Origin: Raillietiella orientalis
Taxonomy: Eukaryota
Direction of reading: 5' to 3'
Length of the DNA stretch: 64,000 nt
Assembly: GCA_036172245.1 (NCBI GenBank)
Contig: JAYWIR010000043.1
Coordinates: 682,001 to 746,000 of the forward strand
The notes under the pieces were generated by a model. That model had not been told where the DNA came from and ran no database searches. It saw only the letters and a list, made by a program, of their open reading frames with translations. Shown in pieces: positions 1 through 64,000 of the stretch (positions are counted from its first letter, which is position 1; each line of letters starts with the position of its first letter). A program made the position numbers and the translations under genes.

Positions 1-1809
1 AATAACTTTACATCTAAATATGGCAAAACATGCATTGAAATTTGATACAGAGAAGAGTATGATATCAACAGACAGATAAGATTTGATTGAATTTCATTCA
101 AATGTTTGCGTCATGAAGTGACCGCACGGTGCCTATACGGTAGTATTGCTTCCAAAACATATTAACACACTATGTTTACCAAAAAAACTTTCTTTGGGGC
201 AATACTCACCACTAATTGGGTATCCGTTTGAAATTCTGCCATTGCTAAATATTTAGAAACAGCAGTTCACATGACAAGTGCATAAATATGACACGGCTTT
301 CATGGAAATTCATGATTAAAATATACATTTCCATTGCAGACATGGCTTTCTAAAGATGAAAACATCACAACTCCTATAAACATAACAAACGCAAAACATT
401 TTCGAAAATCAGTTTATACTCACCGATATCAGTGACTCTGATGATTAAAGTTGGGCGTTTCGTAAAAACGGCACACCTAGAACTAAACAGGAGAAATTAT
501 CTTTTGGGAAAAACATAAACACTCTTCTTTCATAGATCCTTCTTTTTCGCAGCTTCAGCCGCACTCGCGCATCCAAATGTATTTCGAAAACGACCCGACG
601 GTGTGACATCGGAAAACCGAGGGCACGATTAAGTTAATGACCGTCTTGTAATTACTTTTTGCTTAATACGGAAATAATGAAGAATCCCTCCGTCACTCGA
701 GGTTCGAGTGAGATGAACATTAAGCATATGGTTTTGACAGGGAAAGGCCATCCGTGAGTGCCCAGGTCACTATGAGGCCAACGTCGAAAGACTCGATTTT
801 AAAGTGCACACAAAGAAACTTCCATGAAACTTCACATTATTTCCAATGTAAAAAAAGGGCAGAGGACCGATTCAGCAAAAAAAAAAGGAATGGTTGCAAG
901 CGGCCACATGCGGGAAGAATCGTGGCTAAAGGGCCTTGGAAGGAGGGAAAACTCCTCATTTAGCTTGAAACTTGGTATCGAAACGAAATTTTGCTGGGAA
1001 GAAAACAAAAGCTATACCATAGTCCCTTTCGGTTTCAGATGTTACTCGAATAAAGAAAAGTCTCCAATAGAACCTGTGGAGCCAACAGACTTGAGTGCCC
1101 CATAAGGGCGCCGAGTCGTCATCCCCAGAGGGCTGGCAGTTCCACTTCCTGAAGATCCAAGAGCCAACGTTTGCAAAAGGTCTTTTGTGTGTAAACCACG
1201 GCACACAGAACTCAAACATGCAACGAATCATCCCAAGTTACAGATGATGATTCACCATTTTGTATTTCATGGTCCTGACTATGCTCATTACTATGTTACT
1301 CGACGCTATAATGCTATTTATTAGATGATATTGAACTCTACAGAGGTGCTCTTTCGAGGGTTTCCTATAATGTGAGAAAATCAAGTGAATCATCCACTGA
1401 TTTGTAATCAAAGAAGTCTTGATTAATAGTTACTCTGTTCTCCAGAAGCAAGAATTATTCAACGATCAACTGGGAGGTCTGAATTAAAGGCTTCTAATTT
1501 CAACTCAACAATAATCCTTGGAAATTCCAGAAATTGATCTCCAAACATTGATTAATGATCGCTATTTAGTAGCGAACTTCAATGAGCTTGAATGCTTTTG
1601 CTCTGTGACTGTATTCACTAGAGGGAAAAATGCAGATTTTTATTATAAGCTATAGTACAATTTCCCAAGATATGACTAATGAAATTATGGAAAATACAAT
1701 CAAGTAATGAATAATTAGAGTATTTTGGGTGAAAGAATTTTCTGTGTGTGAAAATTAAGACATGTCCTCCCTAGAGTTCCAATGGAATTTAAGATTTTCC
1801 ACCAGAAGA

Positions 1810-3925
1810 CAAGGCAGGGAATCAGCCTGCTAAAAAAGAAGGCAGTGAGGAATCCACTCCTGAGACTCGTTGGTTCTCTGATATAAGCCTCCATCCAGTT
1901 GTCGAGGTGATGGCTTGCTTCATTCTTCCCATGATGGCGTTGTGTCGGTCTTGATGATAGGATGAGTGCCTCGTTCAGTGGTCCAAAATGTGAGACAGGG
2001 TTTCATCCCAGGTATCACATTTTCGGCGCAGCCTGCTAAAGAGGCAGACTGATTCCCTGTCCACTTGCTCCTCCAGCTGCTGGCCAGAGTCGAAGAAGAG
2101 ACTACCGGTCTACCTGGATTGGAACGGGATGCCGCTTTTCCCAAAAGGTGGCGATCTGAAACCAGTGACTCAGGGGACACACCCTGTCCCTCCTGAATTC
2201 CGATGCAAAGTGCATGGCCAAGATCTGAGAAAATCGGTTGAAAAGATGATTGGATCGGCGACCATGGAATCTTGTGAAGTCCTAGGAAGACAAATATGGG
2301 AAAAAACGTCAAGTGTGACGAAGCTCTCCTAGAGAACGTGCATCCAAGCATACGAAGTGGTACTGAGCCTAACTGTTATTGAGAAGATATTCGATTTGGT
2401 TGGCCACACGATTCCATGGAGGGTGCGCTTCCAGAGGAATTTCATGACATACGGTCACCGTGTAAATGCAAAATCTGAGTCGCCCTCAATGGTATGAACA
2501 CAGACGACATTAAGATGGAGAGTGGAGGTTACCAAGGAGATATCTTGAGTACCGTGAGCTTTGTCTTCTATGTAGAGGCGATAGCATACCATTTAACAAA
2601 GGGTAGTCTACCGAGGACTTCGCCTGGGATGGGAAAGTGTCACCAACTTGGCCTACGCAAAAATAAGAAAACGCTTCTCACTATTGCAGAGATCTCAGAT
2701 TGGAAGGAAACGTGAAACATAGACGCGAGTTTAAGATCAACGGAGCAAAATTCAAACTGCTCCCTGCTGGAATTCCGGACACCGCTATCCTGAAAAATGG
2801 TTTGAGCATAGTGGATGGCATGAAGAACCTGGGAATCCACACTAGTGGACGAATAGACGTTGCCAGACTCCGAATGGAAGGAAACTGTTGATAACATCAG
2901 GAAGGAGTACTAAGAATACAACAGAACGAACTTCTCTTCAAAGGAGAAGGTCAATCTCAGGAACAAAGTGCTCGAACCCAAGTCCCTCTTTGACATGGCC
3001 TTGCACTAAGTCTCGGAGAAAATGACCAACCCCCAAGGAACACTCGTATGAAAAAATGCAAATGGAATTGAGGTTTCTGTGCTCTATGAGAGTTGAAGTG
3101 CTGCACTGGGATGCGTAAAATTGCCAATGCCACCGAGATCCAGGATGTGAGCCACTTAATAAGTCCCGTTAACTCTTGGGAGGAACGGCCGCACATTTTC
3201 CACCGAACATGCTCAAGATTGTTTACCGGAACCGACGTCACTTTCATCCCTGTCTGGAATACCAGGATAGTAGAGAAAGATCAATCCCACCGGCCGAGGT
3301 CAACCTGAACCTAGGATTTGTCCCGAAGAACAAGAAAATCTTAAGGGGCCGGTCATGAGGATGTTTCTTTTAGTAAGCGTTCTATGGACTAAAGAAATAT
3401 GCTTCAGGGAAAATCAAACATCACCATCGAAGGATACGAACATTTCTCGACCAATGGAAACATGTACGAAATTGTACTAATACAATATGCAAGAGTGGAC
3501 AATCTACAAGTCCAGAGATGTCTGACAAGCACAAAAGACACAACAGATCTAGGTGAATCCCCAATCTCTAGAAAGGCACATAAAGCAGAAGGCGATCGGA
3601 GTACATGGGCACCATCCATAAAATTTTTCCATAGAGACTGTGCTGTGAATACCTTCGTTGCCTCCAAAGATCTAAGACAATCTTCTGATGTTTTGTCATG
3701 AAGGAATCCTGTACGGCTCTCTCCTTCAACACAGGAACCAGATTATAGGCCATGTCCAGTATGCATGACCGCTGAAGCCGACTTATACCTCTATACCTGC
3801 CAAATTCTTGTTCAAGATGGGGAAACAGTGAGGAAGAGATGCAACTACAAGCAGTGATCAAACTTGAAATCCAACGAAAACTCCTTCAGGATCAAGGAAA
3901 TTTCTTGTACAATCCCATGGTAAGG
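1810..3925 (+). mobile_element. Heavily decayed L1/Tx1-like non-LTR retrotransposon ORF2 (RT region and C-terminus)
   Basis: Broken peptides LFPKGGDL, LSLLNSDAKCMAKI*ENRLKKMIG and IKMESGGYQGDILSTVSFVFYVEA align by eye to the better-preserved copy at 61770-62588 (LLPKGGEL, ISILNSDAKWLAKIW, MERGVRQGDSLSPMLFVIYMEA). Many stops and frameshifts. Confidence 0.8.
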
Positions 3926-3926
3926 A

Positions 3927-3973
3927 AAGGTTTCTATTTCATCTCACAGAGAGGGAGATGAAATAGAAACCTT
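3927..3973. repeat. Perfect 19-bp inverted repeat with 9-nt loop at the junction of two opposed LINE remnants
   Basis: aaggtttctatttcatctc-acagagagg-gagatgaaatagaaacctt. Confidence 0.95.
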
Positions 3974-3974
3974 C

Positions 3975-4667
3975 TCATCTCATCTCGTTCCAGCTGTATC
4001 TTTTCTTAGAAGGAGCACAAGAAGTCCTTCACTGAGCTCCGGATACCAGAAGGATCCGAATACCCTTGTCTGCAGTCGTACAGCAGATGGTAGCACAGAG
4101 ACCGCCAGACCAGCTTCTCGGATCCGGCCATAAATTCTGTCAACCTTCGTCCGTCGGCATGTCTGGAGGCGATGCGTGATTGCAAAACGGTGCTGCCGTT
4201 ATGCACACCCTCTTCGAAGCCAGCTGGGGGGAGGTCGAGGGGTTAGAAACACTCGTAAAACTTTCGGACCGGGACCTTGGGCAATTCCCAATCTTCGAGT
4301 CTGCGAATGGTGAAGCCAGGAAGAGAACCGCCGAGTATTTGGGCAGCTCCCGGATGACTCAACCAATCTCCAAACAACAACCCCACCTTAATTGGTGGCC
4401 CTTTTCCTGGTTGCCACAACTCCAGCTCGAGTCTGAGGTGGTCCTAGAGAACTGACGCTTCTCTTTCTCGACTGTCCATTCGAGAACATAAGTGTTCATC
4501 GAGGAAGATGTGATCGATGACCTCCCAGGTGCCAACAAGCTACATGCATTCACGGATGCAAACTGCTCGCAGAACTGCACATGATGCACCTGCGCCCACT
4601 TGCCACTCGACAGCAGACGAATTTAAATTCTCTTCCTATCAGGTGAGCGACGCACGGGCCCGCACTA
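3975..4667 (-). mobile_element. L1/Tx1-like element: distal half of the APE endonuclease plus linker (continuation of 6530-7925 beyond the viral insert)
   Basis: Minus strand reads HLIGREFKF (decayed GGDFN), then IDHIFLDEHL, then SVL*DHLRLEL (SDH), then LEDWELPK. Collinear with the EN at 61150-61550. Confidence 0.75.
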
Positions 4668-5645
4668 GTGTGTACACCACAGCACACAGATTGTTTGCTT
4701 ACGATTGGAGTGGATGTCGAGGTCTATGATCCACCTATCGTAGCTCAGTTTTGAGTAATCGGACTCCCAGTTGGCGAAGACGATGACATGTGAGGTTTCG
4801 TAATATTTGATGGATCTCTGGTATTTGGGATCGAAGAGGATGCCATTTTTTAGAGATTCAATGAACCCGTACTGGACCAGCTCCTTAGCGTCGCGGGTGA
4901 AGTCGAAGACGGTGATGGGCTCACCATTGTAGAGGTGTGCTGCATCTGCTTTCTTGCAGCTCTGCATATATAGTGATTTTCTGTGTAGGAAGAGAAATTT
5001 GGCAAAGGTAGTTTTGCCTGCGTTTCCCTTTCGAGTCCTCAACCCAGTAAATATTGCTGGGATGTGGTGGTCTTCGTAACAGCTCAATGACATCAAGTTG
5101 CCATGTGCGTAAACGTAGTGAAGCCAATGGGTTCGTTACGGTATCGTTCCGATATATCCGAAAGCACTCTTTGATGAAATTGATGTTTCTTGAATAGAAC
5201 CTGGTGTGGTTCTCGAGGATGTATTTCTCGTTACAGATTTGAGAAGCTGCAAAATCTGAAAATAAAGAACAAAGCAATGATGTGAAAAGGAATAAAAAAT
5301 TTGTTATTTTTTTCTCGTAGTTTTCTTCGGCTGGGTTGTCATCCAGGCAGCCGTAGGCCCACGGATGGGGATCCTGCTTGCTACAGTACTGGAGGTTGCT
5401 TGTAGCGGATCCTTCCGCGTGTTCCAGATGGCACTTGGAGATGGTGGTCTTCGTATTTGAGGCAATGTTCTCGGCTCGTGCAGCTGGAGGTAGCCTTGCA
5501 GGTGTGGAGTTCCTCCTTCACCTTCTCCCTCGGCGATAAGAGGGAAGGGGCAATGAAGTCTGCACCACTTTTTAATCGTTTGGACTTCATCTTCGGAGCA
5601 ATTGATTAAAGTTAGGCACCAATGCGTAAATGCAGTATAGGGCAT
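4665..5645 (-). pseudogene. rep: CRESS virus replication-associated protein (HUH endonuclease + SF3 helicase), two frameshifts
   Basis: MPYTAFTHWCLTLIN (RCR motif I), TPHLQGY (motif II); shift at ~5445; HLEHAEGSATSNLQYCSK (motif III), LRTWQLDVIELL..IYWVED; shift at ~5025; GNAGKT (Walker A), TVFDFTR (Walker B), VIVFAN (motif C), LSYDRW (Arg finger); stop at 4665. Confidence 0.95.
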
Positions 5646-5679
5646 CTTGCGTAAGACTACGAAAACCAGTGGTGATCTC

Positions 5680-5686
5680 TTATATA
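5680..5686 (-). promoter_or_regulatory. Putative TATA box of viral rep
   Basis: TATATAA on the minus strand about 35 nt upstream of the rep ATG at 5645. Confidence 0.5.
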
Positions 5687-5746
5687 CCGAGATGATGCGC
5701 ATTCAAGTGGTGTATGGTGTTATGGTTTTTGCTGAAATTCTGATAT

Positions 5747-5760
5747 GGTAACAGTAAACC
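5747..5760 (-). other. Putative rolling-circle origin, nonanucleotide TACTGTTAC in a residual stem-loop
   Basis: Minus strand GGTT-TACTGTTAC-C has 2 mismatches to TAGTATTAC, is closed by GGT/ACC and lies in the rep-cap intergenic region. The outer stem is degenerate. Confidence 0.5.
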
Positions 5761-5989
5761 TGTTTGGCTGGCTATTGTTTTTGTGTGGTGGGCGTGTGAG
5801 CGTGTGCGTGCAGGAATGCGGGCAAAAAGCGTGTCATGCGAGTCGCAACGTGATCGTGGAGGACGGGGAGTCCTAAAAATGTACGTGGAAGACTGATGCG
5901 GTTGTGTATGATGGAGAGGGGGGTACAATAACGTGTGTATGGTTGATGAGGAGTCAGTAGGCAGTCGACTCTGCCGAAGGCAGGAGTCT

Positions 5990-6532
5990 ATGGCTTTGGT
6001 AGTCTCTAGGAAACGTAAGTGGAAGGTGTCAGGAGGTGTGACGAAAAAGCGTAGATTTCTGAGACGTAGAAGGGTATTTGAGCAGAAGTGGTTGAAGAAG
6101 TTTAGATGGAAGAAGAGGAGAGTATCGCGTCCGTTAAAGTGGAAGCTAAGCTATTTGAAGAGAGCTGTGGAGAGAATGTCTATGGTAGAATGTGTGCACT
6201 ACTGTTGTCACAGAATGAAGACAGGTGGAAAAGTTAATACAGCTTGGATGTTTAGTTATCGGGAGTTGCAAGATTTGTTGTCAAGTCTGCGCGATCGTAA
6301 TCTGCAGGATCTTTGTAGGTATTTCCAATATGTGAAGTTGGTCGGTGTTCGTTACAAGGTGGAGCCGTTGACGTTAGGAATGTCAGGTTCTTAAAATGGG
6401 AGGCGATTTTGGGTTGAAGATATCGTATCGAAATTTGTTAATGTGTGAACCTGCGAACGCTCCAGGCAGTGTACCTTTGTTGGAAGGGAATTCCTATTAC
6501 GATATCCAGTCGCACCTGAGTACTTACTGCTA
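5990..6532 (+). pseudogene. cap: CRESS virus capsid protein, disrupted after codon ~134
   Basis: Arg/Lys-rich N-terminus MALVVSRKRKWKVSGGVTKKRRFLRRRR..KKRRVSR, followed by YFQYVKLVGVRYKVEP, which resembles the Y..YRI..V...F strand of circovirus-like jelly-roll capsids. Divergent from rep. Stop at 6392-6394. Confidence 0.75.
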
Positions 6533-7925
6533 CCGAGGTCACAGAAAAGCTGAGCCCTGGTGCTGTCGTACAGCGTACCTCTCGGTGCGTAGATGTTTTT
6601 GATGACGAGATCGATCGAGTTGGACCACTTCAGAAGAAGCTGCCCAAATCGATAGTCCTCGTTAAAATGCGCGAGGCGCATTTTAACGAGGACACTGCAC
6701 AATCGCTTCAAAAAGAAGGCCACTCTGTATAAGTGAGCAGTGCCATCCTTCCAATGCAGTTTTCCCCCCGCACTTCTCTCGATGTCCACGATTTCCTGCC
6801 ATGAGATCTGGCGAAGCAGAGGGAGGTCGAGGGAGCGCAGAGGGCCCACTTCCGCGCGGCTCTTTTCGTCATTCCAACAGGCGATGCGAAAGCGACGAGG
6901 GGAGGCAAGGTTGCGCGTTTTGTCTGGGAAGATGACGGGGAAGATCCTGCCTGAACCTCTGGCGGCTGGAACAGGTACACGGAGGGTGCCAGCATATTGT
7001 CCAGGGACTTCTGCCTTTGCCGGCTGAGATCGCCCTCGCGGTTGCATCCCTTTTTTGAGGTGTCTCCCGAGGACACTTCCATCTCCCTTCCTGTTCCCCC
7101 ACCCCGGCGGTTTCCCATCTCCGGGAACTGGACTTGCGCCTTCGCGAGGTGGTTGAAGCATCGCCTTTGGTCGCACCGGATTCGAACTCCTTCTCTGAGT
7201 CGGGAGTTGTGAGCTGGAGGTGGCTGATGGTTGCCTAAGGCAACGCTCTCTGTCAGTCGCATCCTCTGTCGTTCTCACTTGTACTTGTTGAAGTCGACGA
7301 TTGCAGGGACAACATGGCTTCCTAAAATGACCTTGCAGGTCTGAGAAATCGGTGCATCACGATGAGTCTGACACGCTTGTCGGGCGTGGGATAGCTCAGC
7401 GTCCTTTTGGGTACACAGAGCGTTCAGCGTCCTCCACAAGCTCTCCTTGTCTCTTGTGATAACACTCACTCTTAGCCTTTCTGGACACCGTTTCCTGGAA
7501 GGCATCGTTAATATTAATCGTTGGCTTCCCCAGGAATTTTATTCGAGAGGATCTTCGACTCATGATTGGATCCTCCTTGAGCAAAGGTGATGCCTCTAGT
7601 CGCAGATACCTTCTCATTCTACATCAACCATGCCTGTCTTGTATGTCCGAGCTGCGTTGGGCCGCAACATTGGATTCTGAGGCATCTCTTTTCTTGGTGT
7701 CGCGTTTCGCCACATTCTTCTCAAAACCTGGGCTTTTCTACAAACCAAAGATCGATAGATTTTCTACTGATCATCATTCTGTGGAGAATCTTCCACTTCT
7801 CGAAAGAAATGCGTGCCGCAGAGAGCCCACTAGATGGAGTGGAACTCCTTGATGGGATTCGCTTTACTCCAGAGTGCGTGAATGGTAGCGTTTGAACATG
7901 AGGTAATTACGTCGCGTTCCCAAAG
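6530..7925 (-). mobile_element. L1/Tx1-like element: ORF1-like remnants and N-terminal half of the APE endonuclease
   Basis: ORF 6391-7278 contains RFRIACWN, ISWQEI, YRFGQLLLKW and LVIKNIYAP (conserved EN motifs). Basic, broken ORF1-like frames lie upstream. Confidence 0.75.
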
Positions 7926-7926
7926 C

Positions 7927-9930
7927 TTTTCACTCGGTTGCGCCGAGGCTTTTATTTTAATAAAAAAATAGAACCACAAAAAGAACAAAGAATGTAGTTT
8001 TATGTGTTTCGTAAATAAAAAAAAGAATGAAAAGGGGTTTATCTGGGGAAAACTCTCTGACTCTCAGCAAAGAAGAAATTGTCGGTAGCATTGAAGGAGT
8101 CGAAGGACCTAACGGGAGGTGGAGATAGGAACACCGGGCTAGCTGCCTCGCTTCTGAATTCTTCTTGCGATGTTGCTGATCTCCCTGCTGACTCCCTGTT
8201 TCAGATGAGGCCACCTGCGTGCCTTCTCTGGGTCGACCATAGCGATGCAAGCAGCCTCTCGCTGCCTCTGGCGCAGCTCCAGCGAGTATCGGGCCGTGGG
8301 GCGGCCGCGGATGCAACACGAAGTCGCCATCACGGCTGCAGACGAGATCCCCTCTCGCGTAAAGAAGCGTCGCAGCAGTTCAGTCGGCGTATCTTCCGGG
8401 TGAAGGATTGCTGAAGCCGGCCTCTCCCACGATGGACTGATGACGCGGCAGCTCATCAGCAAGTGGGGGAGCGATGCGATCTCCCTACAGGGGTGCCTGG
8501 CGCACTCTCCAGAATGACACCCACTCGTCACGTTGTGCATGCATTTGTTGCAGGGAAGACCCCAATGCAAGAACAGAATCACGTCGTGTTGCCAACGGAG
8601 GGGGAAAGAGGTCAGTATTGTTCAAACCACAAGGGAGGGGCACAAAGTTATTCCGGGAGCACACTCGACCCAGAGGCGGAGTCCCTTCTCCTGCAAGCAG
8701 GACATAGCCGCGTCGGCCACCACTTTCGTGGAGCACCCGCCTATTTTTCCCCTTCCCACGAAGGAACAGAACTTTTACCTTGCCAGTAGGCAACTGCCAT
8801 TGCTTTCCATAGGGAAGACAGCGCTGTGGCCAAAGGTGTGGCGAATGCACAAGTGCACTAGGTCAGTTCTCCAACGATTCCTTGCAGGGTCATTGTTGCG
8901 AATCGATAACCGAACGAGATCTTCCATGCTGATGCTAGTCAGCCGAGCCCTAGAGTCCACAGACTCCTGCTCGCCAGGATGAAAGTCCAGAAGGCGGCGG
9001 GAGATCCGCTCGTTGGACTCCGGCGGCGAGGCGAGCTGCTTCAGGGCTCAACCCCAAGCGCCTTAGCCATTTCCAGTTGCGAAAAAGCAAGAACGCTAGT
9101 CCCTCGCAGCCAGCCGCTCGCCGCAAAATGTGGTGAGCGGGGAGACACCACTGCTGGCTCCATGCCTTCCTCATCAAGGCAAGTCTTCGTAAATGGAACT
9201 GCGGTTCCATCCTCTTCAATGTCAGGATGGCGAGTCCAGCATCCCTTCCAAATGACAGAAAGGACACCGGCCCATCCCAAGTTTTCCTTGTCGAACCTGT
9301 CTACATGTTGAACATTATCGTTGTCTCCCTTCTCCGGACTCCCTCCTCCTCCCCATTTTTTTTGCTTTCTCTCCTTCCATATAAGACTGGACGGACACCT
9401 GCAGAAAAAACTATGGACCTCTTGAAGGTCGAAGGATTGCCACAAAGACACTATGATTGAGCCACGAAAGGATACAGCGCTACACATCCTCACTTTTACG
9501 AAGATGGAGTACATCTCTAGTTCAGAATGATGTCCTTGATGGCTGAGAACAGGATGAAGCATTGGTGCCTGCCTGCCCGCGAAATGCTGAGGCGCACTGT
9601 CGATTGTGCATGAAGGTGGTTGGGTTCCCCCTGAGGCAAATCGCTGCCCATGGGAAGAACATCACTGGATATGCTGTTTCTCTGCAAACTACAACGCTTG
9701 GAGTCTGGAGGCAGTTGGCAGCTGGATCCTCATCACACGCACCGGAGCATAGTCGATACATCCACCCATAAGCTGGGAGCAGTCTCCCGGGAGGAAGCGA
9801 AAAGGAACCAAAAGTGGGCTAAAGCCGCTTTCATCTCCCTAGCCACAGCATTATCTTTCCTACGGGAGAGAAACAATAGTTGCCATCCAGGTGGATCAGT
9901 GGTCTCGTGACCCGCAGCAGGAGCCACGAA
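7927..9930 (-). mobile_element. L1/Tx1-like 3' portion (post-RT region, C-terminal Cys/His domain, 3' UTR, terminal hairpin)
   Basis: RDAGLAILTLKRM and WQHDVILFLHWGLPCN..C...C..LPHLLMSC. T-rich UTR, AATAAA and hairpin at 7933-7956. Confidence 0.8.
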
Positions 9931-10089
9931 GCTGGTGGGCCGGTCGACGAAACTAGCTCTCCCTCCATTGCTTATTTTTACTTATTCATTACCTCCACAC
10001 CTCTTTGCTCCAGCCCTTACACGCAGCTGATCTCAGAGCCATCTCTAATAAATGTTTTAGTGCGGAGTAGGAACCCACTTTTTACCTTT

Positions 10090-11450
10090 GTTTCTTGTTT
10101 TCCATAGTCTCCCAAGCGCGACTGGGAGGATTCTCGTAAGCAAACTCAACAAGAGAAATCAGTGCTTGCACAGACTAACGCCACACCCAACCCATCAACT
10201 TCACTGCGAAAAAGAAAATGCAACGACCTGTAGCGGAGGGCAGGCCATACTGTTTCCAAAATGCAAAAGTGCAAGGTGGTACCAAGACGATGCCTCTGCA
10301 GAGTACTGCTCCGAAACCGCCAGCCTGCCAGCGCGTCCGAAGTCCATTAACGAAGCGAGCGACGTAATGTACATACTGCAAACGCGTGCCACACCACAAG
10401 CTGCGTGAACCCCATGTACAGTCTACGGGCTACGAAATGAAGTTCTAGATGATGGTGCTGAGGAGGTAGACACCTTGCAAGTGGGTGTGCACCCAAGGCC
10501 CGCAAACGCGAAGTATCTGGGTGGCCATCAATTGCAGTCCCCTAAGAAGGCAAGGGAGTGGAAACTGCCGTGTCACACTAAGCACCGAGGAAAGACAGGA
10601 GAAAGTGTAATGAATGGCAGCTCCATGAAGCAGGGTTAGGATAACGCCAAAGCTGCTCTTGTGGAGGAGGAAGTTGCCTGATGACAGATCCATTCCTCAC
10701 ACGCAGCAATGTGGAGAACAGCTTGTCATCTCACTGCATTTCGTTAGAACGTCGGAAAACTGCAGGAAGATTTAAAGCGACCCACAGTAGCAAACGCGCT
10801 GTTTCTTCAAACTTGCACTTCTCCAGGAAATTCCTAATGCCTCCAATGGAGTGATGGACGTACTAAATAGCAGTTGCAGTGGTAGAAGGCAGCGTACACA
10901 GGAAGCTATTTTCGTGGTACTACTCTGCAAGATTGTCTGAAGTCTAATTCCCTGTAAAGCTGGCTGTGGCGAAAAATGTGCCAAGCGTTCGTTTCGACGA
11001 GAACAGACGAATGGGCAGGTTGTTAGCCAGTGCTTCAACTCGATTGATCTCGCACTTATCTAAGAGTTCTTCGAAGTCTTGCAAAACTACTGGTCCACGA
11101 GCACTGGCCACAGAGAAACCCACCTAATGCAGGAAACTTCAACGCTCACCTATCCTCAAACAAGAAATGTCTGAGGCAAAACACGGAAGTGAATAAGCTG
11201 TGCACGCAATTCACGTGCAAAACTTGTTAAACTGGTAATCTGTGGTGAAAAGCTCTGTGCATCACACCTTCGATGACCACCTTAGAGTTCCGGGGTAAGA
11301 AAGAGTGCAATCTGAGGGTAAGCATTTGAGTATCTGAGGGTGAAGTTCGGACTGATTCCGCATGACAGGGTCCCTCCACACAGCTAGTGAAGAATGCCGA
11401 TGGATTGGCTAAGTATCTGGAACCGGACGAAGAACTATTTGTGAGAATCA
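10090..11450 (+). mobile_element. Possible very old RT remnant
   Basis: Only short motifs (NAKYLG, RITPKLLLW) resembling the LINE thumb region. No long ORF. Confidence 0.3.
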
Positions 11451-11759
11451 CTGGTTATTAGGGACATGCATGCGATTGCTGTCAAACAAAATGTATTTTT
11501 GTATTTTATATCTTCTGTTCATAAATTACCAAACATGGTCGCAATTCTGCAATTTTTAAAATACACTTCATGGAAATGACATCTCTAACTGGTTCCAAAA
11601 TCACAAAAGTCAAGAAAAAAAATTAATACAACTGCAAAATAAACCAAAGCAATCATCCAATGCCTGAGAAAATTTTCCGGAGATTAAAAAAAATATGAGA
11701 TCCTGTATCTTGAAAAATGATGTGAAGGTTTTCCCATGTTCATTTCACTCTGCATTTTC

Positions 11760-14700
11760 TTATATCTGAACTCTGATGAATTTTTGGATGACTGCCTCTT
11801 GTGCTATCAAGTCCTTTTGAATCTTTTTCCGCATATAAAAGATGGGACAATCATGACTAGAGACCAAAAATTGAAGATGAAAGTACTGTTGCAAATTCTT
11901 ACTTGGTGCAGATCACTTCTTGATGCAAACTACCTTGACATCTTTGACATTCTGTCCATAATCTGGAAAATTTGTCTTCAAGCCCTCTTAGATGAGTGAT
12001 TTCCTTGAGGAAAATTTGACTATCTTTTGTTTGGCAGTGTGAACACAGAACATCTCCCTCATTTTCTAATAAGGAGCGACAGCTAATACAGACAGCACGT
12101 TTCTTGATAAAGGCTGCCAATGCTCCTACTTTTGATGTAACAAATGTCTTTGTCCGTGTATGTTCTCCTCCTAAGAAAATTTAGTAAAAAAAAAACACTA
12201 TAATGATGTGCATACTCATTAAAATTGACTCAGCTTTCGATCCCAAAATTGGCTCAAAAATTCGAAGCAAAGGCTGATTTAATTGGTGATTTAAATAATA
12301 TTCATAATCTATGGGGATGTTATTTTCCAATACGTATATTGGATCCTGAAATGTTCAGAATGAGAAGGAAAATTTTTTTTCTTTTGAAACCATTGAACAG
12401 AACCTCAAAATCAAAATAAAGCAGTCAACTCAGAAAACATTCATTTGCAAGTTATCTTTGAAGATGACAGAATTTAGATATGCTGATAAGGGGAAAAACA
12501 GAGAATAATTTGCATCACAACTCTTGAAGTATGAAAGTTAAATAAAACATGACTGTTGCTTTGATGAATCTAACAATACTGGAAAGCAACAGCATAGAAA
12601 ACTGCCACATAAATTCACATTTCATTTGTGCATACACGTAATTATTGCAAACAATTCAAGGATGTAAATATGTAAACTTGAAATCAAGAATTGATTCCTG
12701 ATTTCTAAGGCTAAATATCAGTTATTTTTGTGCTTGATCTAAAGCATCCAAGTTTTTCTTAATCTTTCTAGTCTAAACATATCGTATAGATAGTTTTTCA
12801 ATTCTATTTATTTTTTATGCACATTGAAGAATGCCATTATTTTTACATTCGCTTTCCCTACAACTTCCAAACTCCAGAAGTTCTTTTTGGACTAAACCAA
12901 GTTTCCAAATATCCAATTTCAATTCTAAGACTTTAACTCAAAATTTAACAAAACAAAGGCATTTGACGTAAACTTAATGACTGCATTTTTCCAGAACTTT
13001 GAGGACTTTCAGAACAGGATACAAAGCCACAAAACACTGAAGCATTACATTATACTTGACACTTTGAACTAATTACAACATCTATTAAAACTTCAATTAA
13101 AGCTGCAAAGGTGAAATACAGTCAAATAGAATTTAATTAGAAAAAATACAATACTACATACTGCACTTTGAAATGCAGAAATCTGAACAGATGTTGCTAT
13201 GGGATACAAAAACATCCTTTGACTTCATATTCTGGGTTATTCTTTTCTTGTAAACAAAGATGCTGTTCTTTACCATTTTAATTCATATTCAATATCAGCT
13301 GTTTCCAGATTATAGGAAAAGCAATTATCGAACGAAAGTGTCAACTAACAATTACTTTTAATTGTTGCACTCACTAACATTGCATCTGTTACTCATTTAC
13401 TGTACGAAAATCAGATAACTAGCCAAGAAAAATGATGAACCAAAAAAGTAGGATTATGAAAATTTTGCTATTACACACTGTTGTTTCAAGACACATGAAA
13501 GATAAAAGATGATCAATGATGTTATCATGCTGAAGGACTTTCCAAACTGTTAAGGTTACATCATAACTTTTAAAGTGTCTCTACCTTTATTATTTGAAAA
13601 TTCTTACCGGTTTTTTCTGCTGGCTCTTCTCAAAACTTATTTCAAATGTTTGATTGCTTTCCTAAAGTAATATTTTCGCTACGCACACATAGCAATCTAA
13701 AAATTTCATCTACTGAAAACTCAATACTAAAATGGAAAGCTACAAGCATTTCCAAAGCACTTAGTTGCTTAGTTTTCTTGGTTTCTCATAGTCAGTTTGC
13801 AATAGTATGATATAAAATATGCAAATCTTTCCTCTAAATCAACTGATGCTTTATTTTATTTCTTAATTCCAATTTTATTTCATGTATGACTCTGATTGGT
13901 GAACCACAATCAAAATTTACAAAGTAAATAAAAAGATTATTAGAGATGCATCTATTATAAAATTAGATGGAGGAAAAATGCTATTTTCGGTACAAAGGCA
14001 TCAATAAGATCTGAGTTGATAAGCAAAAACCTAATGGATAATGATAATGAATCTAATAAGAAATAAAATGAGAGATCATAAAAAGTTACCAAACTTGGCA
14101 ATATTCTTTGACTACTTATGCAAAAAAAAAAATGCAAAATCAAAAACTTCAAGTACACTTTTTAAAAAGACCGCCTTAACATGGATAAAAGCAAGTTTTA
14201 CGAAAGGAAAATGCAATGGAAAGTTCAAAGCAGTTGCTGCATCAAAGGTACTTTTCAAAGAATCATGCAATTCTGGAAACAGCAAAGCAACATTAAACAC
14301 TTCAAAAGAGATATTAAAATAAATGATATCAAACAAAAATCAACTGATGCATCATTGCCATAAACACTTTTGAAAGAGACAATTTGAAATACAACTATGC
14401 AATAATGCATATTGTGAACAATATCACCTAAGATTCAGCAATTGCACTTTTTTGTACTTACACATCTCAATAAACAATTTGGATGCAAATGCCTCTTAAA
14501 TATCATACCTCAGATTTCAAATAAGTAGGTATGTTTTTTGCAGATGCAACAACAACATAGGGCACACGATCTCCCAGACTTGGAGCTGAGCCTGGGTCTC
14601 GTTTTTTCATTCTATGTGCCAGTTCCACATGGGCCTGCTTTGCTGCATATTCCTTATCTGTCTTGGTAAGTTCTTTAGTAATTACCAACTGAGAAATATC

Positions 14701-17700
14701 AACACGATTGCATAGCAGATCAGAAATTGTCTGCTTAGTAAACTGTACAGCACTGTCTGGATCTCTGCAAGCACAGTGCCTTTATGATTACAGCTTGATT
14801 AACTCACCTGTCAATAAGAATCTTTTGCAAACATGTATTGATTAAATTAGCAACAAGAGGACAATTGTCACGCCGAACTGTTTCAATACCCTTACAATCC
14901 ATTTTGTCATAATGGTGGGGATTGGTAAAATATAAGCCAGCATAACGCTTTTTGTTGATCAAAAGGTAAGGAAAATACACCTAGCACAACAACATATAGT
15001 AAAATCACAAAAAGCAACAAGTACCTTTTCAAACTCTAAGTGAATAGGCTTCAGGAATTGACTTGATACATATTCTGCTGCTTGCTTTCCAAGATCCATA
15101 GCTTCCTTCACAGTTGACACCCCAAACTTTATCATCACTGAATCAGTATCACCATAAATGACCTTCGAACTATTAACTTAAAGGTTATTCTATCTAATTG
15201 ACTACCTGTGCATTATGGGCAAATCCCTTAGCTATGGTGAAATGATCTTCTACCAAAGTCTTGGCATCATCAATCATTTGGCGACCAAAAGCAGTAACAC
15301 TCTGTGGGATAACTATATATAAGTGTGCACTCAAAACTTACTGAAGAGATTTCAAGACATGGCAGCTTGCCCACTTGTGCACCAGTAAAACCATATACTG
15401 AATTAGCACTGATCTTCAGAGCCAGCTGACGTCCATCCAAAACTTTTTGGAGAAATGGGTCTGTCTCTTTCTTAAGATTTAATTTAACTTTTCTCCTTGC
15501 TTCAAGTAGGTCTTCCAAGATTTCAGGAAGCAGACCTTTCCTAACTGATCCTTTGACAAACATATTGCCAGTGGGAGTACGGGTGTACTGATCCTCAGAA
15601 AGGCTAGTAAACAATTGTTTATCAGTCAACTTGATTTGTGATGATACCCAAAAGTTTGTGGATTATTAAGAAGCGTGGTGTAACATAGATTGTGAGCCAT
15701 CATGATTGATGGATACAAAGAGGTAAAATCCAGAGTTGTAATTGGAACATTGTAGAAACCCTTTATTGGCTCAATAACAGTTGCACCAGCAAAATCTTCT
15801 CCTGGCTCTGTTCGGTGCACAGGCATCAACAAGTTATGTTCTTTAGCCTGAATATAAACATAGGATGCAAAAGCAAAGAATGGATATACTTGCCTTACGA
15901 AGAAGCTGTGTAACCACTTTGATCTGCTGACCTCGAGTTAACAGATAAGCTAGAGGGACACCTGTAACTCTTGCCATCTCCATGTAATTGATGATACACA
16001 TGAGTTTATCCAGCAGCCGCAAAGGGAGATAGGCATCCTTCAAACAATATACGGCCAGTCTGTACAAAGACAAATGAATAGAATATAGATTGATGTTGAA
16101 CCAACCTACGACGCGTTATTTCATTTCCTTGCTGAAGGTCACTTATGATGGAATGATGGACATCTTCTTTCTGTTCTTGCAGAAAATGATAACTAACCGC
16201 ATTCAAAGTATATGACCGAAGCTTATAGTCTCGTAGAAGAATCTGACCAAGAAATTTAATTCGTGCCTACATACTCAAGAATAAAAACGAAAGGTGAAAA
16301 AACTGTGCGAAATTATAGAAGATTAATGTCTTTTCGCCATTAAAGAGAATAGTTTGTGAATAAACGTCTGTTCTACCAAAATATTTAATAATCCCCTGTT
16401 CACAAAAAACTGTCATGCAATTACACAGATGCAGGGTTCAACATCAAATAGCTCAACTATCATGCAATTCTTGTAAACAAGTTTTGTGAAGTGCGTCTTT
16501 TCCTTCCAAATGAAAAAATAATTAGCAAATGAAAAGAAAATTAGCATAGTAAACAAAGGAAAGCTCAAACTCAAGTACACTAAGCAAACAGTAACAATGA
16601 ATTTTAATGAATTAAAAAAATCATTAATCCTAATGTCGCACTTTCAGGACTATTGCATAAAAAATTCACTTTCCTATTACGAATTTCAACATGCTCCTTT
16701 GGTACTTTATATTTGTCATACACAATTTTCAAGCAGAACTCTTTTATGCTTACACCTGAATGATCGAAAATTAAATTATTGTGCACAATAACATTGTCAA
16801 TTATTTATCTTCTTTCTTTCATTAGCTGTACCTTTCTGCTTGAAGCAAAATACTTCATCTTTTACAAGAAAGAGCAAATTGAAGCTAGTTTCTATTGTCC
16901 CCAACCAAAATGAAACTTTTCAAAACATTGTTTCATTACCTTTCAAGAGTCTATTTAGTATATACATTTACTAAGTTGGGATGAGAATTTTCCCTTAAAT
17001 GAATGTGTCCCATAATGTGAAGAATTTTTTTTAGAATCAGACAAGTTAATTACAAATAACTCAACCTGATGCGTCTTTGTATTTCAGACTTCCTGAACAA
17101 TATCTATTTTGTTCTTATTTTACATTTGTCCATAAGCCCAAAATGTGCCTACATAATTCATCCACTGGATATTAACATGAAATGACTCATTTTTCATAGA
17201 CATTTCTATTAGTCTTATAATTATTAATCAATTCACTGAGGCAAGTTGCTCCATTGCTTATCATTCCTATAGAATTCCATTCTCCTAGTTTTGCTCCTTC
17301 TTCAAATTTGTTAATTTCTTCCACTCAGCAAATAACCTCTACCACAAGTTGCTCACTTTAACAATGAAAGAATGTACTCGCATTCTCAAGCTCATTAAAT
17401 AGAAGCAAAAATCGTGCCAAATTTACAAAGTAGACATTAGCATACAAAACCAAAATCTGAAACCATAAAAAACCGTGATGAAATAAGTTGTGAATATTCG
17501 CAGATTTCCAACAACTATTCAAAGCACTGTCACTGAAAACCCAATGGTAGGGAACAATCAGATTCAACAACTGCAATTATAATCTCCATAAATACAACCT
17601 TGATCCAACAGAGCTGAAATCACATCCAGAGCAGAAGAAAAGGATAACAAGGGAATGTAAATATAGGGTGAAATGTGGAGCATCAAGGAAAACCTTTTTT

Positions 17701-20415
17701 TGTCGTGTGCTTACCAAAAGTAGATCAAATTGGATACGCCCTTCAATGTTAATATTCTTATTTTCACGCTTTCCCATCTGCTTGCTTTCCAGAATGCTTG
17801 CTTTTACCAAGGACCTTTGTTTCTTAGTGATTTCCATCAATTCTATGATTATTGCTTACTTGACATTCCTGATTCGCCCCAAAAAGGGAAAAGAATCAAT
17901 ATTCAGATGTTTGGCTCTTGTCAATAAATAATTAAGATCAAAATTTTGGATATTATAGCCTGTGAGGATGTCAGGATCCACTTGTCTCACAAAAGCAGAC
18001 CATTTCTACAGTTTCTGTGATGTTCAAATCTGCTACAAAGGAAACAATTTACCTGAAGTAATTCACTTTCGGTGTTGAATGACAAAACAGTACTACCAAC
18101 AATAGGCGCACAACTGCCTAGGGTGAAGACGTTTCTTATAAAGGGATCTTTGTCTCCATAACGAATAACCATATTAGCAATCTGTATCACTGGATCTTTA
18201 TCTGGTTCTGGGAAGATACCTAGAGAAACGTTTTAATCATAGAGATTAAGTTCATATGCTGGCATTCGGTCAGAAAAAACAAACAAACACAAAAAGAGAC
18301 ATACAAATTAAAAAGAGACAATCAAGAGCATACTTGCTTACCTTTTCTTCCAGCACACTCAATATCAAAACTTAAAATTCGCAGGGGAGCAATATTTGCC
18401 CACTGATCTGGTGGATAAGAAATTAGGTGTTCACAGTGAACATCAATTTCCAGTTGACAATATGACATGCAAGAAAGATAGTTATCAGGACTGCGGATTT
18501 TCCAACATCTTTTAGGAATATGAATCCAATTACAACCCACTATATGCTTATCTATCATGAACCTGAAATGCAGCGTTATTCATTTCTCACATTACAATTT
18601 GCTCACCTTAGTTGGAAATCGATATTACTTTCAAATGGCTTGTAGTGGCAGCTACCAAAGCCTTGCACACAAACATCACCACTTTCCAGAAGTCTCTTAG
18701 CTGGTGGAACAAATTTAGGGAGTTGAACGGTGATTTGGAGAAACATGATCTTATGGTTTCCATTAAAACCATACAAAGACTCTTTTTTTACAAGCTGCAC
18801 ATTATTGACAAACTTAAGTTTCTTATCTTTAGCTGATCTAGCATCTTTCTGTAAAGCTGCATCTAAGGCTGTCTGAAACAATAACTGATTTCCAAAATCT
18901 GCATGCTAATTAATGAAAACAGTACCACAAAAGCATCCTGTAATCCTGGATGAAAACCTGAAGGAGCCATAACATAAAAATAAGGAAGGAATCCATGGAC
19001 ATGACAGCAAACAGAAATCCCACTATCTGTGACACCAAACAGTCTTATGACTGGTGATGTCTTTTCAACATACATCAAATTATCTAACATAGTATCTGAA
19101 CCTAGAATGTTAGGAAAACCAGTCAGTTGAGAATACAAAAACCAACTGTGTACAAAAATTTTAAAACATAAAAAGCCTGGAAATCACCCAATACCTGTAT
19201 AGTAGTCAATGTCAATTTGCTGAAATATGACATCAGTCTCTTCTGGATTTAAAGAATTTAAAACTGGTCTGTCCCATCTTGCATTTATTTTGGAAACATC
19301 AGGCCCCTATCAAAATCACAATTTAAGCTCAATTTAATGATGATCTTTTAAACAATACATCAACTGCTCTATAACAATGACAGACCCAACTGCATTCATT
19401 TCAAATTACTTCATGACTCAATCAGAAACTGAATAATTTAATTCATTAATATTCTGCAATATCAGATGAAATTATAAATTGCCCTCTTAATTAATGAGAC
19501 AAACATAAATCTTTACCAAGACCAAGAAATTCAAAGACACTGGTATCAAGGAAATGATGTAGGGCAGTTAGTATTATGTGACCATTTGCAGAAGATCAAA
19601 AAGGGAAAATAAATAAATAAATATAGTCTCCTTATGCATTCTAGCAAACTGGAGGCCTATGAGCAATATAAATCACATTATCTATGCTATCATACTTGAA
19701 AGGTATACATACTGCATGTACAGGATCTAGCCCAGTCAAACATGCAATTTGTGCAAAACGACAATTGTAATTTTCATTTCCATCAACAGTCTACGACTAT
19801 CTGTAATTCATGCAGGATTAAAATTCATTGTGAAAAATGAATAAAGCTTTACTTTAGGTTTCTTGAGTAAACAAAGTGACCCTCTCATAATCAGAAATTA
19901 ATGATTTTGACTGCTAATGGTTTCATTATATGAATATTATACTCAGTTCTCATAACACGACTACGAACTGAAATTAGATTCTATTGCTTTATTCGCACTG
20001 TCATATAGAAACAAAATTTTTTTAAAAACTGTTAGCTAACCATTCCTTGAGTTTCCATATCTTCTTCCCATTCATTCTCATCATCACAAAATGCCAGATC
20101 CTGCTCGAATTGTGAAGGACTGTCATCGACTTCATCCCTGTTTATGATCAGATTTTTAGGTTTTCTACTACATTTTTTTTTTTCATGTTTGCGGAGGAGT
20201 AGAAAAGGTAAATTGCATTGAGTGATATACTGTAAGACAATTATATTTTAAAATACTTTGAGGATATGTATATAAGTAAATTCGTTAATTATAAATAACC
20301 AGTCAATCGATATACAATCATTAGAGAACATCAAGAGTACAACTTACTTGGACTTCTTAGAATATACACTTTTGCGAGATGATTGATTAAATTCATCCCC
20401 CTTCCTCTTCTGCAT
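11760..20415 (-). CDS. POLD1: DNA polymerase delta catalytic subunit, 19 exons, 1106 aa
   Basis: Exons 20415-20348, 20137-20041, 19306-19195, 19101-18926, 18872-18607, 18562-18342, 18219-18053, 18005-17715, 16242-16106, 16059-15894, 15847-15648, 15603-15342, 15301-15206, 15162-15025, 14980-14808, 14764-14509, 12345-12216, 12170-11903 and 11856-11760 total 3321 nt with consistent phases. Motifs SFDIEC (ExoI), [32 protein letters not shown], CysA (CISC..CSHC) and CysB (CQRC..C..DCPIFY). Confidence 0.97.
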
Positions 20416-21199
20416 GCTGAGGCGTTCAAAAACTGATCCCGCCAAAACCATAAGGATTTCTTGTAGACTTTCGAATGTCCGCTGGGAGATTAATTTCCTC
20501 ACTAACGATGGCTGACATTTCAGAAACACTGAATAAGAAAAATAATAAAATAGTAAAATGAATAGTAATTGTTTAATAACCGTTAATATAAAGTTAATAG
20601 AAATTAAATATTTACGGCTGTTAAACAAATTTCTATTAACTTTATAGTCCATGTGAAAATCTTCTAGAGGTATTATTGAAAGGAAATGTTGTTAAGAATC
20701 ATTAGACTCTTAATTTCCATAACAATGGCAATCTGATAACGATTTTCGCACGAAGAATCATAAAAATCCCGTATCAAGACTTCATTCATTTAATTTATCA
20801 AGACTTAACTTTTTAAAACTAAATGTTCTATCAATATCTTTGACTCTTTCGATGGAAGCAGGAAAAAAGAAAGAAAATCAAGCATTTCCTTGCATCTCAT
20901 CAAGATGAATTCACAAAGATGAAAATGCAATTTTTTATCTGGAATTTGAATGGCTCCTCATCCTAAAAATCAAAATCCTTCACATCATAGCAAAATAAGA
21001 GTAAATCGAAAGCCGTCATTAAGAACACAAAACAGTACTATACGCTTATTGCTTAAATATCATAAGCATCATTAATCAGTTGTCCTCAGGTTGGACAAGC
21101 GATGGGGGGAAATGATTGCTAACAACTCATAGACGAGAACAATATCTGCATATTTGCTTCTATATAGAAACATCATCATTCACAGCACTATGTAACACT

Positions 21200-24100
21200 T
21201 TCCCGGACTTTTGTCAATTATTTGCCATTCCACTTACTTGGACTATATCCTCAATCTTTCTCACGATGTAGCGAGCCAAGCTGGGATTCTGTTGCGGTTC
21301 CTGATTCTGATCTCCCTCTGAACGATTCCTCTCGAGATGTCCATGACAGGCGTTACTTTACATGTGTTCCTCATTTTAGCCCTTCTCATCACGATGCTCA
21401 TGACGAAAAGAGCAATGGTCCTTTTCATCATAAAATTGTATCAAGAAACCTTGCTGCTCTCTTCAAACAACCCCGTCAAGATTTCTGTCCCTGTGCTGCT
21501 CTTGAGGCTCGTCACTGCCTTCAACCTACTCAATTCTTGGAGCAGCGTTGGGCAGTAGAGCTGGCTTTTCTTGCCCCCACATCCCGTGCAAAGATCGTCT
21601 TAAGTATCACCAGTCCAGGACTCAATTCTCGAGTCGCCCAGGATTCCTCAGTGGTAAAACCTAAGAAGGTCGACCTGAGTGTCGCCCTTTCTGTAAGCGA
21701 TTGGATAGACACTCCAGCCGCTTGCAGGTTCACGTTCCAAATTCCGTAACGTTTTGTATCCGTGGAGAGGACTCCATGATTACCTTCTGGAGGAAGGAAC
21801 TCCCAAAGATTCTAATTCACGTTTTTGGACCACGCGAGGTTGTTCTGATTTTTCCAGACTTGGCAGTTCCTGTGTATAAATGGTCCAATGATTTCTTGAC
21901 AGTCGGAGCGGTCGTATCTTGCCATTGGTGGCCAACTGTTCTCATTCCCGAATAGTCTCAGACTGGATCTTTAGTTTATCTATATCTACGTCGTAAGACG
22001 ATAAGAAGGTAAGGAACCACCAAGATCACTTTTCATTCCAAATTTCCTTGCTACGAGGCACTATTTTTAGCTGAAGAGTCCTCAACACTGCCTGCTTCCT
22101 CTTCCAAGTGGGGTCCATGTCTACCCACTGTTCTGTTTTGCCAATTAGAACTGGCACCAGACCACCTGAGTTGTTCAATATCTTCGAGTGTGCTCTGTGA
22201 GTTACAAATAGTCACCTATCTCAGTTCTAGATGGGTTCCAGGAGTTGTCACGCGTCCATGGTTTGCGCAGAGTGTTGTAATGACTTCATTTCGGGCCCAG
22301 TATCTTCTTGCCGGAGGCACAACAGTTTGAGTTCACCTATTCTCTTCATGAAAGCTTTTTTCAAGTTTGTTTTACACATAGTGGAGTCTTGTCGATTGGG
22401 TAGACCGTTCCGTAGAATACCTTGGGAAGTGGATCGCTATTACATAGGGTAGCCCTCTGCTTCATGTTGAAGTCGACACAGGTGAGTTTGCATTTTCTCC
22501 TGCAATCCTTCTTCATAGAACTAGTAACTTCCAGGAATGCATGCTGATCCATGGTGTCATATTTCAAAAAGAAGAGTAGATCGTCCTCCAGATGAGTCAG
22601 CCTGTCGTCGTCCATTATAATACTTTTGAGTTGTCCTTTTCCGTCAGCTAGTGCTGACACAGCCTTCATGTAGATGACAAACAGCAGCAGACTGAGAGCA
22701 TTGCCTTGATGGACTACTCACTCCATCCGAACTGCGTCTGTCCTCTCTGTTGGTGTGAATCTTGAAGGGCCGCTCTTTGGGTATCTTCTCCTCATAGTGA
22801 GTAAAGTATCCTAGAAAGCCCAGTTTCAGCAGTATCCCGTAGTCCTTGATGTCGAAAGTCTTCTCCATATCCACGAAACCCAGAACCATGTTTCCGCTGA
22901 AATACCGACTGTATCGGTGGTGCTTGGGTACAATTCACATTGTCAGACATGCGATCTCCATACCGCACATATCACCATTGAAGAGATTACTGATGACTTG
23001 GACTTAGATGGTCGGATCAGATCTAGGCCAACCACCTCTCCATCCGAATTTAGGATGGAGATTGCCCTTCAATGGAGTAAACTTCTTCATGTTTCCTCTC
23101 TTGGGCAGCAGTGACACCTGCTTGCTATCTTGAAACGATAGTGGCAGCATTTGTTGTTCTTGAATCGTTTGCATGAGTTCGTGAAACAGGTGCAGGCAGG
23201 CAGGCAGGTACCGTAGAAAGTTAGAGATGGGCACATTATTGGGCTGGCCGCCACGTCTTTGGGAAGTATGCGAACACGCTCCTGATCTCCTCCATTAAGA
23301 TGTCCTCGTGGAGTCGATCTTGACGCTGTTGACTCAGTCTTCTGTGCAGGAATTGTCTTCTGTACCTCAGGAACAGATCTCGTCTCAGGAAGTGAGAGGT
23401 GTAATGCCTTAGAAAAACATTCAAGATTACTTCCTACATATGACTAACTTGATTGTCGTATTGAATGCAGAAGACATCGGTGGCGATGTTCTTTCCAGCA
23501 CACCAGTTCCCCTCTTTACAGTTTGGAAGATGTACCGTATTTCGTACTGATTCCAATACTTCGAATTGGAGTGGTCCTGGATATCGAACTCCCGGGACAC
23601 TTCCTCTCTCATCTTCCGGTCACCGTATTGTATATTGTAGAACAGATGAACAGATATGTTTCATCCTGTCCCTGTAAGAGGCTCTACGAAATTTTGGCGG
23701 CTATTGGTTATTTTCAGACGCAGGCCCCATATACAAGGAGGCAAGGAGCAATTAAAAAAAATTACACAAATACATGATACTAGACGGACGACCGAGATTA
23801 TGAATCAATTTTGATGCATTTCTGTTGATAGAATGAGCAATCTTTTCTTTTATTGTGTACTTTAGATGGTTCCATTCTATTATTCCTTCCTGTAAGAACG
23901 ACAATTCGAGAATAGTATGGCGTCTTTGCCGACCCAGCTCCATCGCAAAACTCACTGTCGTTAAGCCGCGAATGCAAAACAGGATTACAATCAATAAATC
24001 TGCAATTTTTATCAGGAAAGAAGCGCACTCGGAAGTGTCTTCTGGATATCAGAGTTCTGTATCTATACGCCAACATCCAAGACAAAGTGCCACTTTGAGC

Positions 24101-24350
24101 TGGTGCTGAGGGCTTACAGGGAGACTCTGGCTCGCCTGCCGCTCTCATGCCCAGACACACCTGTCGTATCAGAGTATGCGGAGATCTTTTGCTGCTAATC
24201 TCCATGTCTACCCCGGCGTCGGCACTTCGAGTTGCTAAGCCATGGAACAAGAATCGAGGTGAACAGGACGAATTCGTCCGTGACAGCAGTTAGATCGACA
24301 TGGGCAGGGCTGCAGGACTGGATCCGCTTGGATATCTCCATGGTTTGGTA
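21200..24350 (-). mobile_element. Decayed L1/Tx1-like ORF2 (EN to C-terminus)
   Basis: YLPACLHLFHELMQTIQEQQMLP, SLLPKRG, VLGFVDMEKTF and LTHLEDDLLFF are collinear with 61241-63960. Confidence 0.85.
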
Positions 24351-25960
24351 CTTTAATTACCTCGGCGTACCCTTGTGGAGAGGCGTGGCTCAGCTGCCTC
24401 CAGAAGGCAGAGTTGACGATCGGCCAGTTCCGAGGTGGCAGATTTTACTTGCTTGAACGAGCCGTATTGTAGAACACCTTGGTGGCTTCCCTCTTTCGCT
24501 CCCTGCTTTTTGCCTTCCCCCCACCGAGCAGTATAAAGAGGCAGAAAAACCTCCTCAGAATCGCCCTCTGGGGCACAGGAATGCCCCGAGTCCTCCTGAA
24601 GGAATTGTGCGCTTTGCGTCGCGAAGGAGGCCTCGGTCTCTTGACGCTGGAGCACCTGGATCGTCAGCTCCAGTTGAGGACACTTGCCCTAATGGCGAAG
24701 CTTTGGAGCACGAACTGGTGCGAGCTCGCACGATTCCTGGTCAAGCAAGACACCGGCTACGCGGGAATGGCTTCGTTCCTGGAGCGACAACGCTGAGCAA
24801 CGTGTCCAGCTGCGGACTGAAGCTCTGGCGAGTGGCCAAGTTGACCAGGACCAGCAACTGGATCCTTTGCCGACCCGCGAACTGTAGTGTCAGGTTGCAG
24901 GAAATTGTTCGCACATGGGCCAAGAATAACGAAGCGATCCCGGAGATGCGACAGTGACTGCTGCACTCCTGCAACAACTGCTCGCTGCAGGACGTTATCG
25001 TGCTGCCCACCACGTGCGCGTGGGCGCAAAGAACCTCCCTAGCCGCGACAATGTCCTTCCTCAGGGAACACCTGGACAGTAACCAGCTGGCCAGATGGGA
25101 GGTCAGTTGCGAAATCAGTCAAAAGACGAGGGAACTAGATGGTTGGACCACGGGCCAGCTCACGGACGCTGCCACCCCAAATGTCCCACCGAAAGTACCA
25201 TCACGCTGGAGTGAGCTGGGAAACTCACCGGAAGACCTCGAGTGGCTCCCAGCGCTGAAGAACAATCAGATCCTTCCATTGAAGTGGCAGGAGTCGGCAC
25301 TTCTGCTGTTCCACTGGGGCCTTCCGTGCGACGCCCGCCGTTCTCACTGAACCCGGGGAGCTGTGGAGCCCAACTGTTGCAGGTGCGGGGAACAGAAATT
25401 CCTCCCACACCTGCTAGTAGACTGTGTTGCCCTCCGGCCCCTGTGGTCGCGTTACGCAGCGGTTCTAGGTGCACCAACGGACCGCCCCAGGGACGTGATG
25501 GAGCGTCTCTTCGATAGCGATGCCCTTTAGTCTGGTGCATCCCTGGCAGCTCTTTGCTGCTGCCTACGCGGGATTGTGGCAGCCTGGAGCTACGCGGAAG
25601 GACGATGGCGCGACAGGGATGCCATCTTCTTCGCCCTGCGCTTGCTGAGGATGGGAGCTAGATGGTTCCACCTGGGGCATACACAGATGGAACTTGCCGG
25701 TATCCTGGAAAGGATGCAGAGGACGCCCTCCAGCGAACAGGGATACCTTCCTGTGCCCCCCTGAGTTCTCTTTTCTATTATTGATTAGTACTTCATTTTT
25801 ATTTTTGTTTGCCCTTCTTCTGCTGAAGCGAACCTCGCTGGCCTGAGTGCGCGTTACTCGGCAGGTTCCGAGCATTTCCGGACAATGTAAGGCCGATGGC
25901 CCTACACATATATGTTTATTTTTTATAATAAAGGTCGCGGCGTGACCGGGTGATAAAACA
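24350..25960 (+). mobile_element. 5'-truncated L1/Tx1-like 3' portion
   Basis: NYLGVPLW, ALWGTGMPRVLLKELCALRREGGLGL and LPLKWQESALLLFHWGLPC. Structured UTR, AATAAA 25927-25932 and terminal hairpin. Confidence 0.85.
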
Positions 25961-26899
25961 AACGCTTGCCTTTCTCACGCTTCGAGCACAGCACGAAGTG
26001 CATCACAGGAGACGAGTTCGTGACTCCGGTAAGGGTGAGAGGGTGAGGGAGGTGCGCCGGATGGGCTCCTGCTTTGAGCTCAGTCCCAGTTTGGGAGATG
26101 CGTGAGTGGAGATGACGCGCGGACAGCATTCCGAAGAGAATCCCAGCAGCACTCGCCTGCTCACAGGGCTGCACACTGCAGTGACAAGGAAGCAGCTTGT
26201 TACCGAGTGCAAGCTCCATGAATGTCGCTCTGCTTACCGTCTGTGTAGCTTGGGCGCCGGGCACATCAAGGTGTTCGAGCGCAGGATGAGAGAGGAGTCG
26301 GAGATGCTGGCGCATCAGTGGCAATGCAGAGGGATTCTTTTCAAGAAAGGGACAGAAGGGAGAAGGCGATTCTCCCACACCGCCAGCATTTGAAGACTCT
26401 AGTTGCCACCTTCTTTTCACTACGTATCGAGCAGCCGTGATTTTGACACGGGCGGTTTCCAAGTGGCAGTGACGAGCTGGAATCGCTAGCAGAATTTCTC
26501 TTCGTAGAGATGATAGGAACACAGTGCGTGGTCGAAGACCTTGGAGGAGACTTCCGAAAGTTGAAAAAGTGTTTGAGAAGCCTTGCACGTGATGCTGGTC
26601 GGCTGTCGCTCCGAACAAAATGCAAGGCTGAAACTGGCAGCCTCGAGGAAATAGCAGAAGATGCTTTGATTCCTCCTAGCGAGAGAGCAGTCCTTCGTCG
26701 CCGGCGCATCTGCAGTGGAAGGCGTGCAGACTCACACAACGAGGGAGTCCACAGCTTGGCACATAGTTCCATGCAACATTATAAACATAACTAGCTGGAG
26801 CGATTCTCTGCAGCCTCAGGAGGCCTGAGCCGGCCACCCCAACGCGAAGCTGCCAATCTTTCAGGTGGATCCTGAACCTCGTAAGTTCCCAGAGGATGC

Positions 26900-27808
26900 T
26901 CTTTAGCAGGCGTTGAGCCTGGAGCTTCGCCTTGTAGGGAAACAGACAAACAAAAAACAGGGGGCAGAGGAGGGGAACCTCGAAGGTGTTCCCAATTGCA
27001 GCGTGTTCCGACTAGTTGAACTGGAAATGAAGGAACGGGATGAGGGCCATCTCAGACTTCCGAGTAGCCCCCCTCCATTGGCAACACGACGTGATTCTGT
27101 TCTTGCATTGGGGTCTTCCCTGCAACAAATGCATGCACAACGTGACGAGTGGGTGTCATTCTGGAGAGTGCGCCAGGCACCCCTGTAGGGAGATCGCATC
27201 GCTCCCCCACTTGCTGATGAGCTGCCGCGTCATCAGTCCATCGTGGGAGAGGCCGGCTTCAGCAATCCTTCACCCGGAAGATACGCCGACTGAACTGCTG
27301 CGACGCTTCTTTACGCGAGAGGGGATCTCGTCTGCAGCCGTGATGGCGACTTCGTGTTGCATCCGCGGCCGCCCCACGGCCCGATACTCGCTGGAGCTGC
27401 GCCAGAGGCAGCGAGAGGCTGCTTGCATCGCTATGGTCGACCCAGAGAAGGCACGCAGGTGGCCTCATCTGAAACAGGGAGTCAGCAGGGAGATCAGCAA
27501 CATCGCAGGAAGAATTCAGAAGAGAAGCAGCTAACCCAGTGTCCCTATCCCCACCCACCCGTAATCTCATTTGTTTATGCTTCTACTCCTTCAATGCTGC
27601 ACACAATCTCTTCTTTGTCCTGCGAGTAGGCGAGTCCTCCCCTGATGAACTTCTCTCTGTTTCTTATTTCTTTTAATCCACAGGGGACTACAGCTGAACC
27701 TCTTTTTATGCTTTTTTTATTTATAAAACACAAGGACCTACATTCCCTCGTTTTGTGTGGTTCTATTTTTTTATCAAAATAAACGCCCCGGCGCAACCGG
27801 GTGAAAAG
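26900..27808 (+). mobile_element. L1/Tx1-like 3' end
   Basis: WQHDVILFLHWGLPCN..., near-identical to 8168-8604 in inverted orientation. AATAAA 27778 plus hairpin 27787-27801. Confidence 0.85.
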
Positions 27809-27911
27809 CCTTCAGACGTGTTTTTCGTCCGTCCCGCGAAAGGTAAGGGTTTTCGTTTTCGAGTCAGCAATCTGGACAAGCTGCGCTCCGAAGGATCGTT
27901 GACTCTCAAGT

Positions 27912-28900
27912 GTTTTCACCCGGGTAAGACGGGGCTCTTATCAATTTAAAAATACAATATTACAATTTTTAATTGCAGTCGATGTTTGAATTGTATTTGT
28001 GTTCCTCTCGGAACACTTTTCGTTTTGTTTTCACTTGTTTACCGACTTGAGTGCCGGTAAGGCCTACTCCACTCGCAAAGGGGACGGGAAAAAGGAAAAA
28101 AATGCAAAAAAAAAAACGAAAAAAACGTCTGGGGGACACTGTTTATGGGGAGGGGGAGGGAAGGGAAGGGATCACTGTTCGCTGAGTGAAGGCCTCTGCA
28201 TCTGGTTCCGGATGCTAACAAGTGCTGGCAGAATTTTTCTCAGCCGGCGCCAACGGGAAGCCTTCTCCATGGAGATGACCGCCCAGTGGATGGCATTCCG
28301 ACTACTGCGGCCTCATATCGACGCGTTCTGCTTGTCCAATATTCCTCGTATGCAGCAGAGAACTGCTACACACGCGGCACCTGGCAGGGAGTTCCGCATC
28401 AGGAGGAGACGAAAAATGCTTTTCCAGTCGTCCACCGGAACGTTTATGGCCGACGAGAGTCGATCCCACGTTCGGCGGAGGGCAACACATTCGATGAGTA
28501 AGTGGGGGAAGGTCTCCCTTTCCCCACACTCTGTACAATGGGCATCCAATTGCCCATTGTACAGAGTGTGGGCAATTGACTCTCAAGTGCATCGCACCAC
28601 TCAGGTGCACTTTTTCGAGTGCTTTTCTCTTCTGTGGTGTGGCTAATGTAGTTTGCCGACATTGGCAAGAAAGGGTATCCTGTCCGGTATTTCCACCCTG
28701 CGGCGTGCGTTTCCGCCGATAGGGTGGAAATTCCCCATGAAATGGAAATCGGCCCAAGAAACGTCGACCAATGGTTTGTGAGGAAACCCGAATTTTGCAG
28801 CGAATGAGGCGAAGGGAGACACCTCAAGAGGAGGTGCCCGGAGATCGAGTGCCGAGGCTGCAAGCAGCTCGGGCACATCGAGAGAGCAGATATGCCGTGT
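27912..28900 (-). mobile_element. L1/Tx1-like 3' end, tail-to-tail with the previous copy
   Basis: HCTECGERETFPHLLIECVALRRTW..AVLCCIRG. T-rich UTR and degenerate terminal hairpin at 27919-27933. Confidence 0.8.
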
Positions 28901-28929
28901 GCGTAGCGCGCGCTGACCTCTACTGATGT

Positions 28930-30560
28930 GCTACAGCCAGGTGAGCGTCGTGCGCCCGGAGTACGCGATAGCCGTGCGTGGGCAGCGAGACTGCCGAACA
29001 GCAGCCAAGCGAACGAGCGGCTGGGGGCGTGGGGTGTGCCGCCAGCCTGCCTGACTCTCCCGCGCGCACGTGCGAACGCTCGTTGGAAAGGGAAGGGGCG
29101 TTGGCGGGCAGTGGGCCGGCAAGGCAGCGCTACTCTCGCCGGCCATCGCGTCGTCGGACGCACGCAGAGCGCGGCGCTTGGGCGTAGGCCAGGCGTGCTT
29201 GCGAGACCAGAGTCGGCCGCTTGCCTTGCGGCCACGCTCCTCCGCCATACGCAGAGGCACCCTCTGGCCATCCCACCTGCCAGCTTTCGTCCTGTCGTTT
29301 CCAAGGCGACGGGCATCTCTGTTCCGTCGTGGAATAACGCTGCAGCAAACGATGAAATGTTTTTCCATTCCAGAGAAAGCTCCTGCCTAGATCAGGCATC
29401 CTCTCTTGCAACTGGACTGCGGCTTCCGGCGCGCTGTCCTTGTGGAAAGCAAGTTGTGCTTCCGTCGACGGTTGGCTGCTGCTGTCTGTGGAAAAATGAT
29501 CACCCCTTGGCGAGCGTGCGCTTGCGCGAGAGCGCCGAGGCGTGTCGGGGAGATGCAGGGCCAGCAACGAGACGGGAGGGCATCGCTGCTTCCACCTTCG
29601 GCGTCCCGACGACGTCACGCCGTCCGGCGTGCGCGCGCGTGCTCCAGCGAGCGCCCGCCTGGGGTCGGTCGTTGGCGCCACGCTTGCAGGCGAACACTGC
29701 CGTGGCGCTGCAGTCCAGCTGTTCTCTTCAAGCATGCGGACCAGCGTTGCCGGATGGACTGCGGAGAAGCAGGGAGCGCACCAGTATGGAGACGGTAAGT
29801 TCGAGGAAAAGGTTAGGCAGCTGCGGAACAAGCGGGCGTTCTTGCACGGAGACGGCGTTCTGGAGTGGAAAGCGGAAGGGAATCTGCTCGACCCGGGGCA
29901 GATGATGGAGTTTCAGGTGCGGGACGGGGGAGGACCGGAACTGGGAAGGAGAGCAGCAACGTAAGGCGACGCAGGTGCTGCAGGCGTCGCTCGCCTTGCC
30001 GAAGGAGGTGGGGGAGGGCGTTCGCGTCCGAGGAGGAGGGAAAGCAGGAATTAGTCCTGTACTCAGAAGAGGAGGAGGACCAGGAGCGACGGGATGCACA
30101 GCAGCCAGACGGTCGGGAGCACCGGGTGCGAGCGGTGGGCGCTCCTCCAGGCGACTGTTCGGAGCACCAGCACGGGAACCGGGATCACGTCGGCCGCACC
30201 ACAAGGGGAGGAAGGAGGAGAAAAAAAACGGTTCATTTGCAGGAGCGGTCGAAGCAGCTGCGGAGGCGCTCCTCGATCTGGGAGTCGGCGCCTGCAGCAG
30301 GGAACGGCGGAGAGCAGCGTGACGGGAACTGCGCCGCGCGGCAACCACGCGGAGAGGCGGCGATTGCTGTGCTCTCCGAGCGCATTTCGAGAGGCGTTTC
30401 CGGGTGCCTTGGCCGTCCTGGCTCCGGTGTCGTCACCGATGTGGCACGCGCCTCGTGCCATCAGGAAGATGGAGGCGCTTCTGCAGGAGAGCGCTCCGCG
30501 TTTTCCGCTGAGGCACCTAGCGCTCTGCGCACCGTGCATCCGCTTCTTCCGCTGTCTTCT
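28930..30560 (+). mobile_element. GC-rich probable LINE ORF1/EN-start remnant
   Basis: Very GC-rich broken frames with only weak EN-like motifs (HLALCAP resembles NIYAP). The long overlapping ORFs are explained by GC content. Confidence 0.3.
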
Positions 30561-33500
30561 TTTCTTTCTTGTTGTGGCGAATAAAGGCTCCACAGCAGGA
30601 GTAAACGTTTGTACCGATCTCCGGGATTGTTGGGAAAAAGCATTTCTGTGTACGGAAATGCATAATGCGACCTCTACCGTAACGAAGGGGATTGTATGAC
30701 AGGGTCCATCCATGCGGCCATTTCCATTGCCATTTCCACGTAGGGAAGACTTTGAAAACTCACGTGTATGCGGAACCACTTCGTGGTGACTTGTATTGTA
30801 ATGTATATATCGTGTACAATTGGAGAAAGTTCAATTTGGAATTTGCTTGCTCATCTTGGAATTTGTAACTCGTGTGAGCCTTTTCGAGCGACACTCACAA
30901 ATCATTTCGCATATTTATTTGTCCATATGGAAGTGAACGCATGCGGTGAGGAGCGTTCGGAATTCCTCCTCCTTCTCGGATGCAATTCTCGTCGTCATGG
31001 CATCGAGGAGCTCCTCTCATCTGCAGACGCGTTTCCGTGGATTGCTGTTTGGCGCAGAAATTCCGTTCCTGCTGAACCTCAGGGGAAATACGGATGGATC
31101 CATAAATTCAAAAGCTTTTCTCTTCTATTACCGTGCATGCTGACGTTTGTTAGCAAGTGTGGCTCACGACAAGAAGTGAGTGATCTTTCCACCGGAGCAG
31201 CCCCTGCCGCGCTCACGTTGCGCGTTCAGCATCCCTGCCGCTCGCCCGCCTCCGAAGAGATGCGCTGGACCTCTGTAGTTCCTCAGGGCACCTCACATCC
31301 GGCCGGTAGGCAACTGAGTGGCTTCTTGCACACGCAGACTCGTAGTCGCGTTGTTCCTGCAGCGTTGTTCTTGCAGGGAATCAGTTAGCCGGTCGCAGGG
31401 GAGCGGTCGCCAAAGTGCAAGTGTTTCCAGAGCACTTGCGCCTCCTGCAGGTGGCGCGGACCGCTTCCTGCAACCACGCATTCCAGATCGCTGGCCGACA
31501 GGCGGGCAGGTGGCGGTAGCCAGCAAAGAGTGGGATACCGAGTAGCGGGCGTCCAGAGTCCTCTCTGAATGGGGGGGCGGGCAAACGAGGAACGAGCGAC
31601 AGGAATGGCGTGCGAAGCCCCCATCGTCTGTTTGGGTGGGTACGAGGGAGCAGGAAAGCCAGTCCCCTGCCCATTCCGTCGACCTGGTCGCGCGCGCCTG
31701 CACTCTCCCGTGGATGCACAGGCAGGGCAAAGGAGTGCTTTTCCTTGTCAGGTGATTCTTTCCTTGCCCCCACACCAAGATTATATTCTCAGCGTACGGC
31801 GGTTAAAGCATCCATCCCGACGGAATCGTCCACGCCCCGAGAGGACTTGGAACAACGCGCCAGCAATTCCGTTACCTTTTGCCACTTTCCACATTTGGCA
31901 TCCCATCACATCACGCCTTCCTGAGACGCTCGGGATTGAGCAGGCACCAAATAAAGGCCTCAGGTTTTAAGAAGATCTGCTCAGTCGTCTGGGCATCGAG
32001 CAGTGTTTTCTTTGGCATGGCTCCCTTGGAGCCACGGCAAACAACGTGGACATCCATGCCTAGTGCAACCCTCCTTCTTGAACCAGAGGACCCTCTCATT
32101 CTTATCTGTTTGTCAGCCTCTACAGGGAAAGCATGTTGATCGAGTGCTAGGCAACAGAAATCCTAATTCTAGCCAGAATCAAACTATTTCTTTCTTTGAA
32201 AATACTTTGAAAAAAAAATCAAAATATACTTAACATCCATTTGCAGTAGCCGATCAATGCACATGCGTGCACCAAGATTATAGGCATGCATCCCTGGATT
32301 GGAAAGGATGATGTTTCGCTGTCGGTGTCATTTTATTTGAAATCTAGGAGTTTCCCGCTGTAATTGAATTTATTTTAATGACCAATTTTTGACGCTTTGG
32401 CAATCCATTTCTTGTCGCGTTTCTCAGCACCAAGGCGCCTTGGATCGAATCCTTCCGTTCCATCGCCTCACCAAGCCGGAAGAGCGGAGCACGTGAAGGA
32501 CACGGCTCTGCTGCCTTCCTCCCATCCTCCATAAAAGGACGCTCCCATCAGCTGATCGCAGAGTTCTCTGCCAGCAGCAGAAAGTGTGAAGTGCAATGGA
32601 AAAAGTGTTTTTTTCCCGATGCATTCACACGAGGAAAATCACGACACAGCATGGATGGACTGCTATAATTCATTTCTCTATTGACTGTAATGGCAATATG
32701 GGGGTTCATTGTATCCTCAAGGAACTGAGTAACAGCTTTAGGGAATAGTTATTACATTCGCAGTTCAGTCAGCCCATGAACTTCATGTGAATGTTTCGGA
32801 TGGAGTGTGGAAAATGAAATCCTTCAATAGAATGGAGCAGAACGAAAATATTGAAAGGCTGCCATAGCCAAAGCAGGAGAGACGCCCCTGTCGTCTCTTA
32901 AGCAGGTAAGTCCTCATGGATGAGGTTTCCATAGTTCTGCCTGCCAGCTGAGCCGGTGGTCAGCAGTTTCGCATCGCGTATTTACGGAAGATCCTTCGCC
33001 GTATCACACAAACTGAAGGCTTCTGTGCATTTTGTTAGTGAAGCGCATCTGCCATGCATTTTGTAAGAATTCGATGGTGTTCATAGGGCACCGTCGTCTC
33101 TGGTCACCACAAAATTCATTTGGCCGTTGCACCTTCGGTTGTAATGCTTAAATACGTTCGTTTGTCTCTAATTTTCGTTTCTTTCTTTATGATGAGCTCG
33201 AGACATCGTTGATTTCGAATTCATTGCCCGCGCTCGAAGATGGAGGACTTGACTCTAAAGATGAAAATTTTTGCATTCGTGTACCAAGGATATACACTGA
33301 AATGAAACACAGTGTACTCCCGACTGGTAATTCCCGTGAGCAAAAGTGAGGAACTAGCAGAACCTGCGAAAATGTTTTCTCTTTTCCTAGGACGACTGGG
33401 GGCCACCTGCGTGTTGTGAGCCGAAAGGCGCCGAGATCACATCTTTTCAAAGATCACTTCTTGGAATTCGAACCGACCTCAAGAAAGATCCAAAGGTTCA

Positions 33501-34199
33501 GGCAAAATGATTCTTTCGTCGATCAACACATTTGTTTTTCTTTCTTCATTTGGGGCCTGGTTTGAATCTTCCCACCGTGTAGGAGACTTTCCATTCCTTC
33601 TTCTTCGGTCAGGCATCCCCGAAGCCTCTTTTGCCAACATCCTGCAGATCATGTTGCAAATGTCGTAAGAATCCACCTGCACGGTTGCAGAGTGCACCGG
33701 GAAACGCTGGTGGCGAAACGGTTTCCACCTCATTTTGCCGGGGCATTTATTATCAAAGAAAAATGATAAGAAACGTCTACTCGAATGCTCGGGTGTGGCG
33801 AGACGCTTGATTGCACCACGCGCTCGGAACTTGCCACGACCGGTACGTGGACCGGCGAGGTCCGTTTCCACGGCGACGGGGAAGGGGAAACCGGGAAAGA
33901 AAAGCAACAAAAAGGGAAAAAAAAGCGGGACAAGAAGTTTCTCTGGGGAGGGGACGACCGGGGATGGCAACACACTTCGCTGGGAGACGGCCCTTGCTGG
34001 GAGATTTGAAGGCAAAAGTCTCATTCCAAAATATTTTTGCAATTTGTTCCCCTACTTGTGGATCTGGAGAGCTTCCAGCTTGAATCCCTTCTGCCAAGGT
34101 GGTAGGGAGAGTTGCGTTGCGTTAGATAACTGGTTTATGACGAGAACATGACATCACTGGTTGTTTGGAGCAGATGAAACAGGTGGGGTTACAATTGCG

Positions 34200-35400
34200 T
34201 CCGACCTCATGGAACTCTTAAGGCAGATAAATAAGTGAGATAAATTTAGGTGAGAGAGAAATAGGCGAGTGGTCCCCTCATTAAAAACAACGAAGTTCAC
34301 ATCATCACGAGCATCATCATCACCGCTCACGCTCTGACCAGAATGTTCTTCCTAGCAATACAAGCAGCATAGCTGGTTTCGGCACACACTCGCACGATTG
34401 CTAACTGGGACACCAGATACAGCCTGAGAATGCTGCCTACGCAACCCCAGATTACGACCTTGACCACCAGCGTTTCCTAGTGCACTCTTTAGGCGTGCAT
34501 ACTCGGAAAGACCAACTGCAGGACGGACGCTGCATTTCCGCGAGAAATGACATAGCAATTTCTTGAGTCCCTGCAGCTAAGGACAGGACTCCCAACCAGC
34601 CTAAGAACCATGCACTTTTCCGTCCTGTCATTCGCAAACACATCCTTGTTTCGAACATCCCTCTTCGACAGTGAATTCTTTAGCGTTGATCACCGGGATG
34701 ATCATCCCTGGTGATCATTGCTATTCTCCTGGAATAACCAACACCTATTCTGGTAATCCGAACGCCATTTGGATTCTTTCCGGCTTCGAAATTACGTCCA
34801 AGGTCATTCTTGGATAGAAGGAGCGAAGAAAACTTCGTCACACCGCGAAGAACTTCTACAAAGGCCTCCCAACATTCGGCTATCTAGGATTGCTACTTTG
34901 ATCCCCCCACGTAGGACTTAGAATTAGACATGCATTTGTGAGCCGATTCCACCTGAGCCTCCGTACTCGCCGCCATCCCATCAGACATCCGAATCTGCAG
35001 AAGACAAGATGGATACACGCCAGCAGTATCAGCAATTTCGCATGCTGCGTCACTACTCTGGACCACAGGATTCATGCTCCTCTTCGCTGTCGAAGGAGCA
35101 CGAATGCTGCTCGACTCATCCGTCGAAACTTGACCAACCACCGTCTGGAAGCCCTTTTTCCATTTCGTTCTATGCATGGATTCCGCATCCACAAACTCCG
35201 CCTGCTTCACGCGCTGCTGCCCTTTACTACTGCCTGCCCAGTACCCAATTGGATTCAACGCTTCTTGATGTGTGGGGAAACTATATGATTGTGTTTTACT
35301 GGAATGCGGTACACGCGAACGGATGGTGCGTATTTAAACGTGAAGAATGTTGGAAAGTTCATTCTGCATAATCGTGAGTGTAAGGAAGAGATGTGAGGAG
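34200..35400 (+). mobile_element. Old LINE RT C-terminal remnant
   Basis: LSGFEITSK (SGLxIN), TFGYLGLLL (KYLG) and LEALFPFRSMHGFRIHKLRLLHALL (P..GGLG..L motif). Confidence 0.5.
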
Positions 35401-36119
35401 GTGTATTGGGATTGGCGTTGCCTATATCAAGTTGATGGAATGGAGAGTAGTGTTTTGGAGTAGGTGCAATGGTTGACGAGAGAAGCTAGCATTCATTTTA
35501 GCGGTCTGCGTTGTTCTCTTCGGTGACTGCTTGCTTGCATCTTCTCTCGCATCCCGGAAGGGCATCACTGCCCGCGAAGGTCGTCAGCAACGGCCGGTCC
35601 AAGCCGACGTATGACGCGCATCAACGTCTTACCGCTACTTGTAAGCGGAGGCATTCTCTCCTGGCTGCGGCTGCAGGTGTAAGCTCTTGCAGTCGATGAG
35701 CAGAAACACGCGTGTCTCGGACAGCCCTTCGCCATGAAGCAAGCTCCATCTGCCATCCAGGGGCTCAATCGTTAAGGTCAGGTCAGCGCTGGGTACCCAC
35801 GTAAACGCCTTCACTCGGTATGTCGCCATGTTGGAAGTTTGCAATAAGCAACAGGAAGTCGTGCACATCTGTAAAGCGGCACAATAGTCGCACCTCTGGC
35901 CAGTGTGGAAGGCAGCACTTGCTCGACGTTCACTTGTAAAAGCATTTCTTGCATTCCAAGCTCCACGTTTGTTGTTCCAGCGTGCGTTCCTTGGTTCCAC
36001 TAGCACCACAGTGACAGTCCGCCTTGTGTTCCAGCAGCAACGCTCGTAGCCAAAGGAGATCACTAGCATGGCAACCAGTCTCATGAGGACAGCAGTCGGT
36101 GGGACATGATGTCCCACCG

Positions 36120-36535
36120 GGTCAGAATCAGAGAACCCAAAGGGGGCACCGACGAGGTCCTCAAGAGTCATGGAGAAGAACGAGAGAAAAAAATTCTGTT
36201 TTGAGTTTTAAAAAAAAATGGGGAAGGGAAAGATCGCAGCCCACAACGTTGGGTCCTCTGCATCCTTTGGAGGATGCCGGCGAGCCCGTCTCGATGGCTT
36301 CCGGGGTGGAACCACCTCCTGGAGACCATCCGCAGGAACTGATGGAGAAAGGGATGGCTCCCGTGTTGTTTTGGCCACTCTCGGCCTCGTATCTCTCTGC
36401 GATGACACCGCGCACGCGGCAGAGCTCCGCGATTGCGGCCGTGGGCGACATGGCATCCCGCACGAAGAGGGTCTTTAGAATGTTTCTGGAGTCGTCCACT
36501 GGGATGGCAAAGAACAGGGCAAACATTCCCACAAA
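36120..36535 (-). mobile_element. L1/Tx1-like C-terminal fragment
   Basis: AIPVDDSRNILKTLFVRDAMSPTAAIAELCRVRGVIA is homologous to 60386-60799. Confidence 0.75.
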
Positions 36536-38799
36536 CTTCTATGGCTGATCGACTGTAAGTCAACAAGATCAGTCCATGTCGGGTACAACACTGTTAGTGG
36601 CCAAGCCCTTCCCCAGTCCGACTCGCGGTGGGGTGTCAACCTTATGCTACATTGACTCACAGTGCTGTCACTCAGTTTGTCACTTCCGGAGTTTGACATC
36701 ATTGAGCGTCACTTGCTTTTGGGAGTAATGTTCTTCGGGAATGGAATCACTAGGTTCTTGAGGAGATTCCGCTCACTTGGCGACGTTCCTCAGTGCCTTG
36801 CAGGATGTAACCGCAAGCCCAAATGGGAATGCGTCCACAGCCCCTGATCCCAATTTCCTTTTTCGATTATCCTTTTAGAATGTCCACTGCCGGCGCATTG
36901 TTCAGGAAATACCCCATCGGGAAACCCCAAACCCATCCTCAAAAGCAAGTGCCTCAGCTATACTTAGTGTTGTAATGTCGGGCATTGTATCTGCAGATTT
37001 GCCTATACTTTGGTCTTTTCCCATGCAGGCTAATTCAATCATTCCTGGCACATAGGAGTCTGTCAGAGATCTGGTGAAGGGATGTTCATTCACTTTTCGA
37101 AACATTCAATTTCCAAAGTATTTGTTGATGTCGAGACAGAATTCGAAAAAGAGTTTATTGTCACAAGCTGCACAACGAACACTATCCCTGTTGGTGTTGT
37201 CATTGGTGAGCGTGCTTTCGACCTTTTCTATCATCATAAAAACTCAACCAAAAAGAACAGTTTTAAATTGATTGATTTAATTCTTATCTGATTAAATTGT
37301 CATTTCCTCGAGTGGGGTCTCTGTCAACAAGAGAGGGAATCCGTCGGCGTAGGGCAGTGCTGCAGCGTGCTGCTCTGGGGGCTGAGGAATGCGGACACGC
37401 ATCCAGCACCAGCTGGGAATAGGTGCCGAACCGCATCCGGCTCTCTCTCGCCGGACACGAAAGTCTCCGGGTGAGGTAAGGACAGCTGGACGACGCGTAT
37501 AGACCGCAGCGACCGCCAATGTTCCAGGGGCCGGCGAGGCAATCAGCTCCAGGAGGATGATCAACGCCGTCGAAAGTGCTTCGCAGGAGGAAGGTCTTTC
37601 GAAGGTCGACTGCGAGAGCCGGCGCCCCCTTATCGAGTGCAACGCTGCACGAGCCTCCCGTGCAGCACCTCCTGGAGGCGGCGGCAGCCTCGCAGTCTGA
37701 AGGGGGTGAGGGCGAGGAGGGTTGCTGGCTCCACCTGGGACTGCGAAGTCCTGCCACTGCAAACGCCGCCACTCGTTCCATTAGCACGCACCACGCCTTG
37801 GCGAGCAAATTGACGTCTGCCGCAGAAATCCGTAGGCAGCCCGCCACGCCTCCTTTTTCGGACCCTGCTGTGGTGGCGGCTACGGTTTCGCTGATCACGA
37901 CGGGCACATGGGGCCAGCCGGAGGCCTCCTTCGACAGCGTGCGCGCGTTGCCACCTCGAGGAGGATCCATGCGGAGCAGTGTTCGTCAAGAGACAGCATC
38001 GAGTGCAGGTGGCAGCCATGCTGGCTCGCAAAACGGCTCACGTGCTTCGGTCTGCCTGCCCCGCCTGGCTCAGCTGCACTGCCTCACTCCAGCGGAGCCA
38101 GGTTCGTCTTGCTGAGACATGGCACGCGGCTCCTGATCTCCAGCTGCCCATCCGAATCACCACTTGCTGAGAAACAAACGGAAGTGATCCGTGAAAGCTT
38201 CGTCGTTAGTCGGCTGCATCTCCCTCGCGACGCATGGACGGGGACCGAGCCCGCGTCGGAGGCTCGATAGGGCCCGAAAATACTCTGAAAGAATCGACGC
38301 AGTGCGTCGCGGGTTCGATCCCTCCTGCAAGACGACGCTGGCTGGCCTACATGCATTCGGGTACGAAGAGCGCTGTAGGTGCTGCTTGGAGTCTCAGGAG
38401 CAGCAAGCGCATCAAGGTGAGAATGACTCTGCCACGCATCTGGGTGAGGAGGACTCCTGATGTCGAGGACGGCATGTTATGAATGGAAGCAGCTGGCGTT
38501 CTGCCGACGACGGCGACTTGACGGAGGCTCGGCTCAAGCAGTCCGTGTGTCCGACGACGACGAATACATCTCGAGATGCTCTTGCGGGGAAATCGTTTGT
38601 CACTGAGGTTTGCCGTATCGACGGGCAACAGACCCACCCATCCTGGTGTTGCTGGAATGGGAGTACCGAAAACTGCAGGAGTGGGGGAAGCGACCTTGGA
38701 AGGGCAGCTGTGTCGACTCGAAAGGCGATCGGTGCCCAAAGACGATTCCAAAGTCGGAATCCGGATCGCTGGTCCAGGACAGTCGTCCATGGATGCATG

Positions 38800-40090
38800 G
38801 ATTTCCCGAATAATAAAAACAAAAATGAATTTCCATCTTTTGAAAAGCCTCAGGAGGCGGCAGAGAGGGAACCAGAGCAAGAACGCGCCTCACGCGTTCC
38901 AGAAAATGAATCATTATTTCAGTTACAATGCGCCTCTTCGAGCTCACTCTGCCTGGACAACATAGAAGAAGGCCGCATCCGTTCTGCAGATGGCGAACGG
39001 ATGAGGCTGGAATTCATCTGGACAGATGCTCAACCAGGATATGTGAGATGACCATCTGTTCAGATTACCTTTGGTTCGCCGTTGAGAACTTTGCAAGAAT
39101 TTGCAGCCTAAAGTGGGAAAGCTGCAAGCAGAAGCGAGAAGATTTGAACGGGAAATCGCCAACTCCCTGTCAATAATAAAGGGACACAACAAGCAGAAGA
39201 TTCGACCGCAGTTCGCGGGGAGATCACCCACGCGACTTCAGCGTATACATCTGCCCAAACCCTTGGTTCCAGTTCCCCCTTTCTCCTATTTTATTTGAAA
39301 CTTTGGGTCGCCCATGGTCCTAAGAATGGAGACTGCTCTTGTACCACCTTTCCAACTTCTTGCTTCTGCGAGAGCAGAGAAAGCGAGGATTGTTACTGTC
39401 CTCCCGGGTGGAACCTGCTGTCCACCTGAGGGGTCACCAGCAGCTCAGATGTAGACGCGGCCACTGGGGACTCATGCGCGAAGGGCATCATCACGACCGG
39501 ACAGGTGCAGGGGGTAGATAGAGTGCCCGGGCTGTGCGAGGGGAGATTTATAGTAATGTTCATCCCTTCCCTCCTCCATCCCAACCTTCTTTTGAAGTTC
39601 GGCACCCTTTCTCCTGGCTGATCCAAACTCGTCCTCACGGACGAGTGCAGGCAGCCCAGACGACGGCTGTGAACGATGATGGCGACTCGTCCCGCTAACG
39701 AGTTGCACCGACGGAAGACCTACGCCAACCTGCTGGCAGTTTCCTTGCTATGGGGGAACTGCGAGGTGTGTCCTCATCTGATTCAAAAAATGAAGCCGGC
39801 ACCGTCGTCTTGGCTCAAGGCCAAACGACTATAGGAATAATAGTCCGGTTCTTTCCCGTCGCCTTCCCCCTTCGGGCTGCAGGAATCCTTCCGCCGGACT
39901 CCCTACTTGAGAGACACCTTGCCTGAAAAGATGCCCATGGACTATGTTCATGTGGATGAGCTCTTCTGCTTGTCCCGGTGGAAGATGCCTCTTCGAGAAG
40001 CTCTCAGACTGCACCGTTTGAACAACGGTAGGCCGCGGTCATGGGCAGAGTACATTGGTTCTTGCAATACCGCCGACATCGAGTTTCCCT
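38800..40090 (+). mobile_element. Probable LINE ORF1/ORF2 remnants
   Basis: Broken frames (KVGKLQAEARRFEREIANSLSIIK; LSRWKMPLREALRL) weakly resemble Tx1-type ORF1 and ORF2 C-terminal segments. Confidence 0.3.
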
Positions 40091-40334
40091 GAGAGCCGAG
40101 CTCGATAAAGCCACCAAGCAATAATGACTCATCCCACCCGCCAGCATCATTACCAAGCGCCTCCCTTGACACCATCATCACCCTCATTAACATTCGTATC
40201 GCTACCTATGACGCGATAAGGCGCTCCGTTCGCAATTGGCCGCATGAACTGCGGAGCGGTGGAACCCATTTGCTTCAGGAAATGAAATGCGGAGCGTCTC
40301 ATCACCAGGAGTCCAGGAGGAGGAGCAGAAGGCA

Positions 40335-40830
40335 GAAGGTTACTTATGGATACGAAAAGGAACCTGCCGGGAACTCGCACGTAGGCCGGCGGGGTTCGCC
40401 TCGGCAGCACAGAGGAAGCGGAGACAAACAAAAAGAAAAAAATAAAGCAAAAAACTACAGTCAAAAATTAGGGAGGAAGTTCGGGAAGGGATCACTGTGT
40501 GCTGGAAGGTGTGTTCCTCTGAAGCCTTGTGAGGAGCCGGCAAGTTCCTGTTTCAAGACTCCCAGATGGGGCCATATGGACGCCATCGTCATGAAGAGGA
40601 CAGCAAAATAGATGACGTCCCTGTCGTCCTGGTCTCCTCTGGAGTTGCTGCTCCATGCAGCCACGGTCCTATCGCGTGAGCAGCAAAGTGCTGCTGGGGA
40701 TGCGGCCATCATGAGGGCGCCGCGCAGGAAGAGGCGCTTTACAACGTCTCTGGCTTTGCCAAAGACGTCCAAGTGTCGTGGCCAAGCGTCCCTCAAGGGG
40801 CCGGAGGGCAACACAGTCCACTAGGAGGTG
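40335..40830 (-). mobile_element. L1/Tx1-like C-terminal fragment with structured 3' UTR
   Basis: RDVVKRLFLRGAL..AALCC..VAAWS..DRDVIYFA is homologous to 25490-25764. UTR stem-loop at 40364-40407. Confidence 0.75.
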
Positions 40831-40949
40831 CGAGGACGATTCCCTCTCCTCTCACCTGACACTGTTAGGGTCTACACCCCCCATTTCTAATGATGCCGGC
40901 GGGCGTTGCATGGGAGGCCCCAGTGAAGCAGCATCAACGCCGACTACTA

Positions 40950-42095
40950 CCACTTTAAGGGGAGGGTGCGGGTGTTCATGAGCACCGGGAGCTACTGCAC
41001 GCCTTCCTCCGGAATACCCAGTAGCACGCTCCAGCGCATAATTTCATGAGGTCGAGCGATCGGGGTCGCAGCTTCGGTGAGCTAATCCGTCGTCCACTCT
41101 CCCAGTCCTTTTCTCCTTCCGGAGATTCCCACAGTAACCTCCCATCTAGCCGTAAAGCTGTTCCCTGAGGGAGGGCAGCGCGGCGGCGAGGGAGCATCTG
41201 CTTGCCCATGCACTCTTCTGGGAATATTTGAGGATCTCCCGGAGCGTGCAGTTGTTGTTACGAGCGTACAGGAAACGTCGCACCTGTTCCGCACCAGGCT
41301 CCTGGATCCTCGATCACGTGTGAACGGTTTTCTGCAACCTACCATTCGCGGAACTGCTTTGGTGAGGGGAGATGCTCAGCGTGCCTCCCGAAGAATCTGG
41401 TCCCCCCTTCGTTTCTGGATACTTCGGCGCTCTCCTTGAGGTGGGACAGGATCTGCAGCAGCACTGTGTGTTGCGCACCGGGGTTCCCCGTACAATCAGC
41501 GCCGGCTCCTTGTTTCCGGGGAGTCGCATCCCCACGCAGCTTGAGCTGCGGGAACGATCCGATCGTGCCGCACCTTAAGCGGTTGCTGGACTGCACTGCC
41601 CTATGAGAACTGTGGCAGAGTCTGGCATCGGTGCTGCTGCAGCTGGAGGACACCACCAAGGACTTGCCCCGGCGATTCTTGCCCTGCGATTCTTTGCGCG
41701 CGGGGGACTTTCGGCAGCCGCCGTTACCGCGACTTTGCGCTGCACCCGCGCCACCGTCTACAGTTCTCCAAGTGCTGGAGTCTCGAGAGCAGCGGAGGGA
41801 GGGGAACCGCATGGCAGCCATCTACATGGGGACGCCCGCGAGGTGTCCTCACCTGGAAGAAGTCGAGTCGGAGATCGCCGGCGTTCTGTGCCGACTGTAA
41901 GCGAGAGGGAGCCGCCGAAACCAAAGACCCTTTTCCATCTATTTGTTTATGTCTTGCCCCCCTTTCTTCCGCTCCTGATGGTCGGTGAACCCTCTTCTGG
42001 AGCTTCTTTCTTGTCGTTTTTGTTTCGGGAACGACGTTCCCAACTTGCTTGTTCGTTCCTTCAAGACAAGCGCCCAGCGTGACCGGGTAAAAAAC
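40950..42095 (+). mobile_element. L1/Tx1-like 3' end
   Basis: FVSGYFGALLEVGQ and RFFARGGLSAAAVTATLRCTRA. Terminal hairpin cccag-cgtga-ccggg-taaaaaa at 42073-42094. Confidence 0.7.
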
Positions 42096-43243
42096 TGCAC
42101 AGTTCATAGGGGGTCATTTTTGGTGATTGGAAACCGCAGCTAGTTTCCTCCACGGACTCTGAGTTGGTTCAACTGCTTTTGCTTGCGGCTGGTTTTTCGC
42201 ACATTGGGAGAACAAAGCTTTATAATCCGTTTTGCTCTCCAATACTCTTTTGGAGGCACAGATGTGATCTTTGCATCCTCGAAGTTGCTGCTCTGTCTGA
42301 GTCTCAAATTCAAGGGATGCCGAAGTGGTTCCTGGAACAAACTGATGATACTAGCAGAAACTGAGGTGATCGACGTCGATGAGAACCCAACTTCCGCACA
42401 ATTCGAGCTTGAATTTGACCTTTGACCTTCGCCTATAGAATTGACGTCGTCCTTCTGCCAAATGCCAGCAGTTTGAATACCTGGCTGGCCTTGACTTTTC
42501 TTCTTTTCAAATGAAACTTCGTCTCGCTGCACTACTCTTGGTCTACTGCTTAATTAATCTGGAAGAAGCAGTAAGGATTCTGCTTCTGAAACAGCTTGCC
42601 TTGAATGCACCACCGTGAGTAGCTCTCTGATTCTGTGCAACGATTGCGCCATTCGAAGAAGCATCAACCCCGGAAGCAACGCTCGAATCCTCCATCGATC
42701 GCTTTTCAAGTGAAATTCCATATTTCGCAGAATCCTCTTTTAAAATCGCAGTAAAGCTTAGAGCAGAAGACATCATTCCGATGGATATCATTCCGACTAC
42801 ACAAGGAGGACCAAACGGATATCGGAATTCAATCGTTAGTGGTTTGCTAGCTGTGGAATCGCATCCTTCTTGTTTAAGAGCAGGCTTTCCAAAAGTCCAT
42901 GTTCAGATCAGGGCTGCGGCTCAAATCTTGCCAGGAAAACTCGGACTCGTCCAGGTCGCTTTGTGATGTTGCCCTTTCTTAGAAGAGATCGCCGAGTGTT
43001 TTCCAAGGAAGTTCTCGAGAAAGCCAATCAAATGTATTGAGTAATGGTATCGCACTGCTGATTAGCAGTAAACAGAGCGCTGCAAAATGAGAAGCAGTAG
43101 CAGATTTCGAGTTCAAATCACTTCAACACTCCTTCCAATTTCAATTAAGGCAGCTTCATGTGATTAGGAGCACAAAAATATTTTCCAAGAGTGTGAAAAA
43201 ACACGGGGCTAAATTGGGTGTGGCTGACACCTGAACGATGCCT

Positions 43244-43249
43244 TATAAA
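43244..43249 (+). promoter_or_regulatory. Putative TATA box of the astacin gene
   Basis: TATAAA about 60 nt upstream of ATG 43310. Confidence 0.4.
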
Positions 43250-43309
43250 GAGCTGATGAAGCCTTGCTAAGACTTGGTACTTCCGTGGATTTCAGTGATT
43301 GATCGGATC

Positions 43310-46300
43310 ATGAATCTAAAATTTTTATTCCTAAGTGTGAGTGGAAGATTATTTACTACCTCGAAATGACTCCGATTTCAGGTAGCTGTGGCTTTCCTAG
43401 TGGATGCCACCCAAAAGGAGCATAGCTGGAGCGACAGGTCGCTGAATTTTTTTTCCTCATTTTTCATGACGATCAGTGAATTCTCTTAAGGGGTCGCGAT
43501 GAGCACAAGACGGGTGAAATTTTCTGTACGAATGGGTCTTCGCGCTCCCCCCGTGCCTAAGAATGCCTAAGGCAAAAAAAGTACAAGAATGCATTTGCGC
43601 GCACTTACGGAGGTCTCGTAGTACTTCCCTTAGCGATCAGTTCGGGATGCATTTCAAACGCAGCCACCAGGACTGCATCCGTGTCATCAATCCTTTAGCA
43701 CAGTACGCATAGCTGCGCTCTTGAAGATTGTTAATGGAGACAACGTGTTGTGCGTCCGAAATGCTCGAAAGCAGGAAAAGTCCTTTCTCTCGAATCTTCA
43801 GATTCACAGTGCAACAGTCGAGTGGAGGTGTTCATCTGAAATGCATCCCTCACAGAGGTCCCTCTTGTGGATTTTTGGTTTTTTGGCTTTACTCTCAGTT
43901 CAGAACACGAAGAACATAACTTTCCAAAGCGCTTCTTGTGTGCATCGTTTATCATTCAAACACATTTGAAGAGAGAAAGCAACTGCTTCTCTTCTGGACG
44001 TGCTGAATGTAAAAGACCGCAGGCAGGCAGACCCAGAGCTGTTCTCCACGTCTTCCGCTCCACCAGTGCATCGAGAGTCCCGTGAATCACGAGACAACGA
44101 ATTCACACGAAAAGTCTTGTTGTTTCTGTAGTCTTAATTCTTTCAAGAGATCCTTCATATCTCTCGAAGCACGAGAGCCTATCAGCCGTCTCGGGCACTG
44201 CGGGCTGCTGTATCTGTCTTGGATTACCACTTTCCCAGATCCCTCTCTCTGATTCGTTCAGTTACTTGTGTTCTTTGAAATCGATGGTATCCTTTCGAAT
44301 GTGTCCTCTAACGTTTCTACTAACGAGAGCCTCTAGAGGCATCGAAGCGAAAGAATGCTTCCAGCGTGCCTTCTTTTTAAAAGAAGAATGCCTCTAGATT
44401 TCACCACAAGGGGCTAAGAGGGCGCACCGTCTCTCAACACAAGGAAATCTGGCAGGAGAACGAAAAGATAGAAGACAATAGTACCGACACAGAGGTAATG
44501 TGTTCGTTCATTAGTAAAAGTACACTTTCCAGCAGTTGTTTCATCCTCAGTATTCTCCATTCACACTGTTTGCTGGGGATCTCCTTTTAACACCGGAACA
44601 GATGCTGCAAATCCAAGAAAAGTCCTGCTTTTCAAGCAACCTGTGGCCGAAGTCTAATGGACTCGTCAATATACCCTATGCAATTGATCCGAATGGTATA
44701 CGTATTATTAACTTCTTTCCTACCTTACTGTAATGATGTGCGACCTGGGAGGTACAAACCGAGCAATAGGTACTCGCTTTTCCTTGTCTGTAGATTCCAC
44801 TCGATAGCGACTCATGTTTTTGTCTAACGTGTCCAGCGGCAGAAAGGTGGTTTGCGGGAGGAAATCCAATGTCCTCCACGCTAAACTGGTGGACGTTACC
44901 ATCACAGGCAACTTTTGCTTATGATGGTAACGTAGTGAGCCACGAGTCCCCCGGAAAGCCTTCGGGACGGATTTCTCATCCACACGAAGTTTTATCTGAT
45001 GCTGCGGGCAAAGTTCCTGGATTGCGCATTGCGGAGAATCTGTGGAGAGACACTTTGACGGTCAGCCGTAGGAATCGAGCCTCCAGGATGCTGGCACGGC
45101 TATCTTTTCACCACGGCTGCGAGCAACACTTCCTGACGCGAGGGGAACCCTCAAAGTAATCTGGCTTGCCGTTCTCTTCTCTTGTGCTTCCTGCTGATAA
45201 CTCGACCTTTCCCCAAGAAAACAAGACTCCAGTTCGTCAGATACATCTGAAAGTCGCCCAAACACCGAAGTGAACCGCGAACGTATTCCATCCATTTTTA
45301 ACTTTCCCTTCCAGTGATTCCCGAAATTGTGAAGCTGATTCCTGGTGCTGTAAGGAACTACGCAGAAAAAACCTGCATACGTTTCCAAAAAGTGTCTGAT
45401 ACAACCACAACGTTTCACGTGAGAATCCTACCTAGCGGTGGCTGTGTCTCCATCATTGGTACTCAAAAGGGTCTCGTGGTATTGGAAATTATCAGTATGT
45501 CTATCTTGGATCAAACTGCTTATCGGTAAAATTGTTTTTGGTTATGAGGCTTCGAGTGGATATGAGTAGCTACAGGGATACGAATGCCGTGTATGTATTC
45601 GGGCCGTGATCGCTGCTTGAGCGAGACGGCCACCGATTGTACAGTAGCGCCTAAGAAAGGCGTTCCTTGATCGACAGCAAGCAAATAATTCCCAGCTTGG
45701 TCGCAAAATCGCTTACTGCTTCCCAGCACCTGAGTGGGGGCGTGGGACCGTGCCCCTTGCATTGCCCTCTGCAGTGCTAGCCGTGGCGCTCTCTTTGCTT
45801 CCTTCGCATGTGCGCAACGTTGATTTTCCTTGCCGCTGCTTGGGCGCCCTTCCCTATTCGACACCCCTCCCACTCATCTCACGCACTTCGCTTGGTTTGG
45901 TCGTTTCCAAGCAGCGAGGATTTTCGGACAGAAGGGCATCCGATGATCACGGAAAATTCGATGCCGATCAGCATCACTCGCGAATAGGAAGTGTGCTGCA
46001 CGGCAACCCAATGCCACGAGAATGAAGACGTTTCGCCGCTTCCCCACGAAATTAGGTATTGTTTTCCGGCGTGACCTATTCCCTCTCCATCAGCAACATC
46101 GGTAATTAGCTTGTCGAGCAGAACGTCATTGCATTGTGTATGAACATCTGCAAAAGCCTGTGAATCTTGACGGACATGATGAATGCACACCAGAACGGTG
46201 ATGCTTTCCAATTGGTGACGATGCCCATTGTCCGCATGAAGAGCTACTCATATCCATTCGAAATCATCATCCGTCTACTGAACTTCAGCTGATGACCTCG

Positions 46301-49300
46301 GGATGTGTGTTTTTCAGTTGAGCACAGTGGTGCACGAATTCGGACACACCACTGGCTTGTTCCACGAGCAGAACCGTCCAGACAGAGATCAATACATAGA
46401 TGTGAATTTTAATAATGTGCCACTATCCAGTAGAAAGAGCTTCGAATTAAAGGTGTGCGAAACTTATGACGTGCCCTACGACTACACCGGCGTCATGCAG
46501 TATTCATTCGATGTAAGTATACTGCATGGTTTTCTAGGGCATGGGGCTTTTTGCGAAGGGCTCCATCATCTGAGAATCACCCTGACAACTGAAGCGAACA
46601 AAGATGAAAGTGTGCGGCCTCAGAAACTCCACCAAGCTCAAAGCAATTTCCGAGCTGAAAGCCTCACCGATGCTCCCACCTTTCCTCACAGTGAACTGTC
46701 TCCGCTCTCCGCAAGTGATGCGTCTTCCAACGTTCGAATGTCGAAGATGAATGGCTTTCAATTTGGTCCCCTCAAAGTGCCCACTCGTGAACGAATTTTT
46801 CAACTGATAATGATTTCTGTGCAATCATTACAATACTGCGGAGCTCCGAAAGGCAGCAAACGTAGACATCCTTAAACACCTTGTCGAACTGGCACCTCCG
46901 TTTGCCGACAGCTAGAATCTCAATGCTGCAGTCCAAGTGCAGCCGCATTCTTACATTCGAAGGAGGTTGAACAAGATGATCAAGATGAAACGAGGATGTA
47001 TACTAATTTGCATGTCAGTACACTGCACACACCGTACCTTATGAGCGCAGTCCCGACCTTCCCTTTCAGTTCTTTTTTTTTTGATCCTCTGATCGATTCT
47101 CCATCATCTTTATTCACTCTTGCTCTTCATTTCTTCGGTCGGCTGACGATCCCCGTGAAGCAGCGGCTGGTCTCTTCTGCAATGCTTGCAGGTCAGCAGG
47201 CCAAGTTTCCGCTGCCTGCCCTGTGGCTGACCATCACTGTAGCGTTTCCTTTTTTTTTTTTTCACAATGGCGGCAACAAAACTGCGATACCTTAACTTAT
47301 CGCTCGGGGATGATGCAGGGCGACACAAAATACTTGACTGTAAATCACGAGGAATCACGGATCTCATTTAGAAAGTCAGATTGCAAAGATCTCATTCCAC
47401 GGTGCATGCAGCATCTCTCGTTCCAATTTTTCGTTGCAATAGGAAATAAATACACGCTCCCTAGTGACGGCGCCGCAAATTCTTGTTGACCGAACCCTTC
47501 AACCCTCGCGAAGGACTGGTCTGGAGGCAGCAGACAGGCAAAGTAGAGAGAGTTCTCTTTCCGGAAGGAAGAACGCGCGATGGAAAAGACTTCCTCCAAA
47601 GCAGACCGTCTTTGTGGGGAGGGGCCGCGCTACCCATCTGCAACTTTCATCTAGGCGCAGCACTGTAGATGAAAGTTGCAGCCTCTCAGCGGCAAACGTT
47701 GCCCATGCGACTCAGCAGCCATCAACGTGTAACTGCTAGGTGAAAGCATCCAGGTGTTCCCGGGAATCCTTTCATGCTTCTGATAAACAAGGCAAAGAGC
47801 GAGAGCGAGATTGGCACCCTTCTGAGGAGTTTGTAGTGACGGTTGAATGCTTCGAATCCAATGGACGCGTCAATTGACGGTGGCAAGAAAAGTACGCCTT
47901 CCGAATCAGAAAGCGTCTCCGTAAATAATTCTCTATGCCTTTCGGAAAATGAATGATTGTAGAAAACTCCATGAACTTCGCCATTGTGACTGCGTGGTCC
48001 TTTGCATTGCAGTTGTTTTCAAGCAACGGAGCCCCAACGATGGCTACTAAAGACATCCTCATGCAGCCGATTCTTGCATACAACGAAGAAGGCTTAAGCC
48101 ACATGGATGCCCTGCAGATAAACAAAGCATATGGATGCATCAGTAAGATGAGCAATCCACCTTAGAAAAGGGTCATTTGCAGAAAAGCCGATTGGCTAAA
48201 GAAGTGCAAGAAATCCAGTGATCCTTGCATGAACTATGGTTACCTCGGAGCCAACTGCGAGTGTGTATGCCCACGTGGGACGGAAGGAAAAAAGTGTGAA
48301 AAGAAAACTGGGAGCTACTACCGTAAGTGAGGAAATGTTCCTTCATTCCAGTCCTTTCTTTGCCCTTGATCCCCAAAAGTCCTCAGTAGACTGACAATTC
48401 AAAATCAATGAGGGTATCCAATTTGTCTTCTCTCCCTTCTGCTATTGTTGAAGCTGCGCTGCACCAGTAAATCTTCTCCAGCCCCCAACCCGCTCAACTG
48501 CGGAGGCAAGATAACGACCGAGACCACGATATCCACTCCCAAAGGACATCCAGTTGGTTCATGCATTTGGCTGATAGAAGCGAAAAAATGCGAGCAGGTT
48601 GAGCTGACCTTCAAGGATGTTTCCTTCTATGGAGCTAATAATTGCGCATTGGAATCTCTTACTATTCGTGCACATGACCTGTACAGAGGAGAAACGTGAG
48701 TACTTTCCTTTTTTGTCTGCTTGTTTGCACGCATGCCTTCGGACAAGTTGCTCACGTGTCTTCATGCTGACCATTCTGTACGCTCATGGATCGGCACCTC
48801 TCCTATCCATTCTGCTCCCGAAAATCACTTTCTTATGCCGTATAGGAATCCTAAAGATTCCACCGAACTCTTCCGCAGTTCAGAAAGAAAGAATCTTTGT
48901 CAGGGGGGGGGGGGGCATCCGACGAATTCCTTCCGATGCGCTTCGGTTAAATGTCTGTGAAAACTGAGCTCTGAATCAGAAAAGGATCGTTTCGCTGCAG
49001 CCCTGAGGGTGTTGACAATTGGATTTGCGTGCTTTGCAGAAACAAACTGGGTCACAATTTGACGCTTCACGTGCGCTTCCGGTTTCGCTCGTATGCATCG
49101 CGTGATCGATGCCTTGAGTGCTTGGTTGAGTGGAAAAGTCGTAACGGCAACCTCTTTTCTCCAACACCGCCTTTCCAGGTATTGCTATAACGGGTCCATA
49201 CAAAAAGGAGAATCTTTCTATTCAACGAACGGCACGTTGATCGTTTTTTGGAACAGCAGGGTGAGAAACGGATGGACAGGATTCGAGGCCGAGGTGACGT

Positions 49301-49320
49301 TCTATAGGGGGAGATGCTAA
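43310..49320 (+). CDS. Secreted astacin (M12A) metalloprotease with EGF-like and CUB domains (BP10/SpAN-like architecture); two apparent 1-nt frameshifts, possible pseudogene
   Basis: Exons 43310-43336, 43382-43437, 44398-44494, 44536-44695, 45315-45525, 46318-46512, 48013-48142, 48183-48322, 48482-48695 and 49179-49320. Signal peptide MNLKFLFLSVAVAFLVDA, propeptide FAGDL, HEFGHTTGLFHEQNRPDRD, Met-turn GVMQY, EGF CMNYGY..CECVCPRG..C, CUB CGG..CIWLI..GFEA. Confidence 0.88.
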
Positions 49321-49409
49321 GTTGATGTCTTGAACCACGAGAAAGTCACGCAACAAAGAAGGAAAAACTGTCATTTTTGTCTTCATGTTGAGGGAGAAAC
49401 TGAGGCTTC

Positions 49410-50110
49410 AAATGCTACTTTAGCAATAGGCGGTTGTGAATGAATCGCCACAGCTGCACGCTGCAGATTTTGCCCGCGCCTAGAATGGATGCTGCGCGGA
49501 GACTTTCTAACAGATGCCGTTCATTACGTGGATCCAGGCAGTCGCGGTGTCTGATCATTTCCTTCACCACCAGCGATTGCCCTATGGAGTATGCCACGTC
49601 CAGTGCAGCCGGGAAGTCTCTCGGGCGAAGCGCATACTTTGGCTCCTCGCACGATCTCCGGTATGATGATTTTCCCCGTTGAAGCTCAAAAGCGTTCCGT
49701 CTCAGCATTGCGCGCATCCCTGCGTCCCCGTGCTAACATTCTAAACCGTGTTTTTTGTGTCTCTGTGTCGCATCCCATCGTTCTTCCTAAGCTTCATCCG
49801 CAATTCCACAAAATCGATATACCAGACGTGCATCGGATTCTGCCTCAAGCACAGATTCATTGCGCTTGAAACATGAGAAAGCTTCTGCCCTGGACAGACG
49901 ACTGTGCATTCTCTCTGCACCCCAGGCTGCGTGGGGATGCCACCGGAAACCACCCGCAAACGAGGCGCTGATTGCACGGGGAATACCAGTGCACAAAGCA
50001 CAGTGCTGCACATCCTGTTCCTACTTCAAGGAGAGCACCGAAGTGTCCAGAAACAAAAGTGTTCTTGAAAATTGGTGTCAGCCGAACAGCAGAAGAACAA
50101 TTCAAATGGA
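49410..50110 (-). mobile_element. L1/Tx1-like C-terminal fragment
   Basis: FVSGHFGALLEVG..FVHWYSPCNQRL is homologous to 41400-41520. Confidence 0.65.
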
Positions 50111-50163
50111 TAGAGTCTAGAAGAAGGGTCGATTACCATTCCCTTCAACAGTGGAAATCATCC

Positions 50164-50210
50164 AGACCGTAACCACATGGCCCGCGTCGGAGGCCATGTG
50201 GTTACGGTCT
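50164..50210. repeat. Perfect 19-bp inverted repeat with 9-nt loop at the 5' end of SINE-like copy A
   Basis: agaccgtaaccacatggcc-cgcgtcgga-ggccatgtggttacggtct. Confidence 0.95.
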
Positions 50211-50430
50211 CCGCGTGTGGCACCTGGCGTTGAGAGTTCGAATACTCTGCAAGAATCGACGGAAAGAGTTTGTGCACGTCGTGGGTTCGAGTCGGAGACC
50301 CTCCGTAGAGTAGGTGTGTCGCCACATCTCTAAAGTTCCATAGAAGCGTACCGCTTTCTTCGGGGAGAGCCCTTCTGAATTTCGGAAGCGTCCCTTCGGG
50401 GTTCTCTTCAGAGGAGTAAACAGGAGCAGT
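50185..50430 (+). mobile_element. SINE-like element, short internally deleted copy A
   Basis: Homologous in inverted orientation to 51075-51181 and 50745-50880. B-box-like GTTCGAAT at ~50236. Confidence 0.6.
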
Positions 50431-50476
50431 TCCAAACAAGTAAACAGGACGATGGAAATCCTTCTTTGCTTTCAAA

Positions 50477-51181
50477 TTTTTTTTTTTTTTGGGGGGGAGG
50501 GGTCGCTGGGTACTTCAGTACCAGCGGCCCAAGCAGCTCTTTGAGACTGTTCCCCACCCCACCCGAAGGTGCGTGTCAATTCTTCAAGATACCAAGAGAC
50601 CGCCTCTCACGCCTGGGGAGGCTCCCAGCCCTGGTTGTCTCCGAAGGGATCCGGGAAGAGAATCCTCCTTCTTTACTCTCTCCAGAGGAACGCCGAAGGG
50701 GTGCGCTCCATGTTTTCTTCTCCGAAGGGAACCCGCAAGGGATCCGCTCCTGTTTTTATTCCTCCGAAGAGAACCCAGAAGGGACGCTTCAAAAATTCAG
50801 AAGGACGCAGTTTCCCCGAAAGGATCGGCTCGATTCTCTGCACTCCCTGGAGAGGTGGTAGCAACACACCTACTCCATCAGTCTGACACGGAGGGGTATG
50901 CCCCGGAATGGGAGTCCGCTCCTTCACAACCGGAGGGGAGCTCCCACTCCGTGATTCCTGGAATGACCCGGGGGTCGACTCCCATTTGTCCCGGCCCTCA
51001 TCGGGGGCATCCGGTTTGAACCGCTACCGGTCCCGCACCCGGATGAATGTAGACCAAGCAGCGTCATCTTGTGGGGTGAACTCGGGACCCACGACGCACT
51101 GAGTCGAATCCTTCGGAGTATTCAAACCCACGACGCATGGTGCCACAGGCGGAGACCACCGTAACCACACGGCCTCCGACG
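50477..51181 (-). mobile_element. SINE-like element, ~700-nt copy B with tRNA-like head, ~41-bp tandem repeats and A-tail
   Basis: Head GGCCGTGTGGTTA..CTGTGGC..GGTTTGAATAC. Four repeat units start at ~50639, 50680, 50720 and 50762. A T-run at 50477-50490 forms the minus-strand A tail. Confidence 0.6.
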
Positions 51182-52418
51182 GGTTATTCGTGAAATGATG
51201 CACAAGATAAGAGTGTTTGTTTTCTTCGGAGACAATGTCAAGCATTCAGAGCACGTAGTCGCATGTTGCCAAGACACGACTCACATGCTGCAGCTCTTAA
51301 AAGACTGGAACGATTCCAATTTTACGCTGAGGATCAACATGCATTTTGTCTGGTTCACAAGAACCTGCTAGTAAACCTTCACTGGATGCCAGATTCCTCT
51401 CTTGAGATTCCCTCTGCTTCCACAGGTGGTCATACGAATCTTTCATCGCTATTCGCTCGAGGTATTCTCGTGAGATTACGGTTCTTGTAACCTTTATTCC
51501 TTCTATTGGTCTCTTTCGTTTTCAATGGAGGCTCGAGCGAATTATTTGGATGGGAGCATCGAGAATCACGCATGGATGATGTACAGCAAAGGTGAATGAA
51601 ATGCAACAATTACCGTGAGCATGGACAATAACGACAGCTGAGCAGCAATGAGGATATATCCAACAAGGATGGAGCAAGTGCTCAACTTCTATGGAGAGGA
51701 TTCCTATGTAAAAAGCTTCTTATCGCGAAAATCCCACTAGAGCATTGACGCATTCTCTGCACATCATGCGTTCATGAGGTGACAATTTTGTCTCCTATGC
51801 TCAACACTGGAATGTAAGGCATCCGGTTGCCCGGAGGCAAAACCTTTGAGTTCCTAGGGAATGCTTCCCTTAGAGCAGCGCAGCTGACCACTGGATGAGG
51901 TTCCGTCCGAAGGTGAAAATTTCCCCTGGAAAAAGGAAAAGAAAAATTCCTAATCTTCTCCCACAGCATGATGGTCTGTTCGGCCGGCAACCGCTCAATT
52001 TTCGTGATGGAGTACATAAGAACAGAGGACAGAATAGAAAAGGGAGCTTTGCCTATTGTTTAGCAGCGACACTCTGCGTGCATTCGTTAAATTAGCTGGA
52101 CGTGATCAACTTGGATATGTTTTTTTCAATTTCAGAGCCAACGAATTGTTTCTTTAGCAGTTCCAAGAGGGCACTAGAGATAGTTTTTCTTCCCAGTTAA
52201 AGTTTACCAGAGTGATTCACGAGAGTTGCATAAGGAAAACTCCACGGGAACTTGTCACAGCCTTGTGAACGAATGAGGCTCACCTTTCGGAGCTAGGGAA
52301 TGCCTGAAACCATCCACATGGAGCCTCCCCCTCATAGGGGCGCAAGTTCCGAGGGAGAGCCGGGCAAAGTGCCCAACAGCCCTTGGAGTTGATTTTGTGT
52401 GTGTGTGTTTTTTACTTC

Positions 52419-52732
52419 TTAGCCGCCGAATCCGTACAGTGTACGTCCCTATCTTTTCAAGGTGTACACGACGTCCATAGCAGTCACGGTCTCCTTCTTC
52501 GCATGCTCGGTGTGAGTGACAGCATCACGGATCGCGTTTTCCAGGAACACTTTCGAGACACCACGGGTTTCCTCCTAGGTCAGTCCGTAGGTGCGCTTCA
52601 CTCCGCCACGGCGAGCCAAACGACGGATTCGTGAGCTTCGTGATTCCTTGGATGTTTAGGGACGCAACACCTCGAGGTGACGCTTCACGCCTCCTTTCCC
52701 CAGATCTTTACCACCTTTACCATTCCAGTCAT
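52419..52732 (-). pseudogene. H4: Histone H4 pseudogene
   Basis: [97 protein letters not shown], with frameshifts and two internal stops. Confidence 0.95.
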
Positions 52733-55700
52733 TGCATACAACACTTCTTCTCAGCACTTTCCACACGGAGATAACAATCGGCAAAGCCCGCATTATTGTT
52801 TGTTGTGTGCAATTACACAGTTTGTTTTCAGGGGCTCTGGACAGTCTTGCGCAGCTGTTGTTTTCCTCTCAAGTCTTAGGTCGCGTGCTCTTCCAGTGGC
52901 AACAAGTGAAACACGTATCTCCAGATCATCACAGCAATCAAGAGGTGCTCTGCTTCCATGATTTCTGCGAATCCGTTTGCCTTCCAAGACGGCAAAGTCA
53001 TGATCACTATCGTGTCGGATTAGAGATGCAGGAAATGTTTGCTTCCCTACACCATCCATTGTCAGAACCTTCCACTTCTTCGAACCTTCTAAATAGCTTT
53101 CTATACTTCTCGTATCGGCAAATGGACATTGCAGAACGCGCACTTTTTCCTGAAGTTGCCTCTTAAATTTGGACCACTGCAAGTGCCACGAACGAGAACA
53201 AAAGCACATGCTGAACGCTGACCAGAATGGGATGTGTCAAGGCGATGGAACAGGCAGTGAGCAAGTCACTCCTTTGCAACCAAAATAATCTTCTGTGGCA
53301 GTGACCTACCAAATCTGCACGGAAAAGTCAGAGGACTGGCTCTGCGGACTGTAAATCAAATAGCATCTCCTGTTCTGCTCTCAGAGTTAAACAGAGACGA
53401 TGCTAGCCTTCTTCTCTCGGGTACCACTCCGGACATAGAATGAGGGGGTTGGAGTTTCTTTAAGGGGAGAAGAGCGAGTGATGGTAAGCTGATTCTCGTA
53501 TAGATGAAAAGTGATATCGAACATGAGATTAGGAAGGTAACCAGTGGAAGGCGAACTTATTTTCAAGAAATGCAGGGGAGTGTAGCATGCCTCAAAGATT
53601 GAATATTATCAGAAATAAAAGCAGTTAAAGAGTAGCGTTTTTTTTGGAGGAGTAATGTGCTCATGCATATCTTTAAAGGGATTTGGTTCAGAATTCCGAA
53701 AGATCCTAAAAATAAATACCTCTATTTATTATATATATTAATATAAGGAACGAAGCGACATAGCCAGCTAGATGACTTGCACTTCTTTAGCAAGTTTGCT
53801 TCAGGGGCCTAAGTTTCTATTGATGATGCTGGATGGTTCACTTTTGCCCACGTTACCTTCGTGAAGGTATATATGCCAAATTACTGGAAAGAGATTTGAA
53901 ACAAAATATAACTTTTTGAGCACTTAAATCCACAAGGTTTATCTCCTGATGGGTTTGCCACATGGGTGTTTAGTGCATTGGATTCATTTGTTTCTGCACC
54001 AGATGAAGTTTTGGCAAATGGGATGGAGACAAGCTGAGCTCTTTGCAAAATCGTCCCCGTTCTGAAACTCCCAAATTACATGGCTTCAGCATCAGATTGT
54101 CACCCAGAGAGAGAATTATTGGTTTCCCTAAGGAGGATAATGCGATAAAGATAATGTCAAGTTGCTTCAGGTCGTGAGTGTCAAGCAAATAGGAATGTGG
54201 GTAAATGTTTGCAGAAGGCACACACTTTTCTCCAACTTGTGGATGGAAGCATGTTGATGTTTTGCCCAAAAAATGCGAATCCAGAATGAATGTGAAAATG
54301 AATGAATTGCATTTCTAAAAATGTTACTGAAATCTATGAGCAGTTAGATAAGTTTGAGATGGTGCTGGTAGGTGTGGTCAACTTTTTGTTTGAAATGCAG
54401 GATTGCAGCTTTTGCTGTATGCGAGTCTGAATTTGTGCGATGCAAGATAGTAAAGCAAGAAGCTGAACATTTTGGATAGGAGTGGTTTGGTTCGAACAGT
54501 GACATAAGTGCCACGAGCAGCACTGATCACTCCACCAACAAAACACTCAGAATTTTTCAGTTTTGGCACTTATGATGTAATGCAAACTATGGGTTTTCCA
54601 GCAGAGGATTTAGTCTGATAGTTTCCTGGATTCCTATAAGGCAAACAATTGGTCTGGAGACATTGGAAATTCTGGATGTTGAAGTCGAGAAGTTGATCAA
54701 AATAGCTTTTGAAACAGGCAACAAAACGTGAAACAAAATCGAACTTGGTATACCCAAAATCTGCAGAGTTTCTCTTCAAGTCAGGAGTGGTTGCATTCCA
54801 TCTTCACCCTACAGAGTACGAATTGCAAAAGTTAGTAGGACGAAGTTAGTAGTTGCAGGGGGTTAGTAGTGCCTGGTGTCTTGTCAAAAATTGCTGAGTA
54901 ATGAACACTAGAGTACACTGCTCTATTCTGGTGCTTGAGGTTCAATCCAGCTTGATTATGCAGTTTGTCCGTTCGAAATTGAAATATCTGGATTCCAGTG
55001 AATTTTGTTGCATAACACTTCATGCAAGGGTACGTTCCAACCATGTTATGTCATGATTTCAGATTCCTTCATACTGATTGCTTATTTTTGCAAATAGCAC
55101 TTGCTTAGCAGTTCGTTTTCTTAATTGATATCAGATCCTTTCTTAAAGCCAAAGCTGAATGTTTGCTATAACCTTGAGAAAAATCCGTCAATATCAGATC
55201 TATCCAAAATTTGGGACCTTTTTCCATCCTTCCATGCCATTTTCTATTTTCATTAACCTAATAGCAGTAGTTCCATAATATTATTTTTCGAGGTTCCATT
55301 GCATCATTTTTTGGTAGACCATTTTCTTTTCAACAGCATTCGCTGTATAATCTATAAAGATTGCACTAATGCACTATCTGCATATATTGTTTTCATGGCA
55401 TGCTGACAATGAACTTCCTGTAACAAAACACAAGCTCCATAGGAGGCCTGCCATAACATAGCTCCATACTGTTGTATTATGCAACTATGGATTTTTGTAT
55501 TTATACTTAATATCACATGTAACTTTCTTAATTGCTCATAGCTGAGAATATAATAAAGATAGGATGCATTTTTACTTGCTGCAAGTAGGTGTACTGCAGT
55601 GAATGTAACACACCACTGCTGTCTATTGCCATTTTAATATCCTCTATATTATTTTATCGGCTCCCGAATCATTGATCTAACCATGAAGTTTTTTAAACCT

Positions 55701-56974
55701 TTCGGACGTTGGATATGAGCGGTTATGTAGCTAACACTGCCAAATGTTTGCCTATTTTTCATAAATATCCTTTTGTAAGTTCCACTGGCATCTTGAGCTA
55801 ATTGTAAAAAGATTTCTGACCTTATCACTTCAAGTATAAATTTGCTCTACTTCTCTTCTACCATTCTGTCCATCTATTTAGATGATTTATTTCCAGCTAT
55901 GATGTGCAACTTGAATACTGCGACATGCAGGACTGGCTTTGTTGTCAGCAATTGGAGCAACTTCATTTCATCTCTATCATACCTCTTCCTTACTTAAAAT
56001 TATGATATTGTGCTATTTGTTCCTTCTTCGCAGCAAAAAATTAGTACCCAAGTATATCAAAATGAATTACATTCAAAGCATTATTCCAATGCTCTTGCTA
56101 TTTCTTTTGTAATACCCTTTTGTAACCTGTTCTTATTTTTAAATCACAGTTCTTCCTACTGCTTATTCCGCTGGACTACCTACACGTAGAATAATCAAGA
56201 TTACTTTTGTCCTCATACAAATACCTTTCCTCTATTTTCCTAGCTGTGTCACCAGGATCATCAAATCATGCCCCATCACTGAAAAGTCTGTAGTATTCTC
56301 CATTGTCACATATCCACTGTTTCCTTTTTTTCTTTATTACCATGCAGATTGCTTCCTAGTAAACATATTGTGTAATTAGTATGCAAAAACTAAATTTTAG
56401 CCACCGTTTTTAATACAAAACTCACTTAAATTCCAGCTTCACTTGCTGGAATGACACCTGTATTTCTTTGTCTTTGAATAGTCCTGTTCTTCAATTTCAT
56501 CTAAAGAGCTGTCACTATCTATCCTCTCAATAGTGCTTTTTCTGATGACTGTGAGAGTTCTTACATTCACAGCTCGAAATTGCTGTTAATGGTGCTGAGT
56601 TTCAGAATTTCACTACTGATGGCAGTGATATGAAAATGAATCTCCTCAAGAAGAGTCAGTTCTTATCATAAATAGCAATTGATGCTCACTAGTTAGATGA
56701 GCCTATAAAATTTAAGCTGGATATTATTAAGGTTACAAGAGAATAGAAAGGTGCAATAGGAGAATCTGAATTCTGTTTTCGTATTTTGAATCCGAATGCT
56801 TGTGACAAAAGGAGTCCATTCTTATTCCTAAGTTCCCAATCTAGTTGTTAATGATGCAAAGCTTGGTAAGTATGATATGAAGTTTTAGTTCAGCAGAGCA
56901 ATGGGTATGTTAATTGTAAAATAGGGCTATCAGAGCTTGGGGAGCATTCAAGCCACTTGAAGTGGAAAAATCAC

Positions 56975-57420
56975 ATTGAATAAGGCTGAAGGAGTTGAAG
57001 GTTGGGATGTGAGTTAGTGAATGTATGTTTCTTTTTCGTAGGAGTATGATGCATCTGAGCGTGCTGATGGAATAGATGGCTAAGTATGTGATTCATATTG
57101 TGGAAGATGTACTTATTGTGGAGGTTATTCATGCTATGTGGGAAATAGATGAATAGGTTATAAGTAGTCGGATAGATGAGGTGGTCAGAGCTATGATGGG
57201 GGCTATTATGGCTCTGAGAATTGTGGAAACTAGGATAATTGGTGATGGTGAGAGGGAGATGATGAATATAGGGGCTAGTTTTTGTCCGGATAGTAGAATT
57301 TTGGTTGATAGTCATGAGGAGTTGTTGATGATGGGCAATAGTCAATAATGAAATGGTAGTATGCCTAGTTTTATGAGTATGATTATTGAGATAATCGGGG
57401 ATAAAATGGAGGGGAAGCAG
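56975..57420 (-). pseudogene. ND2: Nuclear mitochondrial insertion (NUMT) of NADH dehydrogenase subunit 2
   Basis: With TGA=W, ATA=M and AGA=S it reads MKLGMLPFHYWLLPII..GQKLAPMF..IRLLMTYSSISHMAWM..WITYLAIY. The strong A/C strand skew extends to ~57630. Confidence 0.92.
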
Positions 57421-59559
57421 TTTTATTTGAGATGAATGATTTTTTAGAGATGATTTTGTGTAAGGTTAAATTTGAGTATCTCAGAATTCTAATGGAATAG
57501 AATTTTTAATTTTATGTTTAGGGGTTGAGGAGATATTATGATGATTATTATGGGTTTTAAGTTGATGAGAGGGTTTATATTAAGAGATTGGTTAATGCAT
57601 GTTAGTATAGTTAGAGATCACAATAAAATTTTGTCTTTACAATTTTGTCTTTGTTAAGAGGAGCTTTTATAAGCAACTTGAAGGCAAGAAGTGAATTGGA
57701 AATTGGATACGAACTTTAGGAGCATACTAAATGAAATCGGTATTTGAGTTCTGACAATTTTAAATTACTTGATAATGACTTGATTATAGACATTGAATGG
57801 GGTAAAGAAACAACTGTACCTATTCAGGATGAGAAAATTAACTTTTACATTTACTTAGCAAAACTAGTAATGGATTAAGCAGTGATATAGAAGTTATTAT
57901 GAATGTTGGTAATGTAATTATGAAAGAAGCTATTGTTATCAAATACTAAAGCCAGTGGAAGTCAATTTACAGAGCAGCTTCTTGAATATAACAATTATGT
58001 ACTATCGGAGTATAGTGGAAATATACTCAGATAATTCGTTCATGCTTCCAGATTTTTGGGACATCTGCAAATAAATTAAAAACGGCAAACTGTCTTTCCA
58101 CCATCTCCTTTGAAAAAGAGTCGTAACATTACGGTATGTTACCTATCATCAATTTCCCTATCAAATGTGTATACTCTTCGAAATGGAATCCATCTTTTTC
58201 ATAACTGTTGAAATTGAAGCGATCACTTTGAAGGAAGAGACTTCAGTAATAACACTAAGGGCAAGCTTGACATTAAGGTTTATAAAGTTCAGGCTGAAAA
58301 ACAAGATTCAAGTGATAAATCTTTCTTGGAAATTCCTATAATTTGAAAAGTCAAATGGGCTACAACCACAGGCAAGAAGTTCTACGAAATGTGCTTTAAT
58401 AAAAGATAAGAAGTCAATAAAAAAAAGTCTCAAATTCGAAGTATTCAGCAAACTTTGGAAGTGCACTTCTGACCTTAGCAAAAAGACTGAGAAGCGATTT
58501 TTATTCCAATTTAATTATAGGACATATCAACGGATGAAAGGGCGGACTTTTCATCACCTTTACCATCTTTCGTACTTCCTTTGCGTGGGTTCATTCTATT
58601 TTCTAGGGACGTCCATTCCATCAGGTGACCTCGTCGACCGCTTCGTGTAGTTGGTCATTTTGTCATACTGTATCTGAAGGACGTCAGCATCATGAGGTGA
58701 ATGCCCCAGGCAATGAGTCCAGGATGTGTCTCGCGTGAAGCGTATGCAAGATGAGACCATCGGATGTCTCATCTCATGGTCTCATCCGCTTACTTTCGAG
58801 GAATTTCCAGAGCCCGGTGAACCGCCATCATTCCACGTTCCCATAATGCACGCACGTTTTCTTGCCTTTCTGGGACAGCTTCGTGGTTATGTTCCCCTAT
58901 TTCGACTCCTTTTTTCTGGCAGTTTTGAAGGTCTGCTCTCTACTTTCTATTGGACAGATGGCATCCAACGCTGCCATCCTGTTGTTCTTCTGCGGTACTC
59001 GATCCCCAAAATAAAGACCCGTAACTCTTTGCTTTTCCGAAATCAGGGTCCATCCTGCGACATCGACAGCTGCTGTTTCAATCTTCTGGCGGAGCCGTCA
59101 TTCCTGGATGTGTATAGGCGAGAGTGCTTCGTGCAATAGTTTGTAGTATGAGGTAACGTCTCGTCCTACAATTGGCAGCATCGAACATAAAGCGTTCCTT
59201 CTTGTGGATAACCCCCTTATTGACAGGAGGCTCAACCTTGCTTCATGTACAAAGCTACAATCGACAAAGAGGATGTACTCCCTTGATGTCATGAAGTGAC
59301 TCGGAGGTCGATGCAGTTCAACGCAGCGCATAGCCTTTCCTTGATCCCAGTGCTTATTTATCAAGGACTGCCTTTCCCTGTTGAGCAGATCTGAGGGTCG
59401 ACGCAAACATTCCCTTCATTGTACATTTAATCGTGAAGCCTCCGATCTATATTCTATTCTCTCCATCTTGAAACTCCCATTTCGGATCGTAGTGAAGCTT
59501 GTTTTCCTGTCGTGCACAAGCTTCTAATATTCCCGCTTATTCTTGAAAGCTTACATCAA

Positions 59560-61019
59560 GTTGAACACTAACAGCCACAGCATCCTTCACCCCCTGCTTT
59601 GTGTTTGCCCCGAAGTTGAAGAAGAGGACAAAGGACCTACTCCGCATCGCCCTTTGGGGCAAGGGGAGGCCCCGAGTCCCTTTGAGGAACTTATGCGCTC
59701 CGCGTCGGGACGGCGGTCTTGGTCTCCTGACGCTGGAGCGCTTTCAGATCCAGCTGCCATGGCGCACCTTGGTCATCGCAGAGAAGTTGTGGAGCACCCC
59801 TTGGTGCGTTCCTGCCCGCCTTCTTGCCAGCCGTGTCTCCAGGACGCAAGGACTAGCGTCTTATCTTCTGTGCTCCGGCCGGAAGATACGAAGATGCGGC
59901 CTCTCCTTGGACGCATGTCCACCTTGGCAAAGGAGAACGGCTGGATGGTCTGCAGCCCCGCCAACTCCTCCGCATGGCTGGAGAAGACCGCTGGCACGTG
60001 GGCGAAGATGAATGAGAAGAACTACGAGACGTGGAACTGCCTGCGAGCCGGCATCTACGCCCGCCGCACTCTGCGTGAAATTCTTGAATTTCCAGCGAGT
60101 TGCACGTGGGCGGAAGAAACACCCCTTGCTACGGCGAGACCCTTCCTCCGTAGGGCGCTTCACAACAGCCGGAAGCCGAGGTGGCAAGTCTGCTGCCGTA
60201 TCGCAGGCAGAGAGAAGATGATGAGCGGCTGGACCATGGGAGAGCTGACAGACGCTACGACCCCTAGTGTCCAGCCGAGAGGATTAAAAAGATGTGGCGA
60301 GCTGCTTGGCATCCGGTCGGATGACCTGAAGTGGCCCCCGGTTCTAATTTGATCCAGGATTCTTCCCCTGAAGTGGCAAGAGTCGGTGCTTCTGTGGCTG
60401 CATTGGAGTCTACCCTGCAACGCGCGCCGCTCCCACTGGACGCGGGAAAGAGTAAATCCTGCGTGTGCCAGGTGTGGGGAGAGGGAGTTCCTCCCCCACC
60501 TCCTAGTTGACTGCCCTGCCCTCCGGATTCTTTGGGATCGTCTTGGAACGGCCCTTGCGATACCGGCTAGTGGCAACCCCAGAGACGTTTACAGTCTTCT
60601 CTTCGTGCGGGACGCCCTGAGTCCAGCCGCAGCCTTGGCAGCACTTTGCTGCATCCGGGGCATCGTAGCGGCATGGAGTGATGCCCAGGACGAAGATGTT
60701 GATTCTCACGAGATGGAAGTCATCCCGTATGCATTTCGCTTCATGCAGAGAGCTACCGGATGGCGCCAAAGGATGGGTTCTCCCCGTAGTGGAATGTGAT
60801 CCCTTCCCGGTCCTCCAAACTCTTTTTTTTTTTTCTCTCTCAATTTTATTTTATTTTTGTTTTCTCCCCCATCCCCTTCCACTGCCGAAGAGTCACGCCG
60901 GGCTGCGTCTCGGTGTCCCGGCAGTTCCGGTGTTGCCTGGCCGTTAGTGGGGCCTTGTACCACGTTTTTTTGTATTGACCAATGCAAAGTTTTAAATAAA
61001 TGTCCCGGAGTATCCGGGT
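59560..61019 (+). mobile_element. 5'-truncated L1/Tx1-like 3' portion
   Basis: ALWGKGRPRVPLRNLCAPRRDGGLGL and WLHWSLPCN..CARCGEREFLPHLLVDC. UTR stem-loop 60882-60924, AATAAA 60995, hairpin 61004-61018. Confidence 0.88.
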
Positions 61020-64000
61020 GGCATCTCGGCGTGCGACTGGCGTGGTCCGCTACCGTTCACCTCTTCCTGGTGAGCGTGTACGAGCCACACAGATTAAAAC
61101 ATCGGTGTGCGGAGGCGCTGCATGCAGCACTCCGTGAAAAGGTCGCCTTCAAGGACGTCGTGATTGTTGCTGGCGATCTCAACATCCTGGATGAAATCAC
61201 CCATTCCCAGGACGCCAGATGAAGGACGCCGTATCGGCGGTTGTCCGACGAGTTCGGGCTGCTGTGGCGAACAGCTGGCCACAAGCCGATCGACCACGTC
61301 CTTCACAGCACCGATCTAGGGAACCGCATTCAAGGTTTTCGCGACACGCTCACCGCGTTGTCGGATCATCCGTTGGTGCGGTTTTCCCTAAGGACGGAAA
61401 ATCCCCGGCGGAGGCAAGGCACCAGGGCGGGGCTCATCAGCATGCCCGCCTGGTTCGAAACCCATCCCTGTCATCAGGAGGTCCTGGAGGCGATTCTGAA
61501 GACCACTAAGATCCGAAGAGTCGCCGACTGGGACGGCCTGAAGCACAGGATCCATTTATTTGCAAAGATGCAATTCGGCGACAAGAGACTGAGTCAGGAG
61601 GCGTACCGGGAGCTGAACATTCAAGATCGCTCCCTCTCAAAGTACTTCTATCAGTACGAGAGTCGGTACGTCTTCCATAGTGTAAAAGGGGAAGTCGGCG
61701 TGCTGGAGAAAAAGAATCTGGGCACGTATCCAGTACGGCGATCACAGCCGACACACATCGAAGGACATCGTGGATGCCTTCGAAAGGCATTACACGGGAC
61801 ACTTCCGGCAACAACATCTGTGTCAGGAGATACAGAAGACCTTCCTGAGCCACCTTGAAAAGAAGATTGACGACCTCCAACGGAAGAGATTGGAGGAGGA
61901 TTTTTCCGAGGAAGAGGTGAAGAATGCGTTTCAGGAATTACGCAAGGATGTGGCGGTAGGCCCTGACAGTGTTCCCATCAGTCACTATCAGCGCTACCTG
62001 CACGCCTACCTGCATTTATTCCACCAGCTGACCCTCTGCATCCGAGAAGAAGGACGATTGCCGGAGTCCTTCTACGAGAGCAGGACGAGATTGTTGCCGA
62101 AAGGAGGCGAACTATCCAGGATAGCCCAATGGAGGCCAATCTCAATCCTTAACTCAGATGCCAAGTGGTTGGCGAAGATCTGGTCCAACCGCTTAGGCAA
62201 AGTAATGTCGAGGCTGATATCTCCTGTCCAGACATGTGCGGTACCCGGACGCCACATGTCGGACAATGTCAAGTGCATGCAGGCACGTGGACTTAGCCGA
62301 TACGTCGGCGAGAACCTGGTGCTTGCGTTCACAGACATGGAGAAAGCCTTCAACACCATCAATCACGGGATGCTGCTGAAGATTCTGGAAAAGCTGGGAC
62401 TTCCGGAATACTTCAGCAACTTCGTAGAAATGATCCTCCGAAATCAACGTTTCCGGATCAAGATCAACGGAGTAGAAACAGCAGCCATTCGGATGGAACG
62501 AGGAGTTCGGCAGGGCGACTCGCTAAGTCCGATGCTGTTCGTTATCTACATGGAGGCCCTGTCTTCTTTCATCGAGAAGAGCGGGTGACTACGTGGGATT
62601 AACATCGACGACCAGAAGCTCACCCATCTAGCCTACGCGGACGATCTCCTCTTCTTCATAAGAGGAAAGAGGGATCAAGAAACGTTCCTGGACGTGGTGA
62701 GCCTTATGAAAGATGGATTGGGCTTGAAGATCAACGCCCAGAAGAGACAGCTTTTGCCCGTCGGAATCCTGGATCTCTCCACTCTCACCGGGAGAGGATT
62801 TCGAACGGTGGACGCGGCCAAGTACCTGGGAGTCTACATCGGCGACGACTCTGCGTCGAAGCTACTGTGGACGGAAATCCTGGGGAAAACGGAAAAAGAA
62901 GCAGTGAAGTACACTCGACTGGACTTTGGCATGAAGCGAAAGGCCAATTTCTGGAATGAAGTACTCCTTCCAAAGGTGCTCTTTGGAGCGACATTCGCCA
63001 GGATGAACAAAGAGAACACCGAGGAAGTAGAAAAGCTGCAGAGGAAGACACTGTGGGGGCAGTATCGCCCAAGAGTAAGGTTAAAATCCCTGTGTCGCCC
63101 CAGGGAAGAGGGCGGTTCTGGGATGAAGTCGCTTGCACATTCCATGGAAATCATGGATTCGCGACACATCCTAGATATCGCTACTCACTGGGATGACTGG
63201 CCGTACGCGGCGCATAGGGTCTACGCGTTGTTGTTGAACAACTCGAATGGCCTAATGACTGCGTTGCTAGGCCGAGCAGGGGAATGCATCAACATCGACC
63301 CAACTTGGAGGAGAAAGCAACGGCTGATGCGCAAGCACAAGATGAAGAATGTGCCGAGAAGCAGGAAACTCTGGCAGAAGGAATCCATCCTGGTGATCCC
63401 GTGAATGCTTTCGGTCCCTCCGGACACGAGAAGCTGGATCTACTAGCGGTCCAGAGTAACAAAGAATCCAGGAGTGTTGACTAGGAGGATATCTACATCA
63501 CACTCGTTTACTTCGGTATATGGAGATGATGCTAGGTAGGTTCACCCATAAGACCCGCGAAGTGTTGATGAACCACAACGACCTCGCGTGGTCTAGGGTA
63601 ACGAAGATGAACCTCCGGAAGATTATCAAGGACAGGACCAAGACACCAGTGCCCTCCAAGAAGCCGCCGTTCGCTACGGGAGTGACAGGATCAACCTGTT
63701 AGCGATCGGCACGACGCTATGGAGGACTGACCTTCCGCCGAGCACCCAGAACGACCTCCTGATGTTCTATCATGGAGGAATCCAAAGCGGGTTCAGGCTG
63801 AAGCATTTCACCGGAAGACGGGAAGATGAAGACTGCACGGCATGTGGAGACATCGATACGAGACTTCATGTCTTGACGTGTCCCACATTGCTACACGACT
63901 GGCTGATCCTGAAAAGGATCATAGGACTAAATAATAAGTTTGTGATGGAAATCCTCGCCGGGATGTTTTAGGAAAATGGTAATGTTCCCTGCTACAATCC
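61020..64000 (+). mobile_element. L1/Tx1-like ORF2 (APE EN + RT + C-terminal Cys/His domain), best-preserved copy, several stops/frameshifts
   Basis: VSVYEP, AGDLN, IDH, SDH; GPDS, WRPISILNSDAK, DMEKAF, GVRQGDSLSPMLF, YADD, KYLG, CTACGDIDTRLHVLTC. Confidence 0.95.

What the first reader, a model, noticed from the sequence alone, without database searches (positions are those of the whole stretch)
4665..6532. Apparently complete ambisense CRESS DNA virus genome integrated into a LINE endonuclease through a 3-bp CTA microhomology
Seen: rep and cap sit between two CTA trinucleotides 1865 bp apart (4665-4667 and 6530-6532). Deleting the insert and one CTA fuses the flanks in frame on the minus strand: NIYAPRGTLYDSTRAQLFCDLG|SAGPCVAHLIGREFKF. 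That is the expected path from the EN 'NIYAP' motif to the decayed 'GGDFN' motif. Established: 1.7-2.1 kb is typical for circovirus-like genomes, and most CRESS endogenous elements are rep fragments only. Inference: a whole circular genome recombined into the chromosome in a single crossover away from its origin. This would preserve the full architecture of a probably undescribed virus and link that lineage to an invertebrate germline host.
Basis: partly seen in the sequence, partly recalled or inferred. Interest (0 to 1): 0.88.

Follow-up and report, generated by a model that had tools for sequence, protein, structure and literature searches.

The report
CRESS virus fossil inside a LINE
A roughly genome-sized piece of a small circular DNA virus, with a broken replication gene and a probable coat gene, sits inside an old jumping-gene remnant of a eukaryote chromosome; it is a good example of a known kind of viral fossil.

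Summary
The sequence facts hold. CTA lies at 4665-4667 and 6530-6532. Leaving out 4668-6532 fuses the flanks in frame on the minus strand.

**Rep** is real. It runs 5645->4668 on the minus strand with all the usual motifs. Its helicase part matches three Viral_Rep proteins from 1-2.1 kb contigs at E 4e-23 to 3e-18. It is broken by two frame changes.

**Cap** is inferred only. The basis is position, an N-terminus with 23 of 50 residues K/R, and a language-model lead. No homologue turned up in 1.84 billion proteins or in 114 related viral loci. It has at least one frame change and at most about 181 codons, against 216-442 in relatives.

**No origin hairpin** was found; 13 of 15 relatives examined have one.

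**The LINE endonuclease host site** is supported. The left flank aligns to the endonuclease of an RT-bearing LINE in the same window (E 4e-6). Motif spacing is restored to within 2-3 nt once the insert is removed.

**Not shown:** completeness, the 3-bp microhomology mechanism, germline status (no junction-spanning reads) and an invertebrate host.

Whole-genome cressdnavirus integrations are already published (PMC10193959). This is a new member of a known kind and moderately interesting.

The parts
4665..4667 (.). Left CTA. On the minus strand it is the TAG that ends the Rep frame.
   Evidence: reading.
4668..5027 (-). Rep segment 3: SF3 helicase part from the Walker A motif GNAGKT to the C-terminus, with no internal stop.
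   Evidence: E 4.2e-23 to 3e-18 against three PF02407 proteins; tblastn 5048/5027->4725, 47-52% identity; alignment, 36 invariant columns.
5032..5451 (-). Rep segment 2, in another frame: YCSK motif III, an AT-rich linker, and the oligomerisation region up to IYWVEDS.
   Evidence: P0003 residues 73-215 align at 5430-4966, E 1.7e-9 against the window.
5461..5645 (-). Rep segment 1: start codon, motif I (CLTLIN) and motif II (PHLQGY).
   Evidence: Pfam Viral_Rep E 0.0031, 18.2 bits, below the 26-bit cut-off; P0002 residues 35-54 align at 5522-5463, E 0.002.
5646..5989 (.). Intergenic region between the divergent rep and cap starts (344 nt). No origin hairpin is recognisable. It contains a G/T-rich tract near 5786-5812.
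   Evidence: 0 inverted repeats; no NAKWRTTAC in the insert; only 6-7 bp stems.
5673..5695 (-). Weak hairpin (6 of 7 bp) whose loop holds a TATATAA, about 30-50 nt upstream of the Rep ATG. It could be a TATA box or a degraded origin; this is undecided.
5990..6391 (+). Putative cap, segment A (134 codons, then a stop at 6392-6394). 23 of the first 50 residues are K/R.
   Evidence: atlas lead (0.92 and 0.91 to unnamed viral clusters, commonest phylum Cressdnaviricota); no homologue.
6396..6530 (+). Possible cap segment B in another frame (45 codons up to the junction). Alternatively this is the 3' non-coding region.
   Evidence: reading only.
6530..6532 (.). Right CTA.
6535..6912 (-). Host flank: N-terminal part of a decayed LINE AP-type endonuclease (RIACWN ... 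ISWQEI ... NIYAP).
   Evidence: block ending in NIYAP against the LINE2 block ending in VYEP: score 39, reached by 42 of 2000 shuffles; atlas lead at 0.89, Exo_endo_phos in 10% of the cluster; spacing. There are no Pfam or PDB hits.
4285..4666 (-). Host flank: the rest of the endonuclease (IGREFKF, VIDHIF, stop-DH) and the linker after it, with stops and a frame change.
   Evidence: LINE2 endonuclease residues 100-181 align at 4518-4285, 28% over 82 residues, E 4.4e-6; 30 of 2000 shuffles.
2099..3732 (+). Remnant of a different LINE copy (RT region) in the opposite orientation. It is not part of the LINE that carries the insert.
   Evidence: colinear with 62055-63806, summed E 1.1e-16.
8304..9246 (-). 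Post-RT C-terminal part of a LINE, upstream of the endonuclease remnant on the same strand.
   Evidence: colinear with 59706-60661, summed E 3.9e-28; reading.

Best explanation
The interval 4668-6532 is an endogenous viral element derived from an undescribed circular Rep-encoding ssDNA (CRESS) virus. It carries a full-length but frame-shifted rep on the minus strand. A 344-nt intergenic region follows. A divergently transcribed, arginine/lysine-rich ORF on the plus strand is most likely the capsid gene. This is the ambisense layout of its metagenomic relatives, at about one genome length.

Inferred mechanism: the double-stranded replicative form was opened at or near the point where the 3' ends of rep and cap converge. 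It was then captured at a chromosomal double-strand break inside an old, already inactive LINE copy, between the YAP and GDFN-type blocks of its endonuclease. Host end joining used 0-3 bp of homology, with almost no loss of target DNA. Since then it has been decaying as a pseudogene.

Shown: rep homology, gene layout, the LINE-endonuclease nature of both flanks, restoration of frame and spacing, and the breaks in the genes.

Inferred: cap identity, exact unit length, the joining mechanism, and germline fixation.
For: **Rep**
- The helicase part hits 3 proteins with E <= 0.001 out of 83 candidates, at E 4.2e-23, 4.7e-21 and 3.0e-18, with 45-53% identity. All three carry PF02407 and come from contigs of 2121, 1904 and 1015 nt.
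- The relatives map onto the window from about 5540 to 4725 in three frame segments.
- tblastx of the rep region against 78 IMG/VR loci reaches E 2e-29.
- A profile of the relatives hits 8 solved CRESS Rep chains, best 7lar_A at E 6.6e-20.
- Rep ends 19 residues after the conserved DRW block. The three relatives end 10-20 residues after it, so its C-terminus is of natural length.

**Layout**
- Relatives are ambisense circles. L088 and L089 are about 1.8 kb once their 55-nt terminal repeats are removed. The insert is 1865 nt.
- Cap lead: 23 K/R in the first 50 residues. The nearest atlas clusters score 0.92 and 0.91 and are viral, commonest phylum Cressdnaviricota. Jelly-roll capsid families score below 0.9.

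**Host site**
- The left flank matches the endonuclease of an RVT_1-bearing LINE in the same window at E 4.4e-6.
- The right-flank block was reached by 42 of 2000 shuffles.
- Without the insert, Y->G is 90 nt against 93 in LINE2, and Y->I is 208 nt against 210.

**Not a high-copy contaminant**
- In run X1, four 151-nt contigs match with no differences. Two lie in the flank (depth 3.8 and 3.7) and two in the insert (depth 2.7 and 2.0).
- GC content and CpG ratio of the insert resemble the window: 0.457 against 0.468, and 0.91 against 0.82.
Against: - Cap has no detectable homologue. One hit in 1.84 billion representatives was a repeat protein carrying a mariner transposase fragment. There was no hit in 114 loci at E <= 0.1, and none with 12 profile HMMs of relatives' non-Rep ORFs, where the best score was 3.4 bits. 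Pfam gave nothing.
- The single-sequence structure model had pLDDT 54.5 and is uninformative.
- The cap path is short, at most about 181 codons against 216-442 in relatives.
- No origin hairpin was found. 13 of the 15 relatives examined have a 9-16 bp stem with a TAGTATTAC-type or TAATAC-type loop.
- The window's Rep N-terminal piece scores below Pfam's cut-off, 18.2 against 26 bits.
- The endonuclease is not recognised by Pfam, by PDB sequence search or by the large protein search. No RT follows it on the same strand.
- No read or contig spans either junction. X1 may be the very sample the assembly came from.
Confidence: 0.8

Rival explanations
1. The element is not a whole genome. It is a sub-genomic linear fragment that lost the 3' part of cap, the 3' intergenic region and perhaps the origin, either at integration or by later deletion.
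For: - The cap path has at most about 181 codons, against 216-442 in relatives. Relatives have roughly 30-209 nt between the rep and cap stops, whereas the paper circle here would have none.
- No origin hairpin is present, although 13 of 15 relatives have one.
- The G-x-R-x-D-L/W block that all three relatives share after motif III is not recognisable in the window's AT-rich stretch near 5270-5330.
Against: - The 1865-nt size matches the roughly 1.8 kb circles L088 and L089.
- Rep ends at a stop exactly at the junction, with a C-terminus of natural length.
- Read across the two ends, the segment-B frame would also meet a stop made from the same CTA plus the next G (reading).
- Atlas look-alike clusters have representatives of 129-206 residues.
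Confidence: 0.45
2. The 3-nt CTA repeat is not microhomology used in a single crossover. It is either a 3-bp target-site duplication from a staggered break, or a chance identity at blunt end-joined junctions.
For: All three models give exactly the observed sequence (reading). The chance of a 3-nt identity is 1 in 64, which is not negligible. The endonuclease spacing is 2-3 nt shorter than in LINE2, so small gains or losses at the site cannot be excluded.
Against: On the minus strand the host frame needs one CTA (codons G-S). Rep needs a stop at this point. Both parents therefore plausibly carried CTA, which favours an exchange within it.
Confidence: 0.4
3. The junctions are an assembly artefact. 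An exogenous CRESS virus from the sample was spliced into a host contig.
For: No junction-spanning read was seen. The viral genes carry only frame changes and no stops, which could be assembly indel errors.
Against: - The insert interrupts one endonuclease domain. Its removal restores frame and spacing to within 2-3 nt on both sides. A chimeric join would not be expected to do this at two junctions.
- Depth of the insert in X1 is no higher than that of the flank.
Confidence: 0.04
4. The viral unit was copied in by the LINE's own reverse transcriptase. During retrotransposition it switched template at CTA onto the circular viral ssDNA, went once round, and switched back.
For: An insert of exactly one turn, bounded by the same trinucleotide inside a LINE, is what one round on a circle would give (inference).
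Against: - The same structure follows from ordinary end joining.
- Over the endonuclease stretch downstream of the insert (about 245 nt), the LINE flank carries at least 2 stops and 1 frame change. The viral coding paths (about 1520 nt) carry 3 frame changes and no stops. This hints that the LINE copy is older than the insert, though the numbers are small.
- No RT follows on the same strand.
Confidence: 0.04

Closest known systems
Endogenous cressdnavirus elements with paired Rep and Cap (krikovirus/Draupnirviridae EVEs in saurian genomes; Kinsella et al. 2023, PMC10193959, passages read)
   Same: The virus genome is integrated in a host chromosome with rep and cap side by side, and it decays by stops and frame shifts. 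That paper reports 17 of 36 Cap-like EVEs paired with Rep-like EVEs and shows a complete genome integrated in a lizard chromosome.
   Different: The Rep lineage here is different and unclassified. Cap has no detectable homologue. The host is an unidentified eukaryote. Both junctions can be read to the base because the target is a recognisable LINE endonuclease.
Endogenous circoviral elements (CVe) of animal genomes (Dennis et al. 2018, PMC6069186, passages read)
   Same: These are Rep-derived sequences of CRESS viruses in animal assemblies, used to link viruses to hosts. That paper raises the same caution about contaminating virus.
   Different: That survey found only rep-derived new elements and no new cap-derived ones. 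Here a cap-like ORF and the intergenic region accompany rep. The window's Rep is not shown to belong to Circoviridae.
Uncultivated CRESS genomes from metagenomes (P0001-P0003; loci L079-L086, L095-L105; about 1.8-3.4 kb)
   Same: Rep helicase domain is 45-53% identical. They share the ambisense rep/cap layout and some are about 1.8 kb circles.
   Different: Some have a rep in two exons. The window's cap matches none of theirs.
Nanovirus/alphasatellite-like Reps on about 1-kb circles (loci L001, L107-L113), and the solved Reps of PCV2 (7lar) and a nanovirus-type Rep (6h8o)
   Same: They share the HUH endonuclease plus SF3 helicase architecture. Helicase identity to the roughly 1-kb Rep-only circles is 42-45%. 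The relatives' profile hits these PDB chains at E 1e-19 to 1e-20.
   Different: Those circles encode Rep alone. The labels 'nanovirus' and 'alphasatellite' for the 1-kb loci are my inference from their size and content, not a tool result.
AP-endonuclease (APE-type) domain of non-LTR retrotransposons (LINEs)
   Same: The order and spacing of the blocks match the endonuclease of the RT-bearing LINE at 60992-63400 in the same window.
   Different: The copy is too decayed for Pfam Exo_endo_phos. It has no RT behind it on the same strand.

Membership tests
CRESS-DNA virus Rep (HUH endonuclease + SF3 helicase; Cressdnaviricota) | HUH-endonuclease motifs I, II and III in order | tested here: met
   CLTLIN, PHLQGY and YCSK were read. 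They align with relatives. The motif names are recalled.
CRESS-DNA virus Rep (HUH endonuclease + SF3 helicase; Cressdnaviricota) | SF3 helicase Walker A, Walker B and motif C | tested here: met
   GNAGKT, VFDFTR and VIVFAN fall in invariant or conserved columns with P0001-P0003.
CRESS-DNA virus Rep (HUH endonuclease + SF3 helicase; Cressdnaviricota) | Significant sequence similarity to Rep proteins or the Pfam Viral_Rep model | tested here: met
   E 4.2e-23 to 3e-18 against PF02407-bearing proteins. tblastx to E 2e-29. The window's own N-terminal piece is below the Pfam cut-off, at 18.2 against 26 bits.
CRESS-DNA virus Rep (HUH endonuclease + SF3 helicase; Cressdnaviricota) | Uninterrupted reading frame | tested here: not met
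   Two frame changes, at about 5462-5436 and about 5040-5027. It is a pseudogene unless these are assembly errors.
Complete CRESS virus genome | Capsid gene (jelly-roll protein with a basic N-terminus) opposite rep | tested here: inconclusive
   The basic N-terminus and the position are met, and there is an atlas lead. There is no homologue and no usable fold. At least one frame change is present.
Complete CRESS virus genome | Origin of replication: stem-loop with a conserved nonanucleotide | tested here: not met
   Searches found none in 4668-6532. 13 of 15 relatives have one.
Complete CRESS virus genome | Unit length in the range of related circles | tested here: met
   1865 nt, against about 1.8 kb (L088, L089) up to about 2.6 kb in relatives.
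Complete CRESS virus genome | Nothing missing at the point where the circle was opened | not testable with these tools
   This needs the free virus or a second integrated copy. None was found.
LINE (non-LTR retrotransposon) AP-type endonuclease as the target | Match to the Pfam Exo_endo_phos models | tested here: not met
   No hit at E <= 1 or 0.1. No PDB hit. No hit in the large protein search.
LINE (non-LTR retrotransposon) AP-type endonuclease as the target | Homology to the endonuclease of a LINE that carries an RT | tested here: met
   Left flank E 4.4e-6. Right flank 42 of 2000 shuffles. Colinear spacing. LINE2 has RVT_1 at E 1.4e-21.
LINE (non-LTR retrotransposon) AP-type endonuclease as the target | RT domain downstream on the same strand | tested here: not met
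   There is none. The only RT remnant nearby (2099-3732) is on the other strand, so the copy is truncated.
Endogenous viral element (germline integration) | Host sequence on both sides in one molecule, confirmed by reads | tested here: inconclusive
   This holds in the assembly. The only run found has 151-nt contigs in the flank and in the insert, but none across a junction.
Endogenous viral element (germline integration) | Empty site or orthologous insertion in relatives | not testable with these tools
   No genome is held for the window. There is no sister LINE copy in the 64 kb.

The most novel reading that the evidence does not exclude
The insert is an exactly unit-length, recently integrated copy of an undescribed CRESS virus. 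Its rep and cap stop codons overlap in a single CTAG at the convergent gene ends. It entered the chromosome by one reciprocal exchange within 3 bp at that point and not at the replication origin. That would be a base-pair record of how a circular ssDNA virus enters an animal germline. It would also give a host to a lineage otherwise known only from metagenomes.
Probability: 0.3. Interest if true: 0.55.

Novelty: new member of a known kind. Interest (0 to 1): 0.4.

Why it matters
Hosts are unknown for most CRESS virus lineages. An integrated copy with host DNA on both sides is direct evidence of a past infection of that host's lineage, or at least of its nuclei. This element's nearest relatives come only from metagenomes and share about 45-53% identity in the helicase. 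Because the target is a recognisable protein-coding remnant, both junctions can be placed to within a few bases. That is rare for non-retroviral viral fossils and bears on how circular ssDNA genomes get into chromosomes. The kind itself, whole-genome cressdnavirus EVEs, is already published, so the value lies in a new lineage and host link, not a new principle.

Tried and rejected
- **Whole genome of the window:** not held. Sister LINE copies and the empty site therefore could not be searched. Self-comparison of the 64 kb found no second copy of the insert or of the endonuclease flanks.
- **Flanks:** Pfam on 70 stop-to-stop ORFs of 1-12000 found no EN or RT. PDB sequence search of the right-flank ORF gave 0 hits. 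The large protein search ('longer') scored none of 1956 candidates at E <= 10.
- **Cap homology:** Pfam found nothing meaningful. tblastx against 78, 94 and 114 loci found nothing. HMMER against 1.84 billion representatives gave one hit, P0004, rejected as a repeat protein with a transposase fragment. Twelve profile HMMs built from 222 non-Rep ORFs of related loci scored at most 3.4 bits. An IMG/VR scan with cap words found none.
- **Cap structure:** the single-sequence model of cap segment A had pLDDT 54.5, so it was not taken to a fold search.
- **Rep:** the helicase piece against the PDB gave only chance hits. The 'near'-length protein search found none. An IMG/VR scan with the window's own Rep words found none.
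- **Origin:** no inverted repeat in 5600-6050. The NAKWRTTAC pattern has 9 matches in the window, against 8.8 expected, and none lies in the insert. Sliding DNA folds and a hairpin scan found only weak stems.
- **Intron idea:** I considered whether the AT-rich stretch at about 5270-5330 is an intron, as relatives L081 and L086 have a split rep. I found no usable donor by reading, and the stretch is open in frame, so I rejected the idea.
- **Sequencing runs:** one holder, X1, shares 0.16 of the words. No RNA holder is listed. Neither junction is covered.
- **Earlier findings of this scan:** nothing by place, sequence or words.
- **Host taxon:** not determined.
Full report
**1. The observation**

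The junction texts are gcccgcacta|gtgtgtacac and cttactgcta|ccgaggtcac. Leaving out 4668-6532 joins the minus-strand frames ...NIYAPRGTLYDSTRAQLFCDLG and SAGPCVAHLIGREFKF... without a shift. On their own these facts are weak: a 3-nt identity has a 1 in 64 chance and an in-frame join a 1 in 3 chance. What lies inside and outside the interval therefore had to be tested.

**2. Rep**

On the minus strand a Rep can be followed from an ATG at 5645 to a TAG that is the left CTA itself. It lies in three frame segments:
- 5645-5461, with CLTLIN and PHLQGY
- about 5451-5032, with YCSK and the region up to IYWVEDS
- 5027-4668, with GNAGKT, VFDFTR and VIVFAN

None of the segments contains an internal stop.

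Pfam sees the first segment only weakly (Viral_Rep E 0.0031, 18.2 bits against a cut-off of 26). The helicase segment, however, finds three proteins of 300-334 residues at E 4.2e-23, 4.7e-21 and 3.0e-18. These were the 3 of 83 candidates that passed, with 45-53% identity. All three carry PF02407 and come from contigs of 2121, 1904 and 1015 nt.

Their tblastn alignments cover the window from about 5540 to 4725 and jump frame exactly where I read the breaks. A profile of these relatives hits 8 solved CRESS Rep chains, best 7lar_A at E 6.6e-20.

Scans of IMG/VR and of metagenome contigs gave 114 related loci, mostly 2.0-3.4 kb contigs plus several Rep-only contigs of about 1 kb. tblastx of the rep region reaches E 2e-29. 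The window's Rep ends 19 residues after the conserved DRW block; the relatives end 10-20 residues after it.

Rep is therefore full length, but it is broken by two frame changes, located between about 5462-5436 and about 5040-5027.

**3. Cap and the rest of the insert**

The layout is as follows:
- A 344-nt spacer (5646-5989) separates the Rep ATG from a divergent plus-strand ORF.
- That ORF starts at 5990 and runs for 134 codons to a stop at 6392-6394.
- A second frame is open from 6378 through the right junction.

The first 50 residues of the ORF hold 23 K/R and 1 D/E. A basic arm of this kind is usual in CRESS capsid proteins (established knowledge) and is seen in the relatives' caps.

The protein atlas places the ORF nearest two unnamed viral clusters whose commonest phylum is Cressdnaviricota (0.92 and 0.91). 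Several jelly-roll capsid families follow below 0.9. This is a lead, not a test, and the recognition value of 2275 is just under the tool's guide value of 2300.

Every homology test failed:
- Pfam
- tblastx against 114 loci
- twelve profile HMMs built from 222 non-Rep ORFs of the relatives, best 3.4 bits
- an IMG/VR word scan
- HMMER against 1.84 billion representatives, whose single hit is a repeat protein with a mariner fragment

A single-sequence structure model was too poor to use (pLDDT 54.5). I therefore call the ORF a probable capsid gene, at about 0.8, with at least one frame change within 6378-6391 if the second frame belongs to it.

**4. Is it a whole genome?**

For:
- 1865 nt matches the smallest circular relatives. 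L088 and L089 are about 1.8 kb after removing 55-nt terminal repeats.
- Rep is entire.
- Read across the two ends, rep would stop at TAG on one strand, and the second cap frame would stop at a TAG made of the last two letters of CTA plus the first G of the insert. The two genes would abut in one CTAG (my reading; I did not build the circle).

Against:
- The cap path has at most about 181 codons, against 216-442 in the relatives.
- The relatives keep roughly 30-209 nt between the two stops.
- 13 of the 15 relatives examined have a 9-16 bp stem with a TAGTATTAC-type or TAATAC-type loop, usually just upstream of rep. The insert has nothing comparable.
- The best candidate is a 6-of-7 bp stem at 5673-5695 whose loop contains TATATAA. 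It may equally be a TATA box.
- The block G-x-R-x-D-L/W that all three close relatives share after motif III is not recognisable in the window's AT-rich stretch.

I put completeness near even odds.

**5. The flanks**

Standard tools do not recognise a LINE here. There is no EN or RT by Pfam in 70 ORFs of 1-12000, no PDB match and nothing in the large protein search.

The window does hold a better LINE on the plus strand, which I call LINE2. It has endonuclease C-terminal blocks at about 60992-61400 and RVT_1 at 61686-63401 (E 1.4e-21 and 1e-6). Comparison with it gives:
- Endonuclease residues 100-181 of LINE2 align to the left flank at 4518-4285 on the minus strand, in one frame, at 28% over 82 residues and E 4.4e-6.
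- The IDH...SDH block alone is reached by 30 of 2000 shuffles. The right-flank block ending in NIYAP, against the LINE2 block ending in VYEP, is reached by 42 of 2000. The short piece just left of the junction shows nothing (1665 of 2000).
- The atlas gives a weak endonuclease lead for the right flank: 0.89, with Exo_endo_phos on 10% of the cluster.

The spacing is the most telling result. With 4668-6532 left out, the Y of YAP to the G of the GDFN-type block is 90 nt, against 93 in LINE2. Y to the I of IDH is 208 nt, against 210.

The insert therefore interrupts a LINE endonuclease remnant, with no more than a few bases of target gained or lost. The LINE copy itself is truncated. No RT follows on its strand, and the RT remnant at 2099-3732 belongs to a copy in the opposite orientation. 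A LINE 3' fragment lies upstream at 9246-8304.

**6. Mechanism**

The sequence fits capture of the double-stranded replicative form, opened near the convergent ends of rep and cap, at a chromosomal break by host end joining. Three variants give the identical product:
- blunt joins where one CTA is viral and the other is host by chance
- a 3-bp target duplication

On the minus strand the host frame needs one CTA, and rep needs a stop there. This mildly favours the first variant. Only the empty site and the free virus can decide.

A fourth idea is one turn of template switching by the LINE reverse transcriptase on the viral circle. It gives the same structure but is disfavoured. The endonuclease stretch downstream of the insert carries at least 2 stops and 1 frame change in about 245 nt. 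The viral coding paths carry 3 frame changes and no stops in about 1520 nt. The numbers are small.

**7. Real integration or artefact?**

No genome is held. The one public run found, X1, holds four 151-nt contigs identical to the window. Two are in the left flank (depth 3.8 and 3.7) and two in the insert (depth 2.7 and 2.0). None crosses a junction, and the run may be the assembly's own source.

Three points argue against a chimera or a high-copy contaminant, but none proves germline fixation:
- the two-sided restoration of the endonuclease
- the flank-like depth of the insert
- the host-like GC and CpG values

The host is a eukaryote (DNA_pol_B/REV3 exons, astacin, LINE RT). 'Invertebrate' was not tested.

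**8. What is known**

- Rep-derived CRESS and circovirus elements are widespread in animal genomes, and cap-derived ones are rarer (Dennis et al. 2018, PMC6069186; passages read).
- Whole-genome integrations are already described. Kinsella et al. 2023 (PMC10193959; passages read) report 17 of 36 krikovirus Cap-like EVEs paired with Rep-like EVEs, and a complete genome in a lizard chromosome.
- My two literature searches were not exhaustive, and I did not look at supplements.

**9. Verdict**

This is a real, near-unit-length CRESS virus fossil with a broken rep and a probable, orphan cap, sitting in a LINE endonuclease remnant. Completeness, the microhomology mechanism and the host clade remain open. 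It is a new member of a known kind, with interest about 0.4.

Noticed in passing
window 15273-15662 (-) and 18866-19183 (-): These look like exons of a DNA polymerase zeta (REV3-like) gene: DNA_pol_B at E 2.7e-30 and REV3_N at E 1.1e-6. They show that the window is eukaryotic nuclear DNA.
   Followed up: no
window 46282-46872 (+): An astacin (M12A) metalloprotease fragment, at E 3.9e-18.
   Followed up: no
window 59706-60661 (+) followed by 60992-64000 (+): A LINE 3' fragment (post-RT C-terminal region) is followed directly by a 5'-truncated LINE with endonuclease C-terminal blocks and RVT_1. The same order, a 3' fragment then an endonuclease, recurs on the minus strand at 9246-8304 and about 6900-4285. 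This suggests head-to-tail LINE arrays.
   Followed up: partly
window 7922-8604 and 27069-27812: An inverted repeat pair at 85.6% identity over 745 aligned positions. It is part of the LINE 3' region.
   Followed up: no
window 6394-7356 (-): An open frame of 321 codons runs from the LINE 5' region through the endonuclease N-terminal part and 46 codons into the viral insert, antisense to cap. It has no family or homologue and is probably chance.
   Followed up: partly
loci L081 and L086 (and L083, L084 by ORF layout): Close metagenomic relatives appear to have rep in two exons. The two tblastn segments are separated by about 70 nt between the endonuclease and helicase parts.
   Followed up: no
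window 5786-5812: A G/T-rich tract in the viral intergenic region resembles the G-rich arm (GGTGGGG) of the relatives' origin stems. It has no complementary arm nearby.
   Followed up: partly
window 28000-31000: A cluster of long open frames on both strands and in several frames (up to 332 codons) has no Pfam family. The region may be compositionally biased or repetitive.
   Followed up: no
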